This document shows, piece by piece, positions 1-64,000 of a DNA stretch of 64,000 nucleotides (the first letter of the stretch is position 1; every line of letters starts with the position of its first letter). Both the position numbers and the translations under genes were made by a program. This DNA comes from Rhodothermaceae bacterium bin80 (GTDB lineage: Bacteria; Bacteroidota; Rhodothermia; Rhodothermales; Bin80). The notes beneath the pieces were generated by a model. The model worked only from the letters and a program-made list of their open reading frames with translations, searched no databases and was not told the DNA's origin. Location of the stretch: assembly GCA_002238805.1 (NCBI GenBank), contig MPNB01000002.1, forward strand, positions 14,045 through 78,044. The letters are read 5' to 3'.

Positions 1-350
1 TCACACATACGGTATCAGCCCATGTCTCGAATTGTCAATGCGTCCGTTCGCATGGGCGCTTACACGATCCGTACTCAATCGGTCACCCCCAGTGTCTGCG
101 CTGGGCCCAACTCATCCTCTGACACAATAAAGTTAAAGGAAAATAGCATTTTTGGCGGGTATAGGCCGATTTAAGGAAGTTACCTATTTTGCTCTTCACC
201 TTTTTAGTGGAGAACTTAATTTGGACTCCATCGGGGTATAGCTTAATCCTCCAAGATAGAAGTAACGGCGTTGGTAAACCGTTGTTTGTTTTGAAAATCC
301 CTACATCGAATTTTGACGGTTTTGATCCGACAACTGTTGATCGACAGGCG

Positions 351-1463
351 CTATCCGTCCATCAGTAATACACCCCGTATTAAACGACCCTGTTCAAGGT
401 CTTCATATGCCTGCATGACCTCTTCAAGGGAATACTGTCGGGTTATCATGCTGGCCAATGGAAGCTTCCCCTCCAAGTAATAACGAGCATATCGCAAAAA
501 ATCGTCTTTGGGCACCGCAGTACCGTAATATGATCCCTTGATCGTTATCTCTCTACGGGTAATCCGGGCAGCAGGAAAATTCGTATTACTTCCAACCGGC
601 GCCAGTCCAGCCAAAACCAAAGTACCTCCCGGTCGCACAGCATCCAGACAGGCTTCCTGGATGCTCGGAATACCCGTTGCCTCAATAACGAAATCAGCAC
701 CTCGACCCTCAGTGTACTCCCGGACTATGGAGGCATCCTTATCGCTACCGGCGAGAGTCCCGTCTGCACCAAACTCAGCAGCCTTAATCCGGCGATCTCG
801 TACAGGATCAACAGCCAGAACGATCCCCGCATCAGCCAAGCGTGCACCGAGAATTGCCGATAGACCAACCCCGCCTGCCCCATACACAACAACGTCACTC
901 CCTGCAGGTACCCGGGCAGTATTCAGTACTACCCCCACACCGGTCGTTACGCAGCAACCTATTAGTGCAGCAACAGGCATAGGGATTTTCATGTTCGTTG
1001 GGAGTGGCACACATGCAGCTTCGGCAACCACCACATACTCCGAAAAACATCCGAGTGCACAATACTGATATACCGGATTCCTCCCCGAATACATGCGTGG
1101 TGTTCCATCCTGCATGACTCCTGCCCAAATGGCATCCTTAGTGACACTGCAAAGGGCAGGCCGGTGCAAATCACAGTAGAAACATTTACCACATGCCGGC
1201 GCCCAATTGAATATCACGCGATCACCCGGCCGCAGATTTTCTGACCTACCGCCACATTCGACGACGACCCCTGCGCCCTCATGTCCGAGCACTGCCGGCA
1301 GAACATGTGGCGTTGTACCGGTCATTACCTGGAGGTCACTACGACAAACACCCGCTGCGTGCACACGAACAAGAACCTCGTTGGCCTTCGGCGGCTGGAG
1401 CTCCAACTCCTCAATAACCAATGGTTCTCCTACTCTGTGCAATACTGCTGCTCGTGTTTTCAT
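351..1463 (-). CDS. Zn-dependent alcohol dehydrogenase (medium-chain dehydrogenase/reductase family)
   Basis: 370-aa ORF; catalytic-Zn signature GHEGAGVVVECG; structural-Zn cysteine cluster CGKCFYCDLHRPALC; Rossmann loop YGAGGVGLSA. Confidence 0.85.
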   Translation of the reverse strand: MKTRAAVLHRVGEPLVIEELELQPPKANEVLVRVHAAGVCRSDLQVMTGTTPHVLPAVLGHEGAGVVVECGGRSENLRPGDRVIFNWAPACGKCFYCDLHRPALCSVTKDAIWAGVMQDGTPRMYSGRNPVYQYCALGCFSEYVVVAEAACVPLPTNMKIPMPVAALIGCCVTTGVGVVLNTARVPAGSDVVVYGAGGVGLSAILGARLADAGIVLAVDPVRDRRIKAAEFGADGTLAGSDKDASIVREYTEGRGADFVIEATGIPSIQEACLDAVRPGGTLVLAGLAPVGSNTNFPAARITRREITIKGSYYGTAVPKDDFLRYARYYLEGKLPLASMITRQYSLEEVMQAYEDLEQGRLIRGVLLMDG

Positions 1464-1474
1464 GAGAGACTTCG

Positions 1475-2428
1475 CTATGCCTCCGGCAACTCCTGTCCTA
1501 TTTCCAGTGCTTTCAGTGCACTGATCACCTCGTCGTGGAGCTTACCATTGGTTGCAATGATCCCGCGATTACGCGCCAGTCCCTTGCCACAGGTGAAGTC
1601 CAGTTTTCTGCCCGTACAATCGGTAACGCGCCCGCCTGCTTCACTCAGGATCAGAGCTCCCGCCGCGTGATCCCAAATGCGTTCGACATACTCCTTTCGT
1701 GTCGGCAAACGCATGTAAATTTCTGCCTCTCCGCGAGCGACGACTGCGTACTTCGCCTGACTGTCCAATCGCCTACTCTCAGTAGTAATTCCTAAGTAGT
1801 CGGCAACCCGCTGTGCATCCCCATGTGCACTATGCCCGGACTCCAGGCTCTCACAAAACCTTGCATTGCTCACACGATCAATCTTGCTCACACTGATCGA
1901 GCGCTTACCTTGCTCTGCTCCGTACCCGCGCACTGCTACAAGCGTTCCGCCGTCCAGTTTCGGGCAAGCTAGTCCACCCACCGCTACTTCACCGTCCACA
2001 ATGAGCGCCAAGGCCACGGCAAAGTGCTCCTTCCGTAAAAAACCCTTGGTGCCGTCAATCGGATCAAGCGTCCAGAATCGATCGCTGAAGCCCTCTGCGT
2101 TACCATAATCAATCCACTTCATCGCATCGGTCAAAGAGCAACCCGGGCGAACATTCACGAGATGTTCAGCAAGCATTTCCCGAAGTGAAGACTGCTCAGG
2201 CGCCCTTAAGAGCGTGCTGTCTTCCTCTGCTACAATCGGATCATCTGGAAAAGCTTCCCGAACAGCCCGACACACCAATGCCTGGCTTCCGTAGTCTGCT
2301 ACCGTGACCGGACTGCGATCCTCCTTGGCAATAGCTATCCGATCCTGAACATTCCTGCACAGCTCAGCCGCTGCACCAAGCGCTGCACGAACGACCGAAA
2401 TCTCCTTCGCATATGTATTACTCAGCAT
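1475..2428 (-). CDS. 3'(2'),5'-bisphosphate nucleotidase / inositol-monophosphatase-family phosphatase (HAL2/CysQ-like)
   Basis: 317-aa ORF with IMPase-family boxes IVAEEDS, WTLDPIDGTKGF and WDHAAG. Confidence 0.8.
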   Translation of the reverse strand: MLSNTYAKEISVVRAALGAAAELCRNVQDRIAIAKEDRSPVTVADYGSQALVCRAVREAFPDDPIVAEEDSTLLRAPEQSSLREMLAEHLVNVRPGCSLTDAMKWIDYGNAEGFSDRFWTLDPIDGTKGFLRKEHFAVALALIVDGEVAVGGLACPKLDGGTLVAVRGYGAEQGKRSISVSKIDRVSNARFCESLESGHSAHGDAQRVADYLGITTESRRLDSQAKYAVVARGEAEIYMRLPTRKEYVERIWDHAAGALILSEAGGRVTDCTGRKLDFTCGKGLARNRGIIATNGKLHDEVISALKALEIGQELPEA

Positions 2429-2891
2429 TGTCTGAGGATAATGTCATTGTCCGATATGACGGAAGTTCATTCAGGAACCGGAATTCCCGATTCTTATGAT
2501 CTACTATGCAGCAATGGTGCTGCAAACCATTCGTCACTAACAAATAAGGAGCCTTACACACTGTGTTGTAACGGCCAATCTGGTCAAATACATCCTGCTT
2601 GATCTTAACGGATGGATTTTTGCACTCGGCAATCAGTACCGTCTGCATCTTTCGGTCGTAAACAACAATATCTGCCCGATAATAACGATCATGCATTGGA
2701 ATGGGGGCCTCCACGGCAATGAACCCCTGAGGTACGTCCAAGGCTTCAATGAGGTACCGGATCAAGTGCTGACGCACCCACTCTTCGGGAGTTAACGGCA
2801 CAAAACGCTGGCGGACCCGATCCAGTATTACTATTCTTTCAGCCTCGTTCCGTATCTCAAAATTGTACGGAGGAAAATTCAGTTGCTCCAT
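2418..2891 (-). CDS. small HsdR-N-terminal-domain protein (PD-(D/E)xK-like fold), orphan
   Basis: 157 aa; EEWVRQHLIRYL...YRADIVVYD...LIAECK resembles the HsdR_N family small proteins common in Bacteroidota; 11-nt overlap with the downstream gene. Confidence 0.6.
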   Translation of the reverse strand: MEQLNFPPYNFEIRNEAERIVILDRVRQRFVPLTPEEWVRQHLIRYLIEALDVPQGFIAVEAPIPMHDRYYRADIVVYDRKMQTVLIAECKNPSVKIKQDVFDQIGRYNTVCKAPYLLVTNGLQHHCCIVDHKNREFRFLNELPSYRTMTLSSDNAE

Positions 2892-2956
2892 GCCTCCAAA
2901 GGTAATGATTCAGCATCGGATCCCATAGCCCCGTCACGCGTTAGTGGCTCTCACCT

Positions 2957-3011
<55 letters not shown>

Positions 3012-3030
<19 letters not shown>

Positions 3031-3668
3031 CTCGTTACCTGCTTCAGTGCGTGCATTACTGCATTGCCTGCCTCTTCGGCAGTTCGGCCTATTGCCACCA
3101 TTCCGTCTTCATGCCCACCCATGGCAAAGATGTGCGTCTGGAGAACAGCTGTCGTCTCAAACAACCGTGCTACTTCGTAGGCCATTTCCGGGGTCCCCTG
3201 CGGAATGTTAGATTGTGTTATTGGAAGATGCAGGTTTTTTGCATTCTTCCACAAAAGCTGCGAGTGGACATGAAAAACCCAACGAATAGAAGGATCAACC
3301 ATATAGACCGCGCCGTGTGTCAAACTTTCACTTGAGGGGTGGGTTGGCCCATGTGCATTCACCAGATTTTTTGCAAGATCAAACGAATGCACATGGGAAT
3401 AATCCTGACCCGTCAGGAACTGCTTATATCCCGTCTGCGAGCCTGTGATAATGAAAGCCCTTTGACTGGGTAATGCATTGAACGGCCGAACACGGCAACT
3501 CAAATTGCCGAACCCATAACCATCATAACGATCAGGATCCTGACCAACCAAACCTGCCGCCATAAGCCGTTGCCGCCAATGTGCAAGTGTACCCAATATC
3601 GCCTCATTGATCGGTCCTGTAGGTTCAAATTGCAAGTTGAACCGAATCGCACCTTCCTGGCCTGGCAT
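3012..3668 (-). CDS. class II aldolase/adducin-family protein
   Basis: 218 aa; boxes [32 protein letters not shown] and [11 protein letters not shown] fit the class II aldolase pattern; the last 19 nt overlap the tRNA-Pro on the opposite strand. Confidence 0.7.
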
Positions 3669-3725
3669 TGTTCGTTAAATTGCGGTTGGTAGACTCCTTT
3701 TGCATTAGACCTGTCTTTTGGTTCC

Positions 3726-5138
3726 ATGAATCATCTTTCGATAGTCTGGTGGACACTTTTTGCAGGCGCTCTGCTATCTATTGGCTGCCAGACAAAAACG
3801 CAAACACCCAATGTGATTCTGATCGTAACCGACGATCAGGGATGGGTTGATCTTGGAAGTTATGGATCCTCCGACCTGTCAACGCCACATCTTGACTCAT
3901 TAGCTGCCCACGGCCTTCGCTTTACGGATTTCTACACAGCTGCTGCTTCCTGCTCACCCTCCCGCGCAGCCTTTATGACCGGCATGTATCCGCAGCGTGT
4001 AGGCATTCCAGGAGTACTCATGCCTCAATCCCGCCGTGGACTTCATCCGAATGAACGCACTATGGCAGAAATGCTCAAAGAGTTGGAATACGCCACTGCC
4101 TGCTTCGGAAAATGGCACCTGGGCCACGATTCACTACACCTCCCAATGAGTCACGGATTCGATGAGTACTTCGGTATCCCCTACTCCAACGACATGACAC
4201 CGGATGCCGTAAAGAACCCGAATCCACCCGCAAGACGACATCCGCCAGTGCCACTTGTTGAAGGCTTCGCCACCATTGAACTGGAACCGGACCAATCTCA
4301 GTTGACCCGACACTATACCGAGCGGGCGGTTGCTTTCATTGAATCTAACCGTGACACCCCCTTCTTTATTTACCTGCCACACACGTTTCCGCACGTCCCG
4401 CTTTTTGTCTCTGAAGCATTTGCCGGACAATCCAATGCCGGATTATACGGAGATGTGATCATGGAAATCGACTGGTCGGTAGGTCGAATCATGGAGACAC
4501 TTGATCGCCTGGATCTGACGGAGAATACACTCATTATCTTTTCATCGGACAATGGTCCATGGTTAGTGAAGGGAGCTCACAGTGGGCGCACCGGCCCACT
4601 ACGCGAGGGGAAGGGAACTACATTCGAGGGGGGACACCGTGTGCCTTTGCTTATGTCTTGGCCCGGTACGATTGCACCGGGGGTCACAGATGCTATGGTT
4701 TCTGCTATGGACATTATGCCGACCGTGGCGGAGGTTACCGGGGCTGCACCCGGACCGTTCTCATTTGATGGGAAATCACTGGTGAACGTTATCAAAGGCG
4801 ACACCTCGCCGCACAATGCATTATTCTTCTACCAAGGATATCAGCTTCATGCTGTCCGCTCCGGCCGATGGAAATTACATGTGCCACACCACTATCGCAG
4901 CATTCACGGTGCCACACTTTCGACACCGACCTTCCAGGGCGCCTATCGACGGGACTCAATTGGATTATCTCTGTTCGATCTGGAGTCAGATATCGGAGAG
5001 ACCCTCAATCTTGCAGACACGCACCCGGCAATCGTTGACCGACTGCTCGGATACGTGGCTACCATGCGAAAAGATCTGGGCGATGCACTCACCGGTACGG
5101 ATGGAACCAACCGTCGCCCATCTAGACTGCTGGAGTAA
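3726..5138 (+). CDS. sulfatase (arylsulfatase A family, Cys-type)
   Basis: 470 aa; leader with lipobox-like LLSIGC; VTDDQG metal box; formylglycine signature CSPSRAAFMTGMYP; GKWHLG. Confidence 0.9.
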   Translation: MNHLSIVWWTLFAGALLSIGCQTKTQTPNVILIVTDDQGWVDLGSYGSSDLSTPHLDSLAAHGLRFTDFYTAAASCSPSRAAFMTGMYPQRVGIPGVLMPQSRRGLHPNERTMAEMLKELEYATACFGKWHLGHDSLHLPMSHGFDEYFGIPYSNDMTPDAVKNPNPPARRHPPVPLVEGFATIELEPDQSQLTRHYTERAVAFIESNRDTPFFIYLPHTFPHVPLFVSEAFAGQSNAGLYGDVIMEIDWSVGRIMETLDRLDLTENTLIIFSSDNGPWLVKGAHSGRTGPLREGKGTTFEGGHRVPLLMSWPGTIAPGVTDAMVSAMDIMPTVAEVTGAAPGPFSFDGKSLVNVIKGDTSPHNALFFYQGYQLHAVRSGRWKLHVPHHYRSIHGATLSTPTFQGAYRRDSIGLSLFDLESDIGETLNLADTHPAIVDRLLGYVATMRKDLGDALTGTDGTNRRPSRLLE

Positions 5139-5222
5139 CACACACACCCATCCGAAGTACCATACTCCGAGGGACGACGATCAACGCTACCTGTCCTGGA
5201 TGCTGTCCCTGACAGATGATTG

Positions 5223-6617
5223 CTAGTCGTCCCAGCCCACGGGAACGTTCCAGTAAAAATTTGCAAAGCTGTAATACGGTCTTTTGGGCGACAATCTCTG
5301 CAAATAGAGTGCCAGTTCCCGCAGGTGATAGTCCCCCCACATTACGCTCTCTCCATGGGGGATATTTGCCCCATCTGGAACATAGTCCCAACGGCGTGGC
5401 CAATGATATACACTGTGCAGAAGCAAGCCCTCATGTGCTGGATCCAGACTCAGGTATGGTTCATGCAAGAGCGTCAAGGCAATTTTACGCCCGGCTATAG
5501 TATACCTCCTGCCATCCTTGCCCATTATTTTTCCGAGACGCAATAACCCCTGAGCTGCAATAGCCGCAGCAGAACTATCTACGGGCTCCTTATCATTGAA
5601 CGGATCCGCATCGCGCTCAGACCAATTGCTTAAATCTTTCAAACCTGGTGCACCTGTATCCCAGTAGGGTACCCCACATGTTGGTGTGCTTTCTATGTAG
5701 TAATCAGCTGCAGCCCACAGCGCCATTTGGATCTCTGCCTGCACCTTTCTGTACGGACGCGTAACACGTTTGGGCAGCATATCGAGAAATTCAAGGATTT
5801 CAGCACACCCCAAAATTATCCACGCCAACCCTCTCGTCCATGTGCTGAATGGTGAGTACCCCTGTTGTGTACTCGGACACCGATACGTGCCTGTACGTAC
5901 ATTGAAGATCGCTTCATGAGCAACCCGACCACGGACATCATACCCATCTGTTTTCTCACCCCCACCACGAAAAACAATGTACTCAGAGGTGGTCTGTGCG
6001 TGTGTCACCAACCGCTCCAGCAAGCTGTACTCCTTATCCTGTTCGCCCCGCAATACGCCCCCCAGTAAGTATGCAATAGCGAGCGCCCGAAGTGAGCGAA
6101 TTGTATCCGCAAAAAGAGAATGCGGACCATTAAAGGAGTGAATGAACCCATACCCTCCTCCGAGTTCAGTCCAGCGATGTGCCTGAACACTCCCACTTGT
6201 TAACAGGGCTTGCACATAGCAGTTGCGCTCCCATTCGTTGTACTCAATAAAGTGCTCATCCATAAGTCGAAGTAGCGCTCCGAAAGTACTCGTTGTGGTA
6301 AATCCATGATCATGAACACCAAAGTGCGTCAGGTGATGTTGTATGCGCCTCATCGTAGCGATACGCCCCCATTCAAGAAAAAAACCCGAGTCTGTCGCCT
6401 CAGCCTGCAGAAGCATTGAGCCTACTTGGAAGCCACGCGTCCAATCCGTCCAACCTTGGGAAGTGTAACGCCCATTTCTGGTGTACACCAACGCTTTGTC
6501 TTCGTCTTCGAGTAACCTCTCTTCAATCGCGTGCAATTTTTTACCCGAAATCTCCCACATGCGGGCAATGGGTTTCTTGAAAACCCCCAACGGAATGAAT
6601 TCGCTCGTATCAATCAT
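5223..6617 (-). CDS. GH88-like unsaturated glucuronyl hydrolase ((alpha/alpha)6 barrel)
   Basis: 464 aa; GWTDWTRGF, HDHGF, STWTRGLAWIILG, DSSAAAIAAQGLL and MWGDYHLRELALYL line up with boxes I recall from Bacillus UGL (DWTDGF, HHDIGF, STWTRGQAWGIYG, DSSASAITACGLL, IWGDYYYLEALL). Confidence 0.75.
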   Translation of the reverse strand: MIDTSEFIPLGVFKKPIARMWEISGKKLHAIEERLLEDEDKALVYTRNGRYTSQGWTDWTRGFQVGSMLLQAEATDSGFFLEWGRIATMRRIQHHLTHFGVHDHGFTTTSTFGALLRLMDEHFIEYNEWERNCYVQALLTSGSVQAHRWTELGGGYGFIHSFNGPHSLFADTIRSLRALAIAYLLGGVLRGEQDKEYSLLERLVTHAQTTSEYIVFRGGGEKTDGYDVRGRVAHEAIFNVRTGTYRCPSTQQGYSPFSTWTRGLAWIILGCAEILEFLDMLPKRVTRPYRKVQAEIQMALWAAADYYIESTPTCGVPYWDTGAPGLKDLSNWSERDADPFNDKEPVDSSAAAIAAQGLLRLGKIMGKDGRRYTIAGRKIALTLLHEPYLSLDPAHEGLLLHSVYHWPRRWDYVPDGANIPHGESVMWGDYHLRELALYLQRLSPKRPYYSFANFYWNVPVGWDD

Positions 6618-7422
6618 CGAAACTTATTGTCTGGCTCAGAGCGTGCGTTACTCGTTCGTAGACCGAAAAAGTGCGTGTGCGCATATCATACGTACGGATC
6701 TGGACTTCTAAACTATGATCGCCTGTCTCAATGAGGTTCCAGGAGTTCTTTTCTATCTGCGGTGCGCGCCAACGGTTTGATGTGGCTGTTCCCGCAATAG
6801 AAACTATCAGCTCATTTCCTCCCTCAATACACACCTCCACATGGGCACAATGCCAGTGCCCTGCGCAGACAACCGTAACGCCAGCTTCTGCGGCCGCAGC
6901 AAACAATTTATCCCCGCCACGAGCCAAATCCAGTTCTTCGGATACTTTGAGTGCGGAAAGTGGATGATGAACTGCCAATACCTTGAGTGTGTTCGGCTGC
7001 TGCTCTGAAAAAAAACTCTGTACTCTCTTGACTTGCTGGGCTGTGCAACGCCCCCCCTTGACCGTAAATCCGTATGCGGTATTGAGTCCCAGTACAGCCA
7101 AACCCTGAACGATGATTGACTGCTCCAGCTGCCTGGTAAGCTGCCGCTTGTATCGACGTAATGGGTCAAGCATGCGCAAATCCGGACGATGCCACCACGC
7201 GTGCACATCATGATTCCCGGGAACCACGATGTATGGCTGGGGAAGTGCCTTCAGGAACTCCCGTGCAGCTTTGAACTCGCCCCTTCTTGCCCGCTGGGTA
7301 AGATCACCTGTAATCAGAATCGCGTCACATCCATGCACACGGATATCTTCAATCAGGTCTTCCTGTACATGAAGGGAAGCAATCCGGCCAAAGTGAGGAT
7401 CGCTTACATGTGCCAGCCGCAT
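6610..7422 (-). CDS. metallophosphoesterase (calcineurin-like)
   Basis: 270 aa; HVSDPHFG, ITGDLTQ, VPGNHD, GHWH boxes; 8-nt overlap with the GH88-like gene start. Confidence 0.8.
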   Translation of the reverse strand: MRLAHVSDPHFGRIASLHVQEDLIEDIRVHGCDAILITGDLTQRARRGEFKAAREFLKALPQPYIVVPGNHDVHAWWHRPDLRMLDPLRRYKRQLTRQLEQSIIVQGLAVLGLNTAYGFTVKGGRCTAQQVKRVQSFFSEQQPNTLKVLAVHHPLSALKVSEELDLARGGDKLFAAAAEAGVTVVCAGHWHCAHVEVCIEGGNELIVSIAGTATSNRWRAPQIEKNSWNLIETGDHSLEVQIRTYDMRTRTFSVYERVTHALSQTISFDD

Positions 7423-7568
7423 AAGGACTTGGTTGGATTACAAAAACAACAGCGTAGCGCCTAGATCGAAGTAATCAAACGGAATAGATCTTTCCAGCAA
7501 CCGCCTGAAGACCCCGCCCCCTTTCTGTGATGGTCATCACGCCCGATCTTCGATCCCGGACTTTAGAA

Positions 7569-8825
7569 TCAGATCGCCAAAGCCTGTTCTAAGAACAGGC
7601 CGATCGGGTTTTCCAGCAACTCTTTGAGTGTAGCAAAAAAGCGTGCTCCCACTGCTCCGTCCACCGCCCGGTGGTCACACGATAGTGTGAGCTTCATACG
7701 TTTACCCGGAACAACTACGCCGTCCTGCACGACCGGTGTATCCCGAATCGTGCCGATGGCCAGAATACAGGCATTCGGAGGATTGATGATTGCCGTAAAT
7801 GATTCAATGCCAAACATGCCCAGATTACTGGTAGTAAACGTGGACCCTTCCATCTCTTCCGGGGTCAATTTCCGGTCTCGTGCACGTGCTGCCAGTTCCT
7901 GAGTCTCCTGAGCTATGGCTGCCACGTTCTTTCGATGAGCATCCCGCACAACAGGCGTGACCAACCCATCTTCTATGGCCACAGCTACTCCCACATCTAC
8001 GTAACTGTACCTGCGAATCACACCCTCATCTGCCGCATATGTTACATTCACATCTGGATGTTGTACCAAGGCAGTTGCACTGGCCTTTGTCACAAAGTCG
8101 TTAAAGGAAGCCTTGGGTCGACCAGATTTTTCCAGGTATTCATTCACTGCAGTTCGGTGAGCAATAAGTGCAGTCACATCTACGTCCACATTCAGATAGA
8201 AATGTGGAGAGGTGTACTTGCTCTCAGCCAAACGGCGCGCGATTGCCTTACGCATCTGGGAGATCCGAACCGTTTCAAAGCCACGATCAGCAGATACATC
8301 AACGGGTACAGGAGGCCGGGTTGAGGGCCGAGACATCTGCGCTTCTACATCCCGCTTAATAATGCGCCCTCCCGGGCCGGATCCTGCCAAATCAGTCAGT
8401 TGAAGCCCATGGTCAGCCGCCATCCGCTTAGCGAGTGGCGAAGCCTTGATCCGCCCAGTAAATGTCGCCGCGGAAGTACCAATATTTGTCGGGGCGGGGG
8501 GCGTTTCCGTTGGGGTTTCAACAGGCGCAGGAGGTGGTGCGCCATCGTCAGCCGTATGCGACGACAGTATTGCTGATACATCCTCGCCGGCCTCGCCCAG
8601 AACAGCAATGAGCCCTCCTATCGGCAGGGCATCACCAGCCTGAGCAACTTTTTTGAGTAGGATACCATCATCATATGCCTCAACATCCATCGTTGCCTTG
8701 TCCGTCTCCACCTGTGCAATCACATCACCAGCAGCAATTTTATCTCCTTCTTCAACGGACCACTCAATCAGGACACCCTCTTCCATGGTGTCCGTCATCT
8801 TTGGCATTTCTATTGCAATCGGCAT
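7569..8825 (-). CDS. pdhC: pyruvate dehydrogenase complex E2, dihydrolipoamide acetyltransferase
   Basis: Lipoyl domain (VETDKATMDVEA), Ala/Pro linker, E3-binding domain (ASPLAKRMA), catalytic DHRAVDG; ORF is open from GTG 8837 but ATG 8825 gives the typical MPIAIEMPKMTDTMEEG start. Confidence 0.92.
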   Translation of the reverse strand: MPIAIEMPKMTDTMEEGVLIEWSVEEGDKIAAGDVIAQVETDKATMDVEAYDDGILLKKVAQAGDALPIGGLIAVLGEAGEDVSAILSSHTADDGAPPPAPVETPTETPPAPTNIGTSAATFTGRIKASPLAKRMAADHGLQLTDLAGSGPGGRIIKRDVEAQMSRPSTRPPVPVDVSADRGFETVRISQMRKAIARRLAESKYTSPHFYLNVDVDVTALIAHRTAVNEYLEKSGRPKASFNDFVTKASATALVQHPDVNVTYAADEGVIRRYSYVDVGVAVAIEDGLVTPVVRDAHRKNVAAIAQETQELAARARDRKLTPEEMEGSTFTTSNLGMFGIESFTAIINPPNACILAIGTIRDTPVVQDGVVVPGKRMKLTLSCDHRAVDGAVGARFFATLKELLENPIGLFLEQALAI

Positions 8826-8848
8826 GGTCAGTACCACTTAGAATACGG

Positions 8849-9832
8849 TCAATCAAGATACATCACTGCACGGCAGGCTCGGTATACATCCTCCGTACTC
8901 GGCAGATAGTACTCCATCAGATTTTTAGCATACGGGGCCGGCGTATCTCTGGCGGTGATTCGGTGAACCGGTGCATCAAGGTAATCAAAGGCCTGTGCCT
9001 GAATCTGGAAAGCGATCTCCGAGGAGACGCTTGCAAATGGATTACTCTCGTCCACCACTACGCACCGGTTGGTTTTCTTTACGGACGCGATCACCGTATC
9101 CCAGTCAAACGGGCGAATCGTACGCGGATCAATAACTTCCGCGGCATAACCGTCTGCTTCGAGCATTTCGGCGGCCTCCAGTGCACGCCAGTAGCTCTTG
9201 TTATGGCCTATAATCGTTACCGCGTCACCTTCACGCGCGATCCGTGCCTCACCAATCGGAATGGTATAGTCTTCCGCTTCTGAAACTTCGCCACGCATAC
9301 CATACATAAACTCGCTCTCCAGAAAAACCACTGGATCATCGTCCCGGATTGCTGACTTAAGCAGCCCCTTGGCGTCATCGGGGTTTGACACTGAGATCAC
9401 CTTCAGCCCCGGAAAGCAGCTATAGAGCGCTTCAACCGAAGTGTTGTGTGTCGCCGCCAGCTGCCCGGCTGCACCATTCGGTCCGCGGAACACAATTGGA
9501 AACGAAAACTGTCCCCCCGACATGTAGCGGATCTTGGCCGCATTGTTTATAATCTGATCAATGGCCACGAATGCGAAGTTCCAGGTCATGAACTCAATAA
9601 TAGGCCGGAGCCCATTCATCGCCGCCCCAAGCCCTAACCCCGCAAAGCCATTCTCGCTGATCGGCGTATCAAGCACGCGTCGATCACCAAACCGGTCACG
9701 CATGCCTTCACTGACCTTGTAAGCGCCGTTATACTCGGCCACCTCCTCACCCATGAGGAATATATTCTCGTCGCGATCCATCTCTTCGACCATCGCAGCA
9801 CGGATGGCCTCCCGAATTTGCAATTCTGCCAT
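8849..9832 (-). CDS. pdhB: pyruvate dehydrogenase E1 component, beta subunit
   Basis: 327 aa; typical transketolase-like E1-beta sequence (EEVAEYNGAYKVS..., DTPISENGFAG), placed between E1-alpha and E2. Confidence 0.92.
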   Translation of the reverse strand: MAELQIREAIRAAMVEEMDRDENIFLMGEEVAEYNGAYKVSEGMRDRFGDRRVLDTPISENGFAGLGLGAAMNGLRPIIEFMTWNFAFVAIDQIINNAAKIRYMSGGQFSFPIVFRGPNGAAGQLAATHNTSVEALYSCFPGLKVISVSNPDDAKGLLKSAIRDDDPVVFLESEFMYGMRGEVSEAEDYTIPIGEARIAREGDAVTIIGHNKSYWRALEAAEMLEADGYAAEVIDPRTIRPFDWDTVIASVKKTNRCVVVDESNPFASVSSEIAFQIQAQAFDYLDAPVHRITARDTPAPYAKNLMEYYLPSTEDVYRACRAVMYLD

Positions 9833-9840
9833 AACTCAAA

Positions 9841-10944
9841 TCAAGTCAGAAAGGGGTAGTCTTCTTGCGTGTAGACATGATCATATATGGCCTCCGGTGG
9901 AGGGAACGGGCTTTCATCCGCAAAGGTAACGGATGCGGCCACCTCGGCCTTCACCTCCATATCTAGAACATCTAGATCTTCGTTACTGATCAGGTTTTCC
10001 TGTATGAGGTAACTTTTCAAGCGAAGGATTGGATCTTCGTTTTTCTTGGCCTCCAACTCTTCCTTAGTCCGATACTTACCGGGATCACTCATGGAGTGCC
10101 CCCTGTAGCGGTAGGTCCGGATTTCCACAAGCGATGGCTGCCCCTCACGAGCCATGTCCACATGATCACGCATGGCCTGACAAACACTGAACACATCCAT
10201 CCCGTCTACCAATGAGCCTGGCATAGCATAAGAGACACACTGCTTGAAGAGATCTGTCTCAGCACTGGCTCGATCAACTGCAGTACCCATTGCATACTGG
10301 TTGTTCTCAATCACATAAACAATCGGCAACTTGTACAGTGAAGCCAGATTCAGTGCTTCGTGAAAAGAACCTTGCCACACCGCACCATCGCCTAAATAGC
10401 ATATACATACTCCCCCATCGTTCTTGTACATATGTGCAAAAGCAATGCCTGTGGCCACAGGAATATGAGCACCAACGATACCGTGCCCCCCGAACATACC
10501 CTTCTCCTTGCTGAAAAAATGCATCGATCCTCCTTTGCCTTTAGAGCAACCATCCACCCGTCCAAACAGTTCGGCCATGCATTCGTTGGAGGTCATCCCG
10601 AGTGCCAATGCGAGGCCGTGGTCACGATATGCCGTAATCGCTGAATCTAGTCCAGACTTGAGCGCATAGACAGACCCGGTTGAAATGGCCTCTTGGCCGA
10701 TATACAAGTGTAGAAAACCGCCGATCTTTTGCCTGCCGTACATCTGAGCAGAACGCTCCTCGAAACGCCGCTGCAACAGCATATTTCGGTAAATATCAGC
10801 GACATCTTCCACACTCAACCCCAAACTCTCATGGGAAAAACGATCTCCTGGATATTGTCGGAAGGTGAGCTTAGTCTCAATCACGTCGTAAGATGCTTCC
10901 GGCTGGCCGTTTTGCGTTGCCACTTCTTTTGCCTTCAAAGACAT
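9841..10944 (-). CDS. pdhA: pyruvate dehydrogenase E1 component, alpha subunit
   Basis: 367 aa; TPP-binding GDGA...NN box (YLGDGAVWQG...IENNQYAMGT) and YRYRGHSMSDPGKYR motif. Confidence 0.92.
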   Translation of the reverse strand: MSLKAKEVATQNGQPEASYDVIETKLTFRQYPGDRFSHESLGLSVEDVADIYRNMLLQRRFEERSAQMYGRQKIGGFLHLYIGQEAISTGSVYALKSGLDSAITAYRDHGLALALGMTSNECMAELFGRVDGCSKGKGGSMHFFSKEKGMFGGHGIVGAHIPVATGIAFAHMYKNDGGVCICYLGDGAVWQGSFHEALNLASLYKLPIVYVIENNQYAMGTAVDRASAETDLFKQCVSYAMPGSLVDGMDVFSVCQAMRDHVDMAREGQPSLVEIRTYRYRGHSMSDPGKYRTKEELEAKKNEDPILRLKSYLIQENLISNEDLDVLDMEVKAEVAASVTFADESPFPPPEAIYDHVYTQEDYPFLT

Positions 10945-11060
10945 ACTACCGGGATGTTTGGAATATCATGTGCTCGTGATACAAGTACAGCCCAAGTGTA
11001 CCCTTCTAAAGCGCTTGGGATCCATACACCCGAACAGCCACAGGTTCTGTCCTGAAACTC

Positions 11061-11786
11061 ATGTCTGAGGTTCTCGTCATTATCCCAACGTACAACGAAG
11101 CTAAAAATGTGGCGCTGGCACTGAGACGTGTGATGGAACAACCTTCCAACCTGAATGCTCTGGTCGTGGATGATGGATCACCGGATGGTACAGCAAACGT
11201 CGTTCGTCAAACACAACTGAAATACCCTGGGCGCATTGATCTGTTGGAGCGTTCGGGGAAATTAGGCTTGGGAACAGCCTACTTAACCGGTTTCGCGCAC
11301 GCACTTAGGAACGAGTACCAGATCATTTGTGAAATGGATGCTGATCTCTCGCATAACCCGGATGACCTGCCACGACTGATTGAAGCCATTACGGCTGATC
11401 AATGTGATCTTGCCATTGGATCCAGATATGTTCATGGTGTTCGTGTAGTAGATTGGCCGCTTACTCGACTCATCCTCAGTTATGGCGCCGGATGGTACAC
11501 GCGAATCGTGACACGCCTTCCGGTCTGTGATGTTACCGCTGGCTTTGTGGCCTACCATCGTCGTGTTCTAGAGTCTGTAAACCTGCAAGCAGTCCGCAGC
11601 AACGGATATTCCTTTCAAGTAGAAATGAAATACCGTGCATGGAAGAAAGGCTTCCGCCTTTCCGAAATTCCTATTGTCTTTACCGAACGCACAGAAGGCC
11701 AAAGCAAGATGAGCCCGGACATCGTTCGTGAAGCCGCTCTCAAGGTTTGGGAGTTGCGTTTTCGTTCTCTCTTCGGAAAACTCTGA
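11061..11786 (+). CDS. polyprenol-phosphate mannosyltransferase (GT2, dolichyl-phosphate mannose synthase-like)
   Basis: 241 aa; VIIPTYNE, VDDGSPDGT, MDADLSH boxes of GT2 Dpm1-like enzymes. Confidence 0.85.
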   Translation: MSEVLVIIPTYNEAKNVALALRRVMEQPSNLNALVVDDGSPDGTANVVRQTQLKYPGRIDLLERSGKLGLGTAYLTGFAHALRNEYQIICEMDADLSHNPDDLPRLIEAITADQCDLAIGSRYVHGVRVVDWPLTRLILSYGAGWYTRIVTRLPVCDVTAGFVAYHRRVLESVNLQAVRSNGYSFQVEMKYRAWKKGFRLSEIPIVFTERTEGQSKMSPDIVREAALKVWELRFRSLFGKL

Positions 11787-11849
11787 CGTAATCCGATTAG
11801 ATTTATTCGCATGAATAATTTTAGCACCACCTGACAATTTCTTCAACTG

Positions 11850-13109
11850 ATGCCCTACACACATCTCTCTCTGCCCGAATCGGGCAACCCCATCCAATTT
11901 TCTGGAGGTACACTGCAAGTTCCCAATGAGCCCATCATTCCGTTTATTGAAGGAGACGGGATCGGGCCTGACATCTGGTCTGCTGCCCGCTACGTGCTTG
12001 ACCGTGCTGTCTCACATGCGTACGGCGGTCAACGTAAAATCCACTGGTTTGAAATCTATGCCGGAGACAAAGCCCACAACAAGTTCAACGAATGGCTCCC
12101 CGAGGATACGCTGCAGGCCATTCGAGACTACCGGATTGCTATCAAAGGCCCGTTAACGACACCGGTTGGTGGGGGAATTCGCAGCCTGAATGTCGCCCTT
12201 CGGCAAAAACTTGACCTCTACGCCTGCGTTCGGCCTACACGCTACTTCTCCGGCGTTCCCTCCCCCGTGCGGAACCCTGAGTATGTTGACATGATCATTT
12301 TCCGCGAGAACGCTGAAGATATTTATGCAGGTATTGAGTTTGAGCAAGGAACCGACGGCAATCAACGATTCCTAGAACTGTTCAGAGATGCATTCCCTGA
12401 ACGTTTCTCCAAAATCCGTTTTCCAGAAAGCAGCGGGATCGGAATTAAACCTGTTTCGGAAGAAGGCACTGAACGCATTGTTCGCGCTGCTATCCAGTAC
12501 GCGATTGCTGAGCGCAAGCCCAGTGTAACTCTGGTGCATAAGGGCAATATCATGAAATACACCGAGGGTGCCTTTCGTGATTGGGGATATAGCGTTGCCG
12601 CAGACCAGTTCGGTGCAAAACCTCTAGATGGTGGCCCCTGGCATGTACTTAATCATAACGGACACGAGGTAATTATCAAGGATGTGATCGCAGATGCTTT
12701 CCTGCAGCAGATCCTGACCCGCCCCAGGGAGTACGGCGTGATTGCCACCATGAACCTCAACGGAGACTACATCTCCGATGCGCTCGCAGCCCAGGTTGGA
12801 GGCATTGGAATTGCTCCCGGAGCCAATATCAACTACGATACGGGCCTAGCCCTGTTTGAAGCAACGCACGGCACTGCCCCGAAGTACGCAGGTTTGGATA
12901 AAGTCAACCCGAGTTCTGTACTGCTTTCTGGAGAAATGATGCTGCGGCACCTGGGATGGAAAGAAGCCGCCGACGCTATCATTAATGCGGTCGAAACGAC
13001 GATTGGCCAGAAGCGGGTAACTTATGATTTCCACCGTCTGATGGAGGGAGCAACCCTGCTAAGCTGCAGCCAATTCGGTCAGGCATTGGTCGAAAACCTG
13101 AGCAACTAG
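11850..13109 (+). CDS. icd: NADP-dependent isocitrate dehydrogenase
   Basis: 419 aa, colinear with bacterial Icd ([46 protein letters not shown]). Confidence 0.95.
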
Positions 13110-13414
13110 TCAGAACACAGCGAAGCTTACTGTGGTCAAGCCATCGTCATTGTGACTCGAAACTGAACTTTACCCAAGTTTGTCACGCGTAGCGATATAG
13201 AGAATACAGAACTCTCCTAATCCCACTTTGAGCATTTTTTCGGGGCTATGGATGTCGGAGATTTACCGGATATGTCTGTATCGATTCAAGGTAGTATTGC
13301 GGTCTGTTTTTCTCCTTCTCGCGGCCTATGCCGCCGTGATCTGGCCTACCCAGTTGCTTTCTGGCGCGATCTGATAATGATTCGGGATCCGAGGATCTCA
13401 GGTGCGACAGGGGA

Positions 13415-13666
13415 CTAACTGAAAATACTGTTCAGGGTAATCACCGCCGACAGGATTACCGTCGCAAATCCGATCACCCAGATCAGCACATTGATCTTTG
13501 ATGTTTGGGCATCCAGCTTGGCCTCGAATTGAGCAATTATATTTGATGACGCCATTTCACTGATAATTTCCGTGAGTTCGTTTGCTTCGTCCGCAGTGAG
13601 TTCCTTCTTGCGAAGCAGCTTCGAAGCTCGTGTGAGTGGACCTTGGTGGTCCTTGTCTTGTGCCAT
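13415..13666 (-). CDS. hypothetical small tail-anchored protein (helical N-part, C-terminal TM helix)
   Basis: 83-aa ORF; C-terminal hydrophobic stretch INVLIWVIGFATVILSAVITL; no family recognised. Confidence 0.4.
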   Translation of the reverse strand: MAQDKDHQGPLTRASKLLRKKELTADEANELTEIISEMASSNIIAQFEAKLDAQTSKINVLIWVIGFATVILSAVITLNSIFS

Positions 13667-14068
13667 AATGCAGCTTGGACGGATTCAGGGCGTTGCAGGT
13701 TCCGCAGTGCGACCGCCAATTGTCCGAATATATAACAAAACCACGCTTCGCGGCTGAAATGAGCGGATCAGCTCTGGATTACAAAACATAATGCCTTTTA
13801 TGTCTCATCTCCAGAGACCGGACGCACCAAAATTATATATCCAGCGACTATTTCTGTGGCAGCTCCAAGATCACCGAACCCACTACTCATGCCATCCCCA
13901 CCACCTGACATCCGCCACTGAAGGAACTGCCTGGAAAGCACGCACGGCCCGATAGCCCTTCCGGGTTGCTCCTATCGGTCGCTCAAAACTTCCCCGCCAA
14001 TTCGTCGTCGACCAGAAACACCCGCTACCGAATTGAGTTGGCCAATTGTTTCAAATCAATCCTAATCA

Positions 14069-14251
14069 ATGTCATCACTCCAGAAACCAGGCGAGATCCC
14101 GGCAAAGCCCGGTGAATACATCGAACGCGGACCCCGAGGGGGTAAAGTTCCGGCCGCCCGCGAAGTCACCATTGACCCGGAGGATAAGCCCTTACCGCCG
14201 ACCCAAGAGCCGGGTCGCAAGTGGGAGCGCATCGGTCCTCCCAAATCTTAA
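14069..14251 (+). CDS. YjzC-like small protein
   Basis: 60 aa; KPGEYIERGPRGGKV...EVTIDPEDKPLPPTQEPGRKW resembles the YjzC family pattern as I recall it. Confidence 0.45.
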   Translation: MSSLQKPGEIPAKPGEYIERGPRGGKVPAAREVTIDPEDKPLPPTQEPGRKWERIGPPKS

Positions 14252-14673
14252 GAACAATAAATACCCTACTACATCGTCAACAGGAATGCCCAATCCAACG
14301 GGGACCATGAGGTTCACATAATCCCAACCCCAGGCTTGTATTGCAGGAGTCCGCAATACCCCCACCCTGCTAACCAAGTGCCCCTGGGGCATCACGGCGC
14401 GTGTCACGGCGCGGTTTGGAAAGCAAAAAGTCTCGGATACAGCTCGGCGAATGGGTGTGCCTTCTGTTCACTCCCCTGCCATACCGGCTGAGAACGACTC
14501 AACAGTAGACCTACGCTCCCCCAGCGTGATCTTTGCAGACCGTTTGCCCTTTTTCCGGGGAGTGTTTCAGTTACATACTAAACGTAATCCCTTAAACGTT
14601 TTCGTGCGCACATGCTTTCTTGGCACAGCAATCGCCGAAGGGCGTAAAAGCAGCGTTTGATCTGACTTGACCA

Positions 14674-15597
14674 ATGATTGAGGTTAGAAATCTCAGTAAA
14701 TCGTACGGCCCCGTTCAGGCCGTGCGCTCAATATCCTTTCAAGTGAACCAGGGAGAGGTAGTCGGTTTTCTGGGCCCAAACGGCGCTGGGAAATCCACAA
14801 CCATGAAAGTAATGACTGGTTACCTGCCTCCCAATGAGGGAACGGTCCTTGTTGATGGCATGGATATCCGCGAAAACGCCATTGAGGTACGTCAGCAGAT
14901 TGGCTACCTTCCCGAGAATACTCCGCTCTACTCGGATATGGTCACGTACGATTATTTGGAGTTCGTTGCTGCGATGCGCGGTGTTCAAAAAGATGATCGT
15001 GCCGAACGTATCGCAGAAATGACCAACGCATGCGGTCTGCAGGAAGTCCTCTCAAAGCGTGTCGATGCTTTATCCAAAGGCTTTCGACAACGTGTTGGTC
15101 TCGCCCAGGCTATGATACATAACCCGCCGATCCTGATTCTGGACGAGCCAACAAGCGGTCTGGATCCCAATCAGATTGTAGAAATTCGCGAACTCATTCG
15201 AACCATCGGGAAGAAGCGGACGGTCGTACTTTCGACACACATCTTACCCGAAGTGCAGGCTTCCTGTGACCGTGTTATCATCATTGACAATGGTGTACTG
15301 GTGGCCGACGGGACTCCTGAAGAACTCCAGGCAAATCTCTCGGCTGGCGAGCATGTTTCAATCACCCTCATGGATAACGAGGAAGACGTTGCCGGGGTAC
15401 TCGGCACTTGGGACATGGCCGAAGTTGTGGAGCACGGCACAGATGTCAATGGAGAAGCATACTTCAATCTGAACTCCTCGAGTGATATTCGAGCCGATCT
15501 GTTCCGGTTAGCTGTCAGCAATGGATGGACACTCACCGGCCTGCACCGAAGACATGAAAATCTGGAAGACGTTTTCCGCCAACTAACCGGCAGGTAA
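14674..15597 (+). CDS. ABC transporter ATP-binding protein (GldA-like)
   Basis: 307 aa; Walker A GPNGAGKST, signature LSKGFRQR, Walker B ILILDEP. Confidence 0.9.
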   Translation: MIEVRNLSKSYGPVQAVRSISFQVNQGEVVGFLGPNGAGKSTTMKVMTGYLPPNEGTVLVDGMDIRENAIEVRQQIGYLPENTPLYSDMVTYDYLEFVAAMRGVQKDDRAERIAEMTNACGLQEVLSKRVDALSKGFRQRVGLAQAMIHNPPILILDEPTSGLDPNQIVEIRELIRTIGKKRTVVLSTHILPEVQASCDRVIIIDNGVLVADGTPEELQANLSAGEHVSITLMDNEEDVAGVLGTWDMAEVVEHGTDVNGEAYFNLNSSSDIRADLFRLAVSNGWTLTGLHRRHENLEDVFRQLTGR

Positions 15598-15643
15598 GCA
15601 CCTAAGGTATCTACTTCCAAGGACGACGTTTTAACTATCAATT

Positions 15644-16351
15644 ATGAACCAAACCTGGACTCTCACGAAGCGTGAATTAAGGGCCTATTTTGACGGACCG
15701 GCAGCTTACGTTGTGTTGTGCGTATTCCTAGCCATCACCGGATGGTTTTTCGGCAACGCCCTGTTTTTGCAGAACGTGGCCTCACTTCGCTCCGTTTTTT
15801 CAATTGCCCCCTTCATATTCCTCTTCTTCATGCCGGCCCTGACTATGGCGTCATTTGCCGAAGAGCGTCGTGCAGGAACATTGGAATTGCTACTGACCCT
15901 GCCCATACGTGACTGGCAGGTCATTCTGGGTAAACTTCTCTCTGTAGCACTCCTGTTGTTACTAGCTATCGCACTAACCTTCGTATACGCACTCACACTG
16001 GCTATACTTGGCGATTTGGATTTAGGTGGAACAGTTGGGGGCTATCTGGGGCTCTTCCTGTTGGGCATCACCTACGGTGCCATCGGCATTTGGGCCAGCA
16101 GTTTGACCCGCAATCAGATAGTTGCATTCATCCTTGGTTTTGCGATCATATTCGTTCTGTTTCTGCTCGACAAAATCACAGATTTTGTGCCCGGTCAACT
16201 GGGTGTAATCATGCAATATCTGGGAGCAGATTATCACTTCCAGAATCTTATGCGTGGTGTCATTGATACGCGGGATATTCTGTACTACCTGTCTCTAACA
16301 GGATTTGCTTTCCTACTGACAACATACACCTTGGCCAAGCGGCCTGAATAG
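15644..16351 (+). CDS. ABC-2 type permease (GldF-like)
   Basis: 235 aa, about 6 hydrophobic segments, directly after the ATPase. Confidence 0.8.
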   Translation: MNQTWTLTKRELRAYFDGPAAYVVLCVFLAITGWFFGNALFLQNVASLRSVFSIAPFIFLFFMPALTMASFAEERRAGTLELLLTLPIRDWQVILGKLLSVALLLLLAIALTFVYALTLAILGDLDLGGTVGGYLGLFLLGITYGAIGIWASSLTRNQIVAFILGFAIIFVLFLLDKITDFVPGQLGVIMQYLGADYHFQNLMRGVIDTRDILYYLSLTGFAFLLTTYTLAKRPE

Positions 16352-16373
16352 TATTGATTGCGACTGCCGAGTC

Positions 16374-17891
16374 ATGAAACGAGATTTTTCCTCACAGACT
16401 ACACTATTACTTGCTGCTGCGATCCTGGTAGTGGTAAACCTGATCGGCCTGAATATCTTCGGACGCCTGGATCTAACGGACGACCGCGTGTACTCACTCT
16501 CGCGTGCGTCCAGAGATATCGTTGAAAATCTGGAAGATCCGGTCACGATCACTGCCTTCTTCAGTGCAGACCTGCCCGCTCAGTTCGCATCGAATCGGCG
16601 ATTTCTAAGAGATAAGCTGGATGATTACCGCGCTTACGGCGGACAGAATGTACAATACGAATTCATTGATCCAGGAGAGGATGACGATATCCGTGGGGAA
16701 GCAGCCCGCCTAGGTATTCCACCTGTACAGATTCAGGTCATCGAAAGTGATAACGTACAACTCAAAAACGCCTATATGGGAGTGGCCATTGAGTATGAAA
16801 ACAACCGTGAATCAATTCCGGTGGTTCAGGATCTTTCGAAACTTGAGTACGATCTAACGAGCGCCATTCGGCGACTGACACGTACGGAAAAACCGATAGC
16901 TGGATTCTGGACGGGCCACGGAGAGCCTGATCTGATGCAGAATATGCCACGACTGCAACAGAACCTTGCAACTAATTACGATGTGCAACCAGTAACAGAA
17001 GCCGATCTGCAAGGGGAAAGCAGGCCCGACGTACTGGTTATAATTGCACCAACCGATACGATCCCCGAATCTCACCTTCGGGCATTGGACAATTACATCA
17101 TGGAAGGTGGGCGTGTTGGATTTCTGCTCAATCGCGTGGCCGCCAACTTACAGGCCGGACAGGCTGTCGAACTGAATACCGGTATTGAGCCACTCCTAGC
17201 CAATTACGGCATTGTGCTTACACCCAACCTCATTATGGATGAGCAAAGTTCCGTCGTCACTGTGCAGCAGCGCCAAGGCTTCTTTAATATTGCGCAGCAA
17301 ATACAGTACCCACTCTTCCCGGTTGCATCTCGTTTCAATACGGAAAACCAGATGGTCAATCGTCTGCAGGATCTCATGTTTTACTTTGTGAGCTCTGTAG
17401 ATACAAGCGCAGTACTGCCAAGTGGCGTGACACGCGAACCACTCATATACTCGTCCCCCCAAAGCGGCCTGCAACAAGGGTTCTTTATGTTGCAGCCAAC
17501 ACAGACCACCGCAACATTGGCCGGCGGCCCTTACCTTCTGGGCGCTGCCTTTACCGGCAATTTTCCCAGTGCTTACGAGCCAGGTCGGACAGGTCTGCCA
17601 ACGCGCCTAGTCGTTGTCGGAGATGGCGACTTCGTGAACGAGTCACTCATACCCCCACAGGGAGGTAATGCTGAATTTGGACTGAACCTGGTGGACTGGC
17701 TCGCCCAAGATGATGCACTCCTGAGCATTCGTTCAAAATCTATCGAACCACGCACACTTCGGGATATATCTGAAGACACACGGCCTTTCATCAAATATGC
17801 CAACATGCTCGGGCCGTTGCTGATTGTTGTCATTTTTGGAGTTGCGCGCTGGCGCAAGCGGCGTGCAAGACAAATCGTAGTATTGAAGTAA
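16374..17891 (+). CDS. GldG-like ABC transporter auxiliary protein
   Basis: 505 aa; N- and C-terminal TM anchors; N-terminal GRLDLTDDRVYSLS box typical of GldG-family proteins; conserved position after GldA/F-like genes. Confidence 0.7.
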   Translation: MKRDFSSQTTLLLAAAILVVVNLIGLNIFGRLDLTDDRVYSLSRASRDIVENLEDPVTITAFFSADLPAQFASNRRFLRDKLDDYRAYGGQNVQYEFIDPGEDDDIRGEAARLGIPPVQIQVIESDNVQLKNAYMGVAIEYENNRESIPVVQDLSKLEYDLTSAIRRLTRTEKPIAGFWTGHGEPDLMQNMPRLQQNLATNYDVQPVTEADLQGESRPDVLVIIAPTDTIPESHLRALDNYIMEGGRVGFLLNRVAANLQAGQAVELNTGIEPLLANYGIVLTPNLIMDEQSSVVTVQQRQGFFNIAQQIQYPLFPVASRFNTENQMVNRLQDLMFYFVSSVDTSAVLPSGVTREPLIYSSPQSGLQQGFFMLQPTQTTATLAGGPYLLGAAFTGNFPSAYEPGRTGLPTRLVVVGDGDFVNESLIPPQGGNAEFGLNLVDWLAQDDALLSIRSKSIEPRTLRDISEDTRPFIKYANMLGPLLIVVIFGVARWRKRRARQIVVLK

Positions 17892-17899
17892 CCTGACTC

Positions 17900-18784
17900 A
17901 TGCGGCAAAAGCAAACTCTTGTGCTCGGTGGCACACTGGTTGTGCTCCTGGGTATTGCCTGGATATCCGGTGTATTCGATCGGAACCCGAGCAATGTTCA
18001 TGTACCCGAACTTGATCTCCCAACCAGTGAAATCACACAGATATCCGTCACACTACCGGATACAATACTCACTCTGGAAAGACGAAGCCTGCGATGGTTC
18101 ATGCGTGAACCCGTGGATATGCCAGCCGACTCTGCAACCGTCACACGCTTACTGAATGAACTGGGAGATATGTCGCTCAACAACCGGGCGACTAGCAACC
18201 CTGATCGCTACGGCATTTACGGCATCGATTCGACCGCTTCCACCGTGAGCCTGACATGGCCCGGCGGTGCTGAGGACATTGTGATTTCGAGGCAGGGGCG
18301 GGATTACCTGTCGATTTACGTCAGGATTGGAGATGATCCCAATGTATATTCGACAAAAGGAAGAGTAACCGTGAACCAGGATATGGACCGTTGGCGAGAC
18401 CGGCAGATTCTTGATCTTGGGATTGGCACCGTGATGTCCGCGCGAGTGACTCGCCCGGACCACTCTTACGAAGTATCCCTTAATAATGGAGTTTGGATGG
18501 TGGATGGCCAGCCGGGAGACAGCCTGCAGGTAACCAACTGGGTTCGACGGTTCGCCCCGCTGAGTGCGGATGGATTCTTTGATGATATTCCGGTACAGGT
18601 CCTGGCAGATCCAAGCTATCGTATTGACTTTTCAACCAACACGAACACGACCTCATCTGTCCAGGCAATGCCCGCCGAGTCTGCGATAGCTATCACATCC
18701 GGCGGCAGTCAATTTACCTACAGGGTATTCGAGAATCGATTGGACCAGCTTTTCCCTGACCCATCGTCATTGACTGGAGAGTAA
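17900..18784 (+). CDS. DUF4340-like protein (fourth gene of the GldAFG-like cluster)
   Basis: 294 aa, single N-terminal TM; call rests on position and my memory of the DUF4340 context. Confidence 0.5.
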   Translation: MRQKQTLVLGGTLVVLLGIAWISGVFDRNPSNVHVPELDLPTSEITQISVTLPDTILTLERRSLRWFMREPVDMPADSATVTRLLNELGDMSLNNRATSNPDRYGIYGIDSTASTVSLTWPGGAEDIVISRQGRDYLSIYVRIGDDPNVYSTKGRVTVNQDMDRWRDRQILDLGIGTVMSARVTRPDHSYEVSLNNGVWMVDGQPGDSLQVTNWVRRFAPLSADGFFDDIPVQVLADPSYRIDFSTNTNTTSSVQAMPAESAIAITSGGSQFTYRVFENRLDQLFPDPSSLTGE

Positions 18785-18799
18785 CTGATAATATTCTAA

Positions 18800-20653
18800 A
18801 TGACAGAAACCACACAATCTCAACAATTCGAGTACAAGGCCGAGATGCAGCAGCTGCTGCATCTCATAGTTAATTCGCTTTACACCAACCAGGAGATTTT
18901 CTTGCGAGAACTAATCTCCAATGCATCGGATGCACTCAACAAGGCCCGCCTTCGTCAGCTGACTGACCATTCCGAAGGTGACAAAAAAAATCTCCAGATT
19001 ACGATCACTGTGGACGAGGATGCCCACACCTTGTCCGTAGAGGATACTGGGATTGGCATGACGCGCGATGATCTGATCAACCGACTGGGAACTGTTGCCA
19101 GTAGTGGTACGCTGGCCTTTATTGAGGAGCAGAAAGCAACCGGCAAAAAGGTGGATGCTGGGATGATCGGAAAGTTTGGCGTGGGCTTCTATTCTGCCTT
19201 CATGGTAGCCGATAAAATAGAGATTGAAACGCTGCATGCCGACGAGGAAGCCGAATCGTTGAATTGGAGTAGCGACGGTGCAGGCACATATACAATAAGT
19301 CCGGGCGCACGTAGTGAGCATGGGACTAGTATTAAACTGCACTTAAAAGAAGACGCGAAAGATTTTGCGACGGAGCTCCGCGCACGGTCGATCATTCGGA
19401 AATACTCAAATTTCGTGGACTTCCCAATCATCCTAGGCTCCGACCAGGCTAACACAATCAAAGCTCTTTGGAGGAAACGCAAGGATGACGTGACGGATGA
19501 AGAGCGCAATGAGTTTTACAAGTTCTTAACAGGCGATTACTCGGAGCCTATCGGGCATTTACACCTGCAGATTGAGGGACTGATTTCGTTTGGTGCACTC
19601 CTGTTCATCCCCTCACAACCCCCTGTATCTTTCTTCCAGGAAGAGAATCGTCGCGGCCTCCACCTTTACTGCTCAGGTGTATTCGTGCGGGATGATGCAC
19701 AGGAGTTGTTGCCGGATTACCTGCAGTTCGTAAAGGGTATTGTGGATACGGATGACCTTCCACTGAATGTATCCAGAGAGGTTACCCAGAACAGCCGTGC
19801 CGCCCAGCGAATCCGCTCTACGCTTACCAACAAGCTTTTCGGCCTTCTCAAGGACTGGGCCTCAGAGAATGAGGAGCTATATGATAGGTTTTTCAGCAAT
19901 TTTGGGGTAATACTCAAAGCTGGATTCTGGAGTGATTATTCTCGACGCGATGAGCTCTTGGAGCTCATGCGCTACTACTCAACACACTCAGACGGCAAGA
20001 GCTTAACTACGCTTAAGGACTACGTCGAGCGTATGCCGGAGGATCAGGAAACCATCTACTACCTGTTGTCTGATTCCCTCGAGTCCGCTCGCACCAGCCC
20101 TCATCTCGAGGTCTTCGCTCGCAAAGGTATCGAGGTATTACTTCTTCCGGATCCCGTTGATACTCTAACACTGCCAAATATGGCGGATTTTGAAGGAAAG
20201 TCTTTCAAGAGTATAACTGGGACAGATCTCGATCTTGGTGATGATTCTGAAGAGGTATCACTGCCCGATGATGACACCGATACCCTCCTCAAGCTCTTCC
20301 GCGTTCAGTTGGGCGAACGGGTACAGGATGTGGCTGCATCCAAACGCCTGGTGGATTCTGCTGCAACACTGGTAACAACCGAAGATGGGATGGATCCACA
20401 GATGGAGCGCATGATGAAATCTATGAATCCCGACTATGAGGGAACAAAAAAAGTCCTGGAAGTCAATGTGGAGCACCCCCTCATGAAAAATATTCTGGCA
20501 CTGAAATCCGGCGAGAACCAAAACGACTTGGTTGAGGAAGCTATTGAACAAGTGTATGAAGGGGCACTCTTAATGGATGGCAACCTCTCAGAACCCTCTG
20601 CATTCATAGCGCGCATGACCCGTATCCTCGTGGACGCAACCAACACTAACTGA
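18800..20653 (+). CDS. htpG: molecular chaperone HtpG (Hsp90)
   Basis: 617 aa; Hsp90 signature NQEIFLRELISNASDALNK, GQFGVGFYS-like GKFGVGFYSAF. Confidence 0.95.
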   Translation: MTETTQSQQFEYKAEMQQLLHLIVNSLYTNQEIFLRELISNASDALNKARLRQLTDHSEGDKKNLQITITVDEDAHTLSVEDTGIGMTRDDLINRLGTVASSGTLAFIEEQKATGKKVDAGMIGKFGVGFYSAFMVADKIEIETLHADEEAESLNWSSDGAGTYTISPGARSEHGTSIKLHLKEDAKDFATELRARSIIRKYSNFVDFPIILGSDQANTIKALWRKRKDDVTDEERNEFYKFLTGDYSEPIGHLHLQIEGLISFGALLFIPSQPPVSFFQEENRRGLHLYCSGVFVRDDAQELLPDYLQFVKGIVDTDDLPLNVSREVTQNSRAAQRIRSTLTNKLFGLLKDWASENEELYDRFFSNFGVILKAGFWSDYSRRDELLELMRYYSTHSDGKSLTTLKDYVERMPEDQETIYYLLSDSLESARTSPHLEVFARKGIEVLLLPDPVDTLTLPNMADFEGKSFKSITGTDLDLGDDSEEVSLPDDDTDTLLKLFRVQLGERVQDVAASKRLVDSAATLVTTEDGMDPQMERMMKSMNPDYEGTKKVLEVNVEHPLMKNILALKSGENQNDLVEEAIEQVYEGALLMDGNLSEPSAFIARMTRILVDATNTN

Positions 20654-20711
20654 TTAGGGGATCTATACATGAGTATGCATCTTATATAGCTACTCATAGA
20701 CCCTTTTCAAA

Positions 20712-20727
20712 GGTCATCAAGATGACC
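20712..20727. promoter_or_regulatory. perfect 16-bp palindrome GGTCATCAAGATGACC in the htpG/ROK-kinase intergenic region (possible operator)
   Basis: Read directly: GGTCATC-AA-GATGACC; the 2-nt centre is too small for an RNA hairpin loop, so a protein-binding site is more plausible than a terminator. Confidence 0.2.
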
Positions 20728-20858
20728 AATGCTGCGTCTCTCGCCGTGCAGGTGCCGTAATCCCGGATACAGGCCACCTATACATGTGCCGCTGATCACA
20801 TGACCTATTTCACGCCGATTGGGTACTCATGTGTACAACCCATTGATTTTTTGCCGTT

Positions 20859-21749
20859 TTGACGCATACATCAACCCCTCTCCTGGGAGGCATAGAAGCG
20901 GGAGGCACGAAGTTTGTCTGTGCTGTCGGATACCCGCCGGACAATATTTACGCCTTGGAACAATTCCCTACAACGACTCCCCGGGAAACACTCGGTCGCA
21001 CCTTGGATTTCTTTCGTTCGCAACCCCATTTACCAGACGCTATTGGAATCGCTACATTCGGTCCTGCAGATGTTCGGCCAACCTCCAATACTTATGGCTT
21101 CATCACAAGCACTCCGAAACCTGGATGGCGAAACACGGACTTAGTCGGCTTTGTAGAGCGTAGTCTGTATTTACCGGCTGCATTCGACACCGATGTAAAC
21201 GGGGCTGCGGTGGGTGAACATGCGTGGGGAGCTGGTCAAGATGTTGATAACCTCCTCTATCTTTCAGTAGGTACCGGTTTTGGGGGTGGGGCAATCGTTG
21301 AAGGCGTACCCGTTCATGGACTCGTGCACCCGGAAATGGGACATCTCAATTTGCCACGTGCTAATGGAGATGACTTCAAAGGGCATTGTCCCTATCATGG
21401 ACCATGTCTGGAAGGTATGGCTTCTGGGCCCGCAATCAAAGCGCGTTGGGGAATCCCTGCGGAATCTTTACCACCAGATCATACAGCATGGGAATTTGAG
21501 GCGCATTATCTCTCGCTTGCGGTCACAAATTTAATTCTGACGTTATCCCCCGAGCGTGTCATCATGGGAGGTGGGGTGATGCAGCAGGAGCACTTGTTCC
21601 CGGCTATCCGTTCCCGTGTACAGTCATATTTGAATGATTACGTCCAAGCAGATGCCATCATCCGTGGGATTGATAACTACATTGTGCCACCTGGATTGGG
21701 AGATAGAGCTGGTGTGCTTGGCGCCATGGGCCTTGCCTTATCATTATGA
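20859..21749 (+). CDS. ROK-family sugar kinase (fructokinase/Mak-like)
   Basis: 296 aa; N-terminal GGIEAGGTKFVCAV; ROK Zn box GHCPYHGPCLEG; TTG start is uncertain. Confidence 0.85.
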   Translation: MTHTSTPLLGGIEAGGTKFVCAVGYPPDNIYALEQFPTTTPRETLGRTLDFFRSQPHLPDAIGIATFGPADVRPTSNTYGFITSTPKPGWRNTDLVGFVERSLYLPAAFDTDVNGAAVGEHAWGAGQDVDNLLYLSVGTGFGGGAIVEGVPVHGLVHPEMGHLNLPRANGDDFKGHCPYHGPCLEGMASGPAIKARWGIPAESLPPDHTAWEFEAHYLSLAVTNLILTLSPERVIMGGGVMQQEHLFPAIRSRVQSYLNDYVQADAIIRGIDNYIVPPGLGDRAGVLGAMGLALSL

Positions 21750-21951
21750 TTGACCTGATTCTCTGAAACGAAGGAGACTCCCACGGTCTTTTCAGATGTG
21801 ATATCCCACTGGAATATGGGCAAAATCACCGGTTCAGTCACGAAATCAGAAAAATGGGTGGTCTCCCTCCGTTCTCTGGACAACCCGTTGCCTTTGAACT
21901 CACCGCATGTGCCACGCTATGATAGTAGCCGGGTGCCTGACTTCATCAAAA

Positions 21952-22599
21952 TCACTGCCGGGCTTCCGCGATACTTGCGCACAAAACGGATGCCCGTTCC
22001 GTAAGCACGGAAAGCTGCCCACTTCGAATTGCTGCTACGTCGACGAGCGCACTGCCTATCCCTACTGCCGCAGCTCCGCTGCGAATCCACTGCCCGGCAT
22101 TCTCGGGCGTAACACCTCCGGTCGGCACCAATTTTAAGTGTGGTAACGGGGCCAGGAGTGCTTTCACATAACTAAAACCCAGCTGTCCCGCGGGGAAAAT
22201 TTTTACCATATCTGCTCCAAGATCATCAGCCACCTGTGCTTCCGTGGGCGTCAATGCGCCCGGCAGAACCGGCAGATCAAGGGCATGTGCAGCATTGATA
22301 ACTCTTTTCTTTGTAACCGGGCTAACCACAAAGCATGCACCTGCTGAAGCAACATCTTTCACCTGCTGTTCAGTAATCACCGATCCTGCCCCAATCAATA
22401 CATCCATTCCGTAGCACCGCCTCAGGGCTTCAATTGTGGGGAGCGCATTCGGAGTCGTACATGTGACTTCGAGTACTGCAATCCCACCGCGTACCAAGGC
22501 CTCCGCCGCAGGCTCGAGCGGTAACGTTTTCTTAATACGCACGATAGCGACCGCACCGGCCTCAACTATCCTGTTGGTAAGGATCTTTCTATTCATCAA
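21952..22599 (-). CDS. eda: 2-dehydro-3-deoxyphosphogluconate / 4-hydroxy-2-oxoglutarate aldolase
   Basis: 215 aa; LEVTCTTPNA, GAGSV and Schiff-base region VKIFPAGQLG. Confidence 0.85.
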   Translation of the reverse strand: MMNRKILTNRIVEAGAVAIVRIKKTLPLEPAAEALVRGGIAVLEVTCTTPNALPTIEALRRCYGMDVLIGAGSVITEQQVKDVASAGACFVVSPVTKKRVINAAHALDLPVLPGALTPTEAQVADDLGADMVKIFPAGQLGFSYVKALLAPLPHLKLVPTGGVTPENAGQWIRSGAAAVGIGSALVDVAAIRSGQLSVLTERASVLCASIAEARQ

Positions 22600-22898
22600 A
22601 ATATCAAGTTCGTAATGTGAAGCTTTTCGTCCTGATTTACGTATACAAGGTTGTCGCAGGATGAGGGGATGCTCCCCGCTGGACTACCACGCCCTTTCCC
22701 GACAGTGTTGATCTAGCGGCATCCCAGGAAGGATGACTCTCGGTGCGTGAGAAGTTGTCACGCGTCACTTGCCTGATATCATCCCCCGGAAGCCAAGCTG
22801 TCCGGCAGGTACTAGGGTTTACTCCCCGTGCTGTCCCCCTGCCATTTGGCTCGGAGTGTAGGCCTTCACATAAAGACATACCAACCATAAAGAATACC

Positions 22899-24401
22899 AT
22901 GCTAAGATCTGTAAAGAATACGAAAACTCAACCCAATACCAATGCTGGCATTTCAGTTAATTACGAGCTACTGGCTGAGCTCGAACGTCGAGCCGGCGCA
23001 CTCGAGCCCAACTCACAGCAATTGGACGACCTTTTCACCCAAGTTGAGGAATATTCCCGCCAGCATATTGCAAATGTTTGTGAAACCCCCGCCTTCGTTA
23101 AATCGAAAGACCAAAGCATCGGATTGCTGTCATCGCCCATTACAGAGACGGGGATTTCATTGGAAGCGGTACTAAAGCTGCTGTATGATCACGTCGATCA
23201 TGAAGGAATAAATTCAGGATCCCCCCGGTACCTCGGTTACATCCCGTCTGGTGGACTGGTGCATTCTGCATTCGGAGATTTTCTCGCAGCTATTGGAGGC
23301 CGATATGCTGGTGTGTTTCATTCTGCCCCAGGGGCAGTTCGCATGGAGAACATGCTTGTTCGATGGATGGCGGAGGTTGTTGGATACCCAAAAGGAGCCG
23401 GCGGATACCTTGCATCCGGTGGGAGCATAGCCAATTTGTCCGGCATCATCACGGCGCGTGAAGCCCACGGGCTCCGCGGCACTGACTATGATCGGGCAGT
23501 CGTTTACTTGACCGAGCACACTCACCACTGCGTGGATAAAGCACTTCGAATAGCTGGTATGGGAAGTTGCGTACGGCGTAAAGTTGCCGAAGACGATCAC
23601 TGCCGAATGTCAGCCGACGCACTGGAGAAAACCATCACCGCCGACAAAGCAGCTGGATTGAATCCATGGTTAATTGTAGCCTCTGCCGGCACAACCAATA
23701 CGGGGACAGTCGATCCATTGGAAGATATTGCCTCAGCTGCTCGTGCAAACAACCTCTGGTTACATGTTGATGGCGCCTACGGTGCGTTCTTTGCACTCTG
23801 CCCGGAAGGTCGAACAGTTTTATCCGGCATCAACAAATCAGACTCGCTCGTTCTGGACCCACACAAGACCCTCTTTTTACCGTTTGGGACGGGCGCTCTC
23901 CTGGTGCGCGACCAGGATTTTCTTGGACCAGCTCACGGGGGCCGTGGCACCTACATGCTCGATATGGACTCAGACGCACACGAACTTTCACCAGCTTATC
24001 TGTCACCTGAGTTGTCAAAGCATTTTCGTGGGCTGCGCATGTGGCTGCCACTGAAACTTCTTGGGGTAGCTCCGTTCCGTGCAGCGCTGTCAGAGAAAAT
24101 CCACCTAGCTCGATACGCTTACGAACGCATCCAAAGCTTCAACGGATTTCAGGTAGGACCACGACCCGACCTATCCATCATTACTTATCGATACGTCCCC
24201 AAAAGAGGTGATGCCAACGAATTCAACCAGACACTGGTGCGCAACCTGCACGCAGATGGCCGAGTTTTTATGACTTCAACACGCATTCATGGCACGACGG
24301 TCTTGCGGTTGGCCGTTGGTTCATTCCGGACGCATCTCAACGATATAGATGTGTCGCTGCAGATTTTGAGAGATCACGTAGAAGAGCTGGAAAACAAATA
24401 A
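22899..24401 (+). CDS. PLP-dependent group II decarboxylase (aromatic amino acid / tyrosine decarboxylase-like)
   Basis: ORF open from 22743, but ATG 22899 (MLRSVKNTK...) is the more plausible start; GGSIANL, HVDGAYGA and PLP-lysine box LDPHKTLF. Confidence 0.85.
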   Translation: MLRSVKNTKTQPNTNAGISVNYELLAELERRAGALEPNSQQLDDLFTQVEEYSRQHIANVCETPAFVKSKDQSIGLLSSPITETGISLEAVLKLLYDHVDHEGINSGSPRYLGYIPSGGLVHSAFGDFLAAIGGRYAGVFHSAPGAVRMENMLVRWMAEVVGYPKGAGGYLASGGSIANLSGIITAREAHGLRGTDYDRAVVYLTEHTHHCVDKALRIAGMGSCVRRKVAEDDHCRMSADALEKTITADKAAGLNPWLIVASAGTTNTGTVDPLEDIASAARANNLWLHVDGAYGAFFALCPEGRTVLSGINKSDSLVLDPHKTLFLPFGTGALLVRDQDFLGPAHGGRGTYMLDMDSDAHELSPAYLSPELSKHFRGLRMWLPLKLLGVAPFRAALSEKIHLARYAYERIQSFNGFQVGPRPDLSIITYRYVPKRGDANEFNQTLVRNLHADGRVFMTSTRIHGTTVLRLAVGSFRTHLNDIDVSLQILRDHVEELENK

Positions 24402-24757
24402 TCTCGGTCAGCATATTTGGAGTTCTCCAAAAAGCTGGCCCAAGACAAGTTAAGCAGAATCCACAGTCTGAACTGGGCAACAACGTACTCACTCGTCCAT
24501 CGCACGAGTGCGTGTATCAGGCATCAGGTAACTGTATCTATCTGGTGGACCCAGAAGATCTCTTGTCCGAAGTAACAGCAGATTTGGGAGAAAGCCACTT
24601 TATCGTTTGTAGCACTATATCCCGGAAGATATCATAGGCATGGCAGATTACTCAGCCAGGCCTTATTGTACTGAACCGTATTTTTAATTATCAAATCAGG
24701 TTAGCACCCATGGGTGATGAGATTCCCCCAAGCGACTTGACGACGCCTTGATGAGAT

Positions 24758-25273
24758 TCAGCCCTGCGTAGCAGAGACCGGAGGCATATCACCTACGGGA
24801 GCTTCGACCCAAGGCCGGGGCTGTAGCATGCCTTCCAGACGTGAGATACGACTATCAAGCTTGGCCGTGGAGTCTATAAGCTTCTTTTGACCTTCATGGA
24901 GCTCGCTCATGTCGTTACGGACTTCGCTACGAAGCTCGCTGATGCCATCACGGAGCTCGCTCATGTCGTTACGGACTTCGCTACGGAACTCGCTCATGTC
25001 GTTACGGACTTCGCTACGAAGCTCGCTCATGTCGTTACGGACTTCGCTACGAAGCTCGCTCATGCCATCACGGAGCTCGCTCATGTCGTTACGGACTTCG
25101 CTACGGAACTCGCTCATGTCATTACGGACTTCGCTGCGAAGCTCGCTGATGCCATCACGGAGAGAACGGCTGAGCTGGTCGGTACGCTTGATTTGTGAAG
25201 CGTTCATACGCCAAAGCGCGATGATCAGGGTTAGGATAAACCCTGTCGTAGAGATGAGAATGTCTGGATTCAT
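24758..25273 (-). CDS. membrane-anchored coiled-coil repeat protein (11-mer and 7-mer peptide repeats)
   Basis: 171 aa; N-terminal TM (ILISTTGFILTLIIALW), then SELRSEVRNDM (11 aa) and SELRDG(I/M) (7 aa) units; ATG start. The opposite-strand ORFs are repeat shadows. Confidence 0.55.
   Translation of the reverse strand: MNPDILISTTGFILTLIIALWRMNASQIKRTDQLSRSLRDGISELRSEVRNDMSEFRSEVRNDMSELRDGMSELRSEVRNDMSELRSEVRNDMSEFRSEVRNDMSELRDGISELRSEVRNDMSELHEGQKKLIDSTAKLDSRISRLEGMLQPRPWVEAPVGDMPPVSATQG
24899..25159. repeat. 261-bp tandem repeat array of 33-bp and 21-bp units, order 33,21,33,33,33,21,33,33,21
   Basis: Unit GAGCTCGCTCATGTCGTTACGGACTTCGCTACG (33 bp) and AAGCTCGCT(G/C)ATGCCATCACG (21 bp) tiled head-to-tail from 24899 to 25159; also a 120-bp higher-order period (24953 vs 25073). 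Confidence 0.95.
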
Positions 25274-26121
25274 AGCTTCGGTACCGACACTGTTTGGTTT
25301 CTACTTCCATACAAGCGTTTAGGATTCACAGTGTTAGGGATTTGTGCCACAATCCCGACGTTGCATGCTTAAGACGTGTTTTACGTCAAAATAATCCGTT
25401 CTTGATTTCGACAATTGTCGTAGACACCTTCTCTAATAGTAACCTGCAAAAAAGATAACTAGGCGATGTAACAAAAAACGTACGTATCGCCCGTTAATGG
25501 AACTTGCCTTGGACTATGCTGAGGGGACAACTTCCGTCTTGTGTGCACCTAGAACTGATGAGTCTGGAAACCAGATCAGCGGCATTCCATCCCAGTGCAC
25601 CATTAATTCGGGTGCGGGCTTCTGCAGCCTTTAATTGTTCCGCTGCATCGGATACACAGACCAGAAGGACTGGATGGACAGGCGGCGTTAACCAGACACT
25701 TCTTATTCTCCTTCCTCCTCTGAATACGAATACACACCCCCCTTCGCAACTCATACATCAAATCCCCCTCACCAACACAACACGACCTTCGTCACGCACA
25801 TAAATTTGAAACAGACAAGTTAGCTTTTGCATATGGGATTCTCGTACGGATACAATACTCTCCGCCTGATCCGTTATCTGGGAGAATTTCGACGAGACTG
25901 ACCGAAATGGGGAAATTGCCGACGCCGCTCGTGTAGGCAGCAGAAATGCTCCGAGAATGATCCTGCCAATCTAACGGACGGGACCTGCAACCCGCCATAA
26001 AGGTGATCAAATAAATCCGACCAACAAACAGCAGATGGAGGTAACGGAAGCCACGAACGGCGTTCAGCGATATTCCCCGCTGCCGGATCGTCCAATTAAG
26101 ACATAGCCGCGGAAGATGTGC

Positions 26122-26619
26122 TTATTCCGTGCTTTCGGCTTCCTGGAGTTCAAGGAATAATTCGTTTGCGGTCTGCCTGATCCAATCGGTCACACTTGTA
26201 CTGGATAACAAGCCTTGACCATTCGACTGATAGGATAACCCTTCAAGCACCTTTTCATAGGGACCGAATCCATATAATCTGAACGGAAGCACAATGGTGC
26301 GCCCGTTGTTCTGTGAGTGTGTCTCGACAAAGTGGAGAATCTCTTTCTCCGACTTCGTGCGCTTATCCTCCCAGTCCTCCCGGAGACTGTGAACGGCAAC
26401 CGCCCTGAAAAGACCGGTAGACCGAACAGAATCGGCTAAGAGGTCAAGTTTTTGTATCCATTCAGCATTAACCTGATCATCCCCGGAACCGTGTGCGATG
26501 ATAAGTACAGATTCGGTGCCTGAACTATCACTTAGTGCAAGTGCATGTGCATGTGCAGCGAGTATTCCTCCCATTGCAGGGGCATCCAGTAAAGCAGTCT
26601 CACTGATTCTGACGTTCAT
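26122..26619 (-). CDS. CbiX/SirB-like chelatase-fold domain protein (C-terminal half; possibly part of a frameshifted gene)
   Basis: 165 aa; VLIIAHGSGDD...TIVLPFRLYGFGPY fits the CbiX pattern (hhhh-HGS ... hhP-hh); the frame is open upstream to 26700. Confidence 0.5.
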   Translation of the reverse strand: MNVRISETALLDAPAMGGILAAHAHALALSDSSGTESVLIIAHGSGDDQVNAEWIQKLDLLADSVRSTGLFRAVAVHSLREDWEDKRTKSEKEILHFVETHSQNNGRTIVLPFRLYGFGPYEKVLEGLSYQSNGQGLLSSTSVTDWIRQTANELFLELQEAESTE

Positions 26620-26668
26620 CGAAAGGTCAAGAGGCGTAGGAGCGGAACCACGATTCTCGTGACCGCCA

Positions 26669-27013
26669 TTAGGAGATAAAGAAAGCTGGTGGATCTGCTC
26701 TCAATCCGAGGATGTATTCGGTCTGATGCAGAAAAGAGTGTGCCGACATAAAAAGCCGGACAACAGCAATACAGCTGACGTGCTGTTCTTCCAACTCCGT
26801 AACTGCAGCTTTCATCGTGACGGGATTAGCCATCCCGAAAGCTATAGCTACAGGGAATTCGTCCATCATGGGCATAACTGCCGCCTTAACTGCAGCATTC
26901 CACTGATCACTGCCGCCATGTGCCATGACCATAAGCCCGCAAGGATTGGAGCTTTGTGCATTGGTTGTAACAGTCACCAGCAAGATCGTTGCGAAATACA
27001 GTGCTATCCTCAT
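26669..27013 (-). CDS. CbiX/SirB-like chelatase-fold domain protein with signal peptide (N-terminal half)
   Basis: 114 aa; signal peptide MRIALYFATILLVTVTTNAQS; LMVMAHGGSDQWN...CIAVVRLFMSAHSF fits a CbiX domain; ends 50 bp before the next CbiX-like ORF, which is in a different frame. Confidence 0.5.
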   Translation of the reverse strand: MRIALYFATILLVTVTTNAQSSNPCGLMVMAHGGSDQWNAAVKAAVMPMMDEFPVAIAFGMANPVTMKAAVTELEEQHVSCIAVVRLFMSAHSFLHQTEYILGLRADPPAFFIS

Positions 27014-27423
27014 TTGTCTTTGTCGTTAGTATCAAGTCCAATACACACCCAGCAACCCGGGAATTCCTTCAAAAACGCCTAGGGCGCCCCCGGAATAACT
27101 TGCATGATAAAATCAGTGTTTGTTTAGATTTAGTCTAAATAAATATTGATCTCAAGGTTCCATACAACTCAGTGCCGATTAAAGCAACGTAAACTGGACC
27201 TCAACCCGTGCACGCAGACCGCGGAAGAATAACTCGGCTTCGGCCAACAAATGATGTCTGTACACTGACACTGGAATATTTCCTAGCCCCAAACATTTGC
27301 ATTTACCAACAGGAGTTGAGACATGCAACCCAAGTAGTTCGGTTGCAGCAGGCTTGATACCGAATATTCGGAGCAACTATATTCTGCAGCAATACGTTGT
27401 AATTTGATAGCTCAGTTACCAAA

Positions 27424-30400
27424 TTGATTTTCCCCGTGCCTACCCTTCGGTCATTTTGGCTCGTAATACTGCTCCTGTCGGCGGCTTGTAATCGGTCGCC
27501 GTCTGATCAATTCGCGCTGCCAGCAACGGTCGACTACAACTGGCATATCAAACCTGTACTTTCAGATCGCTGCTACAAATGCCACGGACCGGATGATCGG
27601 GCTCGCAAGGCAGAATTGCGGCTCGATACACAAGCAAATGCCTACGGAGTAAGTCGTGAAGATTCAACGCAGCGAATTATCATGCCCGGCAATGCCGCCG
27701 CAAGCCTCCTAGTTGAACATATCTCCAGTGAAGACCCCAAACGGCGTATGCCACCGCTGGAAAGTAATCTATCACTTACCACACGGGAAATTGCACTCAT
27801 AAAGCGCTGGATTGACCAAGGAGCAGACTGGAAACCACACTGGGCATTTACAACCCCCACGCGACCTACCCTGCCGGAGGTGCGTAATGAACGCTGGGTT
27901 CACAGCCCCATTGATCACTTCGTATTACGCAGAATCGAGTCTGCCGGGCTTACTCCATCAGATGAAGCAGACCGCGCTAAGCTACTTCGTCGTGTGACGT
28001 TCGATCTGACAGGACTGCCGCCAACTCCGACCGAGCTCAATGCCTTCCTGAATGATACGCAGGCAGGTGCTTACGAACGCGTAGTGGACGAGCTACTTGC
28101 ACGTCCGACCTACGGAGAACGTATGACCTCCATGTGGCTGGACTTAGCGCGTTACGCCGATACACATGGCTACCAGGATGATCGCCCACGAACAATGTGG
28201 CCATGGCGTGACTGGGTCGTACGGGCCTTTAATGAGAACCTTCCCTATGATGACTTCGTGGTTTGGCAGATTGCTGGCGATTTACTCCCCGAAGCCACCT
28301 TTGAGCAACGCTTGGCTACCGGGTTTAACCGAAACCATGCCATAACTCAGGAAGGAGGCGTAGTTGCGGAAGAATACTTGACAGAGTATGTCGCCGATCG
28401 AACTAATACAACGGCAACTGCCTTCCTGGGACTAACCATGGAGTGTGCACGATGCCATGACCATAAATATGATCCGATCCTGCAGGAAGAGTACTACAGC
28501 ATGTTCGCGTTCTTTAACGGCGTGAACGAACAAGCCCAGATCAATTACTTTGACCTCTCACCAAGGCCAGCCATCCGGCTTGAAGACCCTGAATTGGAAG
28601 CTTCCATTGCACAAACCGAGGCGGGAATCGATTCTCTTGAACAAGTAGTTGCAGGCTGGCCTCAAACGCCACCACCACCTGAGTGGACACCGGATCTTGC
28701 GACAACCATCGAATCCGGCCTTTTAACGTCCCTGCCTCTGGACAGCTTAGACGGTCTGGTTTCTCCCGCACGGGCGGGCCCGGATGGTTTAGCGAACACC
28801 GGACTGGAAAAAGTACTTGACCCTCCTCTGGTCACCAGAGGAAAGCACGGCAACGGACTAACCTTTGACGGGCAAAATTTTCTAAACCTCGGCCCGGATG
28901 CTGACTTCGAGTGGTACGACCGGTTCTCACTGAGCGCTTGGGTGCTCGCCCAGGACCAGCCAAAAGATATTGCACTGTTCTCCAAACGAAACGGTGAGCA
29001 AAAACGCGGCGGCTATGATCTCGCACGCACTAAAGAGGGTTCGCTCCGCCTCCGCCTAATACACGACGGAGACCATCAGATCTCTGTACAGACAACACGG
29101 TCGATTCCGGCAAATACGTGGACCCACGTCTCTGCTACCTACAACGGCAGTGGACGCGCACAAGGAATTGCTCTATATCTGAATGGTGTTTCAAGCCGCG
29201 TTCGGGTCAACGAAGACACGCTTGAGCGTGAAAGTATACTGAACGGAAACGGACTCCTGGCGGGCCATTGGACTCACCGCAATCGCACGATTGGTGATAT
29301 GGAAGGAGTCACAGATGGTATTCTGGACGGTCTCCATGTGCACGCTCGAGCACTCACGGACATGGAAGTCGCCCACCTGGCAGGGCAGACACCAGGCCCC
29401 CAGATAACAGCCCACTATCAAGCCTACCATGACCCCGGGCTAAACGCGGCTAATGCTACACTGGACAGCTTACGGCGTGCACTCAGGCGTGTGCCTAATG
29501 TCATGGTCATGGAAGAAATGCCTACGCCGCGCACTACGCATGTTCTGGATCGCGGCGCCTATGATGCACCTATGGATTCCGTGGGACCGGGGACCCCGAC
29601 AGCAATCCTGTCCTTTCCAGCCGATCTTCCACGTAACCGGCTTGGACTTGCACAGTGGATTGTGCACGAAGACAACCCACTCACCGCTCGCGTAGCTGTG
29701 AACCGCTTCTGGCAACTGCTCTTTGGAGAAGGATTGGTACATACACCGGAAGATTTTGGTAACCAGGGCGCACTACCCTCCCATCCAGCACTGCTTGATT
29801 ATCTGGCAACAAGATTCGTTGACCTGGATTATGATACTAAGGCGCTGATCAAAGAGATTGTCCTGTCTGCTACGTATCGTCAAAGCAGCCGGGTAACACG
29901 AACCCTTCGGGAACAGGATCCAAATAATGTGCTGTTAGCTCGTGCTCCGCGCAAGCGATTGTCCGCCGAAATGATGCGCGACAACGCGTTACTGGTCAGC
30001 GATCTGCTGAATCCGACGATTGGCGGCGAGCCGGTGCGACCCTATCAACCCGCAGGTCTTTGGAAAGCACTTGCGAATCAGATTGGGGAGAATCGCTATC
30101 GCCCCGGGCCGGATGTTCACAGGCGCAGCCTCTATACTTATTGGAAACGAACTATTCCCCCACCGGCAATGCTGACCTTCGACGCACCAGAGCGCTCGGT
30201 GTGCACAGTGGAGCGGCAAACTACGGCGACACCACTGCAATCCTTAGTACTTCTGAACGATCCCCAGTACGTGGAAGCAGCTCGTGCACTTGCCTCTCGC
30301 GTCCGTGCCAGCGAAGGAACAAGTCAACGGGAACAGATTGCGGAGGCCTTTCGCTGGCTTACCTCCAGATCACCCGAAGCGGGAGAACTCGACGCACTGA

Positions 30401-30573
30401 CTGACCTTCTGGACGAACAAACAAGTAAATTTGAGCAGAACCCAGCCGGTGCCCGCGCTCTGGTGTCGGTTGGAATAAGCCCACTCAGGCGTACCAGCGA
30501 CATTGTGCAACTGGCCGCCATGACTGTTGTAACTAGTACAATCCTGAACCTGGATGAAGCTCAATACCGATGA
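27424..30573 (+). CDS. PSCyt1 / PSCyt2(DUF1549) / LamG-like / PSD1(DUF1553) multidomain protein, predicted lipoprotein with two CxxCH motifs (large subunit, pair 1)
   Basis: 1049 aa; leader ...LLLSAAC; CYKCHGPD (nt 27571-27585) then RRMPPLE; [12 protein letters not shown]; [12 protein letters not shown]; [12 protein letters not shown]; LamG-like LTFDGQNF...FSLSAWV...[12 protein letters not shown]...LYLNG; C-terminal FDAPERSVC...[16 protein letters not shown] start is uncertain (GTG 27436 is an alternative). Confidence 0.85.
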
Positions 30574-32030
30574 GTGACCCTTTCTATGATGCCGGGTGTT
30601 GCATGAACCGCCGGCATTTCTTTTCAAAGCTAAGTCTTGGAATAGGCGGAGCAGCCCTCGCATCCCTGATGGGATGTGCACAAACATCCGATCAATTGGC
30701 TGTGGGCTCAGCCTTCCGAGGAATTCTGAACTCGCCTCATATTGCCCCCAAGGCGCGTCGGGTGATTTATCTCTTCCAGAGCGGTGGACCTTCCCAACTT
30801 GAACTCTTTGACTATAAGCCCACGCTGCATCATAGAAGAGGTCAGGATCTGCCGGAATCCATCCGGATGGGACAGCGCCTGACCGGCATGACCGCCTATC
30901 AGAACTCGCTGCCCCTAGCACCTACCATTTATCCGTTTGCACAGCACGGCAACAGCGGTGCATGGATCAGTGATCTGTTGCCGTACACCGCCAAGATTGC
31001 CGATGAACTCTGCATTGTACGGTCTATGTACACCGAGGCAATCAATCATGACCCGGCCATTACCTTCTTTCAAACCGGCTCACAGCAACCCGGTCGCCCC
31101 AGTATGGGAGCCTGGCTGAGTTATGGTCTGGGCAGCTCGAACGAGGACCTGCCTACTTTCTGTGTACTCTTGTCCCGTGGGCTCCAGCGCCCACAACCTA
31201 TCTATTCACGTCTATGGGGTAACGGATTTCTGGCAGCTCTGCATCAGGGAGTACAGTTTCGTGCAGGAGGGGATCCAGTTTTATACCTGAATAACCCGCC
31301 CGGACTGAATGCCAGTGACCGGCGCAGTATGCTCAAACACTTGGCCCGTCTGAACGAAATGCATTACGACGTGAGTGGAGATCCAGAAGTCCGGTCACGC
31401 ATTGCCCAATACGAAATGGCCTACCGGATGCAAACTTCTGTGCCCGATGTAACCGACCTGTCGGACGAGCCCGAAGCGACGTTCGAGCTCTACGGAGAAG
31501 CTGCGCGCACACCAGGGACTTATGCAGCCAACTGTCTCTTGGCGCGCCGCCTTGCTGAGCGGGATGTGCGTTTTATTCAACTCTACCATATGGGTTGGGA
31601 TCAGCACGGCAACCTGCCGCACGACATTGCACTGCAATGCAAGGATACCGACCAACCGTCCGCAGCACTGGTCACCGACCTGAAACAAAGAGGGCTACTG
31701 AACGACACGCTGGTCATCTGGGGTGGCGAATTCGGCCGTACAAATTATTCGCAGGGCACACTCACAGAAACGAACTACGGACGAGACCACCATCCGCGAT
31801 GCTTCACCATCTGGATGGCCGGAGGCGGTGTCAAACCTGGCCTTACTTACGGAGCCACCGATGAACTGGGATACAACATCACACAGAATCCCGTCCATGT
31901 ACACGACTTCCAGGCAACAGTCCTTCACTTGCTGGGCATTGAACATGAACGGCTCACGTATCGTCATCAGGGGCGCCGGTATAGACTAACAGATGTGCAT
32001 GGCCATGTGGTTAAGGATCTCTTGGCCTGA
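30570..32030 (+). CDS. DUF1501 family protein (sulfatase/alkaline-phosphatase-like fold) with twin-arginine signal (small subunit, pair 1)
   Basis: 486 aa; Tat leader [23 protein letters not shown]; [14 protein letters not shown]; [11 protein letters not shown]; GRDHHPRCF; [13 protein letters not shown]; ATGA overlap with the upstream stop. Confidence 0.85.
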
Positions 32031-35000
32031 AATCATCGGCGCTGTAGTTTGCATAACGCTGCTCATTACAGCCGGATGCGGGGGCGAACTACGTCCACAG
32101 GATGCGGCCTTGCAGGAAGTCGTCGACTACAACTTCCATATCCGACCGATCCTTTCGGACCGCTGTTATGCCTGCCATGGTCCTGACGCCAACGCGCGGC
32201 AGGCCGACCTGCGCTTGGATGAGGAGGCCGGGGCAAAGCGAGAACGCCTTGCTTCCGGTGGACATGCTATTGTACCGGGGAGTCTCAGAAAGAGTCGTCT
32301 GTATTCGCGTATTCGCTCCGATGACCCGGAGGTACGCATGCCCCCACTGGAATCAAACCTCTCGCTGTCTGACCACGAAATTGCACTCATCGGCCGATGG
32401 ATTGAGCAGGGAGCTGAATGGAAACCACATTGGAGCTTCCTGCCGGCCGCAGATTTACCCCTGCCGGTTGTTCAGCAATCGGATTGGCCGAACAACGGAA
32501 TTGACTACTTTACGCTGTCGCGTCTCGAGTCGAAAGGACTGACTCCCGCTCCAGAGGCAGACCCGGGCACGCTCCTTCGACGGGTCACACTCGACTTAAC
32601 CGGTCTCCCCCCAACACTGGACGAACTGGACCTTTTTCTTGCGGATACATCTGCCCATGCCTACGAAACGGTTGTAGATCGGCTGCTTAACTCAGCAGCT
32701 TATGGAGAGCATATGGCCTCTATGTGGCTTGACATCGCCAGATACGCGGACACGCATGGGTATCAAAATGATCGAGACCGGTACGTGTGGCCGTGGAGAG
32801 ACTGGGTCGTGGAAGCCTATAATCAGAATCTTCCCTTTGATGAGTTCGGGACCTGGCAGCTTGCGGGGGACCTACTGCCGAATGCAACGCTGAATCAACG
32901 ACTGGCTACCACCTTCAACCGTAACCACCGACAAACCAACGAAGGGGGCAGTATCGAAGAAGAGTTCCGTACAGAGTACGTGGCTGATCGCGTTAATACG
33001 GTGGGGGCGGCTTTCATGGGCCTAACCCTCGAGTGCGCACGCTGCCACGATCACAAATACGATCCGATCACGCAAGCCAACTACTATGGGCTCTTTAGCT
33101 TTTTTAACAATGTGGATGAGTCCGGACAGACTTCGCATTTTACAAATGCGGTGCCCGTACCCGCGCTGGATCTGCCTACGCCTGACAAGCGGGAGGAGCT
33201 GGATCGCCTTGCACGAGAGATCGAAGCAGCTGAGCGTGCGGTTAGTGATCTAGCCGAAGTGTCAAGGAACAGTTTTGCCTCTTGGGATCAACCACTACCA
33301 CCAGATACCGATCCGAAGCCCATTCTCGCCTGCGAGTTTGAGCGTCTGAGCGGACAAACGTTACAGTGCAATGATGGCATACAGGGGACTGTCGTCTTCA
33401 CTCCAGATGTGGTGCCTGGCCACCGGGGCCAGGCAATGGCTTTTGATGGTGAGAGTGGTTTCTCTTTTGCAGGTATGGGCGAGTTCCGGCGAACACAACC
33501 CTTTGCAGTCAGCCTCTGGATCAATCCGGGAGAAGATACAGGCGCTATCGTACATCGCACACAAGCTGCACTTGATGCTGGAAGCCGCGGCTGGGAGCTT
33601 GCACTCCTGGACGGTCACCTTGTCGCCCAACTGGCCCATATGTGGCCCGAAAATGCCTTGCGCATCAAAACAATCGACACCCTCCCGCTTGGAGATTGGA
33701 CTCACGTAGCTATGACCTACGATGGATCCAGCCGCGCCTCCGGTGTACGCCTGTACGTCAATGGCCTCCTTACCAAGGTAGAAACAGTTCGTGATGGTCT
33801 TACCCGACACATCACGTACGAAAATATGAATGTACCCCTGCAAATCGCATACCGATTCCGCGATAGCGGTCTGCGCAACGGAGCTGTTGATGAGCTGCGC
33901 CTGTACGATCGGATGCTCTATGGATTTGAGGTTGCACACCTGGCGGAGAAAAAGGATGTGGTCCCGGATAGAGACGACCTTTTTCAATGGTATCTAGCAC
34001 ATGAGGTGATGCCTTGGCAGCGCGCACAGGCTGTCCTCCAAACTCTGCGCGAGAAAGAGAACACACTCCTCGAAGATATCCCGGCAATCATGGTCACCGA
34101 GGAGATGTCCTCCCCGCGACCAGCATACATATTGAACCGCGGTCAGTACGATGCAAAGGGGGATCCCGTTGAAGCACACACACCGGAAGCCATCCTGCGT
34201 TTACCCGATGATCTACCACGAAACCGCCTCGGTTTGGCTAGGTGGCTGTTTCATCCAGAGCACCCACTTACTGCCCGGGTTGCAGTGAACCGGTACTGGC
34301 AAAAGTACTTCGGAACTGGCATTGTGTCAACTCCTGAAGATTTTGGACGCCAGGGAGCCTTACCATCCTTCCCTGAACTGCTGGACTATCTGGCCACGAC
34401 ATTCGTTGACTCGGGATGGAACATCAAGGCTATGCAGCGCCTGATCTTAACGAGCGCCACCTACCGCCAGCAATCTGAAGCTACCCCTGAACTCCTGGGC
34501 CTTGATCCTGATAATACGTTGTTCGCACGAGGCCCTCGACTTCGCCTGAGTGCAGAGATGGTGCGCGACCAGGCACTTGCAGTCAGTGGACTTCTTGACC
34601 GAACACTCGGTGGACCCGCAGTTAAACCGTACCAGCCGAAAGGGCTCTGGCAGGAAAAAGCCGGTATCCGATATGAGCAGGGTTCAGGTCCTGACCTCTA
34701 CAGACGCACATTATATACATTCTTCAAGCGTACTTCTCCGCCTCCTTCCCTGATCACGTTTGACATGCCAACACGTGCACAATGTGTGATGCGTCGTCAG
34801 CGTACGGCTACCCCTATGCAGGCCCTGGTTCTGCTCAATGATCCACAGTACGTGGAAGCAGCCCGTCATATAGCTGCCCGTATGCTCGGAATGGAGACGC
34901 TTGAAGATCAAATTGCGCTGGGCTTCAGACTGTTGACAGGACGCAACCCGGACTCGCCCGAAACGGAAGCATTGAAGACACTGTATACTGAACAGTTTGA

Positions 35001-36512
35001 AGCATTTTCTACGGAACCCGAAGCAGCAAGACAATTGCTGAAGACCGGTGAGTCTCAACTGCAAGTGGGACTGAGTTCCATTGAATGGGCCGCACATACA
35101 ATGGTCGCCAATGCATTGTTATCTTTTGATGAGGCTATTGAGAAGTACTGATGCATGAGTGTTGTAATTATAATCCTCTCAGCACTCGCAGGGAATTTCT
35201 GGGGCGCCTTGGCATGGGGCTGGGTGGGCTCGCGCTGTCTTCGCTCGTGAACCCGGCCCTGGCCGATGGGCCAGATTTAATCCCGCGCGCTAAACGTATC
35301 ATTTATCTGTTCCAGAGCGGCGGACCTTCGCAGTTCGAGTTGTTCGACTATAAGCCGCGGGTTAACGCCATGCACGGGCAGGAACTGCCGGAATCTGTCC
35401 GCAAGGGACAGCGGCTTACCGGCATGACTGGCTTCCAGAACACGTTGCCCCTGGCCCGCTCACACTTTTCTTTTGCTCAACATGGGGAGAGTGGAACCTG
35501 GGTGAGCGAATTGATGCCGCATACTGCAGGGATTGTGGATGAATTATGCTTCGTGAAATCCATGCATACCGAAGCGATCAATCATGATCCGGCGATTACA
35601 TTCTTTCTTACGGGATCACAGATCGCGGGTCGGCCATCATTCGGATCATGGCTCAGCTACGGACTCGGAACAGAAAACGATAACCTGCCTGCATTTTGTG
35701 TGCTCATCACCAAAGACAAGGGAGGACAACCACTCTATGCCCGACTTTGGGGGAATGGGTTCCTGCCATCGCAACACCAGGGAGTGCAGTTCAGAAGCGG
35801 AATGGATCCCGTGCTTTATCTGAACAACCCTGATGGCGTCTCTTCAAAACAACGACGAATGCAACTTGACCGCCTTCGGGAGTTGCATCAACTGAAAGAA
35901 GGCGCGCCCGGATGGGAGCGTATTGAGTCACGGATATCTCAGTACGAAATGGCCTATCGTATGCAAACCTCTGTGCCCGATGTGATGGACCTTTCCAATG
36001 AGCCGGATTATATCTTTGATCTCTACGGCGAAGATGCCCGGGAGCCCGGCACCTTTGCCGCCAACTGTCTTTTGGCCCGGCGCTTAGCTGAGCGGGGTGT
36101 ACGCTTTATCCAGCTCTTCCATCAGGGATGGGATCATCATGGGGGACTGCCATCCGGTATTCAAGTCCAGTCAAGGGAAACCGACCAGCCCTCGGCTGCA
36201 CTCGTGCGGGACCTCAAACAGCGGGGCATGCTGGACGATACCCTGGTCATCTGGGGCGGAGAGTTTGGGCGTACCAATTACTGCCAGGGACGCCTTACAG
36301 ATGTAGATTACGGCCGTGATCACCATCCACGATGTTTTACACTGTGGATGGCGGGTGGAGGCATGCGATCCGGTTTCAGCTATGGCGAGACGGATGATCT
36401 TGGCTATAATGTAGTTCGCGACCCGGTGCATGTTCATGATTTGCAAGCAACCCTGATGCATCTGCTTGGAATTGATCATGAGCGACTTACCTTTAGATAT
36501 CAGGGCCGCCGA
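31980..36512 (+). repeat. tandem segmental duplication, copy A (about 4.53 kb: large subunit + DUF1501)
   Basis: ATAGACTAACAGATGTGCATGGCCATGTGGTTAAGGATCTC occurs at 31981 and 36514 (offset 4533); both following gene pairs are colinear. Confidence 0.95.
31993..35151 (+). CDS. PSCyt1 / PSCyt2(DUF1549) / LamG-like / PSD1(DUF1553) protein, predicted lipoprotein (large subunit, pair 2)
   Basis: 1052 aa; leader ...[10 protein letters not shown]; CYACHGPD...VRMPPLE; [12 protein letters not shown]; [12 protein letters not shown]; LamG-like MAFDGESGF...FAVSLWI...[12 protein letters not shown]...LYVNG; FDMPTRAQC...[13 protein letters not shown]. Start (ATG 31993/31999/32005) lies inside the 3' end of the preceding DUF1501 gene. 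Confidence 0.85.
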
Positions 36513-36563
36513 TATAGACTAACAGATGTGCATGGCCATGTGGTTAAGGATCTCCTGGCCTGA
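35151..36563 (+). CDS. DUF1501 family protein with twin-arginine signal (small subunit, pair 2)
   Basis: 470 aa; STRREFLGRLGMGLGGLALSSLV; SGGPSQFELFDYKP; GRDHHPRCF; VHDLQATLMHLLG; TGATG stop/start overlap. Confidence 0.85.
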   Translation: MHECCNYNPLSTRREFLGRLGMGLGGLALSSLVNPALADGPDLIPRAKRIIYLFQSGGPSQFELFDYKPRVNAMHGQELPESVRKGQRLTGMTGFQNTLPLARSHFSFAQHGESGTWVSELMPHTAGIVDELCFVKSMHTEAINHDPAITFFLTGSQIAGRPSFGSWLSYGLGTENDNLPAFCVLITKDKGGQPLYARLWGNGFLPSQHQGVQFRSGMDPVLYLNNPDGVSSKQRRMQLDRLRELHQLKEGAPGWERIESRISQYEMAYRMQTSVPDVMDLSNEPDYIFDLYGEDAREPGTFAANCLLARRLAERGVRFIQLFHQGWDHHGGLPSGIQVQSRETDQPSAALVRDLKQRGMLDDTLVIWGGEFGRTNYCQGRLTDVDYGRDHHPRCFTLWMAGGGMRSGFSYGETDDLGYNVVRDPVHVHDLQATLMHLLGIDHERLTFRYQGRRYRLTDVHGHVVKDLLA

Positions 36564-39500
36564 AATCATCCCTTTTGCGGTTTGCATAACCCTGCTTATG
36601 ACAGCCGGGTGCGGGAGCGAACTGCATCCACGGGATGCAACGTTGCCGGAAGTAGTTGACTACAATTATCATGTCCGGCCGATCCTTTCGGACCGCTGTT
36701 ACGCCTGCCATGGTCCTGATGCCAACGCACGGCAGGCCGGCCTGCGTCTGGATGAGGAGGCTGGGGCAAAGCAGCAGCGTCTCGCTTCCGGTGGATATGC
36801 TGTCGTACCGGGAAGCCTCAGAAAGAGCCGGCTGCATTTCCGTATTCACTCCGATGATCCAGAGGTGCGCATGCCCCCGCTGGAATCGAATCTTTCGCTA
36901 TCTGACCACGAAATTGCACTCCTCAGCCGCTGGATTGAGCAGGGAGCCGAATGGAAGCCACACTGGAGCTTCCTGCCGGCTGCCGATCTACCGCTGCCGG
37001 CCGTCCAACAATCAGATTGGCCAAACAACGGAATTGACCACTTTACGCTCGCACGTCTTGAGTCGGAAGGGCTGACCCCGGCTCAAGAGGCAGATCCAGG
37101 TACGCTCCTTCGACGCGTTACACTTGACCTAACTGGCCTTCCCCCGACGTTGGAGGAACTAGACGCTTTTCGTGCAGATACCTCTGTTCATGCCTATGAA
37201 AAGTCTGTTGATCGGCTGCTTGACTCCCCTGCTTATGGAGAGCACATGGCTTCTATGTGGCTGGATATCGCTAGATTCGCGGACACAGATGGATATCAGA
37301 TTGATGGGGATCGGTACGTGTGGCCGTGGAGAGACTGGGTCGTTGAAGCCTACAACCAGAACTTGCCCTTTGATAAGTTCGCAACCTGGCAGCTTGCGGG
37401 AGACCTGCTGCCAAATGCAACGCTGAACCAACGGCTGGCGACCACCTTCAACCGTAACCATCGCCAGACTAACGAAGGGGGCATTATTGAAGAAGAGTTA
37501 CGCACGGAATATGTGGCGGATCGCGTCAATACGATGGGGGCGGCATTCATGGGCCTGACCCTTGAATGTGCACGCTGCCACGATCACAAGTACGATCCGA
37601 TTACGCAAGCCAACTACTATGGGCTCTTCAGTTTTTTTAACAATGTGGATGAGTCCGGGCAGATTTCACCGTATGCAGTGCCCGTGCCCGCACTGGATCT
37701 GCCTACGCCGGATGATCAGGAGGAACTGGATCGTCTCGCACATGAGATTGAATCAGCCGAGCGTGCAGTTGGCAATATAGCGGAAATGTCAAGGCTGGGC
37801 TTTACTTCCCGGTACCCTTCATTACCGCCGGATACCGACCCCAGACCCATTCTTGCCTGCGAGTTTGAACGCCTGAACGGACCAACATTACCATGCCATG
37901 ATGGCAAACAGGGGACAGCCGTCTTCACCCCAGATATAGTGCCTGGGTACCAGGGGCGGGCAATGGCCTTTGACGGTCAGAGCGGTTTCTCCTTCGCAGA
38001 TATGGGTGAATTCCGGCGAACACAACCCTTCACCGTAAGTCTCTGGATCAATCCGGGAGAAGATACAGGTGCCATCGTGCATCGCACGCTGGCTGCACTG
38101 CCTGTCGGGAGCCGCGGCTGGGAGCTTGTACTCCTGGATGGTCGCCTCGTGGCGCAACTGGCCCATATGTGGCCCCAAAATGCCTTGCGCATCCAAACAA
38201 TTGATACCCTCCCGCTCGGAGAATGGGCGCATGTAGCCATGACCTACGATGGATCTAGCCGCGCCTCCGGTGTGCGCCTGTACCTCAATGGACTCCTCGC
38301 CGATGTAGAAACCGTTCGTGATGGTCTTACCCGACATATCACGTACGAAAGTATTAAGGTCCCCCTGCAAATCGCATACCGACACGAAGAGAGCGGCCTG
38401 CGCAACGGAGCTGTTGATGAATTGCGCCTGTACGATCAGAGGCTGTACGGCTTTGAGGTTGCGCGCCTGGCAGGGAGAACAGAAGCGACCCCGGATCGAC
38501 ACGATCTTTTTCAATGGTATCTGGCACATGAGGTGATGCCTTGGCAGCGCGCACAGGCTGCCCTCCAGACCCTGCGCGAACAGGAGAACACCCTCCTTGA
38601 AGGTATCCCGGCAATCATGGTCACTGAGGAGATGTCCTCCGCACGACCAGCGTACATATTGAACCGTGGCCTGTACGACGCAAAGGGGGAGCACGTTGAA
38701 CCGCACACACCAGATGCCATCCTGCCTTTCCCCGATGGTGCACCTCAAAACCGACTCGGTTTGGCCAGATGGCTCTTTCATCCAGAGCATCCTCTTACTG
38801 CCCGGGTTGCAGTGAATCGGTATTGGCAGAAGTACTTTGGAACCGGCATTGTCTCCACACCTGAAGATTTTGGACGACAGGGCGCCTTGCCCTCCTTCCC
38901 TGAACTGCTGGATTATCTGGCCACGACATTCGTTAACTCGGGATGGGACATCAAAGCTATGCAGCGCCTGATCGTGACGAGTGCCACCTATCGCCAGCAA
39001 TCTGAAGCTACCCCTGAACTTCTGGATCTTGACCCCGACAATAAGTTGTTCGCACGAGGCCCCAGACTTCGCCTGAGTGCAGAGATGGTGCGCGATCAGG
39101 CACTTGCAGTCAGTGGACTTCTCGACCGAACGCTTGGTGGACCTGCAGTTAAACCGTATCAACCAGGAGGACTCTGGCAGGAAAAGTCCGGGATCAGGTA
39201 TGAGCAGGGCTCGGGCTCCGACCTTTATCGGCGCACACTATACACCTTCTTCAAGCGCACTTCCCCGCCTCCTTCCCTGATCACGTTTGACATGCCAACA
39301 CGTGCACAATGTGTGATGCGGCGTCAGCGTACGGCGACCCCTATGCAGGCCCTGGTTCTGCTCAATGACCCGCAGTATGTCGAAGCATCCCGTCATATAG
39401 CCGCCCGCATGCTCGGAATGGAAACACTTGAAGATCAAATTGCGTTGGGATTTAGACTGTTAACCGGACGAAGTCCAGATCCATCCGAAACGAAAGCATT

Positions 39501-41035
39501 GCAATCACTATACACCGAACAGCTTGAGGAATTTTCCAAGGATCCCGAAGCGGCTAGACAGCTATTGGAAACCGGGGAGTCTCAACTGCAAGCGGGACTG
39601 AGCCCCGTTGAATGGGCTGCACATACCATGGTTGCCAATGCATTATTATCCTTTGATGAAGTTATTGAGAAATACTGATGCATGCGTGTGGTAATTATGA
39701 TCCTCTCAGCACTCGCAGGGAGTTTCTGGGGCGTCTTGGCATGGGGCTGGGCGGGCTCGCGTTGTCCTCGCTAGTAAATCCGGCCCTGGCCACTGGGACG
39801 GATTTGATCCCGCGCGCAAAGCGTATTATTTATTTGTTCCAGAGCGGTGGCCCCTCGCAGTTTGAACTATTCGACTATAAGCCACAGGTTAATGCCATGC
39901 ACGGGCAGGAGCTGCCCGAATCCGTCCGCAAAGGACAGCGGCTTACCGGCATGACAGGCTTCCAGAACACGTTGCCCCTGGCCCGCTCACACTTTTCTTT
40001 TGGTCAACATGGGGAGAGCGGAACCTGGGTGAGCGAATTGATGCCGCATACTGCAGGGATTGTGGATGAATTATGCTTCGTGAAATCCATGCATACCGAA
40101 GCAATCAATCATGATCCGGCGATTACATTCTTTCTTACGGGATCACAGATCGCGGGTCGGCCATCATTCGGATCATGGCTCAGCTACGGACTCGGAACAG
40201 AAAACGATAACCTGCCTGCATTTTGCGTGCTCATTACTAAAGACAAGGGGGGCCAGCCACTCTATGCCCGACTCTGGGGGAATGGGTTTCTCCCATCCCA
40301 GCACCAGGGAGTGCAGTTCAGAAGCGGCATGGATCCTGTACTTTACCTAGGCAATCCTGATGGTGTCTCTTCAAAACAACGACGAATGCAGCTCGACCGC
40401 CTTCGGGAATTGCATCAGTTGAAAGAAGGAGCGCCCGGATGGGAGCGCATTGAGTCACGGATCGCTCAGTACGAAATGGCCTATCGTATGCAGACATCTG
40501 TACCCGATGTTATGGACCTTTCCAATGAACCGGACTATATCTTTGATCTTTACGGCGAAGATGCCCGGGAACCCGGTACCTTTGCCGCCAACTGTCTTTT
40601 GGCCCGGCGTCTGGCAGAACGGGGCGTACGCTTTATCCAGCTCTTCCATCAGGGATGGGATCATCACGGAGGACTGCCATCCGGCATTAGAGTCCAGTCA
40701 GGGGAAACCGATCAACCCTCGGCTGCACTTGTGCAGGACCTCAAACAACGGGGTATGCTTGACGATACCTTAGTCATTTGGGGTGGAGAGTTTGGGCGCA
40801 CTAATTACTGCCAGGGACGCCTTACAGATGTGGATTACGGTCGTGATCATCATCCTAGATGTTTCACACTCTGGATGGCTGGTGGAGGTTTACGCTCCGG
40901 TTTCAGCTACGGTGAGACTGATGATCTTGGCTATAATGTAGTTCGCGATCCGGTGCATGTGCATGATTTGCAAGCAACCCTGATGCATCTCCTAGGAATT
41001 GATCATGAGCGGCTTACCTTCAAGTATCAGGGCCG
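36513..41035 (+). repeat. tandem segmental duplication, copy B
   Basis: Colinear with copy A; high identity ends after CAGGGCCG at about 41035, inside the 3' end of the third DUF1501 gene. Confidence 0.95.
36526..39678 (+). CDS. PSCyt1 / PSCyt2(DUF1549) / LamG-like / PSD1(DUF1553) protein, predicted lipoprotein (large subunit, pair 3; duplicate of pair 2)
   Basis: 1050 aa, colinear with 31993..35151 and sharing all its motif boxes; leader ...[10 protein letters not shown]. Confidence 0.85.
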
Positions 41036-41090
41036 TCGTTACCGCCTTACGGATGTACACGGCACCGTCGTAAAACCTCTGATAGCATGA
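39678..41090 (+). CDS. DUF1501 family protein with twin-arginine signal (small subunit, pair 3; duplicate of pair 2)
   Basis: 470 aa, differs from 35151..36563 at only about 15-20 residues by eye, including the last about 10 residues. Confidence 0.85.
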   Translation: MHACGNYDPLSTRREFLGRLGMGLGGLALSSLVNPALATGTDLIPRAKRIIYLFQSGGPSQFELFDYKPQVNAMHGQELPESVRKGQRLTGMTGFQNTLPLARSHFSFGQHGESGTWVSELMPHTAGIVDELCFVKSMHTEAINHDPAITFFLTGSQIAGRPSFGSWLSYGLGTENDNLPAFCVLITKDKGGQPLYARLWGNGFLPSQHQGVQFRSGMDPVLYLGNPDGVSSKQRRMQLDRLRELHQLKEGAPGWERIESRIAQYEMAYRMQTSVPDVMDLSNEPDYIFDLYGEDAREPGTFAANCLLARRLAERGVRFIQLFHQGWDHHGGLPSGIRVQSGETDQPSAALVQDLKQRGMLDDTLVIWGGEFGRTNYCQGRLTDVDYGRDHHPRCFTLWMAGGGLRSGFSYGETDDLGYNVVRDPVHVHDLQATLMHLLGIDHERLTFKYQGRRYRLTDVHGTVVKPLIA

Positions 41091-43555
41091 ACCGCTTCAT
41101 TACCGGGTACATTCTGATTGCAGCTGCCATGTTAATGTTCGTCGGCTGTAGCCGTGCTCCAGAGGTTAGTTTTAATGAGCAGATTCGCCCTATACTGAAC
41201 GAGCGGTGCGTGAATTGTCATGGGGGCATCCGCCGCCAAGGGGACCTAAGCTTGCTCTTCCGGCACGAAGCACTTGCCGCAGCAGAATCGGGCGAACGTG
41301 CTGTCGTACCTCTTAAGCCCGCCGAAAGCGAACTGCTGCGACGCGTTTCACATACGGACCCGAAACACCGGATGCCTCAGGATGATGACCCGCTCACACC
41401 CGAGCAAATCCAAACCCTGCACACTTGGATTGCAGAAGGCGCACAATGGGAGGATCACTGGGCTTACGTTACCCCCGAGCGACCCGCATTACCGGGTGTA
41501 TCTGATCCCGCATGGCCGAGTGAGCCACTAGATCACTTTATACTCTCACGTCTGGATGAGGAAGGGCTGTCACCCTCCCCCGAAGCAGAATGCCCAGTGC
41601 TCGTCCGGAGAGTCACACTGGATCTGGTTGGCCTGCCCCCCAAACCGGAAGACGTGAGACAAATCTGTGTAGACGGAGGATCCTACGAGACCTACGTAGA
41701 CTCGCTGCAGGCCTCCCCCACATACGGAGAACGCTGGGCAGCCATGTGGCTGGACTTGGCAAGATATGCTGACTCCAAGGGATATGAGAAAGATATAGGC
41801 CGGACTATTTGGCGTTATCGGGATTGGGTCATCCAGGCCTTAAACGATGATCTGCCATTCGATCAGTTCACGATTGAACAGTTAGCAGGGGATCTTCTGC
41901 CGAATGCAACTGAAAGCCAGCGTATAGCTACAGCTTTTAACCGCAACACCATGACCAACACGGAAGGAGGAACTGACGATGAAGAATTTCGTGTTGCAGC
42001 AGTCATTGATCGCGTGAATACAACCTGGGAGGTATGGCAGGGAACCTCATTCGCCTGTGTTCAGTGCCACGGCCACCCATATGACCCATTCACCCACGAG
42101 GAGTACTACGAATTCTTTACCTTCTTCAACAGCACCGCCGATCGAGATCTGGACAGCGAGTACCCAACCCTCCCGTTGTTTGAGGAAGAGGTTGCCGATG
42201 AAGGAAGTGAGCTCATAGAGGATATTGCGCAACTGGAAGAAGACATCATTGCCCGCGTACGCTCTCATGCTCTGGCTGAAGAGCGACGTGCATGGGAAAC
42301 CACTCTGGACCAACCTGAAATCATTGGCCGCGTCCGACTTATGCTTCAAAACGAAGTCAAGCGGGTTGTGGCCACTCCGGAAGAACAGCGGGGGGATGGT
42401 CAACAACGGACTCTGGACCATATTTACGCCAGTGTCAGTGATGATCCTCAACTTGAGCGTCTGCGTTCTGAAAAAGTAGAAAAGGAGCAGGTACTGCGGA
42501 CATTAAACGCAGTCCATACACCCATCATGCAGGAGCTCCCCTTCCGGCGACGTACGCATGTGTTTGAGCGAGGGAGCTTCCTACTGAAAGGGGAACCGGT
42601 TGAACCCAACACACCCAATGCATTACCTCCTATGCCGGAGGATGCACCCCGTAACCGTCTGGGAATGGCGCGATGGCTGGTTAGCCGTGAAAATCCGCTC
42701 ACTGCACGGGTAACGGTAAATCGATTCTGGGAGCAGCTCTTTGGGATTGGCCTCATCGAATCGCTGGAAGATTTTGGGACTCAGGGGCTTGAGCGCTCCC
42801 ATCCAGACCTGCTGGACTACTTGGCCGTCAGCTTTATGGAGGATCACTCCTGGAGCGTCAAATCATTCCTGCGTTCTGTGGTGATTTCTTCAACGTATAG
42901 GCAGTCCTCACGCGTGACCGGTGAACTGGAAGCCAAAGATCCTCGCAACCGGCTATTGGCCCGGGGCGCCCGTTTCCGTCTGAGTGCAGAGCAGATTCGG
43001 GACCAAGCACTCTATGTGAGCGGGCTGCTAAGTCCTGCAATGTTCGGTCCAAGTGTAATGCCACCTCAACCAGAAGGGCTCTGGAATAACCCTTACGACG
43101 CCCGCCGGTGGCAAACCAGTCAAGGGAATGATCGGTACAGGCGCGGAATTTATACGTACTGGCGGCGCACTGTACCGTACCCGTCTATGGCGACATTTGA
43201 CAGCCCCAGCCGTGAGTTCTGCGTATCTCGAAGGATAAGAACCAACACGCCCCTGCAGGCCTTGGTTTCGCTGAATGATCCTGTATTTATTGAGGCAGCA
43301 CAAGCATTGGCCCAACGCATGCTTGATTCCGAAAATCCTCTTGAAGCGGGATATACGTACGCCATAGGAGTAGCACCAGACGAGAAGGTTCTCGACACAC
43401 TCGGGTCCCTATATAACGACGCCATGACCCACTATACGGAACACGATGACGATGTCACTACATTAACCGGAGACCAGGGATCTGCTGAATTGGCGGGCTT
43501 AACCGTTGTCGCTAATGCGATCCTTAATCTCGATCAGTTCATTATGAAAGAGTAA
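41087..43555 (+). CDS. PSCyt1 / PSCyt2(DUF1549) / PSD1(DUF1553) protein without LamG insert, predicted lipoprotein (large subunit, pair 4)
   Basis: 822 aa; leader ...AAMLMFVGC; CVNCHGG...HRMPQ; RRVTLDLVGLPP; ARYADSKGYEKD; ACVQCHGHPYDP; FDSPSREFC...TNTPLQALVSLND; acidic helical linker where pairs 1-3 carry the LamG-like domain. Confidence 0.85.
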   Translation: MNRFITGYILIAAAMLMFVGCSRAPEVSFNEQIRPILNERCVNCHGGIRRQGDLSLLFRHEALAAAESGERAVVPLKPAESELLRRVSHTDPKHRMPQDDDPLTPEQIQTLHTWIAEGAQWEDHWAYVTPERPALPGVSDPAWPSEPLDHFILSRLDEEGLSPSPEAECPVLVRRVTLDLVGLPPKPEDVRQICVDGGSYETYVDSLQASPTYGERWAAMWLDLARYADSKGYEKDIGRTIWRYRDWVIQALNDDLPFDQFTIEQLAGDLLPNATESQRIATAFNRNTMTNTEGGTDDEEFRVAAVIDRVNTTWEVWQGTSFACVQCHGHPYDPFTHEEYYEFFTFFNSTADRDLDSEYPTLPLFEEEVADEGSELIEDIAQLEEDIIARVRSHALAEERRAWETTLDQPEIIGRVRLMLQNEVKRVVATPEEQRGDGQQRTLDHIYASVSDDPQLERLRSEKVEKEQVLRTLNAVHTPIMQELPFRRRTHVFERGSFLLKGEPVEPNTPNALPPMPEDAPRNRLGMARWLVSRENPLTARVTVNRFWEQLFGIGLIESLEDFGTQGLERSHPDLLDYLAVSFMEDHSWSVKSFLRSVVISSTYRQSSRVTGELEAKDPRNRLLARGARFRLSAEQIRDQALYVSGLLSPAMFGPSVMPPQPEGLWNNPYDARRWQTSQGNDRYRRGIYTYWRRTVPYPSMATFDSPSREFCVSRRIRTNTPLQALVSLNDPVFIEAAQALAQRMLDSENPLEAGYTYAIGVAPDEKVLDTLGSLYNDAMTHYTEHDDDVTTLTGDQGSAELAGLTVVANAILNLDQFIMKE

Positions 43556-43654
43556 TACAGTGCGGCACCTCTGGTAAATGCTAATGGACACAATGCAGTA
43601 TTCGCCCTAAATTCAATTGCTTATGGTTACGGCTGGAACGTTCTTCGATTCAAC

Positions 43655-45118
43655 ATGAGTCTTGCTAAAGAAGCCCAACACGCATATCTGGGGCACGTTA
43701 CGCGTCGCCACTTCCTGAAGTCCGCGGGTGCCGGACTCGGAGCTATGGCTTTTGCCTCACTTGGTGCAGTCGGAGCAGCTGACCCGACCGGCTCTCCCGA
43801 TCCGTTGGCACCGCTCAAACCACATTTTGCACCACGTGCTAAACGTGTGATCTTTTTGCATATGGCCGGCGGTCCCTCTCCATTGGAGTTATTTGACTAC
43901 AAGCCCACACTCGCGCGGCTGCATGGCCAGGACTGTCCCGAATCGCTCCTGGAAGGCAAGCGCTTCGCATTCATCCGGGGCGTACCAAAAATGTTGGGAC
44001 CACAGGCCACTTTCCGTCAGCACGGAGAGTCGGGCGCCTGGATCTCGGATCATCTACCGCACCTAGGGCGTGTCGCTGATAAGATTGCCTTCCTCAAGGC
44101 CATGCGCACTGATGAATTCAACCATGCTCCAGCACAACTATTAGTCCATTCAGGGAGCCCCCGGCTTGGCCGCCCGAGCATGGGGTCCTGGGTGACTTAT
44201 GGGCTTGGTACTGAGAACGCGAACCTGCCTGCATTTGTCGTGCTGCTTTCCGGAGGAGCTGCACCGGACGCGGGAGCCAGTGTGTATGGAAGTGGCTTTC
44301 TGCCCACAGTTTACCAAGGTGTGCAGTGCAGAACCAAAGGGGATCCGGTCTTGTTTTTGGGCGACCCGGAGGGTGTGCCGCGTAACCTGCGGCGTAAATC
44401 CATTGATGCCATTAATACGATCAACCAGCAACAGTACGAGGAAATTGGTGATCCCGAAATTCTCACACGCATTGCGCAGTATGAAATGGCTTTCCGCATG
44501 CAGACCTCTGTACCGGAAGCCATGGATATCAGCCGTGAGCCTGCCTACATACATGAGCTGTACGGCACCGCTCCCGGCGAAACGGCATTCAGTAATAACT
44601 GCCTTCTCGCACGAAGGCTGGTGGAACGGGGCGTTCGCTTCGTTCAGTTGTTTCACTGGGGCTGGGACTCGCACGGTGCGGGAGAAAGTGAGGCCCTGAA
44701 CGGGGGCTTCCTGGAGCGCTGCCGCGAAACTGATCGCCCGGTTACTGCACTCCTGGAAGATCTGGAACAGCGCGGTCTGCTTGAAGAAACCCTGGTGATC
44801 TGGGGTGGAGAATTTGGGCGAACGCCAATGCTGGAAAACCGCTCGGGTACAGACAATCCCTTTGTCGGCCGGGATCATCACAGCGACGCCTATACGATGT
44901 GGATGGCCGGTGGCGGGGTTAAGGGCGGCATCACACATGGTGAAACAGACGAAATCGGATATAGCGCCGTGAGCGGTCAGGTACATGTCCACGACCTGCA
45001 AGCCACGATCCTGCATCTGCTTGGGTTTGATCACCTGCGACTAACTTATCCCTTCCAAGGCCGAGATTTTCGCTTAACCGATGTGCACGGACATGTTGTG
45101 CACCAAGTCTTGGCATAA
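43655..45118 (+). CDS. DUF1501 family protein with twin-arginine signal (small subunit, pair 4)
   Basis: 487 aa; VTRRHFLKSAGAGLGAMAFASLG; [14 protein letters not shown]; GRDHHSDAY; VHDLQATILHLLG. Confidence 0.85.
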   Translation: MSLAKEAQHAYLGHVTRRHFLKSAGAGLGAMAFASLGAVGAADPTGSPDPLAPLKPHFAPRAKRVIFLHMAGGPSPLELFDYKPTLARLHGQDCPESLLEGKRFAFIRGVPKMLGPQATFRQHGESGAWISDHLPHLGRVADKIAFLKAMRTDEFNHAPAQLLVHSGSPRLGRPSMGSWVTYGLGTENANLPAFVVLLSGGAAPDAGASVYGSGFLPTVYQGVQCRTKGDPVLFLGDPEGVPRNLRRKSIDAINTINQQQYEEIGDPEILTRIAQYEMAFRMQTSVPEAMDISREPAYIHELYGTAPGETAFSNNCLLARRLVERGVRFVQLFHWGWDSHGAGESEALNGGFLERCRETDRPVTALLEDLEQRGLLEETLVIWGGEFGRTPMLENRSGTDNPFVGRDHHSDAYTMWMAGGGVKGGITHGETDEIGYSAVSGQVHVHDLQATILHLLGFDHLRLTYPFQGRDFRLTDVHGHVVHQVLA

Positions 45119-45139
45119 AACCCTCTTTCTGTTGACGCT

Positions 45140-46651
45140 ATGAAGCAATCCGTGTTTTGGCTGTGTGCAGGCCTCGCCTTTCTGGCGGTTATGCTGATAA
45201 TGGTACCGGGTTCTGGCCGACCAAGTGACTTTAGCCTGTTCCTGGGACGATTCCACCCGGTCGTTGTGCATCTACCGATTGGGATCCTAGTGGTCGCTAC
45301 CCTGCTTGAGTGTCTTTCACGCAGGTCTGCCTGGCGGGGACGGTATGATACAGGGATTCTGGCACTCCTGTATATTGGCGTCTGGAGCTCTATCCTAGCC
45401 GTCATTGTCGGCCTGTACCTGGCCCAAGGTGGCGGCTATGCCGCCAGTCAACTGGCTTGGCATAAGCGCATGGGCATTCTGGTCGTCCTGTTTGCTTCGC
45501 TGGCCTACCTGTACAAAGCCTGGCCGGGCCTCTCTGAACGCTGGCTTAAGCACTGGGAACGTCGTGTGTACGGTATATCGTTAGGCCTACTGCTGTTGGT
45601 GGTTGCACTTGCCGGACATCTGGGTAGTACGCTGACACATGGCCCGGATTACTTATCCCGCTATATGCCTGATGGCTTGCGCCAGATTGCGGGACTATCC
45701 AAAAAAGCCGATATCGGACGACTCCAGTTGGATAATCCTGCTGAAACTACCACGTATACAGCGCTGATTGCCCCCATCCTAGAATCCAGGTGTGTCTCGT
45801 GTCATGGTGCTGACGCCCAACGGGGTGGACTGCGTTTGGATACCCCCGAATTTATCAGCGAGGGAGGAGATGATGGACCACCCATTATCGCTGGTCGCGC
45901 GCATGAGAGTGAGCTTATTCACCGCGTGTGGCTACCGCTCAGTTCGGACGATCATATGCCACCTGTCGAGAGCCCACAGCTGTCAGTGGCGGAAGCCGAG
46001 CTGCTGAGATGGTGGATTGACTCAGGAGCCTCTTTTGAGGAACTCCTTCCCGACGCTGAATGGTCACCCGTTGTTCAAACTATTGTGGACGGTATGGGAC
46101 TGGACGAAATTCGGACCGGAATCTTTGCACTGGATACCGGTCTGCCGGATTCTATGGACATAGTTGCACTCGCTAACCTAGGATTATCAGTAACCCCCCT
46201 GGCTGAAGATGAACCCTACCTGCAGGTGCGCTGCATGGACCTGGAAGCATGCACCGGCACGAGTGAGTTGCGCGGAGCTCTATCACGCCTCGCCCCCAAT
46301 ATCGCATGGCTTGATCTTGGACGCTCCCAGGCTGGAGACGATCTGGTGGCGGTGATCGCAGATCTGCCACATGTGACGCGCCTACATCTACAGCAAACTT
46401 CGGTTACAGATGACGGATTGGCGCATCTGAGCGACTTGGAGTTTCTGGAGTATCTAAACCTTTATGGTACAGCAGTGTCCGATTCGGGACTGATCCATCT
46501 TGAACAATTACCCGAGCTGAAGTCACTCTATCTCTGGCAAACAAATACCACCGAGGCAGGGGTAGAGCGTTTGCAATCTGCCGTGCCTGAACTATACATC
46601 AATACCGGTCTAAGCCTGAACCCAATCGAACCCGACAGTACTGACATATGA
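45140..46651 (+). CDS. polytopic membrane protein with PSCyt1 (CxxCH) domain and C-terminal leucine-rich repeats
   Basis: 503 aa; about 5 N-terminal TM helices including FHPVVVHLPIGILVVATLLE; CVSCHGADAQRGGLRLD...DHMPPVE...LLRWWIDSGA; LRR-like VTRLHLQQTSVTDDGLAHLSDLEFLEYLNLYGTAVSDSGLIHLEQLPELKSLYLWQT. Confidence 0.75.
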   Translation: MKQSVFWLCAGLAFLAVMLIMVPGSGRPSDFSLFLGRFHPVVVHLPIGILVVATLLECLSRRSAWRGRYDTGILALLYIGVWSSILAVIVGLYLAQGGGYAASQLAWHKRMGILVVLFASLAYLYKAWPGLSERWLKHWERRVYGISLGLLLLVVALAGHLGSTLTHGPDYLSRYMPDGLRQIAGLSKKADIGRLQLDNPAETTTYTALIAPILESRCVSCHGADAQRGGLRLDTPEFISEGGDDGPPIIAGRAHESELIHRVWLPLSSDDHMPPVESPQLSVAEAELLRWWIDSGASFEELLPDAEWSPVVQTIVDGMGLDEIRTGIFALDTGLPDSMDIVALANLGLSVTPLAEDEPYLQVRCMDLEACTGTSELRGALSRLAPNIAWLDLGRSQAGDDLVAVIADLPHVTRLHLQQTSVTDDGLAHLSDLEFLEYLNLYGTAVSDSGLIHLEQLPELKSLYLWQTNTTEAGVERLQSAVPELYINTGLSLNPIEPDSTDI

Positions 46652-48411
46652 GCTTACATGTACGCCTTTGGCCCCTTCCTTTTCTATTGTGCGCGTGTGC
46701 CGGGCCAGAACTCACAGTTGAGGAACTGCTTCTTCTAGAACGTCCAAATATCGTCTGGATATCGGCTGAAGATATGGGACCGAGGCTCGGGGCCTATGGG
46801 GATACCGTTGCCCGAACCCCTCACTTGGACTCACTTGCCAGCCGTAGCACACGCTACACACATGTATTTACCACCGCGGGGGTCTGCTCTCCCAGCCGTG
46901 CAGCCATTATCACCGGCATACACCAGGTCAGTCTTGGGGCGCATCACATGCGGACTCTCTCTGGCGCCCCTTTTGCACCCGAACCCACACCGTACAGCGT
47001 GGTCCCTCCCCATTATGTAAAGACCTTTACGGAATACCTGCGTGCAGCTGGCTACTACACTACCAATAATGTGAAGGAGGACTATCAGTTCGAAACCCCA
47101 ATCACAGCCTGGGATGAATCCAGCTCTGAGGCTCACTGGCGTAACCGCCGGGATCCCGATCAACCTTTCTTTTCGGTGTTCAATTTTACGACAACGCACG
47201 AGAGTCGTATCTGGCCGGATCCTGCAGCAGCCTTTGAAGCCATGGGACTACCCGCTGCAGCAGCACCGCCTCCGCCTGCACCGCTCTCAACCGATCCTGA
47301 TGCGGTTATCGTGCCGCCCTATTACCCAGACACGCCCGTCGTGCGACGCGATATTGCACAGCAATACGACAATATCGCAACTATGGATACTCAGGCTGGC
47401 ATGATTCTTGATCAATTGGAGGAGGATGGCCTACTGGACAATACAATCGTCTTTTTCTGGAGCGATCACGGTGATGGATTACCGCGTCATAAACGGTGGC
47501 TGTACGATTCCGGCCTGCATGTTCCGATGATCATCCATACACCTGGACAGACACCTGGTGTTAATGAGGAGCTTGTGAGCTTTCTGGATCTCGCTCCTAC
47601 TGTACTTTCAATGGCAGGGATTGAGCCGCTGGCCCACATGCAGGGACGGGCCATTTTGGGGGAATTCGCCGGTAATAAGCCTCCACACGAATACGTGTAC
47701 GCGGCAAGGGATCGCTTCGATGAGCAGTACGACCTGGTACGAGCTGTTCGGGATACGCGATACAAATATATCCGCAACTATCGGACGGAAAAACCATATA
47801 CGCTCTGGATGGCCTACGCGAACGTAATGCCTACTATGCAAGAGCTCTTCAGACTGCATGCAGAAGGTGTACTAACCGGCCCCCAAACGCTTTGGATGCG
47901 TACACGCCGCCCGGTTCACGAGCTTTATGACACGATTGAGGATCCATATGAACTTCGCAATCTTGCGTACAATCCAACACACAAGGATGAGCTCTTACGC
48001 ATGCAGCAGGCACTGGATAGTTGGATTGCGACGAGTGGGGACTGGGGTTTCAGATCTGAACTGGACATGGTTGAATCAATGTGGCCAAACGGAGAACAAC
48101 CAATTACGGGTGCACCAATCATGCTGCCGCAAGCTACCCCACGCACGGCGATCCAGACTGGCAGTCTGGATCACACACAAAGCGGCGGGATTTTTCACGA
48201 TCCCATCGACATAACGATGTACAGCGGAACGCAAGGCGCCTCAATCGCATACGCAATTGTCGACAAAACGGGCACGGAGGGAGATTGGTTGCTTTTTTCT
48301 ACTCCACTCAGGATTGATAAAACCACCACCCTTCGCGCAAAAGCAATCAGGTATGGGTACCAAGAAAGCTCCGTGAGCGAAGCCACATTCCTCATCTCTT
48401 CCGGCGAATAG
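46648..48411 (+). CDS. sulfatase (Cys-type) with C-terminal chitobiase/FN3-associated-like domain
   Basis: 587 aa; leader ...PFLLCACAG; formylglycine signature CSPSRAAIITG; SDHGD; ATGA overlap with the upstream gene; C-terminal about 90 aa resemble the CHB_HEX_C-type domain (SIAYAIVD...TTTLRAKAIRYGYQES). Confidence 0.85.
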   Translation: MSLHVRLWPLPFLLCACAGPELTVEELLLLERPNIVWISAEDMGPRLGAYGDTVARTPHLDSLASRSTRYTHVFTTAGVCSPSRAAIITGIHQVSLGAHHMRTLSGAPFAPEPTPYSVVPPHYVKTFTEYLRAAGYYTTNNVKEDYQFETPITAWDESSSEAHWRNRRDPDQPFFSVFNFTTTHESRIWPDPAAAFEAMGLPAAAAPPPPAPLSTDPDAVIVPPYYPDTPVVRRDIAQQYDNIATMDTQAGMILDQLEEDGLLDNTIVFFWSDHGDGLPRHKRWLYDSGLHVPMIIHTPGQTPGVNEELVSFLDLAPTVLSMAGIEPLAHMQGRAILGEFAGNKPPHEYVYAARDRFDEQYDLVRAVRDTRYKYIRNYRTEKPYTLWMAYANVMPTMQELFRLHAEGVLTGPQTLWMRTRRPVHELYDTIEDPYELRNLAYNPTHKDELLRMQQALDSWIATSGDWGFRSELDMVESMWPNGEQPITGAPIMLPQATPRTAIQTGSLDHTQSGGIFHDPIDITMYSGTQGASIAYAIVDKTGTEGDWLLFSTPLRIDKTTTLRAKAIRYGYQESSVSEATFLISSGE

Positions 48412-48420
48412 CCCTGCTGT

Positions 48421-50817
48421 ATGCAAAAATTCCTTCCTCGTCTAATACTCTTATGTACAGCTGCAGTTTACCTTTCCGTACAACATTTGCCCATTGCTGT
48501 TGCCCAAGAAAGCCCTATTACAGTGAGCGGTACTGTAACGGATGCCGAGACTGGTGAACTGGTAGTCGGGGCTGCGTTGTACGTAGCTGCACAAGATGTA
48601 GGAGTAACAACCAATCAGTACGGCTACTACAGCCTGACGCTTCAACGTGATAGCGTACGCATGGTGGTCAATCATGTCGCGTACGTGCCACAGGTGATCG
48701 TGTACTTACCCCAAGAGGACCTCCGCCTGGATATTTCGCTCGTACCTGCTACACTCGCTCTAGACGAAGTAGAGGTTACCGCTTCCGTCGAGTCAGCACT
48801 TCAGACAACACAAATGAGTGGAATCTCACTGCCTGTACAAAACGTTGAGGTTCTTCCGTCACTCCTGGGAGAAACAGATGTCTTGCGCATTATCCAACTT
48901 CTGCCAGGAGTTCAGTCAGGTGTGGAAGGTTCAACCGGTCTCTATGTGCGTGGGGGTGGTCCAGACCAGAATCTTTATTTGCTTGATGGAACACAGATCT
49001 ATAACCCCAGCCATCTGTTTGGATTTTTGAGCACCTTTAATCCAGACGCGATAAAGGATGTCCAACTCCTCAAAGGAGGTTTTCCTGCGCGTTACGGTGG
49101 ACGGCTTTCCTCAGTGATCGATCTGACCATGAAGGAAGGGAATATGAAGCGGTTTGCAGGAGCAGGGGCCATTGGACTCCTTGCTTCACGCTTAACCGTG
49201 GAGGGTCCTATCATTCGAGATCGTGCTTCCTTCCTTGTCGCTGGACGCCGGTCCTATGCCGACCTACTTGTCCGCCCCTTCCTCAACAACGATGATCAAG
49301 AGGCCGGGTACTATTTCTACGACTTCAATGTGAAGACCAATGTTATTCTTACACCCAAAGACCGAATATATCTGAGTGGCTACGCGGGAGACGACCGCCT
49401 GTATGAGCGTTATAGTTACAACGATAATGATAGCTGGGAACGGACTGCGCTGAATTGGAGCAATCTGACGGGCACCTTCCGCTGGAATCACATATTTGGG
49501 CCGAGATTGTTCTCGAATGTACTGGTCGGTTACACAAATTATTCTCTGCTTGCAACCAACGAAGACCGTTATGTCTCACATAGAGTTAATGATATCGACG
49601 TTAACCACAGTCAGTATTATGCTTCGTACGAATCCGGCATTCGCGATCTGCATGCGCGTGCTGACGCGGAGTTTATTCCCAATGCCCGTCATAATATTCG
49701 TTTTGGACTGGGAGGGCAATTGCACAGTTTCCTCACAGGGGCCTTTGAGGAGATCCATCGGGTAAATGATGTTAAGGAGTATTCCTCAACTACCCCAAAC
49801 AGGCGATCAAAAGGAAGAGAGTTCCAAGCCTACATTGAAGATGATTGGCGCCTGGCTTCGCGGATACGCCTCAATACGGGAGTGCACATCTCAAGCTTTC
49901 TGATTGACCAGAAGACCTATTACTCGGTTGAACCGCGTATTGGAGCGCTTTTCCGCCTGGACTCGAAAACCAGCTTTAAAGCATCCTTAGCATATATGCA
50001 GCAGTACATTCACCTCTTGGCGACTACAAGTGGCTTCTCTCTACCCACAGACCTGTGGGTACCTGCAACCGCACGAATCAAGCCTCAGCAGTCCATGCAA
50101 GTTGCCGGTGGTGCAGTTCATTCAATTTCTGGCGGAAAATTTGAGATCTCAATTGAAGGGTACTACAAGCGATTGCAAAACCTGATTGAATACGAAGAGG
50201 GCGCCGACTTTTTCGACGCTACCCTTGGGACGTGGGAAGACCGAGTGGTGACCGGACGCGGTGTCGCCTACGGCGGCGAGATTTTTCTCCAAAAGCAATC
50301 CGGCCGCACTACCGGCTGGATAGGCTACACGCTATCGTCGAGTCGTCGGCAATTCGACGATATAAATCATGGGGCATGGTTTCCTTATCGGTATGATCGC
50401 CGTCATGATGCCGCCTTGGTCATCAGTCACAAGTTTAGACCATGGTTTGATATAAGTGCATCCTGGGTCTATGGCACCGGTCAGGCCGTCACATTGCCCG
50501 TCGGCCATATTTTCGCAGAGCCAGAAATTTTCGTGGCATTTCCATGGGGACGAGCGAACCGGCTTGACTTGTATAGTGTACAGAGTTCACGCAATGGTGC
50601 ACGCATGCCGGCCTATCATCGACTGGACTTAAGTATTCGTATAAAGCGAACGAGAACACGTTTGAAAAGAACATTATCAATCGGCACCTACAATACATAC
50701 AACCGGAGGAACGCCCTCAGCATCTATGCCGAGCGAGATCGCACAGGTGATTTAGTATTCAAAAAGTTTAGTCTACTCCCCATAGTTCCCGCGATAAGCT
50801 ACCAGTTATCCTACTAG
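48421..50817 (+). CDS. TonB-dependent receptor with N-terminal carboxypeptidase-regulatory-like domain
   Basis: 798 aa; signal peptide; VSGTVTDAETGELVVGAALYV (CarboxypepD_reg-like); plug region DVLRIIQLLPGVQSG...GLYVRGGGPDQNLYLLDG; C-terminal beta-barrel ending ...ISYQLSY. Confidence 0.85.
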   Translation: MQKFLPRLILLCTAAVYLSVQHLPIAVAQESPITVSGTVTDAETGELVVGAALYVAAQDVGVTTNQYGYYSLTLQRDSVRMVVNHVAYVPQVIVYLPQEDLRLDISLVPATLALDEVEVTASVESALQTTQMSGISLPVQNVEVLPSLLGETDVLRIIQLLPGVQSGVEGSTGLYVRGGGPDQNLYLLDGTQIYNPSHLFGFLSTFNPDAIKDVQLLKGGFPARYGGRLSSVIDLTMKEGNMKRFAGAGAIGLLASRLTVEGPIIRDRASFLVAGRRSYADLLVRPFLNNDDQEAGYYFYDFNVKTNVILTPKDRIYLSGYAGDDRLYERYSYNDNDSWERTALNWSNLTGTFRWNHIFGPRLFSNVLVGYTNYSLLATNEDRYVSHRVNDIDVNHSQYYASYESGIRDLHARADAEFIPNARHNIRFGLGGQLHSFLTGAFEEIHRVNDVKEYSSTTPNRRSKGREFQAYIEDDWRLASRIRLNTGVHISSFLIDQKTYYSVEPRIGALFRLDSKTSFKASLAYMQQYIHLLATTSGFSLPTDLWVPATARIKPQQSMQVAGGAVHSISGGKFEISIEGYYKRLQNLIEYEEGADFFDATLGTWEDRVVTGRGVAYGGEIFLQKQSGRTTGWIGYTLSSSRRQFDDINHGAWFPYRYDRRHDAALVISHKFRPWFDISASWVYGTGQAVTLPVGHIFAEPEIFVAFPWGRANRLDLYSVQSSRNGARMPAYHRLDLSIRIKRTRTRLKRTLSIGTYNTYNRRNALSIYAERDRTGDLVFKKFSLLPIVPAISYQLSY

Positions 50818-50821
50818 GACT

Positions 50822-51973
50822 ATGAGTCATACACATGACCGTTCTGTGATCCGACAGATTCACTCAAACATGGCATTATCGCAGTTCTTGAACTACGGTT
50901 CCTCATCGTTAGAGCAAGCTTTGAAGAGTGACAATCAAAACCGTACCCTCCGTCCTGCTGACTCCATGCAAACTGTTAGGCTCATCTGGACCAAGCTAAC
51001 TCAGAGTTTACGGCTGTTACAGCTTCCTCATGATCCAGTTACCCGACTACTTATAGCCTGCGCAATATTACTATCGGCCTGTGAAACTACCATTGAGATT
51101 GATCCACCGGATTACGACCCGGAACTGAATGTCACTAGCAACTTCATGCCAGATTCGGTCTGGGCAGCAAGGGTCACGAGAACAATTCCGATTGGTAGCC
51201 TTGGAGATACGGCGCCGGTTTTCCTAGATAATGCGACTGTCATGATCTACAGCGACAATGTCCTCGTCGCCCGACTTATTCACGATGGTGGAGAGGATGG
51301 TTGGTATGAGTCGCCGCAAATGCGGAGGCCCCGCACAAATACGCTCTATCGAATGGTCGTTGAAGCGCCCGGATTGCCTTCGGCGTCAGCGATCTCTATG
51401 GCCCCTCCTCCCCCACGCATACTTACTGCTGAGGCAACTAAACTGGATTCCTTCGACCCCTTCCGGGGTCCCCAATATTTAGTCAGTTTCAGTCTGGCGG
51501 ACAACCCTGGTCTCAATTATTACAGTTTCAGCATTTTTCTTGCACTCCCCGAAGATGTATCCCCTATTTCCTCGGAGTACACAGTCTATCCGGTGACCAT
51601 GACCCGCGACAGCCAGCAATGGTATTGCTTCTACGGTGATGTTCTGAACCCCATTGCAAGCAGCCCCGCAGAAGACGAAGACTGCACCATCGGTATCCTG
51701 TCCGATCGATCTTTTGATGACCGGACTCGCAATTTTGATATAGTGGTCTACCTAGGTTATGATTTGGGAGATGAATTGGACACTGACTTGGTACTATACG
51801 TAATGGCCCTCAGTCCCGAATATATCGAACATCGGAGCTCTATTGAGGAACAGGACTATTTTGATGGTTTCGGACAGCCCGCTAATCTGTACACAAATTT
51901 TGAGGGCGGACGGGGAATATTTGCAGGCTACTCCACGCATTACCGTATCTTGGACTTAGCGGACACTGAGTAG
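50822..51973 (+). CDS. DUF4249-like lipoprotein (usual partner of this TonB-receptor type)
   Basis: ORF of 383 aa; lipobox RLLIACAILLSAC at residues about 76-88, so the true start may be ATG 50966; family call from position after the CarboxypepD_reg-type receptor and general resemblance. Confidence 0.6.
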   Translation: MSHTHDRSVIRQIHSNMALSQFLNYGSSSLEQALKSDNQNRTLRPADSMQTVRLIWTKLTQSLRLLQLPHDPVTRLLIACAILLSACETTIEIDPPDYDPELNVTSNFMPDSVWAARVTRTIPIGSLGDTAPVFLDNATVMIYSDNVLVARLIHDGGEDGWYESPQMRRPRTNTLYRMVVEAPGLPSASAISMAPPPPRILTAEATKLDSFDPFRGPQYLVSFSLADNPGLNYYSFSIFLALPEDVSPISSEYTVYPVTMTRDSQQWYCFYGDVLNPIASSPAEDEDCTIGILSDRSFDDRTRNFDIVVYLGYDLGDELDTDLVLYVMALSPEYIEHRSSIEEQDYFDGFGQPANLYTNFEGGRGIFAGYSTHYRILDLADTE

Positions 51974-52406
51974 CACACGCGACAGGTCCCAGTGTACAGC
52001 ATCTTATCTCGCGACCCGGAGTTGCTGCACCTCAATCTGACTCAATGCGAGGTACCAACCCCCGGAAGCAACCGGCTGGCAACTCGACATCTATCACCCC
52101 GTCGCGCCTGATTCGAGTCCATCTCGGACTGATGATCCGTCAGTTCAGGCATAGACAAAATGCGTCTGATGTACCGTGCGCAACTTCGCTCCGCAGCTCG
52201 CTGATCCGCTTCGTTGCGCGCCCCCTCCATCGAAATTATTAACTTAAATTCTAATTTCGCTGAACATCGGCCGAGGTCACATCCCGTACAGGCACAGCCT
52301 TTCTGAGGCTTCTAACTTGACGAGCAAGTAGTAATTTTTCGGCGGAATACACGCTGATGAACAACTGGCCAGCCCGGTGGTAACGGAATAGCAACCGCCG
52401 ACCGTC

Positions 52407-54383
52407 ATGATTCGTGTCGTTGCCCTTGTTCTGTTGATTGCAGCATCTAGTGCGACTGCTACACAGGCGCAGTTTCTGGGCTGTCCACTCATTGACCAGA
52501 TTACGCTGCAGGCATGCAAGGTGCTAGAAAAACTCTTCTACGATACGGACGGGTATAACTGGCGCAACGTACGCGGCTGGCTTCGGACGAACCAACCCTG
52601 TGATTGGTACGGTATCACATGCAGATCCTCGAGATGGCCAAGGGAAATCATACACATTGACCTTTCCGGCAACAACCTGACTGGTACACTGCCGGGAGAT
52701 CTGGCATTCCTGCAGGAACTGCAATCCCTTCGGATCGACAACAGTGGTCCGGGCGTCCGACTAAGAAAACTGACCGGCCAAATCCCGACAACCCTCGGAG
52801 ATCTTGAGTACCTGGAGGTTCTAACACTGGGTAATAATGCCTTCACAGGCACCATCCCGGCAGAACTCGGAAACCTGCCCAATCTTCGGGAACTAAGTCT
52901 GGAAGCTAATGAACTGGAAGGACCAATACCCGAGAGACTTGGACAATTATTGCAATTGCAGCGCCTTGATCTCAGTGAGAATCATTTGGGAGGATCAATT
53001 CCCGATACACTCCGCAATCTGACCAAGCTAGAGTACCTCAACTTGCGCCAAAATATGTTCACTGGAAACCTACCAGTATGGCTGGGAGATTTCAATATGC
53101 TCAGGTTTTTTGATGCAAGCCAAAATCAACTGTCGGGGAGGATACCGGAAGAATTCTCCAATCTAGACGAACTTCTCTGGCTATCCCTCGCTGACAACAA
53201 TCTGGAAGGCGCTCTGTCCCTCTCCATAGCCACCTTTGCTGCAGGCATAAATAACTGTGACCTGCAAGGAAATGGCGTATGCATTCCAGATGCACCCCCA
53301 TATGCCAACCTGGATCAAGTTTGCTCGCTGTCTCGAGACAATGCGTGTAAAGCATGTGAAGGGCCCAATTGCGAAAGCCTTGAATCTATCTACGTTGAGA
53401 CAGGAGGGGCGACATGGACACAAAATAATGGATGGCTCGCCAGTTCTCAGCCATGCGATTGGCATGGCGTCAACTGTACCGGTGAAGCAATAACACATTT
53501 GATCCTGCCGGATAATGGCATGGTGGGTAAGTTACCCGCCGCTCTATCGTCCATGCAAAGCCTTGAAGTCCTCGACCTATCTGGAAATAACCTTCAAGGG
53601 TCCATGCCGGCAAAGTACGCTGCACTCACCAATCTGGATATTCTGGATCTTAGCGACAACAAGCTGACGGGCGCCCTGCCACTCCAGGTCGCAGTTCTTG
53701 GCACAAAACTGTCCCAGTGCAACCTCTCAAACAATGCCGGTATCTGCGTACCCGATAGTCCAGAATATGCAGCACTTGACACTAGCCCTATCTGTCATCT
53801 CCAGCTTCGCGGAGACTGCCTGGGCTACGATCTTGTCGCTGTAAGTGAGCTGAAAGCTATGCCGGGGGAACGATCAATTCGTCTTACCTGGTCTATAACA
53901 CCATCCTCCTCCGCGATTACGTTCTTTGTCGAAAACACGCAGCAGCCACCGGTGACCATCGGCCAGGTTCAGGGGAACAGTGAGGCGCAGACCACCTTTA
54001 CGTACACCGTAGAGGATCTGGATCCAGGTCAATATTCTTTCCAGATCCGGCAAGTAACGGCCAACGGCGCCTACAGGGTTACCGGACCTGTGACTGCTGA
54101 ATTGTATGCCGAAGGCCTTGTGACAGAGAAAGCTTATCCTAATCCATTTTCCACGGAAGCCGTTCTTCAGTTCACCTCCGGCACATACGGATCAGTCGAT
54201 ATCGCACTGTATGATCTTCTTGGTCGTCGGATCCAGACTCTTTTCAGCGGCACACCTCCACTTCATCAATCAACCCGGATCAAGATCAAAGCCCATGGAC
54301 TCTCGGCCGGAACCTACATAGTGCGCAGCCGCATAGAAGATCAACCGGCATCCTCCCAGCGTATAGTATTCGTCAGGGACTAG
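52407..54383 (+). CDS. secreted leucine-rich-repeat protein (plant-type 24-residue LRRs, two LRRNT-like caps) with T9SS C-terminal sorting domain
   Basis: 658 aa; signal peptide; caps ...NQPCDWYGITC and ...SQPCDWHGVNC; LRRs such as LSGNNLTGTLPGDLAFLQELQSL and NAFTGTIPAELGNLPNLRELSL; FN3-like segment; C-terminal YPNPFSTEAVLQF...IALYDLLGRRIQTLF (Por secretion tail). Confidence 0.8.
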   Translation: MIRVVALVLLIAASSATATQAQFLGCPLIDQITLQACKVLEKLFYDTDGYNWRNVRGWLRTNQPCDWYGITCRSSRWPREIIHIDLSGNNLTGTLPGDLAFLQELQSLRIDNSGPGVRLRKLTGQIPTTLGDLEYLEVLTLGNNAFTGTIPAELGNLPNLRELSLEANELEGPIPERLGQLLQLQRLDLSENHLGGSIPDTLRNLTKLEYLNLRQNMFTGNLPVWLGDFNMLRFFDASQNQLSGRIPEEFSNLDELLWLSLADNNLEGALSLSIATFAAGINNCDLQGNGVCIPDAPPYANLDQVCSLSRDNACKACEGPNCESLESIYVETGGATWTQNNGWLASSQPCDWHGVNCTGEAITHLILPDNGMVGKLPAALSSMQSLEVLDLSGNNLQGSMPAKYAALTNLDILDLSDNKLTGALPLQVAVLGTKLSQCNLSNNAGICVPDSPEYAALDTSPICHLQLRGDCLGYDLVAVSELKAMPGERSIRLTWSITPSSSAITFFVENTQQPPVTIGQVQGNSEAQTTFTYTVEDLDPGQYSFQIRQVTANGAYRVTGPVTAELYAEGLVTEKAYPNPFSTEAVLQFTSGTYGSVDIALYDLLGRRIQTLFSGTPPLHQSTRIKIKAHGLSAGTYIVRSRIEDQPASSQRIVFVRD

Positions 54384-54505
54384 TCGAGTATACTCAGGGG
54401 ATATCAGTAGCCAACCATGCCCCAACAGATCGCATGCTTCAGGCCCCTTACGAACGTCGGGTTTTGACTCACAATGAAACAATGCCTATCCCGAACTATT
54501 CTACG

Positions 54506-54580
54506 GTTTTGTCCGCAGGTGCCAAGATAGAGCTTCCTCAACCGGCCCGTGCAGTTTTATCCACAGGTGCACAGGATAGA
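54506..54580. repeat. imperfect about 27-bp direct repeat (2 copies, about 47-bp period) upstream of hsdM
   Basis: GTTTTGTCCGCAGGTGCCAAGATAGA (54506-54531) versus GTTTTATCCACAGGTGCACAGGATAGA (54554-54580). Confidence 0.6.
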
Positions 54581-54645
54581 ATAGTGTACAGACCACAGGG
54601 AAGTGTATCATTGGGTATCTTACGCGAAATAGGGAATGAGGCAAT

Positions 54646-56232
54646 ATGACGCAGGAAAAGAAGAAATTATCTGAAAAAAAAGCCGCACCTGATGCGAACA
54701 GTGCCGTAGTTGGGTACGAAGCCGAACTCTGGGATATGGCCAACTTGCTTCGGGGAAGCATGGACGCGGCCGAATACAAGCACATCGTTTTGGGGCTAAT
54801 ATTTCTCAAGTACATATCCGACGCGTTTGAGGAAAAACGCCGCGACCTCGAAACACGAATATCCGAAGGAGATGATCAAGATAATCCAGAGGATCCTGAT
54901 CAATACCGTATGGACAACATATTCTGGGTGCCTCCCGAAGCTCGCTGGCAGGACATCCAGGCGCAGGCAAGACAACCCTCCATCGGAAGACTCATCGATA
55001 AAGCGATGATGGAAATCGAGCGCGTAAACAAGGAGCTTAAGAGTGTCCTACCGAAAGACTATGCTCGCCCAGCGCTGAATAAGCAAAGGCTCGGCCAAGT
55101 AATTGATCTTATCAGCAACATAAAAGTCGGCGACAGTAATGCGCGATCAAAGGATGTTCTGGGAAGGGTCTACGAATACTTTTTATCTCAATTTGCGAGT
55201 GCTGAAGGAAAGAGGGGCGGGGAGTTCTATACACCGCGCTGCATCGTTCGGCTTTTGGTTGAGATGATAAAACCCTATCGGGGTCGAGTCTATGATCCGT
55301 GCTGCGGCTCATCCGGCATGTTCGTGCAATCGATAGAATTTATTCGCTCACATGCTACCGGTAATGGTAATGGGGGTAAAGCACGGGGAGACATATCGAT
55401 TTATGGTCAGGAGTCGAATTATACGACATGGCGCCTAGCAAAAATGAATCTTGCCATCCGCGGCATTGAAGGTCAAATTGCACACGGCGACAGCTTCCAC
55501 AACGATAGACACCTGGATTTGAGAGCGGATTTTATCCTTGCCAATCCACCGTTTAATGTTTCTGATTGGGGAGGAGAGCGTTTGGTAGAGGATAAGCGCT
55601 GGCGCTACGGTGTGCCGCCGAAGAGTAATGCCAATTTCGCCTGGATTCAGCACATGGTTCACCATCTTGCCCCGAGGGGCGTTGCGGGGTTCGTGCTGGC
55701 CAACGGGTCTATGTCTTCGAATCAGTCCGGCGAGGGCGAGATCCGCAAGAACCTAGTCGAGGCCGAACTCGTGGACTGCATGGTCGCCCTTCCCGGCCAA
55801 CTGTTCTACTCGACACAGATTCCTGCCTGTCTTTGGTTCCTTGCACGCCGACGCAGGCGGCGCGGCGAGATCCTCTTCATTGATGCGAGGAAGCTCGGAC
55901 GGATGATGGACCGGACGCACCGCGAACTGACCGGCGAGGACATCACCCGGATCGCGGACACCTACCATGCTTGGCGAGCTACCAAGGAAGGGGGCAGCTA
56001 CGCCGATGTTCCCGGCTTCTGCAAGAGCGCCGCGCTGGACGAGGTCCGCAAGCACGGCCACATGTTGACGCCGGGCCGGTATGTGGGCGTGGAGCCGCAG
56101 AAGAACGACGGAGAACCCTTCAAGGACAAGATGAAGCGGCTGGTCGCTGAGTTTCGAGAGCAACAGGCCGAAGGTGGTCGACTTGATGCTGCGATCAACG
56201 AGAACTTGGAATCATTAGGATTCGGAGGATGA
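54646..56232 (+). CDS. hsdM: Type I restriction-modification system, N6-adenine DNA methyltransferase subunit
   Basis: 528 aa; HsdM N-domain ([32 protein letters not shown]); AdoMet box [12 protein letters not shown]; catalytic LANPPFN. Confidence 0.93.
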
Positions 56233-56239
56233 GGGGGCA

Positions 56240-56665
56240 ATGAATATAGACACTACCTTCCTGCGCCGCTGTATTGCCTCGCTAGAACGAGCGATGGAGG
56301 AAATCAAACGGCATGAGGGCGGCGACAATATCATGTACGATATCTATCGCGCCGCGTGCGTCAAGGAATTTGAACTTGTACTTGAGCAGTCCGGTAAGCT
56401 GTTGCGCAAGCTGCTGGCCGCCTGGTTTGCCAGCAACAAACAGGCCGACCGTCTCCATTTTAAGGATATCTTCCGCCATGCGGCTCGTCACGACCTGATC
56501 GCGTCTGACGCAACAGAGCGCTGGCTGCGCTATCGTGACAACCGCAATCTCACCGCTCACGACTACGGTGAAGATTTTGCGGAGCACACACTCAAGCTGC
56601 TTCCCGCATTCATTGCTGATGCGAAATCCTTGGCTGACATGCTTGATCGTACGAACGATGAGTAA
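56240..56665 (+). CDS. HEPN-domain protein, HI0074-type nucleotidyltransferase substrate-binding family (pair 1)
   Basis: 141 aa; Rx4H motif in RDNRNLTAHDY; starts 7 nt after the hsdM stop. Confidence 0.8.
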   Translation: MNIDTTFLRRCIASLERAMEEIKRHEGGDNIMYDIYRAACVKEFELVLEQSGKLLRKLLAAWFASNKQADRLHFKDIFRHAARHDLIASDATERWLRYRDNRNLTAHDYGEDFAEHTLKLLPAFIADAKSLADMLDRTNDE

Positions 56666-56990
56666 CCGGTTGCTTCTCTCTCCAAGACACCGGTGCATTT
56701 TGGAGGCGCTGTTGCGGGAGCACTTGCCCGATGTGGAGGTGTGGGCGTATGGCAGCCGCGTGAGCGGCCGGGGCCACCAAGGCAGTGATCTCGACCTCGT
56801 GCTACGGGGGCCAGGGCTCAACGAAATTCCATTCGAACGGCTGATGGACTTTAAGGATGCCGTCCGGGAATCGACGATTCCTTTTCTCGTCGAGGCGAGG
56901 GACTGGGCGAGACTGCCGGAGCGATTCCATCGGGAGATCGGGCGGGAGCATGTGGTGGTTGTGGGGCTACAGGAAATACGGACATCATAG
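56658..56990 (+). CDS. minimal nucleotidyltransferase (MNT) domain protein (pair 1)
   Basis: 110 aa from ATG 56658 (ATGAGTAA overlap with the HEPN stop); YGSRVSG...GSDLDLVL (GS and DxD motifs) ... PFLVEARDW. Confidence 0.8.
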   Translation: MSNRLLLSPRHRCILEALLREHLPDVEVWAYGSRVSGRGHQGSDLDLVLRGPGLNEIPFERLMDFKDAVRESTIPFLVEARDWARLPERFHREIGREHVVVVGLQEIRTS

Positions 56991-57199
56991 GCCGACCGTT
57001 TCGTGATGATTAGTTTTTCGGCATTGGGACTGCATTTTTCCTGATCACCTTACTTCGTACTGGTAGGAGACCTGCTTGTATCTTCCATGGAGGCGCCCTA
57101 TCTTTCGCCGTATGCAGTATAATTTTTGCGGTGTTTGAGCACGGAGAATCCCGCTGCATGTACACGCGAGGTTCGCCGTATTCCTTGGGAAGTTTTCCA

Positions 57200-57455
57200 G
57201 GCACAAACGTCGACATCGCTGGTGATATGTCCCAGAGTGCTAGGTGCTTGTGTTTGGATCTCGCGCGACTTGGACTGCAAGGACTACTAGAACCTGGATA
57301 TTGCTATCATGGGCGAGGAGCCTTTGCCGCCGCACACACACTCGGCTTTCGATGAGGAATTTGTCGATTCTGGTCTTCCGTTTAGTGTGGATATCGTAAG
57401 ATTGGCCAAGGTTAAGGATAGCTTTAGTGTCATCATCCGAAAATATGGACAATAA
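57200..57455 (+). pseudogene. decayed MNT-type nucleotidyltransferase remnant
   Basis: One frame reads VLVFGSRATWTARTT (57244-57288), bounded upstream by TAG 57241-57243. A different frame, after TAG 57288-57290, reads NLDIAIMGEEPLPPHTHSAFDEEFVDSGLPFSVDIVRLAKVKDSFSVIIRKYGQ* (57291-57455). No intact ORF joins them. Confidence 0.55.
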
Positions 57456-57507
57456 TCCTGCATTCAATGTAAAACCGTGATCGCCGTGCGGGCCTAAGGG
57501 TAGTACC

Positions 57508-57641
57508 CAAGAGAATGATGACGAATCGTTCGAGGACAGGATGGAGAGGCTGGTAGTTGAACTCCGCGAACGACAGGTGGAAGGCTTCGGTCTGATACCG
57601 TGATCCAAAAGAATTTAATGGCTTTAGGATTGGGAGGTTAA
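57508..57641 (+). pseudogene. remnant of a second hsdM 3' end (last about 45 codons, frameshifted)
   Basis: 57508-57603 reads QENDDESFEDRMERLVVELRERQVEGFGLIP*, and 57600-57641 in a shifted frame reads VIQKNLMALGLGG*. Compare the intact hsdM C-terminus [44 protein letters not shown]. Confidence 0.7.
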
Positions 57642-57647
57642 TAGCTT

Positions 57648-58061
57648 ATGAGTAACTCAGACGAACAGCACTGGCAGCAGCGGCTAAACAATCTCGGGAC
57701 TGCATTCGTACAGTTGACGGATGTCTGTGAACGCGAATGGTACGACAATCTGGAGCTTGCAGGGCTGATCAAGACGTTCAAGTTCTGTTTCGGGCTATCG
57801 TGGAACGTTCTAGAGGATTTATTCCTCTATGAGGAGTATGATGCGAAGGTGCCACGAGCGGTGATTTGCAAGAGCTTTGATGTTGATTATATTGACGAGA
57901 GCGATTGCGAGACACTGCTTGACGCCTTGGATAAACGTGATCTGTTGAGTCATGTATACTTGAGTGATGTCGCTCGGGAAGCTGAGGTGCTGATCAAAGG
58001 ACACTACTATCCGGTCCTCCTTCGGCTCCACCAGAATCTAGATGCCAGACGAACGCAATGA
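57648..58061 (+). CDS. HEPN-domain protein, HI0074-type family (pair 2)
   Basis: 137 aa; Rx4H motif in KRDLLSHVY; starts 6 nt after the stop of the hsdM 3' remnant. Confidence 0.75.
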   Translation: MSNSDEQHWQQRLNNLGTAFVQLTDVCEREWYDNLELAGLIKTFKFCFGLSWNVLEDLFLYEEYDAKVPRAVICKSFDVDYIDESDCETLLDALDKRDLLSHVYLSDVAREAEVLIKGHYYPVLLRLHQNLDARRTQ

Positions 58062-58429
58062 CGGGCAGTCTCAAGGACATGCATCGCGATGCGATTATTT
58101 CCAAACTAGCGGCCAACGATTGCGTGGAGCGGGCAGTGCTATTTGGATCCAGAGCAATGGTAACGGACGCTGTGTCATCCGATGAGGTCATCGTATTATT
58201 TGGTAATCGGCTGACACTGACGGATCAGGTGCGCTTGGCCGCAGCATTGGACGAGATCCCGATGGCACAATCGGTTGACCTGAGTCTATATGATTCAATA
58301 CGTGACAGGGCGTCAGAGAGTCATATTCGGAATCACGGTATTGAGTGGTTTGCGCGCCCGATGGCAATACCCAGCGCTCGCGCCATATCACCGTCCGATA
58401 TACGGGAATCAGTCCACTTGGGGCAGTAA
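58058..58429 (+). CDS. MNT-domain nucleotidyltransferase (pair 2), catalytic DxD apparently degenerate
   Basis: 123 aa; ATGA overlap with the HEPN gene; AVLFGSRA (GS motif) but SSDEVIVLF where DxD is expected; unusually long C-terminal tail. Confidence 0.65.
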   Translation: MTGSLKDMHRDAIISKLAANDCVERAVLFGSRAMVTDAVSSDEVIVLFGNRLTLTDQVRLAAALDEIPMAQSVDLSLYDSIRDRASESHIRNHGIEWFARPMAIPSARAISPSDIRESVHLGQ

Positions 58430-58442
58430 AAGTTCGGCGAGT

Positions 58443-58718
58443 GACCTTACAGCAGAAGATCACAAGACCATTCAATAGTTGCTAGATGAGCATCTCCCGA
58501 GCACAGGTGTCTGGATTAACGGTTCTGGAGCAAAGTGGATCTCCGCCCCAAAATCAGTTTTGGACCTTGTGGTGTTCACGACACCTGAGCAGCAGCAAGA
58601 GATCAATGACTTACGAAAAACATTCGAAGAGAGTAATTTGCCGTTTCGGGTAGATCTCTCCATTTGGGAAGAAATGTCAGAAAACTTTCACGAAGACTAT
58701 ATCGTTTTGGCTAACAGA
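58443..58718 (+). pseudogene. third, decayed MNT-like segment with in-frame TAG, continuous in frame with hsdS
   Basis: DLTAEDHKTIQ-TAG(58476-58478)-LLDEHLPSTGVWINGSGAKWISAPKSVLDLVVF...NLPFRVDLSIWEEMSENFHEDYIVLANRV is colinear with MNT pair 1 (LSPRHRCILEALLREHLPDVEVWAYGSRVSGRGHQGSDLDLVL...IPFLVEARDWARLPERFHREIGREHVVV); GS and DxD motifs are degraded. Confidence 0.6.
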
Positions 58719-60032
58719 GTGTCGGCACAAGTAACCACTAACTGGAGAGAAACATCTATTGGAGAGATAGCAGACATTGTGGGAGGCGGCACACCATCAA
58801 CTAAGGATCGCGGAAATTTTAATGGTTGTATCCCTTGGTTAACCCCAAAAGATCTCTCGGGCACTCATGAACGCTACATTCGGCGCGGTGAGCGAAATTT
58901 GTCGCAGAAGGGGCTCAATAATTCCTCTGCGAGGTTGCTTCCCGCACATTCTGTTTTGCTCTCAACTCGCGCTCCAATCGGATATGTAGCTCTCGCGAAG
59001 AATCCAATTGCAACCAACCAAGGGTTCCGCAGTCTCATTGTCCGAGATGGCGTGATTCCAGAGTTTCTATATTACTGGATAAAGTTGAATACCCAAGAGC
59101 TTGAGCGCCATGCTTCCGGGTCGACATTCCGAGAACTCTCGGGATCTGCACTTAAGGACATTCGGATTAAGGTCCCATCCCTTCCTGAACAACGCACCAT
59201 TACGCATATTCTCAGCACGCTGGACGATAAGATTGAGTTGAACCGTCGGATGAACGAGACGCTGGAGGCGATGACTCGGGCACTGTTTAAGTCTTGGTTT
59301 GTTGATTTCGATCCTGTGCGAGCCAAAATGGAGGGACGAGATACTGGATTACCGAAACACATAGCTGATCTGTTTCCAGGCCGACTAGTGGAATCTGAAC
59401 TGGGAAAAATTCCAGAGGGATGGAGGGTTGGGAGTGTGAATGACATATGCAAGAAAATTGAAAACGGAGGGACACCCAAACGTTCAGTTCAGGAGTACTG
59501 GAATGGGAATATCCAGTGGTTCAAAACGTCTGAGTTAGTGGATGAGCCACTTCTAAATTCTTCCGAACAAATTACCCAAAAAGGACTCGATTACTCATCT
59601 TGCAAACGTTGGCCAAAGGGAACAGTATTAATTGCTTTGTATGCCGCTCCGACAGTGGGGCGATTAGGGATTCTGGAAATATCTGCGACCGCTAATCAAG
59701 CCTGTTGCGGACTGAATGCAGAGTCCAATTTTGGAAATCAATTTCTGTATTACGTGTTACTGTTTAGAAGATCTTATTTCCACAGAATTGCCGTGGGGGC
59801 GGCACAGCAAAACATCAGCCAAAAGATTGTTAGAGATTGCCGGATTATTATACCTTGCACAGTAATATCTAGGACATTTCATAGTTGGGCAGAGGCAATT
59901 TATTCGCAGAGGGTCACGGAACTATCGGAATCTCGTACTCTTTCCGACCTCCGTAATACCCTTCTCCCTAAACTCATTTTGGGAGAAATCCGCTTGCCCA
60001 AGGCTGGGACGGAGATGGAGGCCCAAACATGA
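58674..60032 (+). CDS. hsdS: Type I restriction-modification system, specificity subunit
   Basis: Two target-recognition domains (IGEIADIVGGGTPST...; VNDICKKIENGGTPKR...) separated by the conserved helix LPEQRTITHILSTLDDKIELNRRMNETLEAMTRALFKSWFVDFDP. ORF is open from TTG 58479; functional start is probably ATG 58674 or GTG 58719. Confidence 0.88.
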   Translation: MSENFHEDYIVLANRVSAQVTTNWRETSIGEIADIVGGGTPSTKDRGNFNGCIPWLTPKDLSGTHERYIRRGERNLSQKGLNNSSARLLPAHSVLLSTRAPIGYVALAKNPIATNQGFRSLIVRDGVIPEFLYYWIKLNTQELERHASGSTFRELSGSALKDIRIKVPSLPEQRTITHILSTLDDKIELNRRMNETLEAMTRALFKSWFVDFDPVRAKMEGRDTGLPKHIADLFPGRLVESELGKIPEGWRVGSVNDICKKIENGGTPKRSVQEYWNGNIQWFKTSELVDEPLLNSSEQITQKGLDYSSCKRWPKGTVLIALYAAPTVGRLGILEISATANQACCGLNAESNFGNQFLYYVLLFRRSYFHRIAVGAAQQNISQKIVRDCRIIIPCTVISRTFHSWAEAIYSQRVTELSESRTLSDLRNTLLPKLILGEIRLPKAGTEMEAQT

Positions 60033-60856
60033 GTTCTCTTACGGACATCGAAAAGCGCTATTTCGAGAAGCTGTTCGGAATGAGTAGCGGCTATGTGCTT
60101 GACTTCTCCAATGCCACTTTTGACAAGTTCTTCCGACGATACAATGTCAATATCCACGGTCCAAAATATCAGACCTTCGGAACATCCAAGGCGAAAAAAC
60201 TTCGCGCCTTTTGGGAATCGGAGCCTGATCAGCTTGTTGGACCTGTGCTCTCCGAAATGCTGGCTTCCTATGAGGCCGATTGCGAGCTCACGGGCCAGGA
60301 TGTTGATAAGATCCCGCTGGAACGCGCACGGCGCATTGTTGACCGTCTCACCGGTGTATCTATGGCCCGTGACTCTGCCGGGAAAGAAAGCGAATTCTTG
60401 GACCGCGAGTTTGCCATCCCAAGCATCCAGAAGCTACCGATCGATCCTCGGGTCGTCCCGATCGTCGAAGCACGACTGAACGAGGCCCGCATAGCGTTGG
60501 GTGCCGGTGCTCATTTATCCGTGATCTTTCTGTGCGGTAGCGTCTTAGAAGCCGTCCTGCTTGGTGCTGCTCGGCAGAGCCCAGCGATCTTCAATCAGGC
60601 GAAAGCAACACCGACAAAAAATTGTTCGCCAAAACGCTTTCACGAATGGAGCCTCGCACAGCTGATCAATGTCGCGTACGAGGTCGGCATCCTGAAGCTC
60701 GACATCAAGAAGTTCAGTCACGGATTGCGCGACTTCCGAAATTATATCCATCCATACGAGCAATTGGCGTCGGGTTTCACGCCGGACGAACACACCGCTA
60801 AAGTCTGCTTCCAAGTTCTCAAGGCGGCGCTGGCAAGCTTGGCAGGGGAACGCTAA
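60029..60856 (+). CDS. uncharacterised R-M-linked protein with C-terminal HEPN-like helical domain
   Basis: 275 aa; ATGA overlap with the hsdS stop; C-terminal helical region ...SVIFLCGSVLEAVLLGAA...WSLAQLINVAYEVGIL...FSHGLRDFRNYIHPYE... contains an R-x6-H / RN..H type motif; no family recognised with certainty. Confidence 0.6.
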   Translation: MSSLTDIEKRYFEKLFGMSSGYVLDFSNATFDKFFRRYNVNIHGPKYQTFGTSKAKKLRAFWESEPDQLVGPVLSEMLASYEADCELTGQDVDKIPLERARRIVDRLTGVSMARDSAGKESEFLDREFAIPSIQKLPIDPRVVPIVEARLNEARIALGAGAHLSVIFLCGSVLEAVLLGAARQSPAIFNQAKATPTKNCSPKRFHEWSLAQLINVAYEVGILKLDIKKFSHGLRDFRNYIHPYEQLASGFTPDEHTAKVCFQVLKAALASLAGER

Positions 60857-60953
60857 TGATCCGTGTCCTCATAACCCCATTTGTTCTCCGCTGAGCACGC
60901 AAGTGGTCGTGGCGAACGAGACATTGCTTGCGATCCGGCACCGAAGTAGTCAA

Positions 60954-61142
60954 ATGACGACCTTTACTGAGTTGGAAATCGGAACCACCGCACTTGAGTG
61001 GCTTAAAGGCTTGGGCTGGCATGTGAACCACGGTATAGACATCGGACCGCAGACGAAAGGCGCGGAACGTGCGGACTACATTGAAGTTCTTCCCGAACGC
61101 CGGCTGCGGGATGCCTCGGGTCGGCTGAACCTTGATCTAGAG
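60954..61142 (+). pseudogene. remnant of an hsdR 5' end (first about 63 codons only)
   Basis: MTTFTELEIGTTALEWLKGLGWHVNHGIDIGPQTKGAERADYIEVLPERRLRDASGRLNLDLE parallels the N-terminus of the intact hsdR at 63352 (SESVVEEASLDWFREIDYLVIGGTDMQPG..LRETYEDVLFPTTLHQALSRLNPELP), then diverges and stops at 61187. Confidence 0.65.
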
Positions 61143-61468
61143 AGATTAGAGATTTTAAGCTATTATCCTAGTCAAAGATGGGATTGATAAACGGCAGACA
61201 AGATTGATTTGGGAGGATGTCCTCGGCGTTGTCTTCCCCTCCTCACAAAAGCAGATTCGAAAACAATTTGAGGCTTTACAGCATTTAACAAATATCTCAC
61301 CAAGAAGATCACTGCTAGGAAACCACCACTAGAATATGAGGGTTGCATACTACCCAACAACGAGACTGGCAAGGCGTCCGTGGAGACCCATATAGACTAC
61401 TTGATAAAGGGAAGCAACACCTATAGAAACCATCTTGAAAGAAAATTGGAGCCCGTAGTGATAAACCC

Positions 61469-62653
61469 ATGCCCCACATAGAGCATTTTTCTATCCGCGG
61501 TTTCAAGTCAATTCGCAAGCTCGAGAATTTCGAACTAAAGCCCCTGAACATATTGATCGGCGCCAACGGAGTCGGAAAAAGTAATCTTCTGAGTCTGTTT
61601 AAAATGCTCTCTGCTCTTTCCCAGAGGCGTCTTCAGCTTTTCGTCAAGAACGAGGGTGGCCCGGATGCATTGCTGTTCGGTGGCCGAAAACTAACTTCAA
61701 AGCTTGAAGTGGCCCTGTCATTTGAAAACAATCGCTATAGATACGAATTCTCGCTTGAACCGACAGCTGACTCAGTAGCCTTCTCCGGCGAGAAGCTCCT
61801 CACAGCGTTCGGTAGTTTAGTGTCGGCCGATGGGAGTAGTGAATCGGATATGTTTGATGATATATCTAATATTGTTGAATATATGTCTGATATTGATCAG
61901 CACATGTCTCATGCACATCCTGCAGAATTTGCATCTTACGTAGACTCCGCATCTTTTGCAGAATTTGTATCTTTTGCAGAATTTGCATCTTATGTTTTGT
62001 CCCATATGGAACACTGGCGCGTGTTTCATTTTCAGGATATGAGCGATACGGCTCACGTACGAAATCAGTCAGATGTACGCGATAATCTTCGACTAAGACC
62101 GGACGCTGGGAATCTTGCACCTTTTCTGCGCCATCTCCGTGAACATTATCCTAACCATTATCGAAGAATCATAGATGTGATCCGACTCTCGGCTCCGTTC
62201 TTTAAAGACTTCGTCTATCGCAAAAATCAGAACCTGGGAGACAGTATGGATCTTGAATGGGAGGCGTGGGGAGATCCAGACATGGCGTTTGGTCCACGAC
62301 AGCTCTCAGACGGTACGTTACGTTTCATCTGTCTCGCTACTCTGTTAAATCAGCCAGAAATCCTTCGGCCGAACCTCATTCTTATTGACGAGCCCGAACT
62401 AGGATTGCATCCATTCGCGCTGACGCTCCTAGCCGAAATGATCCAGCAAGCAGCCGACTTGCAACAGATTATTATTTCAACACAATCCGCAGAACTTGTA
62501 AGTCATTTTGAACCCGAAGATATCGTGGTTGTCGATCGCAAGAACAAAGAATCCGTTTTTAGAAGGCTCAATTCGGAGCTCCTTGCCAGTTGGCTTGAAG
62601 ACTATACGCTCGGCGACCTCTGGAAAATGAATGTACTTGGCGGCAGACCCTAA
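61469..62653 (+). CDS. ABC-type (AAA_15/AAA_21-like) ATPase, defence-island type
   Basis: 394 aa; IRGFKSI...LNILIGANGVGKSNLL (Walker A); signature-like RQLSDGTLRF; Walker B/D-loop LILIDEPELGLHP; IISTQS. Confidence 0.8.
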   Translation: MPHIEHFSIRGFKSIRKLENFELKPLNILIGANGVGKSNLLSLFKMLSALSQRRLQLFVKNEGGPDALLFGGRKLTSKLEVALSFENNRYRYEFSLEPTADSVAFSGEKLLTAFGSLVSADGSSESDMFDDISNIVEYMSDIDQHMSHAHPAEFASYVDSASFAEFVSFAEFASYVLSHMEHWRVFHFQDMSDTAHVRNQSDVRDNLRLRPDAGNLAPFLRHLREHYPNHYRRIIDVIRLSAPFFKDFVYRKNQNLGDSMDLEWEAWGDPDMAFGPRQLSDGTLRFICLATLLNQPEILRPNLILIDEPELGLHPFALTLLAEMIQQAADLQQIIISTQSAELVSHFEPEDIVVVDRKNKESVFRRLNSELLASWLEDYTLGDLWKMNVLGGRP

Positions 62654-62655
62654 CC

Positions 62656-63336
62656 ATGAAGAAAGTCATTATTGCCTGCGAAGGACAAACCGAAGAGGCT
62701 TTCGTGAAGAGACTTCTCTATGGTGAGCTCTGGCCGAAAGAAGTGTTTGCAGAACCACGTCTCATCCCCACTTCTTCTCATGGAAGAGGCGGTGCGCTCA
62801 AGGGACAACGTGTACTCCGCTTCCTTCGAAACACCCTTCGGGAACAACATAACACCTATGTCACGACATTTTTCGATCTGGTTTCCCTGCCGGCGGATTT
62901 CCTTGGACTTGCGGGTATCTCCGCGACGACAGACCCGATTGATTGCGCGACAAGGATTGAGTCTGCGTTTCATGATGTCGTTGTACGCAAGACAGAGTGT
63001 CGGTCCGAACGCTTTTTTCCTCACATTCAACCTTATGAATTTGAAGCCCTCCTATTTTCGGATACAAGCTGTTTTGCTGAGGCAGAGCCCGCGTGGGAGG
63101 CATTTGTTGGAAAACTCTTAAGCATACGTAAAAGCTCAAAAGGCCCTGAGTACATAAACGACGGAATCAATACGCATCCGTCGGCGCGACTCCGGGATCT
63201 TCTTCGCCCACGATACAAAAAAGTCATACACGGTACCAAAGTCTCAACTAAGATAGGCATCGCCTGCATGCGGTCGGAGTGTCAGCATTTTGACGGCTGG
63301 CTCAAGCGTATCGAGAACCTCCCCGAGCTTGATTAA
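62656..63336 (+). CDS. DUF4276-like protein (putative Toprim-like partner of the ATPase)
   Basis: 226 aa, starts 2 nt after the ATPase stop; N-terminal KKVIIACEGQTEEAFVKRLL (hhhhEGxTE, Toprim-type first motif); YEFEALLFSD; C-terminal CQHFDGWLKRIENL, as I remember for DUF4276. Confidence 0.65.
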   Translation: MKKVIIACEGQTEEAFVKRLLYGELWPKEVFAEPRLIPTSSHGRGGALKGQRVLRFLRNTLREQHNTYVTTFFDLVSLPADFLGLAGISATTDPIDCATRIESAFHDVVVRKTECRSERFFPHIQPYEFEALLFSDTSCFAEAEPAWEAFVGKLLSIRKSSKGPEYINDGINTHPSARLRDLLRPRYKKVIHGTKVSTKIGIACMRSECQHFDGWLKRIENLPELD

Positions 63337-63351
63337 CAGGAGACATAACCC

Positions 63352-64000
63352 ATGGCGCTGTTATCAGAATCGGTGGTGGAAGAGGCGTCTCTCGACTGGT
63401 TCCGCGAGATTGACTACTTGGTAATCGGTGGAACAGACATGCAGCCCGGCGCGAACTCCCTTCGCGAAACGTATGAAGACGTCCTATTCCCAACAACGCT
63501 GCATCAGGCGCTCTCCCGTCTGAATCCCGAGCTCCCCCTAGAAGCAATTGACGACGCTAAGCGCAAACTGCTTAACCCCGAAGGCCAAACTCTTGAAGCC
63601 CGAAACCGCGCGTTTCACCGCATGGCCATAGACGGCGTGACGGTTGAATTCCAAGGAGACGACGACAAGCCCCAATGGGACCATGCCCGAGTGTTTGATT
63701 TTGACGCCCCCGAGAATAATGACTGGATTGTCGCCAACCAGTTCACCGTGACTGAGGGTGAACATACTCGTCGCCCAGACATCGTGGTGTTTGTGAACGG
63801 TCTTCCCCTAGCCGTGATCGAACTCAAGTCTCCCATTGATGAAAACGCAACAATTTCATCCGCTTGGCGACAACTGCAGACCTACAAGAGAGAAATCCCC
63901 TCGCTTTTTGTCTTCAATCTGGCGCTGGTCATATCAGACGGTGTGAAAGCACGTGTCGGCTCGCTTACAGCGGGTCTTGAATGGTTCAAGCGATGGCGGA
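63352..64000 (+). CDS. hsdR: Type I restriction enzyme, restriction (helicase-nuclease) subunit, N-terminal part (runs off the window)
   Basis: Not in the ORF track because no stop is reached. My translation from ATG 63352: MALLSESVVEEASLDWFREIDYLVIGG...RRPDIVVFVNGLPLAVIELKSP...WRQLQTYKREIPSLFVFN...ISDG, the classical HsdR N-terminal PD-(D/E)xK nuclease region. Confidence 0.9.
   Translation, partial: MALLSESVVEEASLDWFREIDYLVIGGTDMQPGANSLRETYEDVLFPTTLHQALSRLNPELPLEAIDDAKRKLLNPEGQTLEARNRAFHRMAIDGVTVEFQGDDDKPQWDHARVFDFDAPENNDWIVANQFTVTEGEHTRRPDIVVFVNGLPLAVIELKSPIDENATISSAWRQLQTYKREIPSLFVFNLALVISDGVKARVGSLTAGLEWFKRWR

Follow-up and report, generated by a model that had tools for sequence, protein, structure and literature searches.

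An old, shared tandem duplication of a DUF1501/PSCyt gene pair in Rhodothermaceae bacterium bin80 and its apparent reworking by recombination

Four tandem gene pairs, each made up of a PSCyt1/PSCyt2/PSD1 large gene (B) and a DUF1501 gene (D), lie in the 64,000-nucleotide stretch analysed here (the window) from the uncultured Rhodothermaceae bacterium bin80. They are best understood as a real array that owes its present form to one old crossover shared with related lineages, followed by recombination among the paralogues and with related genomes, a reading to which we assign a probability of about 0.7. This is ordinary gene-family evolution and involves no novel type of element. We infer the molecular mechanisms of the exchanges, and their sequence, as follows. 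A single illegitimate (microhomology) crossover would have fused the upstream gene D1, at its 3′ end, to the 3′ end of a downstream gene, D*, at a TA shared within YQGRRY codons, leaving a chimeric middle gene with a D* body and a D1 tail. Since the start of the large gene sits in the last 26–38 nt of the preceding DUF1501 gene, such a breakpoint would have copied a complete large gene, start included, while every DUF1501 gene kept an intact 470-codon frame. The event is old and common to several related lineages. Later homologous recombination would have homogenized D2 and D3 over 293 nt, with ectopic gene conversion as the simplest route, and swapped a 3.26-kb block carrying B3 between lineages otherwise 12–15% diverged; D2 × D3 crossovers would have dropped a unit in close relatives, and D2 would have been deleted in another lineage. 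Both pairs are maintained under purifying selection.

Pfam domains were found for all eight genes (Table 1), and the Laminin_G_3 domain of the array's large proteins is absent from B4. The two repeat units are arranged head-to-tail and are 86.6% identical. A repeat of ~4.53 kb, as given in the preliminary description, holds for unit 1 (4533 nt) and for the offset of 4533 at the junction; unit 2 measures 4527 nt, because B3 is two codons shorter, which also explains the offset of 4527 in the D genes. D1, an older paralogue with roughly 70% identity, is the sole reason why the BLAST match between the units reaches back to 31394. B1 is likewise an older paralogue, with ~49% amino acid identity to B2 and B3. 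Gene callers place the start of B2 at 32005. D2 carries a Tat-like RREFL signal, and the stop of D3 overlaps the start of B4 (ATGA).

Table 1. Features of the gene array and of its repeat units (window coordinates; L-numbers denote loci or contigs of relatives)
Feature	Position	Strand	Evidence or remark
B1, PSCyt1/PSCyt2/Laminin_G_3/PSD1 protein, first pair	27424..30573	+	Pfam
D1, DUF1501 gene, apparent donor of the tail (last 52 nt) of chimeric D2	30570..32030	+	Sequence comparison, Pfam
Repeat unit 1 (D1 tail, B2, D2 body)	31979..36511	+	Alignment with unit 2
B2, duplicated large gene, first copy	31993..35151	+	Lipoprotein-like signal, two CxxCH motifs, Pfam
Dual-coding overlap, D1 3′ end/B2 start	31993..32030	+	Within 40-nt invariant block
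D2, chimeric DUF1501 gene (D3/D*-type body, D1-type last 17 codons)	35151..36563	+	Sequence comparison
Near-identical tract, D2 copy	35406..35698	+	4 mismatches to D3 copy; 122-nt exact run at 35577–35698
Switch interval of L165, D2-like to D3-like	36368..36383	+	Fits a crossover removing one unit; partner interval 40895–40910
Repeat unit 2 (D1-type tail within D2, B3, D3 body)	36512..41038	+	Alignment with unit 1
Duplication junction, shared TA (2 nt)	36513..36514	+	Last D*-type base 36512, first D1-type base 36515
Inter-lineage block carrying B3 (3.26 kb)	36514..39774	+	98.5% to L163, ~99.8% to L175; L163 flanks ~86–90%
B3, duplicated large gene, second copy	36526..39678	+	86.6% amino acid identity to B2; Pfam
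Dual-coding overlap, D2 3′ end/B3 start	36526..36563	+	Sequence comparison
D3, DUF1501 gene with ancestral D*-type tail retained	39678..41090	+	Sequence comparison, Pfam
Near-identical tract, D3 copy	39933..40225	+	4 mismatches to D2 copy
B4, PSCyt1/PSCyt2/PSD1 protein without Laminin_G_3, unique right flank of the duplication	41087..43555	+	Pfam
D4, DUF1501 gene, partner of B4, fourth pair	43655..45118	+	Pfam

The preliminary description had proposed a tandem duplication with its breakpoint in DUF1501 3′ ends and a middle gene combining the body of the third DUF1501 gene with the tail of the first. Both claims are borne out, and the junction narrows to the shared TA, within the codons of the conserved YQGRRY motif. 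Along its body D2 is 85–100% identical to D3 and only ~65% identical to D1; over its last 52 nt the relation is reversed, with 100% identity to D1 over 42 nt as against 61.5% to D3. D2 accordingly ends in 17 D1-like residues, and D3 in ...TVVKPLIA. The identical junction occurs in the window genome, L163, L003 and L175; in L164 its D1-type side alone is readable. Five more distant relatives, L004–L007 and the circular 2.66-Mb contig L167, have B1–D1, one B*–D* pair whose D* bears a D*-type tail, and B4–D4. Given these single-pair outgroups and a junction common to three other lineages, the duplication appears to have a single origin, in an illegitimate crossover that joined two DUF1501 3′ ends.

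The 41-nt string to which attention had been drawn is found at two positions only, 31981 and 36514, and string search and open reading frames agree that it forms the 3′ ends of D1 and D2 and, in another frame, contains the starts of B2 and B3. As evidence about the duplication event, this identity fails: it is uninformative because the string is conserved between lineages, the same 40 nt being invariant in D1 and D2 tails across lineages 12–15% diverged. A 42-nt identical run is also unexceptional in an 86.6% identical alignment, where the mean longest run under permutation was 48. The repeat is a conserved dual-coding stop/start overlap rather than a mark of recent origin.

Values of dS (0.61 for B2/B3 and 0.50 for D2/D3) point to an old duplication, in keeping with the earlier view that it is not brand new, and those of ω (0.115 and 0.044, respectively) show that both copies are under purifying selection. 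Neither copy has lost its CxxCH or signal motifs. B3 and B2 are least similar in the linkers on either side of the Laminin_G_3 domain (73% and 77%). Because the divergence of the pairs peaks around this carbohydrate-binding-type domain, their substrates, in a locus of sulfatase and TonB-receptor genes, are probably related without being the same; such a function is suggested by domains and neighbouring genes only. No sequence-detectable solved relative of DUF1501 was found.

The mosaic identity between the copies is real. The near-identical tract has 4 mismatches in 293 nt where ~39 would be expected, and permutation yielded nothing as extreme (0/5000 at a 280-nt window size; 0/20000 for the longest identical run). 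One of the 4 mismatch positions, 40103, is an N in the JGI contig. Earlier hand counts of about 4 mismatches in about 240 nt (35461–35697) and about 35 in about 265 nt (35151–35415) were close, the actual numbers being 3 and 34. Two causes had been offered, gene conversion or unusually strong constraint at the nucleotide level, and only recombination stands. Constraint, whether from an embedded RNA, a regulatory site or an overlapping gene, could call upon the local scarcity of synonymous D2/D3 differences as its sole support (3 of 91 synonymous-capable codons in the tract differ, against 27.4 expected; P = 7e-11), yet the same tract is only 88–91% identical between orthologues of other lineages, 93% between the two L163 copies and 57–78% between D1 and D2. 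Furthermore, the tract matched no family in an Rfam search, folds with an energy like that of its shuffles (z = −0.04) and is overlapped by no alternative-frame open reading frame of at least 100 amino acids. Constraint is thereby essentially refuted: with synonymous sites identical too, no RNA signal and orthologues ordinarily diverged there, the similarity points to recombination. All informative sites of the tract unite D2 and D3 of the window genome (9:0:0). At three of the 4 differing sites the single-copy relatives L165 and L171 show variation as well, and an allele of the resident clade may have been re-imported from the population, as an alternative to conversion between the resident copies.

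Copy number varies among the relatives. L163 (a 3.6-Mb contig) matches the window genome in having all four pairs. Only one unit is present in L165, which is 97% identical to the window and changes once from D2-like to D3-like, and in L171 (a 2.84-Mb contig), where the change falls within the tract. In L172–L174, which include a circular 3.55-Mb contig, a B gene is followed by a 36-codon D remnant and then by B–D. It thus seems that close relatives lost a unit by crossover, at 36368–36383 or within the tract, and that others lost D2.

The history of B3 extends beyond the window genome. Identity to L163 is 98.5% over the block, as compared with 85.9% for B1 and 87.4% for B4, and it is the second L163 copy that B3 matches at this level. 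Quartets of informative sites place B3 with the first copy of L163 (96 vs 42 vs 34, the last being with its own neighbour B2) and with the first copy of L164 (114 vs 38 vs 21); B2 is equally distant (~85%) from every other copy. Since B3 is 98.5% identical to L163 and groups with that clade rather than with the resident B2, it appears to have been exchanged between lineages. The phylogeny of the block is at odds with that of its flanks, which differ by 12–15% between genomes sharing it, and its left edge coincides with the old duplication junction, in the conserved dual-coding stretch. Because B3 groups with the L163 clade, most of the patchiness is due to exchange among lineages and to copies being gained and lost; conversion between the resident copies is not its only source. 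The idea that the second copy is a simple diverged daughter of the first must then be given up. A duplication in situ, with B2–D2 and B3–D3 as daughters diverging in place within the lineage of the window genome apart from one conversion tract, would fit the head-to-tail units, the chimeric D2, the uniform ~85% background identity, the significant tract and the single-copy outgroups. This model is already strained, and quite improbable, in view of the affinities of B3 and the isolation of B2 just described, the junction common to other lineages and the single unit in the 97%-identical relatives L165 and L171. As for the preferred reading, an old crossover followed by recombination, the distances are compatible with an old shared duplication and subsequent concerted evolution plus replacement of B3, and also with a complete unit having been imported later into a single-copy gene.

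The window derives from short-read metagenome assemblies, and the array could in principle be a chimera: a true genome with a single pair like L171, into which a loop (the 3′ part of D2, B3 and the 5′ part of D3) was threaded from a co-occurring related species through the tract, giving a seeming tandem duplication flanked on either side by the tract. Both tract copies are of the single-copy-relative type (98–99% to L165 and L171), as traversal of a loop would give; JGI contigs L166, L170 and L177 break at the 122-nt run or form loops there with terminal repeats of 76–101 nt; the JGI contig's N falls on a tract mismatch site; and single- and double-copy lineages come from sibling samples. In scaffold L175 a window-type left half is joined through B3 to an L163-type right half, resembling a two-species join, which shows that a change of genome can come about here through the assembler or through real recombination. 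Such a chimera is nevertheless unlikely. The longest exact run shared by the units is 122 nt, so a k=141 contig cannot switch genomes over it, and 141-mers link the tract to diverged sequence on both sides. The same path is found in the MEGAHIT k141 contig and the JGI contig, that is, by two assemblers, and in several samples; it is exactly at the 122-nt run that contigs of other samples end or loop, which also speaks for the assembly. The tract copies differ at 4 sites, and 35699–36511 and 39775–39932 match no sampled second-species genome above 91–95%. In addition, L165 has a D2-type 3′ body in a single-copy context, the exact D2 × D3 crossover product of a window-type array, and in L175 a D2 of window type lies in the background of another strain. 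The divergence of the copies excludes a collapsed or expanded repeat, the artefact that had called for a check.

Two-gene modules of DUF1501 and PSCyt1/PSCyt2/(Laminin_G_3)/PSD1 have been described from Planctomycetes, Verrucomicrobia, Lentisphaerae and a few Bacteroidetes, with many paralogous copies per genome, nearby sulfatase genes, a function that is not known and repeated duplication described at the phylogenetic level only (Kamneva et al. 2012, PMC3542564; He et al. 2017, PMC5615132). The pairs studied here share the domain architecture of the large protein, its CxxCH motifs and optional Laminin_G_3 carbohydrate-binding-type domain, the adjacent DUF1501 gene with a twin-arginine-type signal, the many paralogues per genome and the proximity of sulfatase genes. 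They differ in belonging to Rhodothermales, in forming a syntenic tandem array of three pairs to which a fourth was added and in having the large gene begin within the 3′ end of the DUF1501 gene before it. Here one duplication junction and the subsequent recombination history are resolved to the nucleotide.

Duplicated bacterial genes such as tufA/tufB and rRNA operons are known to evolve in concert by ectopic gene conversion and unequal crossing-over. The array resembles them in that a short tract within diverged paralogues is homogenized, synonymous sites included, and in that copies are gained and lost by paralogue crossovers; here, however, homogenization is partial (293 nt of 4.5 kb), and the copies are 13% diverged and probably functionally distinct. 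Population genomics also knows gene-specific sweeps and homologous exchange between diverged co-occurring bacterial populations, to which the B3 block (98–99.8% identical, with flanks differing by 12–15% and a conflicting phylogeny) bears a likeness, except that it is one of several paralogues in a tandem array and has its left boundary at an old duplication junction.

The 41-nt string at the 3′ end of D1, the first of the four DUF1501 genes of the array, occurs exactly twice in the window, at 31981 and 36514, as stated in the preliminary description, and self-BLAST returned a single long match with a period of 4533, in agreement with the tandem duplication of about 4.53 kb proposed there. The two repeat units are arranged head-to-tail and differ at 607 of 4533 aligned positions, which makes them 86.6% identical; unit 2 is 6 nt shorter than unit 1 because its large PSCyt/PSD gene, B3, lacks two codons. 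On the 5′ side of 31979 the likeness to D1 is only ~65–70%, and past 41038 there is no homology. A three-way alignment confirmed that D2 combines the body of D3 with the tail of D1. D2 and D3 are 85–100% identical along nearly the entire length of D2, D1 is only ~65% identical to either, and the final 52 nt of D2 are those of D1, at which D3 diverges. The similarity switches at a shared TA (between 36512 and 36515) from the type of D*, the corresponding gene of one-unit genomes, to that of D1. At this junction 12 of 15 positions match (CAGGG.CG.CG.TAT), the sequence coding for a conserved YQGRRY motif.

Table. Coordinates of the array genes and recombinant segments of the window, and structures of related loci
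Feature	Sequence	Coordinates	Strand	Remark
B1	window	27424–30573	+	pair 1, with D1
D1	window	30570–32030	+	pair 1
B2	window	31993–35151	+	pair 2, with D2
D2	window	35151–36563	+	pair 2
B3	window	36526–39678	+	pair 3, with D3
D3	window	39678–41090	+	pair 3
B4	window	41087–43555	+	pair 4, with D4; split-ORF/B4 site
D4	window	43655–45118	+	pair 4
Unit 1	window	31979–36511
Unit 2	window	36512–41038
Tract, D2 copy	window	35406–35698
Tract, D3 copy	window	39933–40225
B3 block	window	36514–39774
tRNA gene	window	2957–3030
Antisense ORF, 424 aa	window	37888–39162	−	within B3, codon-aligned antisense frame
Split-ORF/B4 site	L167	14562–17029
Split-ORF/B4 site	L174	14562–17029
Split-ORF/B4 site	L173	2160–5344
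D2 remnant	L164	13153–13263
D2 remnant	L172–L174	9922–10032
Locus	L163			3.6-Mb contig, ~86–88% identical in flanks; same four pairs
Locus	L165			97% identical; one unit; D gene D2-like to 36368, D3-like from 36383
Locus	L171			2.84-Mb contig of the window's clade; one unit: D2-like 5′ part, tract, D3-like 3′ body
Locus	L164, L172–L174			one a circular 3.55-Mb contig; two B genes; D2 a 36-codon remnant

The same junction is found in the homologous genes of three related contigs (L163, L003 and L175), which are of the D* type up to the equivalent of 36512 and of the D1 type from 36515; in L164, from which the D2 body has been deleted, the D1-type side alone is readable. An identical junction in several lineages therefore indicates one duplication event. 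At the syntenic locus of the more distant Rhodothermales genomes L004, L005, L006 and L007 (D identity 76–86%) and of L167 (a circular contig of 2.66 Mb; B identity 74%), the order is B1 D1 B* D* B4 D4, with only one B*–D* pair, whose tail is of the D3 type. The ancestral state therefore comprised three pairs, and with single-pair outgroups the polarity suggested earlier holds, D2 being the chimera of the parental genes D1 and D3. Since the B start codon lies within the final 26–38 nt of the preceding D gene, outgroups included, a breakpoint just upstream copies a whole B gene and leaves the D frames intact. A single crossover at microhomology within the conserved motif would have added a complete gene pair in this way. 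Statistically, a run of 42 identical nucleotides such as that at the junction is unremarkable in the alignment of the units, and this run is invariant in the D1 and D2 tails of lineages that are 12–15% diverged; it is a conserved dual-coding element. The 41-nt identity was accordingly rejected as a sign of a recent event, the run being ordinary in length and conserved across lineages. The D1 stop codon at 32030 reads TGA in the window and in the ENA and JGI contigs and TGG in GCA_026713585.1, whose annotation gives D1 a length of 527 aa and B2 one of 978 aa; a polymorphism or a consensus error would account for the difference.

Identity between the units is patchy, as had been noticed, with a background of 80–92% per 100 nt and one tract in D2 and D3 far above it; the mismatches counted by hand were right to within one or two. 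The tract contains 4 mismatches in 293 nt, where ~39 are expected, and its longest exact run is 122 nt. Codons for the same amino acid differ in 3 of 91 cases against 27.4 expected (binomial P=7e-11), and none of 20000 permutations in a scan reached the observed value. When the window genes were compared with those of L163 in quartets, the tract gave 9:0:0 for the pairing of D2 with D3 of the window. The 3′ body weakly favoured the pairing of the two D2 genes (14 vs 6 vs 9); in the 5′ part, D2 of L163 and D3 of the window had most sites in common (7 vs 2 vs 4). In the tract, but not in its flanks, the paralogues of the genome pair with each other, and the B gene is decisive: 96 informative sites join B3 to the first copy of L163, 42 join B2 to that copy and 34 join B2 to B3.

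Unusually strong nucleotide-level constraint, offered in the preliminary description as one explanation of the tract, was rejected. Orthologues show ordinary divergence over it (88–91% identity between orthologues, 93% between the two L163 copies), it has no match to an RNA family in Rfam, and its folding energy shows no excess over shuffled sequence (z=−0.04). Mosaic identity was made by recombination, not by constraint, under either of the histories discussed below. The donor of the tract may have been the resident paralogue or an allele brought in from the population: both tract copies are of the type found in L165 and L171, and three of the four sites that distinguish them also vary between L165 and L171. 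At one of these four sites, 40103 (equivalent to 35576), the JGI 3300002151 contig carries an N, pointing to polymorphism or to ambiguity among the reads at this position.

The window is identical to the ENA MEGAHIT contig k141_224436 and differs from NCBI GCA_026713585.1 by one base and from the JGI contig by one N; the nearest matches in genome collections are Rhodothermales/Rhodothermaceae MAGs. A scan of metagenome contigs with B3 was swamped by the conserved CHDHKYDP pattern, the relatives returned being all at most 48% identical. Two 90% clusters comprise 73 B3-like and 44 D2-like sequences. Gene callers start B3 at a later ATG, which gives a protein of 1046 aa instead of 1050 aa. Among close relatives, copy number and structure at the locus vary, and recombination between DUF1501 paralogues explains every variant. 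The structure of L165 is what a single crossover between D2 and D3 would leave, and the switch point in L171 can be placed between 35476 and 35492, within the tract. In L164 and L172–L174, D codon ~19 is fused to the junction by a ~1.3-kb deletion, which leaves a single DUF1501 gene for two large genes; the same arrangement is suggested by MXW84165 and MXW84166, which are consecutive NCBI accessions. The contigs L163, L167 and L171–L174 are, to judge from their names, presumably long-read assemblies. Over 35375–36575, ~1.2 kb of D2, the window and L165 differ at only 5 positions, their background difference being ~2.7%, which suggests that this segment has recently been shared among strains.

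Several of these observations may raise the suspicion that the array of the window is an assembly chimera. The tract is, on both sides, of the type seen in the single-copy L165 and L171; JGI contigs from other samples end in the tract or form 4.6-kb loops with terminal repeats of 76–101 nt; a JGI contig has its N at a tract mismatch site; and L175 joins a left half of the window type to a right half of the L163 type via B3. However, an exact run of 122 nt is too short for a k=141 contig to pass from one genome to another, the same path was obtained by two assemblers from several samples, and four sites differ between the tract copies. In addition, 35699–36511 and 39775–39932 match the sampled genomes of the other clade at best at 91–95%, and the window-type 3′ body of D2 occurs in other strain backgrounds (L165 and the left half of L175). 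We consider a chimera quite improbable. The B3 block is probably a physical part of this genome, as the k=141 continuity and the agreement of several assemblies support, although L175 shows a change of genome at B3. A join of L171-type and L163-type genomes only is unlikely, parts of D2 and D3 matching neither type, and a collapsed or expanded repeat is ruled out by the 13% divergence of the copies. Contigs from JGI and MEGAHIT, and the 3.6-Mb contig L163, have the same two-copy structure. In metagenome assemblies such arrays nonetheless give rise to loop contigs, interrupt contigs at the exact repeat and possibly lead to two-species joins; copy number and linkage therefore need long reads.

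Several lineages have the second large gene, B3, in common, and it was probably exchanged between them. Identity between the window and L163 is 85.9% in B1, 89.9% in D1, 87.4% in B4 and 91.7% in D4, as compared with 98.5% in B3, and a two-rate change-point fit delimited a block of 98.5% identity between flanks of 86–90%. The left edge of the block is the junction, with the last mismatch at 36512 and the next at 36627. L003 and L164 also carry alleles of the B3 type, 96–98.5% identical, and L175 one that is ~99.8% identical. All other copies are ~85% identical to B2 of the window, and B3 reaches 89–92% with the first copies in L163 and L164. These distances and the quartet counts (with the first copy of L164, 114 vs 38 vs 21) imply that B3 is not a simple in-place descendant of B2. 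Within positions 1–21413 of L175, the stretch B1–B3 is of the window type (2–5% diverged) and everything from D3 on of the L163 type (10–14% diverged). No difference separates D2 from D3 of L175 in the segment equivalent to 36001–36200 (100% identity). L175 is either an assembly join of two species through the shared B3 or a real recombinant. One might speculate, although we hold it to be unlikely, that the large-gene block is an exchangeable cassette, for which the dual-coding stop/start stretches and conserved DUF1501 sequence would serve as fixed recombination anchors. Co-occurring Rhodothermaceae that are 12–15% diverged would then swap, add or drop whole substrate-recognition variants, B3 being 96–99.8% identical in at least four lineages, and the array would be a shared pool of selectable variants rather than a set of ordinary, vertically evolving paralogues.

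Two histories are compatible with the distances and quartets. We lean towards an old duplication, shared by the two clades from before their split. The clade of L163 and L164 would have homogenised its own units through cycles of unequal crossover, a widespread allele would later have replaced the B3 block in the window lineage, the tract would stem from ectopic conversion of D2 with D3, and L171 and L165 would be deletion derivatives. No coincidence is then needed for the presence of the tract on both sides of unit 2 or for the L171 switch inside it. Alternatively, the duplication may have arisen in the other clade, and a whole unit (35699–39932) may have been imported into a single-copy gene of the L171 kind, L165 being a later deletion. 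Import involves fewer events overall, but it demands an extra conversion whose boundary coincides with the import crossover, and we favour it less than the old shared duplication. After the gain of the pair the array was probably reshaped by gene conversion, unequal crossovers and exchange between species. Each process invoked here is well established, whether tandem duplication at microhomology, ectopic conversion, unequal crossover as a source of copy gain and loss, or the exchange of alleles between diverged populations. We regard the finding as real and well resolved, yet it is ordinary evolution of a paralogue array and involves no new mechanism; its value is that of a nucleotide-resolved example of how the very large PSCyt/PSD and DUF1501 paralogue families grow and are shuffled.

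That the duplication is not brand new, as proposed from the first inspection, is clear from the dS of 0.5–0.6 between the copies: dS is 0.61 and dN 0.070 for B2/B3 (omega 0.115), and 0.50 and 0.022 for D2/D3 (omega 0.044). B2 and B3 are least alike in the linkers flanking Laminin_G_3 (73% and 77% identity), the domain itself being 86% identical and PSD1 94%; D2 and D3 are 96% identical. Pfam detected PSCyt1, PSCyt2 and PSD1 in B1–B4 (E-values 1e-12 to 1e-101) and Laminin_G_3 in B1–B3, B4 being without it, while D1–D4 are full-length DUF1501 proteins (PF07394, positions 1–390 of 390, E-values 1e-154 to 1e-161), for which a sequence search detected no relative in the PDB. Motif inspection revealed CxxCH motifs of the haem-binding type (CYACH and CARCH) in both B2 and B3, a putative lipobox-like signal in B2 (LLITAGC) and B3 (LLMTAGC), and a putative twin-arginine-type signal (STRREFLGRLG) in D2 and D3. 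Pairs of DUF1501 genes with PSCyt1/PSCyt2/(Laminin_G_3)/PSD1 genes have been described, with many duplicates per genome, often close to sulfatases, and with their function given as unknown (Kamneva et al. 2012, PMC3542564; He et al. 2017, PMC5615132). The duplication history does not reveal what the gene pair does.

Next to the array, on its 3′ side, lie genes for a DUF2231/PSCyt1 membrane protein, a sulfatase and a TonB-dependent receptor. Altogether, the surroundings (45140–54383 and 3726–5138) encode this DUF2231+PSCyt1 membrane protein, two sulfatases, the TonB-dependent receptor, a DUF4249 protein and an LRR protein with a Por_Secre_tail (type IX secretion) signal, and they resemble a polysaccharide-utilisation neighbourhood; use of sulfated glycans would be a role compatible with these neighbours. 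The tRNA gene is the sole Rfam match within the 64-kb window. The 424-aa antisense ORF within B3 was rejected as a gene and attributed to chance, the equivalent frame having 7 stops in B2 and 1 in L163. In some relatives, B4 or B1 is broken into two or three ORFs, which may represent pseudogenisation of array members.

Follow-up and report, generated by a model that had tools for sequence, protein, structure and literature searches.

A PSCyt/DUF1501 array followed by a TonB-dependent transporter pair in a Rhodothermales genome, probably as two separable modules

A 64,000-nucleotide stretch of DNA (the window) from a Rhodothermales MAG, probably sponge-associated judging by the names of related MAGs, carries a run of twelve closely packed, co-directional plus-strand open reading frames (27424-51973) that is most plausibly read as the head-to-tail joining of two separable modules. 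The first, module A (27424-48411), is a PSCyt/DUF1501 system with a sulfatase at its end, and the second, module B (48421-51973, probably to 54383), is a transporter unit. Their coupling appears, with moderate confidence, to be lineage-specific and dispensable, and not defining for PSCyt/DUF1501 systems. The run would thus represent an ordinary lineage-specific juxtaposition and not a conserved uptake-and-processing pathway.

Gene content and junctions of the run

The array (27424-45118) consists of four PSCyt1-PSCyt2-(Laminin_G_3)-PSD1 proteins with a DUF1501 gene after each. The first protein (a, 27424-30573) is a di-haem lipoprotein of PSCyt1-PSCyt2-Laminin_G_3-PSD1 architecture, with two CxxCH motifs (residues 50 and 341) and the lipobox LLLSAAC, and its partner (DUF1501 a, 30570-32030; Pfam 536 bits) is a predicted Tat-exported enzyme of the alkaline-phosphatase superfamily with an RRHFF twin-arginine signal. 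Pairs b (31993-35151 and 35151-36563) and c (36526-39678 and 39678-41090), both of the PSCyt1-PSCyt2-LamG-PSD1 type, were assigned by Pfam and, for c, by its identity to copy b. The two DUF1501 proteins are 96% and the two PSCyt proteins 86% identical, the latter figure pointing to a recent tandem duplication. The fourth pair couples a short PSCyt1-PSCyt2-PSD1 form (d, 41087-43555), leaving LamG in three of the four PSCyt proteins, with a DUF1501 protein bearing a Tat signal (43655-45118; Pfam and homologs), whose subfamily retains 70-75% identity across Rhodothermales and Gemmatimonadota. Profile and model comparisons place DUF1501 in the alkaline-phosphatase superfamily: hhalign matched it to sulfatases (probability 75%, E 2.6e-5) over the DHG-type metal motif, and top Foldseek matches of a low-confidence model were all LtaS, arylsulfatase A, sulfamidase or alkaline phosphatase.

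Gene 9 (45140-46651), characterized by Pfam, alignment, structure modelling and synteny, combines a five-helix DUF2231 membrane domain with conserved histidines, a PSCyt1 domain with a single haem c site (CVSCH, residues 218-222) and conserved MPP, and LRRs of the ribonuclease-inhibitor type. Its structure model (pLDDT 81.5) gave Foldseek matches to LRR proteins only. It is followed by a Cys-type S1 sulfatase of subfamily S1_8 (46648-48411; Sulfatase, SGSH_C and C-terminal CHB_HEX_C_1 domains in Pfam) whose CSPSR motif occupies residues 79-83 and whose N-terminus carries a signal or lipobox. Among solved structures S1_8A (9bb9) comes closest (E 2e-83), in an alignment that covers residues 32-480 and with them the catalytic Cys.

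The TonB-dependent transporter (48421-50817) displays CarbopepD_reg_2, Plug and beta-barrel domains, and is not of the SusC type, scoring 61 bits against the SusC model TIGR04056 (cut-off 368) in a match confined to the N-terminal 190 residues. Its homologs in Cytophagales and Rhodothermales (45-55% identity) always have DUF4249 downstream, as here, where the gene for this lipoprotein, a putative surface lid (Pfam 75 bits, cut-off 28.5), spans 50822-51973. The lipobox LLSAC, with an acidic stretch after it, lies at codon 87 of this 383-codon ORF, and the 85-codon N-terminal extension, although open in six close relatives, is poorly conserved in comparison with the mature part. Homologs elsewhere comprise 302-315 aa, and the NCBI annotation of the contig starts the protein at 50966 (335 aa), which is probably the true start. 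Beyond the run, an LRR and fn3 protein with a type IX secretion C-terminal domain (52407-54383; Pfam) probably belongs to the same neighbourhood, since its gene accompanies the transporter pair in a sister genome and the sulfatase elsewhere (L024 and L026); in L088 a 48% identical ortholog begins 7 nt after DUF4249. The position of this gene beside either module, depending on the genome, fits the erosion of an old five-part neighbourhood better than a recent insertion.

The first-pass annotation of the run thus stands as to domain calls, which Pfam confirmed, and as to gene order. Its first seven genes are joined by overlaps of 4, 38, 1, 38, 1 and 4 nt; a 99-nt gap (43556-43654) occurs within pair d, 21 intergenic nucleotides separate 45118 from 45140 (the 22 originally given is the coordinate difference), gene 9 and the sulfatase share an ATGA overlap (46648-46651), and 9 nt lie between 48411 and 48421. 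A 4-nt gap before DUF4249 (50817 to 50822), and the claim that 99 nt is the largest gap, hold for the start at 50822; should translation begin at 50966, that gap widens to 148 nt and becomes the largest. No terminator-like site was predicted at the junctions of the run. Tight co-directional spacing is the typical look of operons, and co-transcription across the sulfatase/transporter junction is likely, on the basis of these sequence features, in the window and its closest relatives. Also in agreement with the earlier reading, a Pfam scan of ~45 window ORFs matched no SusD-like family, FGE (PF03781) or radical-SAM maturase.

Conservation of the two modules across related loci

In a comparison set of ~160 related loci, the last PSCyt/DUF1501 pair has gene 9 as a conserved third partner. 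Such a pair adjoins gene 9 in 23/23 assessable loci of the clade and in 44 of 55 loci of other orders and phyla (Cytophagales, Balneolales, Gemmatimonadaceae, Vicinamibacteria and distant Rhodothermales), and a classification of gene 9 as a 'tail gene' was rejected on these counts. The d type of PSCyt is the kind adjoining gene 9 in most other genomes: window paralog d is the best match of the nearest PSCyt protein in 21/21 clade and 28/42 outside loci, and the nearest DUF1501 is d-type in 23/23 and 32/44, respectively.

The continuity of the array into its downstream genes therefore extends beyond this genome for gene 9 and the sulfatase, but the transporter/DUF4249 pair is autonomous. PSCyt, DUF1501 and gene 9 were found near the pair at 0/84 other transporter/DUF4249 loci (80 from metagenomes and four genome contexts, with ~0.73 Mb of flanking sequence) and a sulfatase at one, 8 kb away, while this transporter family occurs at 0/55 gene 9 loci outside the clade. 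In the sister genome (ERZ21830284 contig_1) the DUF1501-gene 9-sulfatase trio lies at 0.91 Mb and transporter-DUF4249-LRR at 0.49 Mb, some 400 kb apart, with the pair joined instead to the LRR/T9SS ortholog. Repeated loss or decay of the pair is seen within the clade: it is intact in 9 of the 21 loci that could be assessed, interrupted in L013, a remnant in L016 and absent in L015, L017 and L031; in L019 it is there, with no sulfatase.

These counts bear directly on the initial proposal that the array, sulfatase, TonB receptor and DUF4249 form a single PUL-like pathway, which they do not support; in these loci the receptor shows no association with PSCyt/DUF1501. That all twelve genes constitute one pathway encoded in a single operon, a SusD-less PUL analogue, is unlikely, and it is similarly doubtful that the transporter and its lid import a sulfated oligosaccharide that the sulfatase desulfates in the periplasm and the PSCyt/DUF1501 proteins finish. 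The compact, terminator-free layout does favour such a pathway, as does retention of the full gene order in genomes with gene 9 identities of 90-99% (six genomes) and 70-80% (three); the LamG domains and the carbohydrate-type S1_8 sulfatase would suit a glycan substrate, and sulfatases near PSCyt genes have a published precedent (PMC5615132). However, in addition to the separability of the pair, the transporter fails the SusC model, and a profile search of the twelve genes found no SusD, glycoside hydrolase or lyase, HTCS, SusR or ECF regulator. Moreover, DUF4249 has been described as the lid of a transporter, the non-SusC pair being cofit and conserved, and transporters with alternative lids as importing small solutes and not polysaccharide fragments (Price et al. 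2023, 10.1101/2023.03.17.533168). Such a lid would account for the absence of SusD.

The sulfatase is coupled to gene 9 in one Rhodothermales clade only. Of the 22 loci assessable there, 16 have it immediately after gene 9; outside the clade the association is nearly absent, with sulfatases at 5 of the 55 gene 9 loci (one-sided Fisher test, p=0.076, enrichment not significant). It is quite improbable that the linkage is confined to gene 9 and the PSCyt/DUF1501 pairs, the sulfatase and the transporter pair being chance neighbours in a streamlined symbiont genome: the weak enrichment and the clade loci in which no sulfatase adjoins gene 9 (L015, L017, L019, L025) or in which it is displaced (L027) or decayed (L006/L030) speak for this view, but the ATGA overlap is kept in 12 clade genomes, the gap stays within 52 nt down to 59% gene 9 identity, the DUF1501-gene 9-sulfatase trio stands alone, with no PSCyt gene, in L005, L022, L023 and L091, and non-orthologous sulfatases were recruited separately beside the module in Gemmatimonadaceae, Balneolales and Cytophagales (L038, L041, L043, L046, L073).

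The sulfatase-to-transporter gap, 9-11 nt in the window and in the five to six genomes nearest to it, measures 310-330 nt in L012 and L013. The full arrangement reaches down to ~70% gene 9 identity (L012, L013, L021), a longer persistence than adjacency by chance alone would suggest.

A possible division of labour

On the preferred reading of two modules, A would be a periplasmic system of four di-haem lipoprotein cytochromes c, each paired with a Tat-exported DUF1501 enzyme, with gene 9 as its sole inner-membrane cytochrome and, in this clade only, a translationally coupled S1_8 exo-sulfatase. The sulfatase and the DUF1501 enzymes may strip ester groups, in the periplasm, from small sugars that are sulfated or esterified in some other way, with the PSCyt proteins binding the substrate and their haems exchanging electrons with the membrane via gene 9, which may dock through its LRR. 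Module B, a non-SusC TonB-dependent transporter with a DUF4249 lid and a secreted LRR protein, would import small solutes across the outer membrane, independently in most genomes. Where it lies 9 nt behind A, read-through from A is possible and B could feed A. Several observations count against two modules, namely the short, terminator-free sulfatase-transporter gap, the persistence of the full arrangement to ~70% gene 9 identity, the occurrence of the LRR/T9SS gene beside either module, the sulfatases directly flanking PSCyt-DUF1501-gene 9 in five unrelated loci, and the sulfatase/PSCyt neighbourhoods published for Verrucomicrobia.

Relation to known systems

The nearest solved enzyme to the window sulfatase, S1_8A of Pseudoalteromonas distincta U2A (PDB 9bb9/9bes), is a galactose-2-sulfate exo-sulfatase of a subfamily of exo-acting 2-O-sulfatases that also includes human sulfamidase (10.1101/2025.01.09.632246). 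The window protein differs in its additional C-terminal CHB_HEX_C_1 domain, its lipoprotein-like signal and its location outside any carrageenan locus. With the SusC/SusD PULs of Bacteroidota the run has in common a TonB-dependent transporter and surface lipoprotein beside a carbohydrate sulfatase, and it departs from them in its SusC score and in the missing PUL components listed above. A further counterpart, compared by description only, is the BT2172/BT2173 type (10.1101/2023.03.17.533168; 10.1101/2023.08.23.554478), a same-strand non-SusC transporter with a DUF4249 lipoprotein directly after it, an adjacency likewise conserved across many genera; here, however, a sulfatase precedes the pair by 9 nt and an LRR/T9SS gene comes after it.

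The sulfatase neighbourhood, put forward in the first-pass annotation as a concrete functional context for families lacking one, is not new. Sulfatase genes often neighbour PSCyt genes, some with CBM/LamG, in freshwater Verrucomicrobia MAGs, for which a PSCyt role in periplasmic processing of sulfated carbohydrates was inferred in 2017 (He et al. 2017, PMC5615132). The present inference and kind of evidence are the same, in a different phylum; that work proposed no link to a TonB transporter or DUF4249 and did not describe a gene 9-type partner. By analogy with these neighbourhoods, PSCyt systems may be linked to sulfated substrates.

The array itself corresponds to the PSCyt1/PSCyt2/PSD1 and DUF1501 clusters of Planctomycetota/Verrucomicrobiota (Kamneva et al. 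2012, PMC3542564), with which it shares the two-gene unit of a haem c PSCyt1-PSCyt2-PSD1 protein (Laminin_G_3 optional) followed by a twin-arginine DUF1501 protein, as well as the tandem arrangement. The more complex PSCyt clusters also encode a stand-alone PSCyt1 protein that bears a repeat domain; in the window, whose host belongs to Rhodothermales (Bacteroidota/Rhodothermota group) and not to a PVC phylum, this extra protein carries a DUF2231 membrane domain and LRRs in place of WD40, and is translationally coupled to a sulfatase.

Layout, repeats and flanks of the run

The stretch from 27424 to 51973 was described in the first-pass annotation as a PUL-like unit of twelve co-directional genes, and twelve plus-strand ORFs are indeed found there, with all claimed junctions matching the sequence exactly (the last hinging on the DUF4249 start) and Pfam agreeing with the domain identities proposed for the tail genes. 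Four repeats of a PSCyt1-PSCyt2-(Laminin_G_3)-PSD1 protein followed by DUF1501, all families scoring far above their Pfam cut-offs, form pairs a–d (27424-32030, 31993-36563, 36526-41090 and 41087-45118, pair d being a short form without LamG), after which Pfam places a DUF2231, PSCyt1 and LRR protein, here called gene 9 (45140-46651, plus strand), a sulfatase (46648-48411), a transporter (48421-50817) and DUF4249 (50822-51973). The DUF4249 lipobox lies at codon 87 of ORF 50822-51973, homologs elsewhere are 302–315 residues long, and the NCBI start for this gene is equivalent to 50966, so that the gap after the transporter is either 4 or 148 nt; the 4-nt spacing first proposed holds for a start at 50822 and fails if the NCBI start is right. 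The N-terminal extension is an open reading frame in close relatives, with poor conservation. The window sequence is also present in several metagenomes and on a contig of 82 kb in GCA_026713585.1, and the gene 9 of a complete MAG chromosome labelled 'Rhodothermales bacterium' (OZ219799.1) matches it at 99% identity. Since a literature search on sponge Rhodothermales and sulfatases returned nothing usable, a sponge origin is our own reading of MAG names only (RHO1_bin, CAR3_bin, SB0661_bin).

All four PSCyt proteins have a lipoprotein-type signal and two CxxCH motifs, and all four DUF1501 N-termini carry a twin-arginine signal of the form RR[HE]F[FL], matched weakly by Pfam TAT_signal in copy d only (18.4 bits against a 22.7-bit cut-off). 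Pairs b and c (31993-41090) share the same 38-nt overlap, an identical ATGTGCATGGCCATGTGG start region and protein identities of 86% (PSCyt) and 96% (DUF1501), and are, judged from their sequences, a recent tandem duplication. By hhalign, DUF1501 shares a distant homology with sulfatases across the half that binds metal (probability 75%, E 2.6e-5), and its poor structural model (pLDDT 59.6) matches only alkaline-phosphatase-superfamily structures, at a TM of about 0.3; these matches are consistent with an alkaline-phosphatase fold and too weak for placing catalytic residues. Searches of PDB sequences with DUF1501 and PSCyt gave no match, and no paper covering both DUF1501 and DUF1553 was found. 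With PSCyt1/PSCyt2/PSD1 and DUF1501 among the most expanded uncharacterised families of Planctomycetota, Verrucomicrobiota and some Bacteroidota, reliable functional context of any sort would be useful.

A sigma-70 promoter scan of 24000-56000, in which the Rhodothermales promoter type lies outside the coverage, returned counts equal to the shuffled expectation, and the terminator-like matches of an intrinsic-terminator scan over the same interval all fall inside genes. Of the seven plus-strand sites of the Bacteroidota -7 motif TAnnTTTG in the whole window, just one, at 30426 (before 30570), falls in the 200 nt ahead of a gene start, and Rfam matches nothing but a tRNA (2957-3030), so that neither the cluster nor the DNA before it has a riboswitch or other RNA-element match. 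The ~3 kb upstream of the array (24401-27424) contain only short minus-strand ORFs with no family or sub-threshold coiled-coil matches (24758-25273, 26122-26619 and 26669-27013, none with an above-threshold family match), and no recognisable regulator. At the other end, directly downstream of the neighbourhood of 52407-54383, lies a defence island (54646-63336) with type I restriction-modification genes HsdM (54646-56232) and HsdS (58479-60032), a nucleotidyltransferase-type gene (56535-56990) and the PADLOC candidate system HEC-01 A/B (AAA_21 ATPase, 61469-62653, and DUF4276, 62656-63336). Elsewhere in the window, a second sulfatase (Sulfatase and Sulfatase_C, 3726-5138, plus strand) stands next to a weak GH88-like ORF that runs the other way (5223-6617; 25.8 bits, slightly short of the 26.6-bit cut-off), and 3726-6617 may be a separate locus for a sulfated uronic-acid glycan.

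Gene 9 and the sulfatase as partners of the array

Homologs of gene 9 number over 1,200, in Rhodothermales, Cytophagales, Verrucomicrobiota and Acidobacteriota. Scanning the gene 9 alignment (A1) against one genome per species yielded 79 loci with 10-kb flanks, onto which the window proteins were mapped by phmmer; 24 belong to a clade of Rhodothermales loci with gene 9 identity of 55% or more, and 55 lie outside it. DUF1501 is directly upstream of gene 9 in all 23 assessable loci of the 24 in the clade, and is present, usually with a PSCyt gene, in 44 of the 55 outside loci (Cytophagales, Balneolales, Gemmatimonadaceae, Vicinamibacteria and distant Rhodothermales), upstream on the same strand and at most 2.5 kb away in 33 of these 44. 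Gene 9 had been taken for a tail gene; its domains and position stand, but by these counts it belongs to the array. All 23 assessable clade loci and 32 of the 44 outside loci have the short d type as the pair nearest to gene 9, and DUF1501 d retains 70–75% identity across Rhodothermales and Gemmatimonadota. Together, the neighbour counts and this conservation indicate that PSCyt d, DUF1501 d and gene 9 form a deep conserved triad; the three LamG-bearing upstream pairs are clade-level additions.

The gene 9 model (pLDDT 81.5) comprises five membrane helices, a small cytochrome c domain and a ribonuclease-inhibitor-type LRR. The protein has one CxxCH, and in alignment A1 the histidines of its helices and a CxxCH...MPP pattern are invariant. 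A structure search found solved relatives for the LRR alone, and because the DUF2231 membrane domain had no match, binding of haem b by the conserved histidines stays a guess. DUF2231 function is undiscussed in the literature searched, where the sole mention is in a database paper. Across its loci (L008–L086) gene 9 looks like an undescribed third component of PSCyt/DUF1501 systems, and as a deep, cross-phylum partner it would be well suited to complex prediction or pull-downs. Five Balneolales loci (L041, L044, L048, L062, L079) have a 308-residue xylose-isomerase-like TIM-barrel gene between DUF1501 and gene 9, where some Cytophagales (L051, L052, L073) have a DRL-type NAD oxidoreductase on the opposite strand; such sugar-metabolism-type genes may hint at the substrate class.

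The sulfatase (46648-48411) carries the C-x-P-x-R nucleophile motif as CSPSR (residues 79–83) and matches PF00884 with 140 bits, as well as SGSH_C and CHB_HEX_C_1. Among distinct PDB sequences, the five best matches belong to S1_8A, S1_8B and S1_8C (E 2e-83 to 1e-61), human sulfamidase coming next, and the top match, S1_8A (E 2e-83), aligns over residues 32–480, catalytic cysteine included. These closest PDB sequences place it, by homology, in subfamily S1_8, whose enzymes nearest to it are from a lambda-carrageenan locus, S1_8A being a galactose-2-sulfate exo-sulfatase. As first reported, no sulfatase-maturing enzyme accompanies it, both FGE and a radical-SAM maturase being absent from the 64-kb window.

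The link of this enzyme to the array, part of the original claim, is borne out within the clade and lacks significant support beyond it. An ortholog directly follows gene 9 in 16 of 22 assessable clade loci, the ATGA overlap being kept in 12 of the 16 and gaps of 0–52 nt occurring in more distant ones, and in four loci (L005, L022, L023, L091) a DUF1501-gene 9-sulfatase trio occurs alone, without any PSCyt gene. The sulfatase is missing from L015, L017, L019 and L025, lies 7.8 kb away in L027, and survives only as fragments, next to an IS605 OrfB/TnpB-like gene, in L006/L030 (about 15000-17100). Outside the clade, sulfatases occur in 5 of the 55 loci (L038, L041, L043, L046, L073), all non-orthologous and each beside the module, a 3.6-fold enrichment that is not significant (Fisher one-sided p=0.076, from crude gene calls). 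In Verrucomicrobia MAGs, sulfatase genes were found often to neighbour PSCyt genes, and processing of sulfated carbohydrates in the periplasm was proposed (He et al. 2017, PMC5615132). The S1_8-type sulfatase is a clade-level partner of the array, and as such worth a biochemical test.

The transporter/DUF4249 pair as a separable module

The transporter (CarbopepD_reg_2, Plug and OMP_b-brl_4 in Pfam) scores only 61 bits with the SusC model TIGR04056, against a cut-off of 368.25 and over profile positions 1–191 only. Directly downstream on the same strand, DUF4249 (PF14054, 75 bits) has a lipobox, LLSAC, followed by an acidic segment. Judged by Bacteroidota lipoprotein export signals, this acidic sequence after the cysteine fits surface exposure. 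The absence of a SusD-like gene was correctly noted on first pass: Pfam gave no SusD-like match for the run, its flanking genes or the rest of the window. [quoted passage not shown] 2023, 10.1101/2023.03.17.533168), a published role limited to BT2172/BT2173. Since the window transporter fails the SusC model, the window DUF4249, as a putative lid by analogy, would explain the 'missing SusD'.

The transporter family is large and well conserved, at 45–48% identity into Cytophagales. In four of four genome contexts (45–55% identity, precomputed Pfam annotation) DUF4249 follows the transporter amid unrelated genes, e.g., ftsZ, metH and hisS, with no sulfatase and no PSCyt/DUF1501 gene. Scanning the transporter alignment against metagenomes added 80 loci, most with DUF4249 directly downstream (single-sequence phmmer), and among the resulting 84 (about 0.73 Mb of flanking DNA) none has PSCyt, DUF1501 or gene 9 nearby and one has a sulfatase, 8 kb away. 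The family is likewise found at 0 of the 55 gene 9 loci outside the clade, so that the proposed association of the array with a TonB receptor in related genomes does not hold. The transporter with its DUF4249 is an autonomous pair of a known kind, unfit for inferring array function.

Of the 21 clade loci that can be assessed, 9 have the pair intact beside the array. In L013 (13593-17360) an insertion of 1.4 kb interrupts the transporter and in L016 (13242-13847) a remnant of 600 nt is all that is left of it, the pair is missing from L015, L017 and L031, and L019 keeps it without the sulfatase; the sulfatase-transporter gap is 9–11 nt in the closest genomes and 310–330 nt in L012 and L013. On a 3.72-Mb chromosome-scale contig of a sister genome (ERZ21830284 contig_1), whose gene 9 is 67%, transporter 54% and LRR protein 48% identical to their window counterparts, the DUF1501-gene 9-sulfatase trio occupies 909–930 kb (L091) and transporter-DUF4249-LRR/T9SS 491–511 kb (L088), with 2 and 7 nt between the latter genes. 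This split, the repeated decay in the clade and the 84 transporter loci free of array genes speak against a 'PUL-like unit' that includes the pair.

The gene after DUF4249 in the window (52407-54383) encodes an LRR and fn3 protein with a type IX secretion tail; its ortholog in L088 (12259-14256) follows DUF4249 after 7 nt, and in L024 and L026 it stands after the sulfatase, not DUF4249. The protein may be a functional partner of either module, A (27424-48411: the PSCyt/DUF1501 pairs, gene 9 and the sulfatase) or B (48421-51973, probably extending to 54383). A row of four genes at 14674-18784 (ABC ATPase, ABC-2 permease, ABC_transp_aux protein and DUF4340 protein), which we take to resemble the GldA/GldF/GldG gliding-motility transporter, would fit this secretion signal. 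The slight fall in GC and GC3 at the sulfatase/transporter boundary (from 0.53–0.57 to 0.50–0.52) stays within the range of other window genes and was not read as a sign of foreign origin. Recent insertion of the pair was dropped as an explanation, since the LRR/T9SS gene stands beside one module in some genomes and beside the other elsewhere, a switching that makes an old five-part neighbourhood, repeatedly eroded, equally parsimonious. Under insertion or erosion alike, the parts are separable.

A possible mechanism and its relation to known systems

Module A contains nine c-type haem sites, four Tat-type DUF1501 proteins, one membrane-anchored cytochrome and one S1_8 sulfatase. On the likeliest account, the DUF1501 enzymes and the sulfatase would strip ester groups from small sugars in the periplasm, PSCyt lipoproteins would bind substrate via LamG, and their electrons would pass to or from the membrane via gene 9, docked by its LRR. 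Module B would import a small solute across the outer membrane, DUF4249 acting as surface lid; in this lineage, transcription may run on from A into B, and B could provide the substrate of A. A further, rather unlikely proposition is that PSCyt-DUF1501-gene 9 is a membrane-wired periplasmic redox-plus-esterase machine, in which the DUF2231 protein is a haem conduit docking di-haem PSCyt by its LRR, and whose substrates, small sulfated sugars perhaps from a sponge host, are revealed by the S1_8 exo-sulfatase and the transporter-lid pair to which it is coupled in this clade. If true, this would offer a first clue to the function of uncharacterised families that number many thousands of proteins.

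The original overall reading thus survives in part, for gene 9 and the sulfatase, and falls for the transporter/DUF4249 pair and the unit label, a division that separates informative from uninformative neighbours of the array. Published work already covers the families, how they pair and the sulfatase-PSCyt idea; the cross-phylum triad, and the fact that in this clade it is translationally coupled to an S1_8 sulfatase, appear to be undescribed in the literature searched. A canonical SusC/SusD PUL has a SusC/RagA transporter, SusD, glycoside hydrolases or lyases and a regulator, none of which is found in the run, and no GH, PL or CE family and no HTCS, ECF/anti-sigma or SusR regulator was detected in 27424-54383 or the 3 kb upstream; a co-directional run with a sulfatase and a TonB receptor is no ground for the PUL label. 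PVC clusters with an extra PSCyt1/WD40 protein have been described (Kamneva et al. 2012, PMC3542564), and gene 9, with an LRR and a membrane anchor instead, looks like an analogue of that protein.

Follow-up and report, generated by a model that had tools for sequence, protein, structure and literature searches.

A stack of HEPN/MNT toxin-antitoxin pairs and remnants between hsdM and hsdS of a type I restriction-modification operon

Genes and remnants at the locus

The window, a 64,000-nucleotide stretch of a Rhodothermaceae genome assembly, carries a type I restriction-modification (R-M) operon in which two HEPN/MNT pairs and several remnants lie between hsdM and hsdS. The features are as follows.

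54646–56232, + strand: hsdM, type I methyltransferase subunit, 528 aa, intact (Pfam N6_Mtase 1.4e-107, HsdM_N 4.3e-26)
55636–56990, + strand: high-GC3 block, comprising the last third of hsdM, HEPN1 and MNT1 (GC3, GC profile)
56240–56665, + strand: HEPN1, predicted HI0074-type HEPN RNase toxin, 141 aa (Pfam NTase_sub_bind PF08780, E 7e-20)
56658–56990, + strand: MNT1, predicted minimal nucleotidyltransferase antitoxin, 110 aa (NTP_transf_2 8.9e-7)
56991–57243, no strand: spacer without recognisable coding remnant (profile searches; no HEPN, MNT or hsdM match in any frame)
57244–57452, + strand: remnant A, MNT pseudogene (joined frames match Polbeta PF18765, 1.5e-6, and NCBIfam MntA, 2.8e-6)
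57505–57638, + strand: vestigial 3′ end of a second hsdM, last ~44 codons, frameshifted (tblastn, nucleotide alignment, profile)
57648–58061, + strand: HEPN2, 137 aa, ORF open (PF08780, E 7.7e-19)
58058–58429, + strand: MNT2, 123 aa, ORF open (Polbeta 2.1e-6)
58443–58721, + strand: remnant B, MNT-like domain in frame with hsdS (Polbeta E 2.9e-4, under the cut-off)
58479–60032, + strand: hsdS, specificity subunit, ORF from TTG 58479, 517 aa (Methylase_S 1.8e-56)
60954–61140, + strand: vestigial 5′ end of a second hsdR (Pfam HSDR_N 0.0015)
63352–64000, + strand: start of the intact hsdR, which runs off the window (coordinate mapping to identical contigs)

In the identical contigs (L001–L004), HsdR is 1039 aa long, with HSDR_N, ResIII, SWI2_SNF2 and T1RH-like_C domains. 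A HEC-01 pair lies downstream in the same R-M operon.

Contigs of 67–82 kb from ENA, two JGI samples and one NCBI MAG agree at 100% identity over the 10 kb surrounding the locus, and two shorter Logan contigs are identical wherever they overlap it; five assemblies agree overall. Because the assemblies are identical, the stops and the frameshift described below are not sequencing errors. It is thus very improbable that the locus was chimerically assembled from the R-M operons of two strains, with erroneous stops and frameshifts: contigs of Logan assembly SRR6214543 do stop at 56913 and start again at 57536, within the spacer, but the ENA, JGI and NCBI contigs agree over the whole 10 kb.

Motif states and rates of change in the two pairs

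The first-pass annotation recognised two HEPN genes, at 56240 and 57648, by their Rx4H motifs; both match PF08780, and both motifs were located. The HEPN/MNT overlaps it reported are exact, namely 8 bp at 56658–56665 (ATGAGTAA) and ATGA at 58058–58061. We assign both pairs, from their sequences, to the class I HEPN/MNT group (type VII, HepT/MntA-like), in HEPN-first order.

Pair 1 looks intact and canonical. HEPN1 carries an RX4HXY-type motif, RNLTAHDY, at 56543–56566 (R102, H107, Y109) and also keeps E45; its nearest representative is 82% identical, and none of 10 conserved columns deviates. The GS...DLD noted earlier in MNT1 is an intact GSX10DLD. MNT1 belongs to a family of 1804 members at E ≤ 0.001, with identity up to 88%, and deviates at 2 of 64 conserved columns (family median 1). 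Defence islands also harbour free-standing HEPN-MNT pairs that are close homologs of pair 1. HEPN1 would act as an RNase toxin that the translationally coupled MNT1 renders harmless by AMPylating Tyr109 of RNLTAHDY, and the pair may serve as an addiction or abortive-infection module carried within the R-M operon.

In HEPN2, the motif RDLLSHVY (57936–57959) is likewise of RX4HXY type, acceptor Tyr included. Conserved sites elsewhere are degraded (E45K, E49G, K56E, G63E, R74C and others), with 12 of 59 conserved columns deviating against a family median of 1. The site of E45K is Glu in 26/26 homologs, and K45 aligns with E47 of a Legionella HEPN (PDB 8XDJ, E 2.5e-11). E47 is an essential Mg2+ ligand in that protein; RNase activity and toxicity are both abolished by E47A but not by R98A or H103A, the Rx4H motif being dispensable for toxicity (PMC11586414). 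One caveat is that the essential Glu is known from one Legionella protein of modest identity to HEPN2, not from HEPN2's family.

MNT2, which had been noted to carry SDEVIV in place of DxD, indeed reads GSX10DEV, as against SD[VI]DI in its family, and its DEV aligns with DID of the Legionella MNT. The second Asp of DxD is kept in 31/31 aligned homologs, D44V being private to MNT2 among 32 members, and 6–7 deviations are spread over 37–55 conserved columns. The double change V43E/D44V shifts the acidic side chain by one position, and residual activity might persist.

Rates were compared by Tajima relative-rate tests against seven sister sequences. HEPN2 of the window lineage has 3–6 times more unique changes than six of the seven (p 0.0006–0.02 in 23/24 tests against these six), with no excess over the seventh, L022. 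MNT2 has 2–7 times more than L011, L017 and L020; its excess is not significant against L022 and several other sisters. Given E45K in HEPN2, the missing second Asp in MNT2 and the fast evolution of both genes, pair 2 is probably an inactive, open-reading-frame fossil. The earlier suggestion left open whether HEPN2 relies on another neutralisation mode or is inactive; loss of the Glu matching E47 favours the latter. The toxin may have been disarmed before or together with the antitoxin, and the pair would now be drifting.

The open frames, the kept ATGA coupling and the RX4HXY motif with its Tyr nonetheless leave room for some function. HEPN2 could still be a working toxin, neutralised non-catalytically by tight binding of MNT2 or through cross-AMPylation by MNT1, the only catalytically complete MNT at the locus. 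MntA mutants with DxD changed to ExE lose adenylylation, yet neutralise poorly rather than not at all (PMC7641770), and self-tetramerisation is a further restraint on the Legionella HEPN (PMC11586414). We regard a working HEPN2 as unlikely, in view of the accelerated change in both genes and of E45K, E49G and ten further conserved-site changes, at a site that is catalytic in the closest studied homolog. Cross-recognition in particular is unlikely because neither HEPN1 and HEPN2 nor MNT1 and MNT2 share significant pairwise similarity.

MNT remnants, MNT::HsdS fusions and the origin of the stack

Remnant A is a fragment of a defunct MNT gene. Its coding sequence runs in one frame over 57244–57291 and in another over 57291–57452; joined, the two score 28.7 bits against Pfam Polbeta PF18765, over the curated cut-off. 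The N-terminal ~25 aa are missing, a TAG lies just upstream at 57241, a 1-nt deletion lies near 57288, and the motif has NLD for DLD (GSX10NLD). A profile built from the remnant B family also matches 57291–57452 (E 3.9e-6). An MNT-like remnant with a frame change had been proposed at 57200–57455, and this stands, except that the TAG at 57288 sits at the frameshift point and not mid-frame. All three TAG codons listed earlier (57241, 57288, 58476) are present, but of three decayed MNT copies claimed only two were found: profile searches in six frames of 56950–57700 and 58400–58800 gave no third MNT remnant and no HEPN remnant.

The second, remnant B, is 33% identical to MNT1 (tblastn, E 2.6e-8) and aligns at 46–53% identity with intact relatives (P0391–P0399). 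TAG 58476 falls in its first helix, the motif is GSG...SVLD (R29G, D39V), and 4 aa are deleted. The first-pass annotation saw here, at 58443–58718, a degraded MNT-like stretch; the similarity and the decay hold, but the sequence is better described as the N-terminal domain of hsdS. Gene callers differ on the length of hsdS (517, 487 or 486 aa), which has further in-frame starts at 58569, 58572 and ATG 58674. Its target-recognition domains (Methylase_S, two stretches) start near residue 88, and PADLOC Specificity_I models match from residue ~87. P0391, the closest relative of remnant B, has hsdM/HEPN on one side and an hsdS-like gene on the other, with a C-terminus that continues into HsdS-like sequence. 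Among 31 related loci with hsdM upstream, 28 could be judged, the other 3 ending at a contig edge. In 20/28, a single ORF spans MNT and HsdS; a long ORF is present in 5, and a stop follows MNT in 3. Six fused proteins were tested by Pfam: five have Polbeta and Methylase_S, and the sixth NTase_sub_bind, NTP_transf_2 and Methylase_S. Since remnant B shares the reading frame of hsdS and such fusions prevail among relatives, we read it as a degenerate N-terminal MNT domain of HsdS, left over from a fusion. The usual architecture of this operon type is hsdM - HEPN - MNT::HsdS, and the fusion suggests an antitoxin physically attached to the restriction complex. We found no earlier description of an MNT::HsdS fusion.

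It has also to be considered whether the two pairs form a selected unit, in which the degenerate HEPN2, MNT2 and HsdS MNT-like domain serve as non-catalytic regulators or scaffolds linking the active pair to the R-M complex. MNT-fused HEPN domains often lose catalytic residues and turn regulatory (PMC3710099), and a Vicinamibacterales MAG from another phylum (L015) shares both pair types and their order, at 63–70% identity (hsdM - Fic - HEPN1-like - MNT1-like - HEPN2-like - MNT2-like::HsdS). In that locus, however, pair 2 keeps the family motifs (KRNLLSHTY, SDVDIA) and the conserved Glu, and both remnant A and the hsdM scar are absent, so the degenerate states are private to the window lineage. 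Remnant B is still in frame with hsdS, free of frameshifts, but a stop codon truncates its first helix, and the stacked loci known here number only two. We consider such a unit quite improbable, and continue to favour decay of pair 2.

The vestigial hsdM end in front of HEPN2 bears on how the stack arose. It was detected by tblastn with residues 485–528 of the window's own hsdM (E 1.2e-6, two frames), has 70% nucleotide identity to the hsdM 3′ end (~56102–56229) over 129 aligned bases, and is matched by an hsdM C-terminal profile (iE 2.4e-8). It stops 6 nt 5′ of HEPN2, which is the native hsdM-HEPN spacing, and window positions 57498–58360 align with 5440–6303 of L011, comprising an hsdM 3′ end, HEPN and MNT. 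Like scars occur in L054, L061 and L071 and upstream of a free-standing pair in L097. The hsdR vestige (29% identity to residues 1–61 of the intact hsdR, E 3e-4) is a junction scar of the same kind. Almost from end to end, the intact hsdM shares 78–80% identity with hsdM of L011, L017, L020 and L015; its GC3 is 0.47–0.59 5′ of 55636 and 0.70–0.79 3′ of it, and the GC profile agrees with a jump at about this point. By gene, GC3 is 0.62 in HEPN1, 0.70 in MNT1, 0.57 in HEPN2, 0.56 in MNT2 and 0.45 in hsdS. We infer that 55636–56990 is a recombinational import; the composition jump is compatible with the proposed crossover, short of proof.

Because an hsdM 3′ scar precedes HEPN2 and GC3 jumps within hsdM, we propose that the stack is the product of recombination between distinct R-M operons, anchored in hsdM homology, with an illegitimate second junction. 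The imported block (the hsdM 3′ third, HEPN1, MNT1 and perhaps remnant A) would have displaced the bulk of the resident hsdM 3′ region, with that gene's last ~44 codons left in front of HEPN2. The spacer had been proposed as a hotspot of repeated cassette acquisition and decay. It is a recurrent cassette site, related loci having Fic, DUF1016-like, GIY-YIG or a second HEPN/MNT pair there, and copies have decayed; the vestigial hsdM 3′ and hsdR 5′ ends argue for recombination of whole R-M operons instead of free-cassette insertion. Local duplication of the four MNT-like sequences is excluded by their pairwise identities (≤33%). Our verdict is that the locus is an ordinary type VII toxin-antitoxin module in turnover, and the full account, with two type VII pairs in the hsdM-hsdS spacer, pair 1 intact, pair 2 a fossil and the stack built by recombination, seems to us reasonably probable.

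Comparison with known systems

The pairs had been likened to HI0073/HI0074 of Haemophilus influenzae, and these are the nearest solved structures to pair 1 (HEPN1 to HI0074, 1JOG, 2.6e-11; MNT1 to HI0073, 1NO5, 3.7e-13). Unlike that pair, pair 1 sits in a type I R-M operon. It has both motifs of class I HEPN/MNT (PF08780/PF01909) of Yao et al. 2020, RX4HXY and GSX10DXD, in adjacent, overlapping genes. Although MNT is almost always the first gene in HEPN/MNT pairs (PMC3710099), the window pairs are HEPN-first. So is Legionella pneumophila lpg2920/lpg2921 (8XDJ, 8XEH, 8XEO; Jin et al. 2024, PMC11586414), whose genes overlap by 8 bp, as in pair 1, and whose MNT is short (about 100 aa). Among solved structures, those of this system come nearest to HEPN2 (E 2.5e-11) and to the MNT2 family (E 3.4e-15); with Lys at the E47 site and DEV for DID, pair 2 fails two of the system's functional features.

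The mechanism proposed here matches that of Shewanella oneidensis HepT/MntA (SO_3166/SO_3165, type VII), in which the GSX10DXD MNT poly-AMPylates the Tyr of RX4HXY and so blocks the RNase (PMC7641770). The Shewanella toxin differs in being DUF86 (PF01934) and its operon MNT-first, and NCBIfam HepT and MntA equivalog scores in the window are about 23 bits, far under the cut-off of 60; we would class the window pairs as relatives of HepT/MntA outside that equivalog.

Nesting of defence cassettes within multi-gene defence operons (type I R-M, BREX and Hma) is described in the 2024 preprint of Payne et al. (10.1101/2024.01.29.577857); its HEC-01 pair also occurs in the operon studied here, and the passages searched say nothing of HEPN/MNT pairs, MNT::HsdS fusions or hsdM-end scars. 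A further parallel is the PrrC anticodon nuclease, a HEPN-superfamily RNase encoded between hsd genes of the EcoprrI type Ic operon and proposed to be kept silent by the R-M complex (PMC3506569; PMC3710099). The MNT::HsdS fusions of relatives suggest a physical coupling comparable to PrrC's. The window system differs in having no ABC ATPase domain, and its control would be covalent, through predicted AMPylation by a separate or HsdS-fused MNT.

Layout and integrity of the operon

The first-pass annotation described two HEPN genes, two apparently intact MNT genes and three decayed MNT copies between hsdM and hsdS of a type I restriction-modification (R-M) operon. This stack is real and most of its description holds, except for the tally of decayed copies: six-frame profile searches of the non-coding stretches recover two MNT remnants, A and B, but not a third. 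Likewise, tblastn and profiles of four families detect no further MNT remnant, and no HEPN remnant, in 56950-57700 or 58400-58800. Below, HEPN1 and MNT1 are termed pair 1, and HEPN2 and MNT2 pair 2.

Features of the operon, in window coordinates
54646-56232, + strand: hsdM
56240-56665, + strand: HEPN1
56658-56990, + strand: MNT1
56991-57243: spacer of ~250 bp without a recognisable coding remnant
57244-57452, + strand: MNT remnant A
57505-57638, + strand: vestigial 3' end of a second hsdM
57648-58061, + strand: HEPN2
58058-58429, + strand: MNT2
58443-58721, + strand: MNT-like remnant B, in frame with hsdS
ending at 60032, + strand: hsdS
60029-60856, + strand: 275-aa gene (orf275), overlapping the hsdS stop
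60954-61140, + strand: remnant of the 5' end of another hsdR, matching the intact hsdR over residues 1-61 at 29% identity
61469-63336, + strand: PADLOC candidate system HEC-01
from 63352, + strand: intact hsdR (1039-aa HsdR in identical contigs)

The type I R-M complement is complete within this one operon: it consists of HsdM, of HsdS, in which two target-recognition domains are present, and of HsdR, which has the domains expected of it. The operon is probably functional. The window sequence belongs to contig JAPOOD010000109.1 of the Bacteroidetes MAG GCA_026713585.1. The 10 kb from 54001 to 64000 are 100% identical across all spanning assemblies (ENA, two JGI, NCBI), and two shorter Logan contigs match the window wherever they cover it. 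The stops and the frameshift can accordingly be taken as genuine, and sequencing or assembly error is ruled out as their source. In the Logan assembly of SRR6214543, one contig stops at 56913 and another begins at 57536 (the ends of contigs L005 and L010); this break, inside the spacer with remnant A, may reflect strain variation there. Scans for promoters and terminators yielded no excess over shuffled sequences and no convincing terminator in the spacer, with a promoter model that is ill-suited to Bacteroidetes.

Several neighbouring features deserve mention. Between hsdS and hsdR lie an ABC-type ATPase gene (AAA_21; 61469-62653) and a DUF4276 gene (62656-63336), which match PADLOC HEC-01A and HEC-01B (7e-131 and 2e-65). 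The preprint defining HEC-01 reports no defence against the phages tested (10.1101/2024.01.29.577857). The product of orf275, which contains RDFRNYIH near residue 235, has no match in Pfam, NCBIfam or PADLOC. Its low-confidence single-sequence AlphaFold model (pLDDT 58.5) gives no Foldseek match below E 0.4, and many of the weak matches are HEPN folds (Csm6, sacsin HEPN, HI0074, ST0689), only a hint from a predicted structure that orf275 may encode a third HEPN, one without a partner. A 71-aa ORF at 54434-54649, gene-called in some assemblies, overlaps the start of hsdM. Farther upstream, 27424-41090 holds three successive ORF pairs of near-equal sizes (about 1050 aa, then 470-486 aa), probably tandem paralogous gene pairs.

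Two pairs and two remnants in different states

Family searches confirm both HEPN genes. HEPN1 and HEPN2 match PF08780 (NTase_sub_bind) at 7e-20 and 7.7e-19, both above the gathering score, and the Rx4H motifs reported earlier extend to RX4HXY (RNLTAHDY in HEPN1, RDLLSHVY in HEPN2), a column conserved in the alignments of both HEPN families. In each pair the HEPN gene comes first and overlaps the MNT gene, a Legionella-type feature, and the overlaps are exactly as annotated (ATGAGTAA in pair 1, ATGA in pair 2). MNT1 keeps its motif as GSX10DLD (GSRVSGRGHQGSDLD), and MNT2 is indeed degenerate, with GSX10DEV and no GSX10DXD. This motif is also missing from the remnants, which have NLD (A) and VLD (B). 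Under the class I criteria for HEPN/MNT type VII modules (Yao et al. 2020), both pairs thus have the toxin family and RX4HXY; GSX10DXD is present in pair 1 and absent from pair 2 and the remnants. Scores against the NCBIfam equivalogs HepT_toxin and MntA_antitoxin are 17-27 bits, under the curated cut-off of 60, and those against TIGR01987 (HI0074) are 49.6 bits for HEPN1 and 47.3 bits for HEPN2, with a cut-off of 55.8. The closest solved structures to pair 1 are HI0074 and HI0073.

To gauge the state of each gene, we counted deviations at conserved alignment columns; the family median is 1 for each of the four genes. HEPN1 deviates at 0 of 10 such columns and MNT1 at 2 of 64, and pair 1 is canonical. 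The corresponding counts are 12 of 59 for HEPN2 and 6-7 of 37-55 for MNT2. Alone among 32 family members, MNT2 lacks the second Asp (SDEVIV versus SD[VI]DI). The deviations of HEPN2 cluster in the helix-2 motif, where TFEFxFELSWKxLKDLLF in the family corresponds to TFKFCFGLSWNVLEDLFL in the window. In the lpg2920/lpg2921 system of Legionella, the closest solved relative of HEPN2, both RNase activity and toxicity require the Mg2+ site Q44/E47 of the HEPN; the RX4HXY substitutions R98A and H103A make almost no difference, and AMPylation takes place on Y105 (Jin et al. 2024, PMC11586414). K45 of HEPN2 aligns with E47 of that protein, although the role of this Glu comes from a protein of only modest identity to HEPN2; Glu occupies the position in 26 of 26 homologs, and HEPN1 retains it as E45. 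HEPN2 thus differs from Legionella-type HEPN-MNT systems, in which a Mg2+-binding Glu lies in toxin helix 2 (Jin et al. 2024).

Rates of change were compared using Tajima relative-rate tests. For HEPN2, the window branch carries 3-6 times more unique changes than six of seven sisters, with p of 0.0006-0.02 in 23 of 24 tests against those six (the exception, sister L021 with outgroup L025, gives p 0.08); against the seventh, L022, no significant excess is seen. For MNT2, unique changes are 2-7 times more numerous than in L011, L017 and L020, with weaker or no excess relative to other sisters. The first-pass annotation had left pair 2 with either a different mode of neutralisation or no activity. 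The Lys at the E47 position, the lost Asp and the accelerated change favour inactivity. Because MNT2 has lost its Asp and HEPN2 combines helix-2 deviations and K45 with faster change, pair 2 most likely comprises a disarmed toxin and a disarmed antitoxin whose reading frames are still open. It is also possible that the V43E/D44V swap in MNT2 leaves residual activity.

Alternatively, the two pairs may form a selected two-pair unit. Locus L015, from a Vicinamibacterales MAG, has the two pair types ordered as in the window; a scan of genome contigs with HEPN2 alone returned only 2 loci, L015 among them. The HEPN1-like gene of L015 reads RNDTARDY, with His replaced by Arg. We considered whether each stacked locus might hold exactly one active pair, and dropped the idea: the L015 HEPN1-like protein has RX4R, yet Rx4H was dispensable in the Legionella study. 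In L015 a Fic-domain gene additionally lies between hsdM and what is a second copy of the two-pair stack; the stretches that hold this gene and the HEPN1-like gene are 2798-3913 and 3981-4445. For pair 2 in the window, disarmament remains the preferred reading. It would mean that a redundant pair can be disarmed without any broken frame, and it serves as a warning that an open ORF with Rx4H is insufficient to call a HEPN toxin active.

To read remnant A, two frames have to be joined over a 1-nt deletion near 57288; the joined product, from which the first ~25 residues are missing, matches Polbeta at 1.5e-6, above cut-off. For remnant B the Polbeta match is at 2.9e-4; this remnant is 33% identical to MNT1 (E 2.6e-8) and has intact relatives at 46-53% identity. 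Its lesions are a TAG at 58476 in the first helix, the substitutions R29G and D39V, the latter at the first catalytic Asp, and a deletion of 4 residues. In its closest relative, protein P0391, encoded downstream of hsdM and a HEPN gene, the C-terminus continues into HsdS-like sequence. Gene callers start the window hsdS at 58479, 58569 or 58572, and a further ATG lies at 58674. Remnant B is best read as a degenerate MNT domain of HsdS.

Origin of the stack

HEPN1 and HEPN2 have no significant pairwise BLAST match, nor has MNT2 with the other MNT copies, and the best MNT pair shares 33% identity; this rules out recent local duplication as the origin of the copies. The MNT-like sequences represent four separate lineages. 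Relatives of MNT1 number 1804 at E <= 0.001, with identity up to 88%; those of MNT2 are 60-76% identical and those of remnant B 46-53%; and remnant A is nearest to distant members of the MNT2 group (30-37% identity).

The hsdM gene supplies a clue to how these lineages came together. Immediately upstream of HEPN2 lie the ~44 terminal codons of an hsdM; they are frameshifted and end 6 nt before the HEPN2 start, the native hsdM-HEPN spacing. Locus L011, which holds the closest MNT2 homolog, is organised as hsdM - HEPN - MNT - hsdS - hsdR. It aligns with the window over 54712-56237 (its hsdM) and again over 57498-58360 (its hsdM 3' end, HEPN and MNT). Relative to an L011-like operon, 56238-57497, with HEPN1, MNT1 and remnant A, is extra DNA flanked by two hsdM 3' ends that have diverged to 70% identity. 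GC3 within hsdM rises at about 55636 from 0.47-0.59 to 0.70-0.79, and downstream is 0.62 in HEPN1 and 0.70 in MNT1, then 0.57 in HEPN2 and 0.45 in hsdS. Only GC3 discriminates here; sliding protein identity of hsdM against relatives did not tell donor and resident halves apart. We infer that the imported block comprised the 3' third of hsdM together with HEPN1 and MNT1, that its entry would have involved a single homologous crossover within hsdM plus an illegitimate junction, and that the last codons of the resident hsdM were left behind as a scar.

The first-pass annotation also proposed an acquisition hotspot between hsdM and hsdS, and comparison of the spacer across related loci bears this out. 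In L054, L061 and L071 the interval from hsdM to HEPN contains a second hsdM end, and an hsdM end directly precedes a free-standing pair 1 homolog in L097, where no R-M genes are nearby. In the window operon, the hsdR 5' end upstream of HEC-01 is a junction scar resembling the hsdM one. Other cassettes occupy the same site in related loci: Fic (L015, L054), DUF1016-like nucleases (L031, L089) and GIY-YIG (L034). Because the scars recur and other cassettes are found in the same place, the hotspot idea is supported. These comparisons suggest that HEPN/MNT pairs travel with a piece of hsdM, and recombination between whole R-M operons is indicated as the mechanism. The window would illustrate a stacking route within a defence operon, hsdM-anchored recombination that leaves hsdM-end scars.

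Coordinates of hsdM 3' remnants beside HEPN/MNT cassettes are 2203-2247 (L054), 972-1070 (L061), 1063-1137 (L071), 5513-5575 (L097), 6300-6365 (L023-L025) and 1080-1142 (L050). In L034, the GIY-YIG-like segment (5118-5591; YFVYVIACEGGSYYIGHTDNLPRRWQEH) is apparently inserted in frame in the C-terminal part of hsdM.

MNT-HsdS fusions and their possible meaning

The MNT2-family alignment, used as query, retrieved 80 metagenome loci. HEPN precedes MNT wherever the two genes were both detected; about thirty of the 80 are free-standing pairs, and 31 have hsdM upstream. Among these 31, MNT and HsdS form one continuous ORF in 20; in 5 a long ORF continues from MNT without an hsdS match, in 3 the contig ends in or just after MNT, and in 3 a stop follows MNT. 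R-M-embedded relatives noted for a continuous MNT-HsdS ORF are L015, L017, L020-L022, L030-L032, L034, L039, L053, L055, L056, L060, L061, L063, L064, L068, L077, L082, L083, L085, L087, L089, L091 and L095. Pfam assigns Polbeta/NTP_transf_2 followed by Methylase_S in the five fusions tested, the fused MNT domains retain GSX10DXD, and one PADLOC Specificity_I model carries an N-terminal MNT. A representative search also yielded P0242 (649 aa), a Pfam-confirmed triple fusion HEPN::MNT::HsdS in which both HEPN and MNT belong to the pair 1 type; its HEPN keeps RX4H, with Tyr replaced by Glu. Intact fusions of the form hsdM - HEPN - MNT::HsdS occur in relatives; the MNT-like domain of the window shares the hsdS frame, with the TAG at 58476 interrupting its first helix and a motif that reads VLD. 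Querying a plasmid collection with the fusion-protein N-terminus gave only distant free-standing pairs. We found no specific description of an MNT-HsdS fusion, or of HEPN/MNT between hsdM and hsdS, in the open-access literature searched, which is not proof of novelty.

In the established scheme, MNT-catalysed AMPylation of the RX4HXY Tyr neutralises the HEPN RNase (PMC7641770, PMC11586414). Its motifs and homology suggest that pair 1 would work this way, MNT1 modifying the Tyr of HEPN1. Taken alone, the window has ordinary biology, with one probably functional HEPN/MNT module and fossils. The wider interest lies in the MNT::HsdS architecture, in hsdM-anchored stacking and in the decay of a pair without a broken frame. 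HEPN/MNT has been described as possibly the most abundant toxin-antitoxin type, with a physiological role that is called obscure (PMC7641770); here that question takes a concrete and testable form, in this locus and its relatives. In relatives, a catalytically intact MNT is fused to HsdS, which suggests that this operon type links control of the toxin to the R-M complex. In most R-M-embedded copies antitoxin and HsdS share one polypeptide, so that control of the toxin may depend on the condition of the restriction complex.

A bolder reading, which we consider rather unlikely, is that hsdM - HEPN - MNT::HsdS constitutes a distinct coupled system and that the window is a snapshot of its turnover. 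Here, a type VII antitoxin would be physically tethered to the specificity subunit of the type I R-M complex, so that the HEPN RNase is AMPylated only while that complex is intact. Loss of the operon or phage anti-restriction attack would release HEPN, providing addiction or a PrrC-like second line of defence. An intact free-standing pair would have entered the window operon by recombination between homologous hsdM sequences, and redundancy of the older tethered pair and of the MNT domain on HsdS would explain why both are decaying.

An HsdS-tethered MNT is comparable in logic to PrrC/EcoprrI (PMC3506569), but the domain set is different. PrrC-type anticodon nucleases, guarded by an R-M complex, have an N-terminal ABC ATPase fused to the HEPN nuclease, whereas HEPN1 (141 aa) and HEPN2 (137 aa) each consist of one domain.

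Follow-up and report, generated by a model that had tools for sequence, protein, structure and literature searches.

The second of two HEPN toxin genes in a Type I restriction-modification (R-M) locus is preceded by a stump of hsdM, which is a non-functional scar, an ordinary gene remnant that does not imply a new type of element. It was probably left by recombination and erosion in a mosaic defence locus that arose from the merger of two operons. The window, by which we mean the whole 64,000 nucleotide stretch analysed, contains the locus (Table 1) with hsdM, hsdS and hsdR all present and intact, the last of these being 1039 aa in the full contig, with HSDR_N, ResIII and T1RH-like_C domains (domains from L001-L004). 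All five assemblies of the same organism are identical over 54000-64000.

Table 1. Features of the locus, in window coordinates
Feature	Position	Strand	Evidence
Intact hsdM, resident Type I methylase subunit, 528 aa	54646..56232	+	Pfam HsdM_N + N6_Mtase, E 1e-107
HEPN1 toxin gene, 141 aa, PF08780 / HI0074 family	56240..56665	+	Pfam 71.7 bits
MNT1 antitoxin gene, 110 aa, stand-alone here	56658..56990	+	Pfam NTP_transf_2
Spacer after MNT1	56991..57194	.	No recognisable relic
psiMNT3-a, decayed third-type MNT gene (weak assignment)	57195..57455	+	tblastn with L036 MNT3
hsdM 3' stump	57506..57641	+	tblastn, blastn, nhmmer: E 1.2e-6, 3.7e-8, 1.1e-18
GGGAGG, formerly Gly-Gly codons of hsdM; Shine-Dalgarno-like (inferred)	57632..57637	+	Sequence
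HEPN2 toxin gene, 137 aa, PF08780	57648..58061	+	Pfam 68.4 bits
MNT2, 123 aa, detached from HsdS here	58058..58429	+	Pfam Polbeta
psiMNT3-b, degenerate MNT3-type domain	58434..58721	+	tblastn with L036 MNT3, 55% over 100 aa, E 2.6e-36
hsdS, 517-aa ORF, two Methylase_S domains	58479..60032	+	Pfam E 1.8e-56
Conserved 275-aa ORF	60029..60856	+	ATGA overlapping hsdS stop
hsdR 5' stub, first ~63 codons, foreign HEPN2-operon type	60954..61142	+	Identity to L032 HsdR
AAA_21 ATPase + DUF4276 pair, PADLOC candidate HEC-01A/B	61469..63336	+	PADLOC E 7e-131, 2e-65; Pfam
Intact hsdR, start only within window	63352..64000	+	Gene call, full contig

An hsdM remnant 5' of HEPN2

The stump corresponds to residues ~484-528 of a Type I hsdM, approximately 45 C-terminal codons in 133 nt, and the rest of the gene is absent. 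When the window's own hsdM is compared by tblastn with all 64 kb, it returns itself and two linked HSPs (57508-57585 and 57576-57638), which cover residues 485-528 at 57-62% identity with E 1.2e-6, the next best match having E 3.6, and the resemblance proposed in the initial annotation is therefore significant over the whole window. With blastn the stump matches 56102-56228 (69.8% over 129 nt, E 3.7e-8), and a nhmmer profile of the 300 nt at the hsdM 3' end, made from 45 genes of other genomes with the window left out, aligns to 57506-57638 with its positions 159-292 (E 1.1e-18). Although just 44 residues are aligned and one frameshift has to be allowed, the probability that a short frame merely happens to look like the hsdM C-terminus is negligible, this being ruled out by the three E-values, one of them from an independent DNA profile, and by the many other loci that have the same relic at the same place.

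The stump is truncated, with neither a start codon nor upstream coding sequence, has lost 1 nt at ~57586-57587 after ...QVEG, and ends in a TAA that is 3-4 codons early; the ORF list has no frame of 40 aa or more within it. Partial homology and disabling lesions of these kinds identify it as a pseudogene relic of hsdM. Initially it had been read as a decayed frame ending ...NLMALGLGG at 57639-57641, behind an intact hsdM ending ...NLESLGFGG at 56230-56232, and both positions and both readings are borne out. It had also been taken to begin at 57470, but recognisable homology starts only at ~57506, and the one frameshift is present but lies ~12-15 nt upstream of 57598-57603, where it had been placed.

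Over 44 residues the stump has 61% identity with the resident hsdM and 61-66% with many foreign hsdM genes, which does not discriminate between them, and an assignment to one hsdM lineage by sequence was abandoned. A few unusual residues are common to the stump and the resident gene: the third residue of QxND is Asn, and RL is preceded by GG. The lack of a measurably closer hsdM lineage is an observation that sits poorly with merger and erosion.

The hsdM/HEPN junction in related loci

The initial annotation had pointed to a junction, 'hsdM stop, 6-7 nt, HEPN start', that is present twice. There are indeed 7 nt between the TGA of the intact hsdM and the HEPN1 ATG at 56240, and 6 nt between the TAA of the stump and the HEPN2 ATG at 57648, but this arrangement is not conserved. 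In all 45 related loci with an intact hsdM, the TGA of hsdM overlaps the start of the HEPN2-type gene in a 4-nt NTGA, the hsdM frame being 3-4 codons longer (..GFGGKGx*) before the overlap, and the NTGA overlap is also found in HEPN1-type loci (L089, L090). The spacers of 6 and 7 nt are a coincidence of two derived early stops, and the ancestral junction differs from both.

Eighty HEPN2-type loci from many phyla were surveyed. The HEPN2-type gene lies behind an intact hsdM in 45, a fragmented hsdM in 9 and a stump in 6, and among the remainder there are at least 8 micro-relics, which are significant matches to the last 36 nt of hsdM. There is thus a physical link between the HEPN gene and the hsdM 3' end, and the HEPN2-type is almost always found behind such an end. 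This supports one half of the earlier suggestion of a HEPN/MNT cassette welded to the hsdM 3' end; the other half, a discrete cassette, is not upheld. Pairs that stand alone outside R-M loci also carry traces of hsdM: stand-alone HEPN1-MNT1 pairs (L086-88) keep 63 nt of its 3' end, and there are hsdM relics on the stand-alone pairs of L028, L034, L040, L073 and others, which suggests that such pairs have escaped from R-M operons.

Across loci the left boundaries of the stumps are scattered (profile positions 37, 46, 120, 136, 155-159, 237 and 250). Nevertheless, the window, L057 and L078 have a near-identical left boundary at profile position 155-159, ~codon 484, and their HEPN2 genes are not mutual closest relatives, each being nearer to relatives with an intact hsdM. 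Boundary 120 is common to L064, L068, L071 and L083, where the locus is otherwise complete, and in L059, L023, L015 and L044 the fragmented hsdM has several internal deletions.

The two HEPN/MNT pairs

HEPN1 has an intact RX4HXY motif (RNLTAHDY) and matches HI0074 (PDB 1JOG, E 2.6e-11), and of its 2378 homologues found the best are 74-88% identical. In MNT1 the GSX10DXD motif is intact (GSRVSGRGHQGSDLD), and the protein matches HI0073 (PDB 1NO5, E 3.7e-13). HEPN2 also retains RX4HXY (RDLLSHVY) and all 32 family-invariant residues, matches the 'HEPN toxin' PDB 8XDJ (E 2.5e-11), and has a nearest relative that is 77% identical. MNT2 has lost the second Asp of GSX10DXD, which is 100% conserved in 73 homologues, and has Val instead (SDVDIAL to SDEVIVL; GS..SDEV). 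The dN/dS of HEPN2 is ~0.08, but with dS saturated (~2) for both HEPN2 and MNT2 this shows merely no sign of relaxed selection. By sequence, HEPN1 and HEPN2 are only distant relatives (E 0.06; MNT1 against MNT2 E 0.02), each with its own large family. The HEPN1, HEPN2 and MNT families have hundreds of homologues at 70-88% identity in other phyla, and MAGs placed in approximately ten phyla share the same modules, with 70-88% identity between the proteins.

In relatives the MNT is frequently not a separate protein. An in-frame fusion of MNT to HsdS occurs in 47 of 80 MNT2 copies and 12 of 23 MNT1 copies, as confirmed by Pfam on L024, L030, L091 and L064 and by independent gene calls. Among the 60 best representatives of the MNT2 family, around half have a length of 410-760 aa and carry MNT in residues 1-100. 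The fusion does not extend to the whole MNT1 type, since the nearest homologues of MNT1 all stand alone. No description of the MNT::HsdS fusion, or of hsdM stubs, was found in the literature searched, although one PADLOC 'Specificity_I' model already holds an MNT domain, which makes the fusion implicit in existing databases.

The orthologous locus L091 (ENA ERZ23491617 scaffold_11806) has 90-95% nt identity to the window from the flanking gene to the middle of MNT1 (90-98% over hsdM, where the resident protein is 75-82% identical to those abutting HEPN2 elsewhere). At this site L091, ~90% identical, has hsdM, HEPN1 and MNT1::hsdS only, with a separate AAA_13 gene 3' of hsdS, and the second set is absent. 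This would mean that the second set was added to, or merged with, the first, as the initial annotation proposed in stacking one set behind the other; there is no root to set the polarity between the two, since L091 may itself be the derived one, an observation that also counts against merger and erosion. MNT1 itself is a mosaic: identity to L091 falls from 92% to 73-75% at ~56747 and is gone after ~56960, the 5' half being L091-like and the 3' half of the stand-alone MNT1 type (56740-56967 is 85.5% identical to L086-88). The central conserved region of hsdS is 85% identical in nucleotides to L091 hsdS.

Between MNT1 and the stump there is a spacer with no blastn match among 88 loci and no Rfam match, followed by psiMNT3-a, which is broken by two or more frameshifts and by a stop codon in frame, and matches L036 MNT3 in different frames (EEFVDSGLPFSVDI, E 8e-4; YVPEC*VLVFGSRATWTA, E 0.008). 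Its position there is unfavourable to merger and erosion, since it needs an extra event or a composite donor. A second degenerate copy, psiMNT3-b, is the N-terminus of the hsdS reading frame, with an in-frame TAG at 58476-58478 and altered motifs (GSR to GSG, SDLDL to SVLDL). The two were considered as a duplication flanking an insert, and are too diverged from one another for this.

Comparison with known systems

The pairs resemble the Type VII HepT/MntA (HEPN/MNT) toxin-antitoxin systems, such as Shewanella SO_3166/SO_3165, in which the toxin has RX4HXY and the antitoxin GSX10DXD (PMC7641770), and H. influenzae HI0074/HI0073. Both HEPN genes are PF08780 with RX4HXY, MNT1 has GSX10DXD, the HEPN and MNT genes are adjacent and overlapping, and HEPN1 and MNT1 match HI0074 and HI0073 directly. 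The Pfam scores of 71.7 and 68.4 bits are above the cut-off of 31.8, those for TIGR01987 (HI0074), 49.6 and 47.3, are just under its cut-off of 55.8, and the NCBIfam HepT_toxin and MntA_antitoxin equivalogs give 22.7, 23.5 and 17.4 bits against a cut-off of 60. Unlike HepT/MntA, the order here is HEPN then MNT, whereas MNT has been described as almost always 5' of HEPN (PMC3710099); the pair sits inside an R-M operon, with hsdM on one side and hsdS on the other, relatives have the MNT as a domain of HsdS, and MNT2 is without the second catalytic Asp.

PrrC of EcoprrI is a HEPN anticodon nuclease encoded in a Type IC R-M locus and kept latent through the R-M complex (PMC12707154, PMC3710099). 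As with PrrC, a HEPN RNase gene lies here within a Type I hsd operon, and in relatives the neutraliser is inside the R-M complex as MNT::HsdS. PrrC, however, is an ABC-ATPase-HEPN fusion between hsdS and hsdR, without MNT or AMPylation, whereas HEPN1 and HEPN2, at 141 and 137 aa, each consist of one domain and are not fused to an ABC/AAA_13 ATPase. Toxin-antitoxin genes of the PIN type embedded in Type I R-M operons (PMC5499597) and HEPN families 'in R-M operons' (PMC3710099) have been described, and the window is like these and the PADLOC HEC candidates in that hsdM, hsdS and hsdR are interspersed with accessory genes for defence or toxins, HEC-01 among them. The 4-nt hsdM/HEPN overlap, the fusion and the hsd stubs at joints are undescribed in the literature searched on R-M-embedded accessory genes.

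Small defence or toxin-antitoxin genes are stacked at one locus, as in integron cassettes, but the window has no attC-like repeat, integrase or defined ends, and the breakpoints are scattered. The stump is most like the ordinary recombination or deletion remnants of paralogous operons, being truncated and frameshifted with an early stop, and having a matching hsdR stub at the other end; it differs from them in overlapping the region where translation of a live toxin gene begins, which is not a difference in kind.

Origin of the locus

The stump, HEPN2, MNT2, the 275-aa ORF and the 63-codon hsdR stub resemble a single HEPN2-type operon that has been cut short on either side, and this block sits between the hsdM-HEPN1 module and the HEC-01-hsdR module. 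The 275-aa ORF has no match in Pfam, NCBIfam or PADLOC and has 82% aa identity to its positional counterpart in the canonical L024 operon. The hsdR stub is 61% identical to the N-terminus of L032 HsdR (E 1e-24) and 29% to the resident HsdR. Its identity is 55-65% with HsdR proteins from plain HEPN2 operons and 31-37% with those from loci that carry HEC-01. By these identities the stub is of the plain HEPN2-operon type, like the genes next to the stump, and differs from the resident hsdR; the hsdM and hsdR stubs belong to the same operon type.

In this family of Type I systems the normal unit is an interlocked operon, with an NTGA overlap of hsdM stop and HEPN start, an overlap of HEPN stop and MNT start, and MNT as the N-terminal domain of HsdS; because it is interlocked, any carrier of a working HEPN gene brings the end of hsdM too. 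A HEPN2-type operon, whole or in part, was probably joined 3' of an L091-type hsdM-HEPN1-MNT1 module through recombination between paralogous or foreign operons, with one crossover visible inside MNT1. Redundant core genes would have been lost afterwards, with 133 nt left of the second hsdM and the 63 initial codons of the second hsdR, so that one intact hsdM, hsdS and hsdR remain with both toxin-antitoxin pairs. The extreme 3' end of hsdM would have been kept since its Gly-Gly codons (GGGAGG) now form the presumed ribosome-binding site of HEPN2, and the block is presumably transcribed by read-through from the hsdM promoter. We infer this order of merger and loss events. The series from intact through fragmented hsdM and stump to micro-relic suggests that the stump may be the remnant of a whole second hsdM; no intermediate state with a fuller second hsdM was found among relatives, the nearest of which is 77% identical in HEPN2, and at that distance the existence of a full second hsdM at this site cannot be demonstrated. 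The boundary at ~codon 484 in the window, L057 and L078 is one that random erosion does not predict.

That shared boundary, in loci whose HEPN2 genes have nearer relatives behind an intact hsdM, would rather fit the import of a fragment, in the sense of the initial annotation: the last ~135 nt of hsdM with HEPN2, MNT2 and what follows, inserted behind the first pair with no complete second hsdM ever having been present. The route would be illegitimate or homology-facilitated illegitimate recombination, with the hsdM tail as part of the moving unit. We think this rather unlikely. It would account for the hsdM relics on stand-alone pairs outside R-M loci and for the boundary 120 stumps in otherwise complete loci, but the scatter of boundaries from profile position 37 to 250, the multiply deleted hsdM of L059, L023, L015 and L044, which indicates that erosion does occur in place, and the hsdR stub at the far end, which better fits a whole-operon origin, all stand against it, as does the absence of terminal repeats, target duplication and recombinase. 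Between 54000 and 64000 neither HEPN/MNT pair is flanked by direct or inverted repeats of any significance, a 15-nt match (57504/59090) being probably due to chance, and there is no recombinase among the locus ORFs and gene calls. Without such repeats, recombinase or defined ends, with scattered stump boundaries, and with a usual right end that is the MNT::HsdS fusion, the pair was rejected as a discrete free cassette. Local tandem duplication of the resident hsdM 3' end, HEPN and MNT, with later divergence of the copies, could explain the common gene order, the similar spacing and the residues shared by stump and resident hsdM. It is effectively refuted, and highly improbable, given the E-values of 0.06 and 0.02 between the two HEPN and the two MNT genes, the homologues of each copy in other phyla, the lack of the second copy in L091, and a stump that is up to 66% identical to foreign hsdM against 61% to the resident one.

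Possible function of the hsdM tail

The retained tail might instead be under selection as a functional element: it could serve HEPN2-MNT2-hsdS as promoter or leader, form a structured RNA or encode a small peptide. The recurring boundary at ~codon 484 would be consistent with this, as would the GGGAGG 10 nt upstream of the HEPN2 ATG, the same G-rich run being found before 58 of 80 HEPN2 starts, and a single weak sigma-70-like match at 57427-57456. Starts are ATG in 15 of 34 loci with an eroded hsdM and 6 of 40 with an intact hsdM, a trend that is not relied on because several of the loci are one lineage. However, there is no Rfam match, promoter- and terminator-like counts are near shuffled expectation, and the window's stump is without an ORF, with a frameshift and many substitutions. 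Third-codon-position variability in 41 intact hsdM genes is 0.48-0.62 in the last 45 codons and 0.45-0.73 upstream, thus no lower in the tail, so that no embedded conserved nucleotide element is visible. On these grounds a nucleotide-level function was rejected, and selection on the tail in any of these forms is improbable.

Implications

The preferred reading, merger and erosion, makes the stump useful as a marker of how defence loci are built: together with the hsdR stub and L091, it would indicate that the Type I defence loci of these bacteria grow by merging whole or partial operons, keeping one working copy of each core gene while toxin-antitoxin pairs accumulate. Pairs of the HI0074/HI0073 kind are interlocked with these operons, by the NTGA overlap and MNT::HsdS, and are not just loosely embedded in them. 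The fusion is a by-product of greater interest than the stump, and if functional as suggested it would give a testable link between Type VII toxin-antitoxin systems and restriction-modification.

With the MNT antitoxin built into HsdS and HEPN interlocked with hsdM, the RNase might be silent only while intact HsdS, perhaps the whole methylase complex, is present, which would make HEPN a putative addiction or guardian module. We offer this tentatively, as a possibility that we doubt. If it were true, HEPN would guard the R-M complex by a PrrC-like logic reached via AMPylation, and the window's stubs would record the recombination of interlocked operons. An intact HEPN2 beside a detached MNT2 lacking the Asp would then need some other neutraliser, either MNT1 or simple binding.

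The two hsdM-HEPN junctions

The junction between an hsdM end and a HEPN start is present twice in this locus, and both sites read as the initial annotation gave them. The hsdM stop codon is a TGA at 56230-56232, with the HEPN1 ATG at 56240, while the dead frame of the stump, the decayed hsdM 3' end, runs to ...NLMALGLGG and a TAA at 57639-57641, with the HEPN2 ATG at 57648. The region 54000-64000 has no differences among five independent assemblies.

Gene map of the Type I restriction-modification locus in the window
Feature	Coordinates	Strand
hsdM	54646-56232	+
HEPN1	56240-56665	+
MNT1	56658-56990	+
Non-coding DNA, ~650 nt	56991-57647	
HEPN2	57648-58061	+
MNT2	58058-58429	+
hsdS	58479-60032	+
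275-aa ORF without family	60029-60856	+
Short hsdR-like piece	60954-61142	+
AAA_21 + DUF4276 pair	61469-63336	+
Intact hsdR	from 63352	+

The resemblance of the stump to hsdM is far beyond chance by three measures. Residues 485-528 of the resident HsdM give linked tblastn HSPs here (E 1.2e-6; the next match in the whole window has E 3.6), blastn aligns the two at 69.8% over 129 nt (E 3.7e-8), and an hsdM 3'-end DNA profile made from other genomes' sequences only matches 57506-57638 (E 1.1e-18). The homology thus stands, with its left edge at ~57506 rather than 57470, and so does the frameshift, a 1-nt deletion at ~57586, slightly upstream of 57598-57603 where it had been placed. The spacer of 6-7 nt is not a conserved part of the junction, as both gaps are derived, the stops coming early, directly after Gly-Gly. 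The tip of the stump contains GGGAGG 10 nt 5' of the HEPN2 ATG, which we infer to be a putative ribosome-binding site.

Three stumps begin almost alike, at profile positions 155-159 or about codon 484: those of the window (57506-57638) and of two surveyed loci, L057 (5853-6003) and L078 (5853-5996). Their HEPN2 genes are not mutual nearest relatives, and each has closer kin with an intact hsdM. A conserved nucleotide element was looked for at ~codon 484 of hsdM and none was found.

HEPN genes are tied to the 3' end of hsdM

Using an alignment of HEPN2 homologues, 80 genome loci were retrieved, and the window proteins were mapped onto each. These are from MAGs assigned to ~10 phyla, the taxa including Vicinamibacterales, Longimicrobiales, Rhodothermales, Spirochaetia, Binatia, Bryobacterales, Opitutales, and Alphaproteobacteria, among others. 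An intact hsdM, 75-82% identical to that of the window, is immediately 5' of HEPN2 in 45 of the 80, where its frame ends ...LGFGGKGx* and the TGA overlaps the HEPN2 start as GTGA (30 loci), ATGA (9), or TTGA (6). In nine more loci frameshifts or internal deletions have broken up hsdM, whose 3' end still adjoins HEPN2, and in six hsdM is reduced to a stump. Fifteen loci have no relic of hsdM detectable by nhmmer, and at least eight of these carry a micro-relic in the 36 nt 5' of the HEPN2 start (p ≤ 0.001 within the own locus). The proposed tie of HEPN to the hsdM 3' end is thus a real one and holds generally. HEPN1 shows it too: hsdM and HEPN1 overlap as GTGA in the HEPN1-type loci L089 and L090, and stand-alone HEPN1-MNT1 pairs outside any restriction-modification locus (L086-88) retain 63 nt from the end of hsdM (E 1.7e-7).

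Across the 80 loci hsdM is shared at 75-82% amino acid identity and HEPN2 at 56-77%, together with MNT2, often in several copies per genome. Such sharing over ~10 phyla implies that the whole operon has been transferred horizontally on a large scale within a single habitat, presumably marine sponge microbiomes, judging by many of the record names. Several genomes carry at least two of these operons, in some cases arranged in tandem (L013, L036, L056).

MNT is fused to HsdS in related loci

The MNT2 frame runs stop-free into hsdS in 47 of the 80 loci, as does the MNT1 frame in 12 of 23 copies. Fused proteins of L024, a canonical HEPN2 operon, L030, L064, and L091, the orthologous locus of a relative, have both Polbeta/NTP_transf_2 and Methylase_S domains in Pfam. 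Independent gene calls give fusion products of 535-538 aa with both domains (fused frames L024:6411-8036, L030:6411-8033, L091:2942-4546, L089:5419-7035). Among the 1.84 billion representatives of a library, 381 belong to the MNT2 family; roughly half of the top 60 have lengths of 410-760 aa, with the MNT domain occupying residues 1-100. The first 96 positions of one PADLOC 'Specificity_I' model align to MNT1. Three distinct MNT types are involved in HsdS fusions. In the window, the hsdS frame (58434-60032 with this domain) has an N-terminal MNT3-type domain (58434-58721, E 2.6e-36) that is degenerate, its GSX10DXD being disrupted and a TAG lying in frame, and a more decayed MNT3-type copy with frameshifts and an in-frame stop is found between MNT1 and the stump (57195-57455). 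Intact MNT3-type genes are immediately 5' of HEPN2 in L027 and L036.

Because hsdM overlaps HEPN and MNT is fused to HsdS, the normal unit is hsdM / HEPN / MNT::HsdS, interlocked at each joint. The pair is not a free cassette, given this fusion in relatives and the failure of a search for repeats or recombinase flanking the window's pairs to find any.

In L064 (6411-8975), and also in L083, a single frame, of 855 aa, encodes MNT2, an MNT1-like domain, HsdS, and DUF559, this Vsr-like endonuclease sitting between two target-recognition domains. A frameshifted Fic gene is present 5' of the L064 frame, between hsdM and stump.

Two different HEPN/MNT pairs

Recent duplication of one pair is ruled out, HEPN1 and HEPN2 (E 0.06) and MNT1 and MNT2 (E 0.02) being barely alignable. 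Both HEPN proteins are PF08780, and PDB matches (1JOG, 1NO5) make the window genes HI0074/HI0073-type. Each is part of a large family of its own: 2378 homologues are known from the searches for HEPN1, of which the best are 74-88% identical, and over 170 for HEPN2, at 67-77%.

By the published motif definitions (PMC7641770), RX4HXY of HEPN1 and GSX10DXD of MNT1 are intact. HEPN2 has kept RX4HXY and 32 of 32 family-invariant residues. MNT2, separate from HsdS in the window, reads SDEVIVL for SDVDIAL at codons 42-46, and has so lost the second Asp of GSX10DXD, which is invariant in 73 homologues. In MntA, a DXD-to-EXE change abolishes adenylylation and leaves neutralisation poor (PMC7641770). Since this Asp is lost while HEPN2 retains every invariant residue, HEPN2 is apparently a toxin without a catalytically competent cognate antitoxin. 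The dN/dS ratios do not indicate long-term relaxation, with dS being saturated.

A probable shortened operon within the locus

Of the HEPN1 homologues on usable contigs, the closest is that of L091 (4981 bp). This contig is 90-95% identical to the window in DNA from the flanking gene on the upstream side across hsdM, which also ends ...NLESLGFGG*, and HEPN1 into MNT1; identity falls to 73-75% at ~56747 and is lost beyond ~56960. To the right, L091 has a plain MNT1::hsdS fusion followed, in place of the window's 275-aa ORF, by an AAA_13 ATPase gene (4546-4980, E 3e-30), AAA_13 being the N-terminal domain type of PrrC/RloC. A close relative thus has a simple one-pair operon at this chromosomal site. 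The 3' half of MNT1 in the window is instead 85.5% identical to the stand-alone genes of L086-88, and all of the window's sequence to the right of mid-MNT1 is of a different origin.

G+C content is patchy in the locus, with a sharp step within hsdM (54400-56250) from 47-48% in the 5' half to 60-63% in the 3' half. As L091 has this step too, hsdM may have recombined internally at an earlier time.

The 275-aa ORF, whose start overlaps the hsdS stop as ATGA, has no family in Pfam, NCBIfam, or PADLOC; ORFs in the corresponding position match it at 82% identity in L024 and at 65% in L065. The short piece 3' of the 275-aa ORF corresponds to codons 1-63 of an hsdR. This stub is 55-65% identical to the HsdR N-termini of plain HEPN2-type operons (L032 61%, E 1e-24), whereas its identity is just 29% with the resident HsdR (1039 aa in the full contig) and 31-37% with the HsdR of loci bearing AAA_21/DUF4276. 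It lies just 5' of the AAA_21/DUF4276 pair, a mirror image of the hsdM stump, and similar stubs precede AAA_21 in L040 and L083. The pair, between hsdS and hsdR, matches HEC-01A/B, a candidate defence system in PADLOC (E 7e-131 and 2e-65), and also precedes hsdR in L019, L027, L051, and L068, where the HsdR N-terminal subtype is distinct. Inside the AAA_21 gene is an imperfect 18-nt tandem repeat (61921-62010; four overlapping copies of a 36-nt unit) encoding ...EFASYVDSASFAEFVSFAEFASYV...

Given the type of the hsdR stub and the match of the 275-aa ORF to L024, a single operon of the HEPN2 type, shortened at both ends, seems to be represented by the stump, HEPN2, MNT2, the ORF, and the hsdR stub. 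It is set between an hsdM-HEPN1-MNT1 module of the L091 type and a HEC-01-hsdR module.

Origin of the locus

Most likely, related Type I-HEPN-MNT operons would have recombined into a mosaic locus, from which redundant core genes were afterwards lost. The final codons of hsdM contain the HEPN start, so at least the hsdM tip is kept whenever a working HEPN is kept. That a second hsdM was once complete here and then eroded in place is favoured over the arrival of an hsdM fragment only, with no complete second gene; the nearest relative of HEPN2 is 77% identical, with none closer. The stump is a scar of recombination and erosion, and its main value is in what it reveals of operon architecture and assembly. 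The suggestion of a second cassette stacked behind the first is partly supported, by the hsdM-tail link and by the absence of the extra set from L091, although the pair is not a free cassette.

Comparison with known systems

The literature searched yielded no account of an MNT::HsdS fusion or of hsd stubs that mark recombination; this absence does not prove novelty. HEPN families that cluster with restriction-modification operons or are embedded in them (PMC3710099) and PIN-type toxin-antitoxin pairs in Type I loci (PMC5499597) have already been described, and PrrC is a HEPN nuclease within a Type IC locus that senses enzyme inhibition (PMC12707154). The window's HEPN/MNT genes share motifs with type VII HepT/MntA, but differ in that HEPN comes first, that scores are below the NCBIfam equivalog cut-offs, and that the MNT of this gene group is fused to HsdS.
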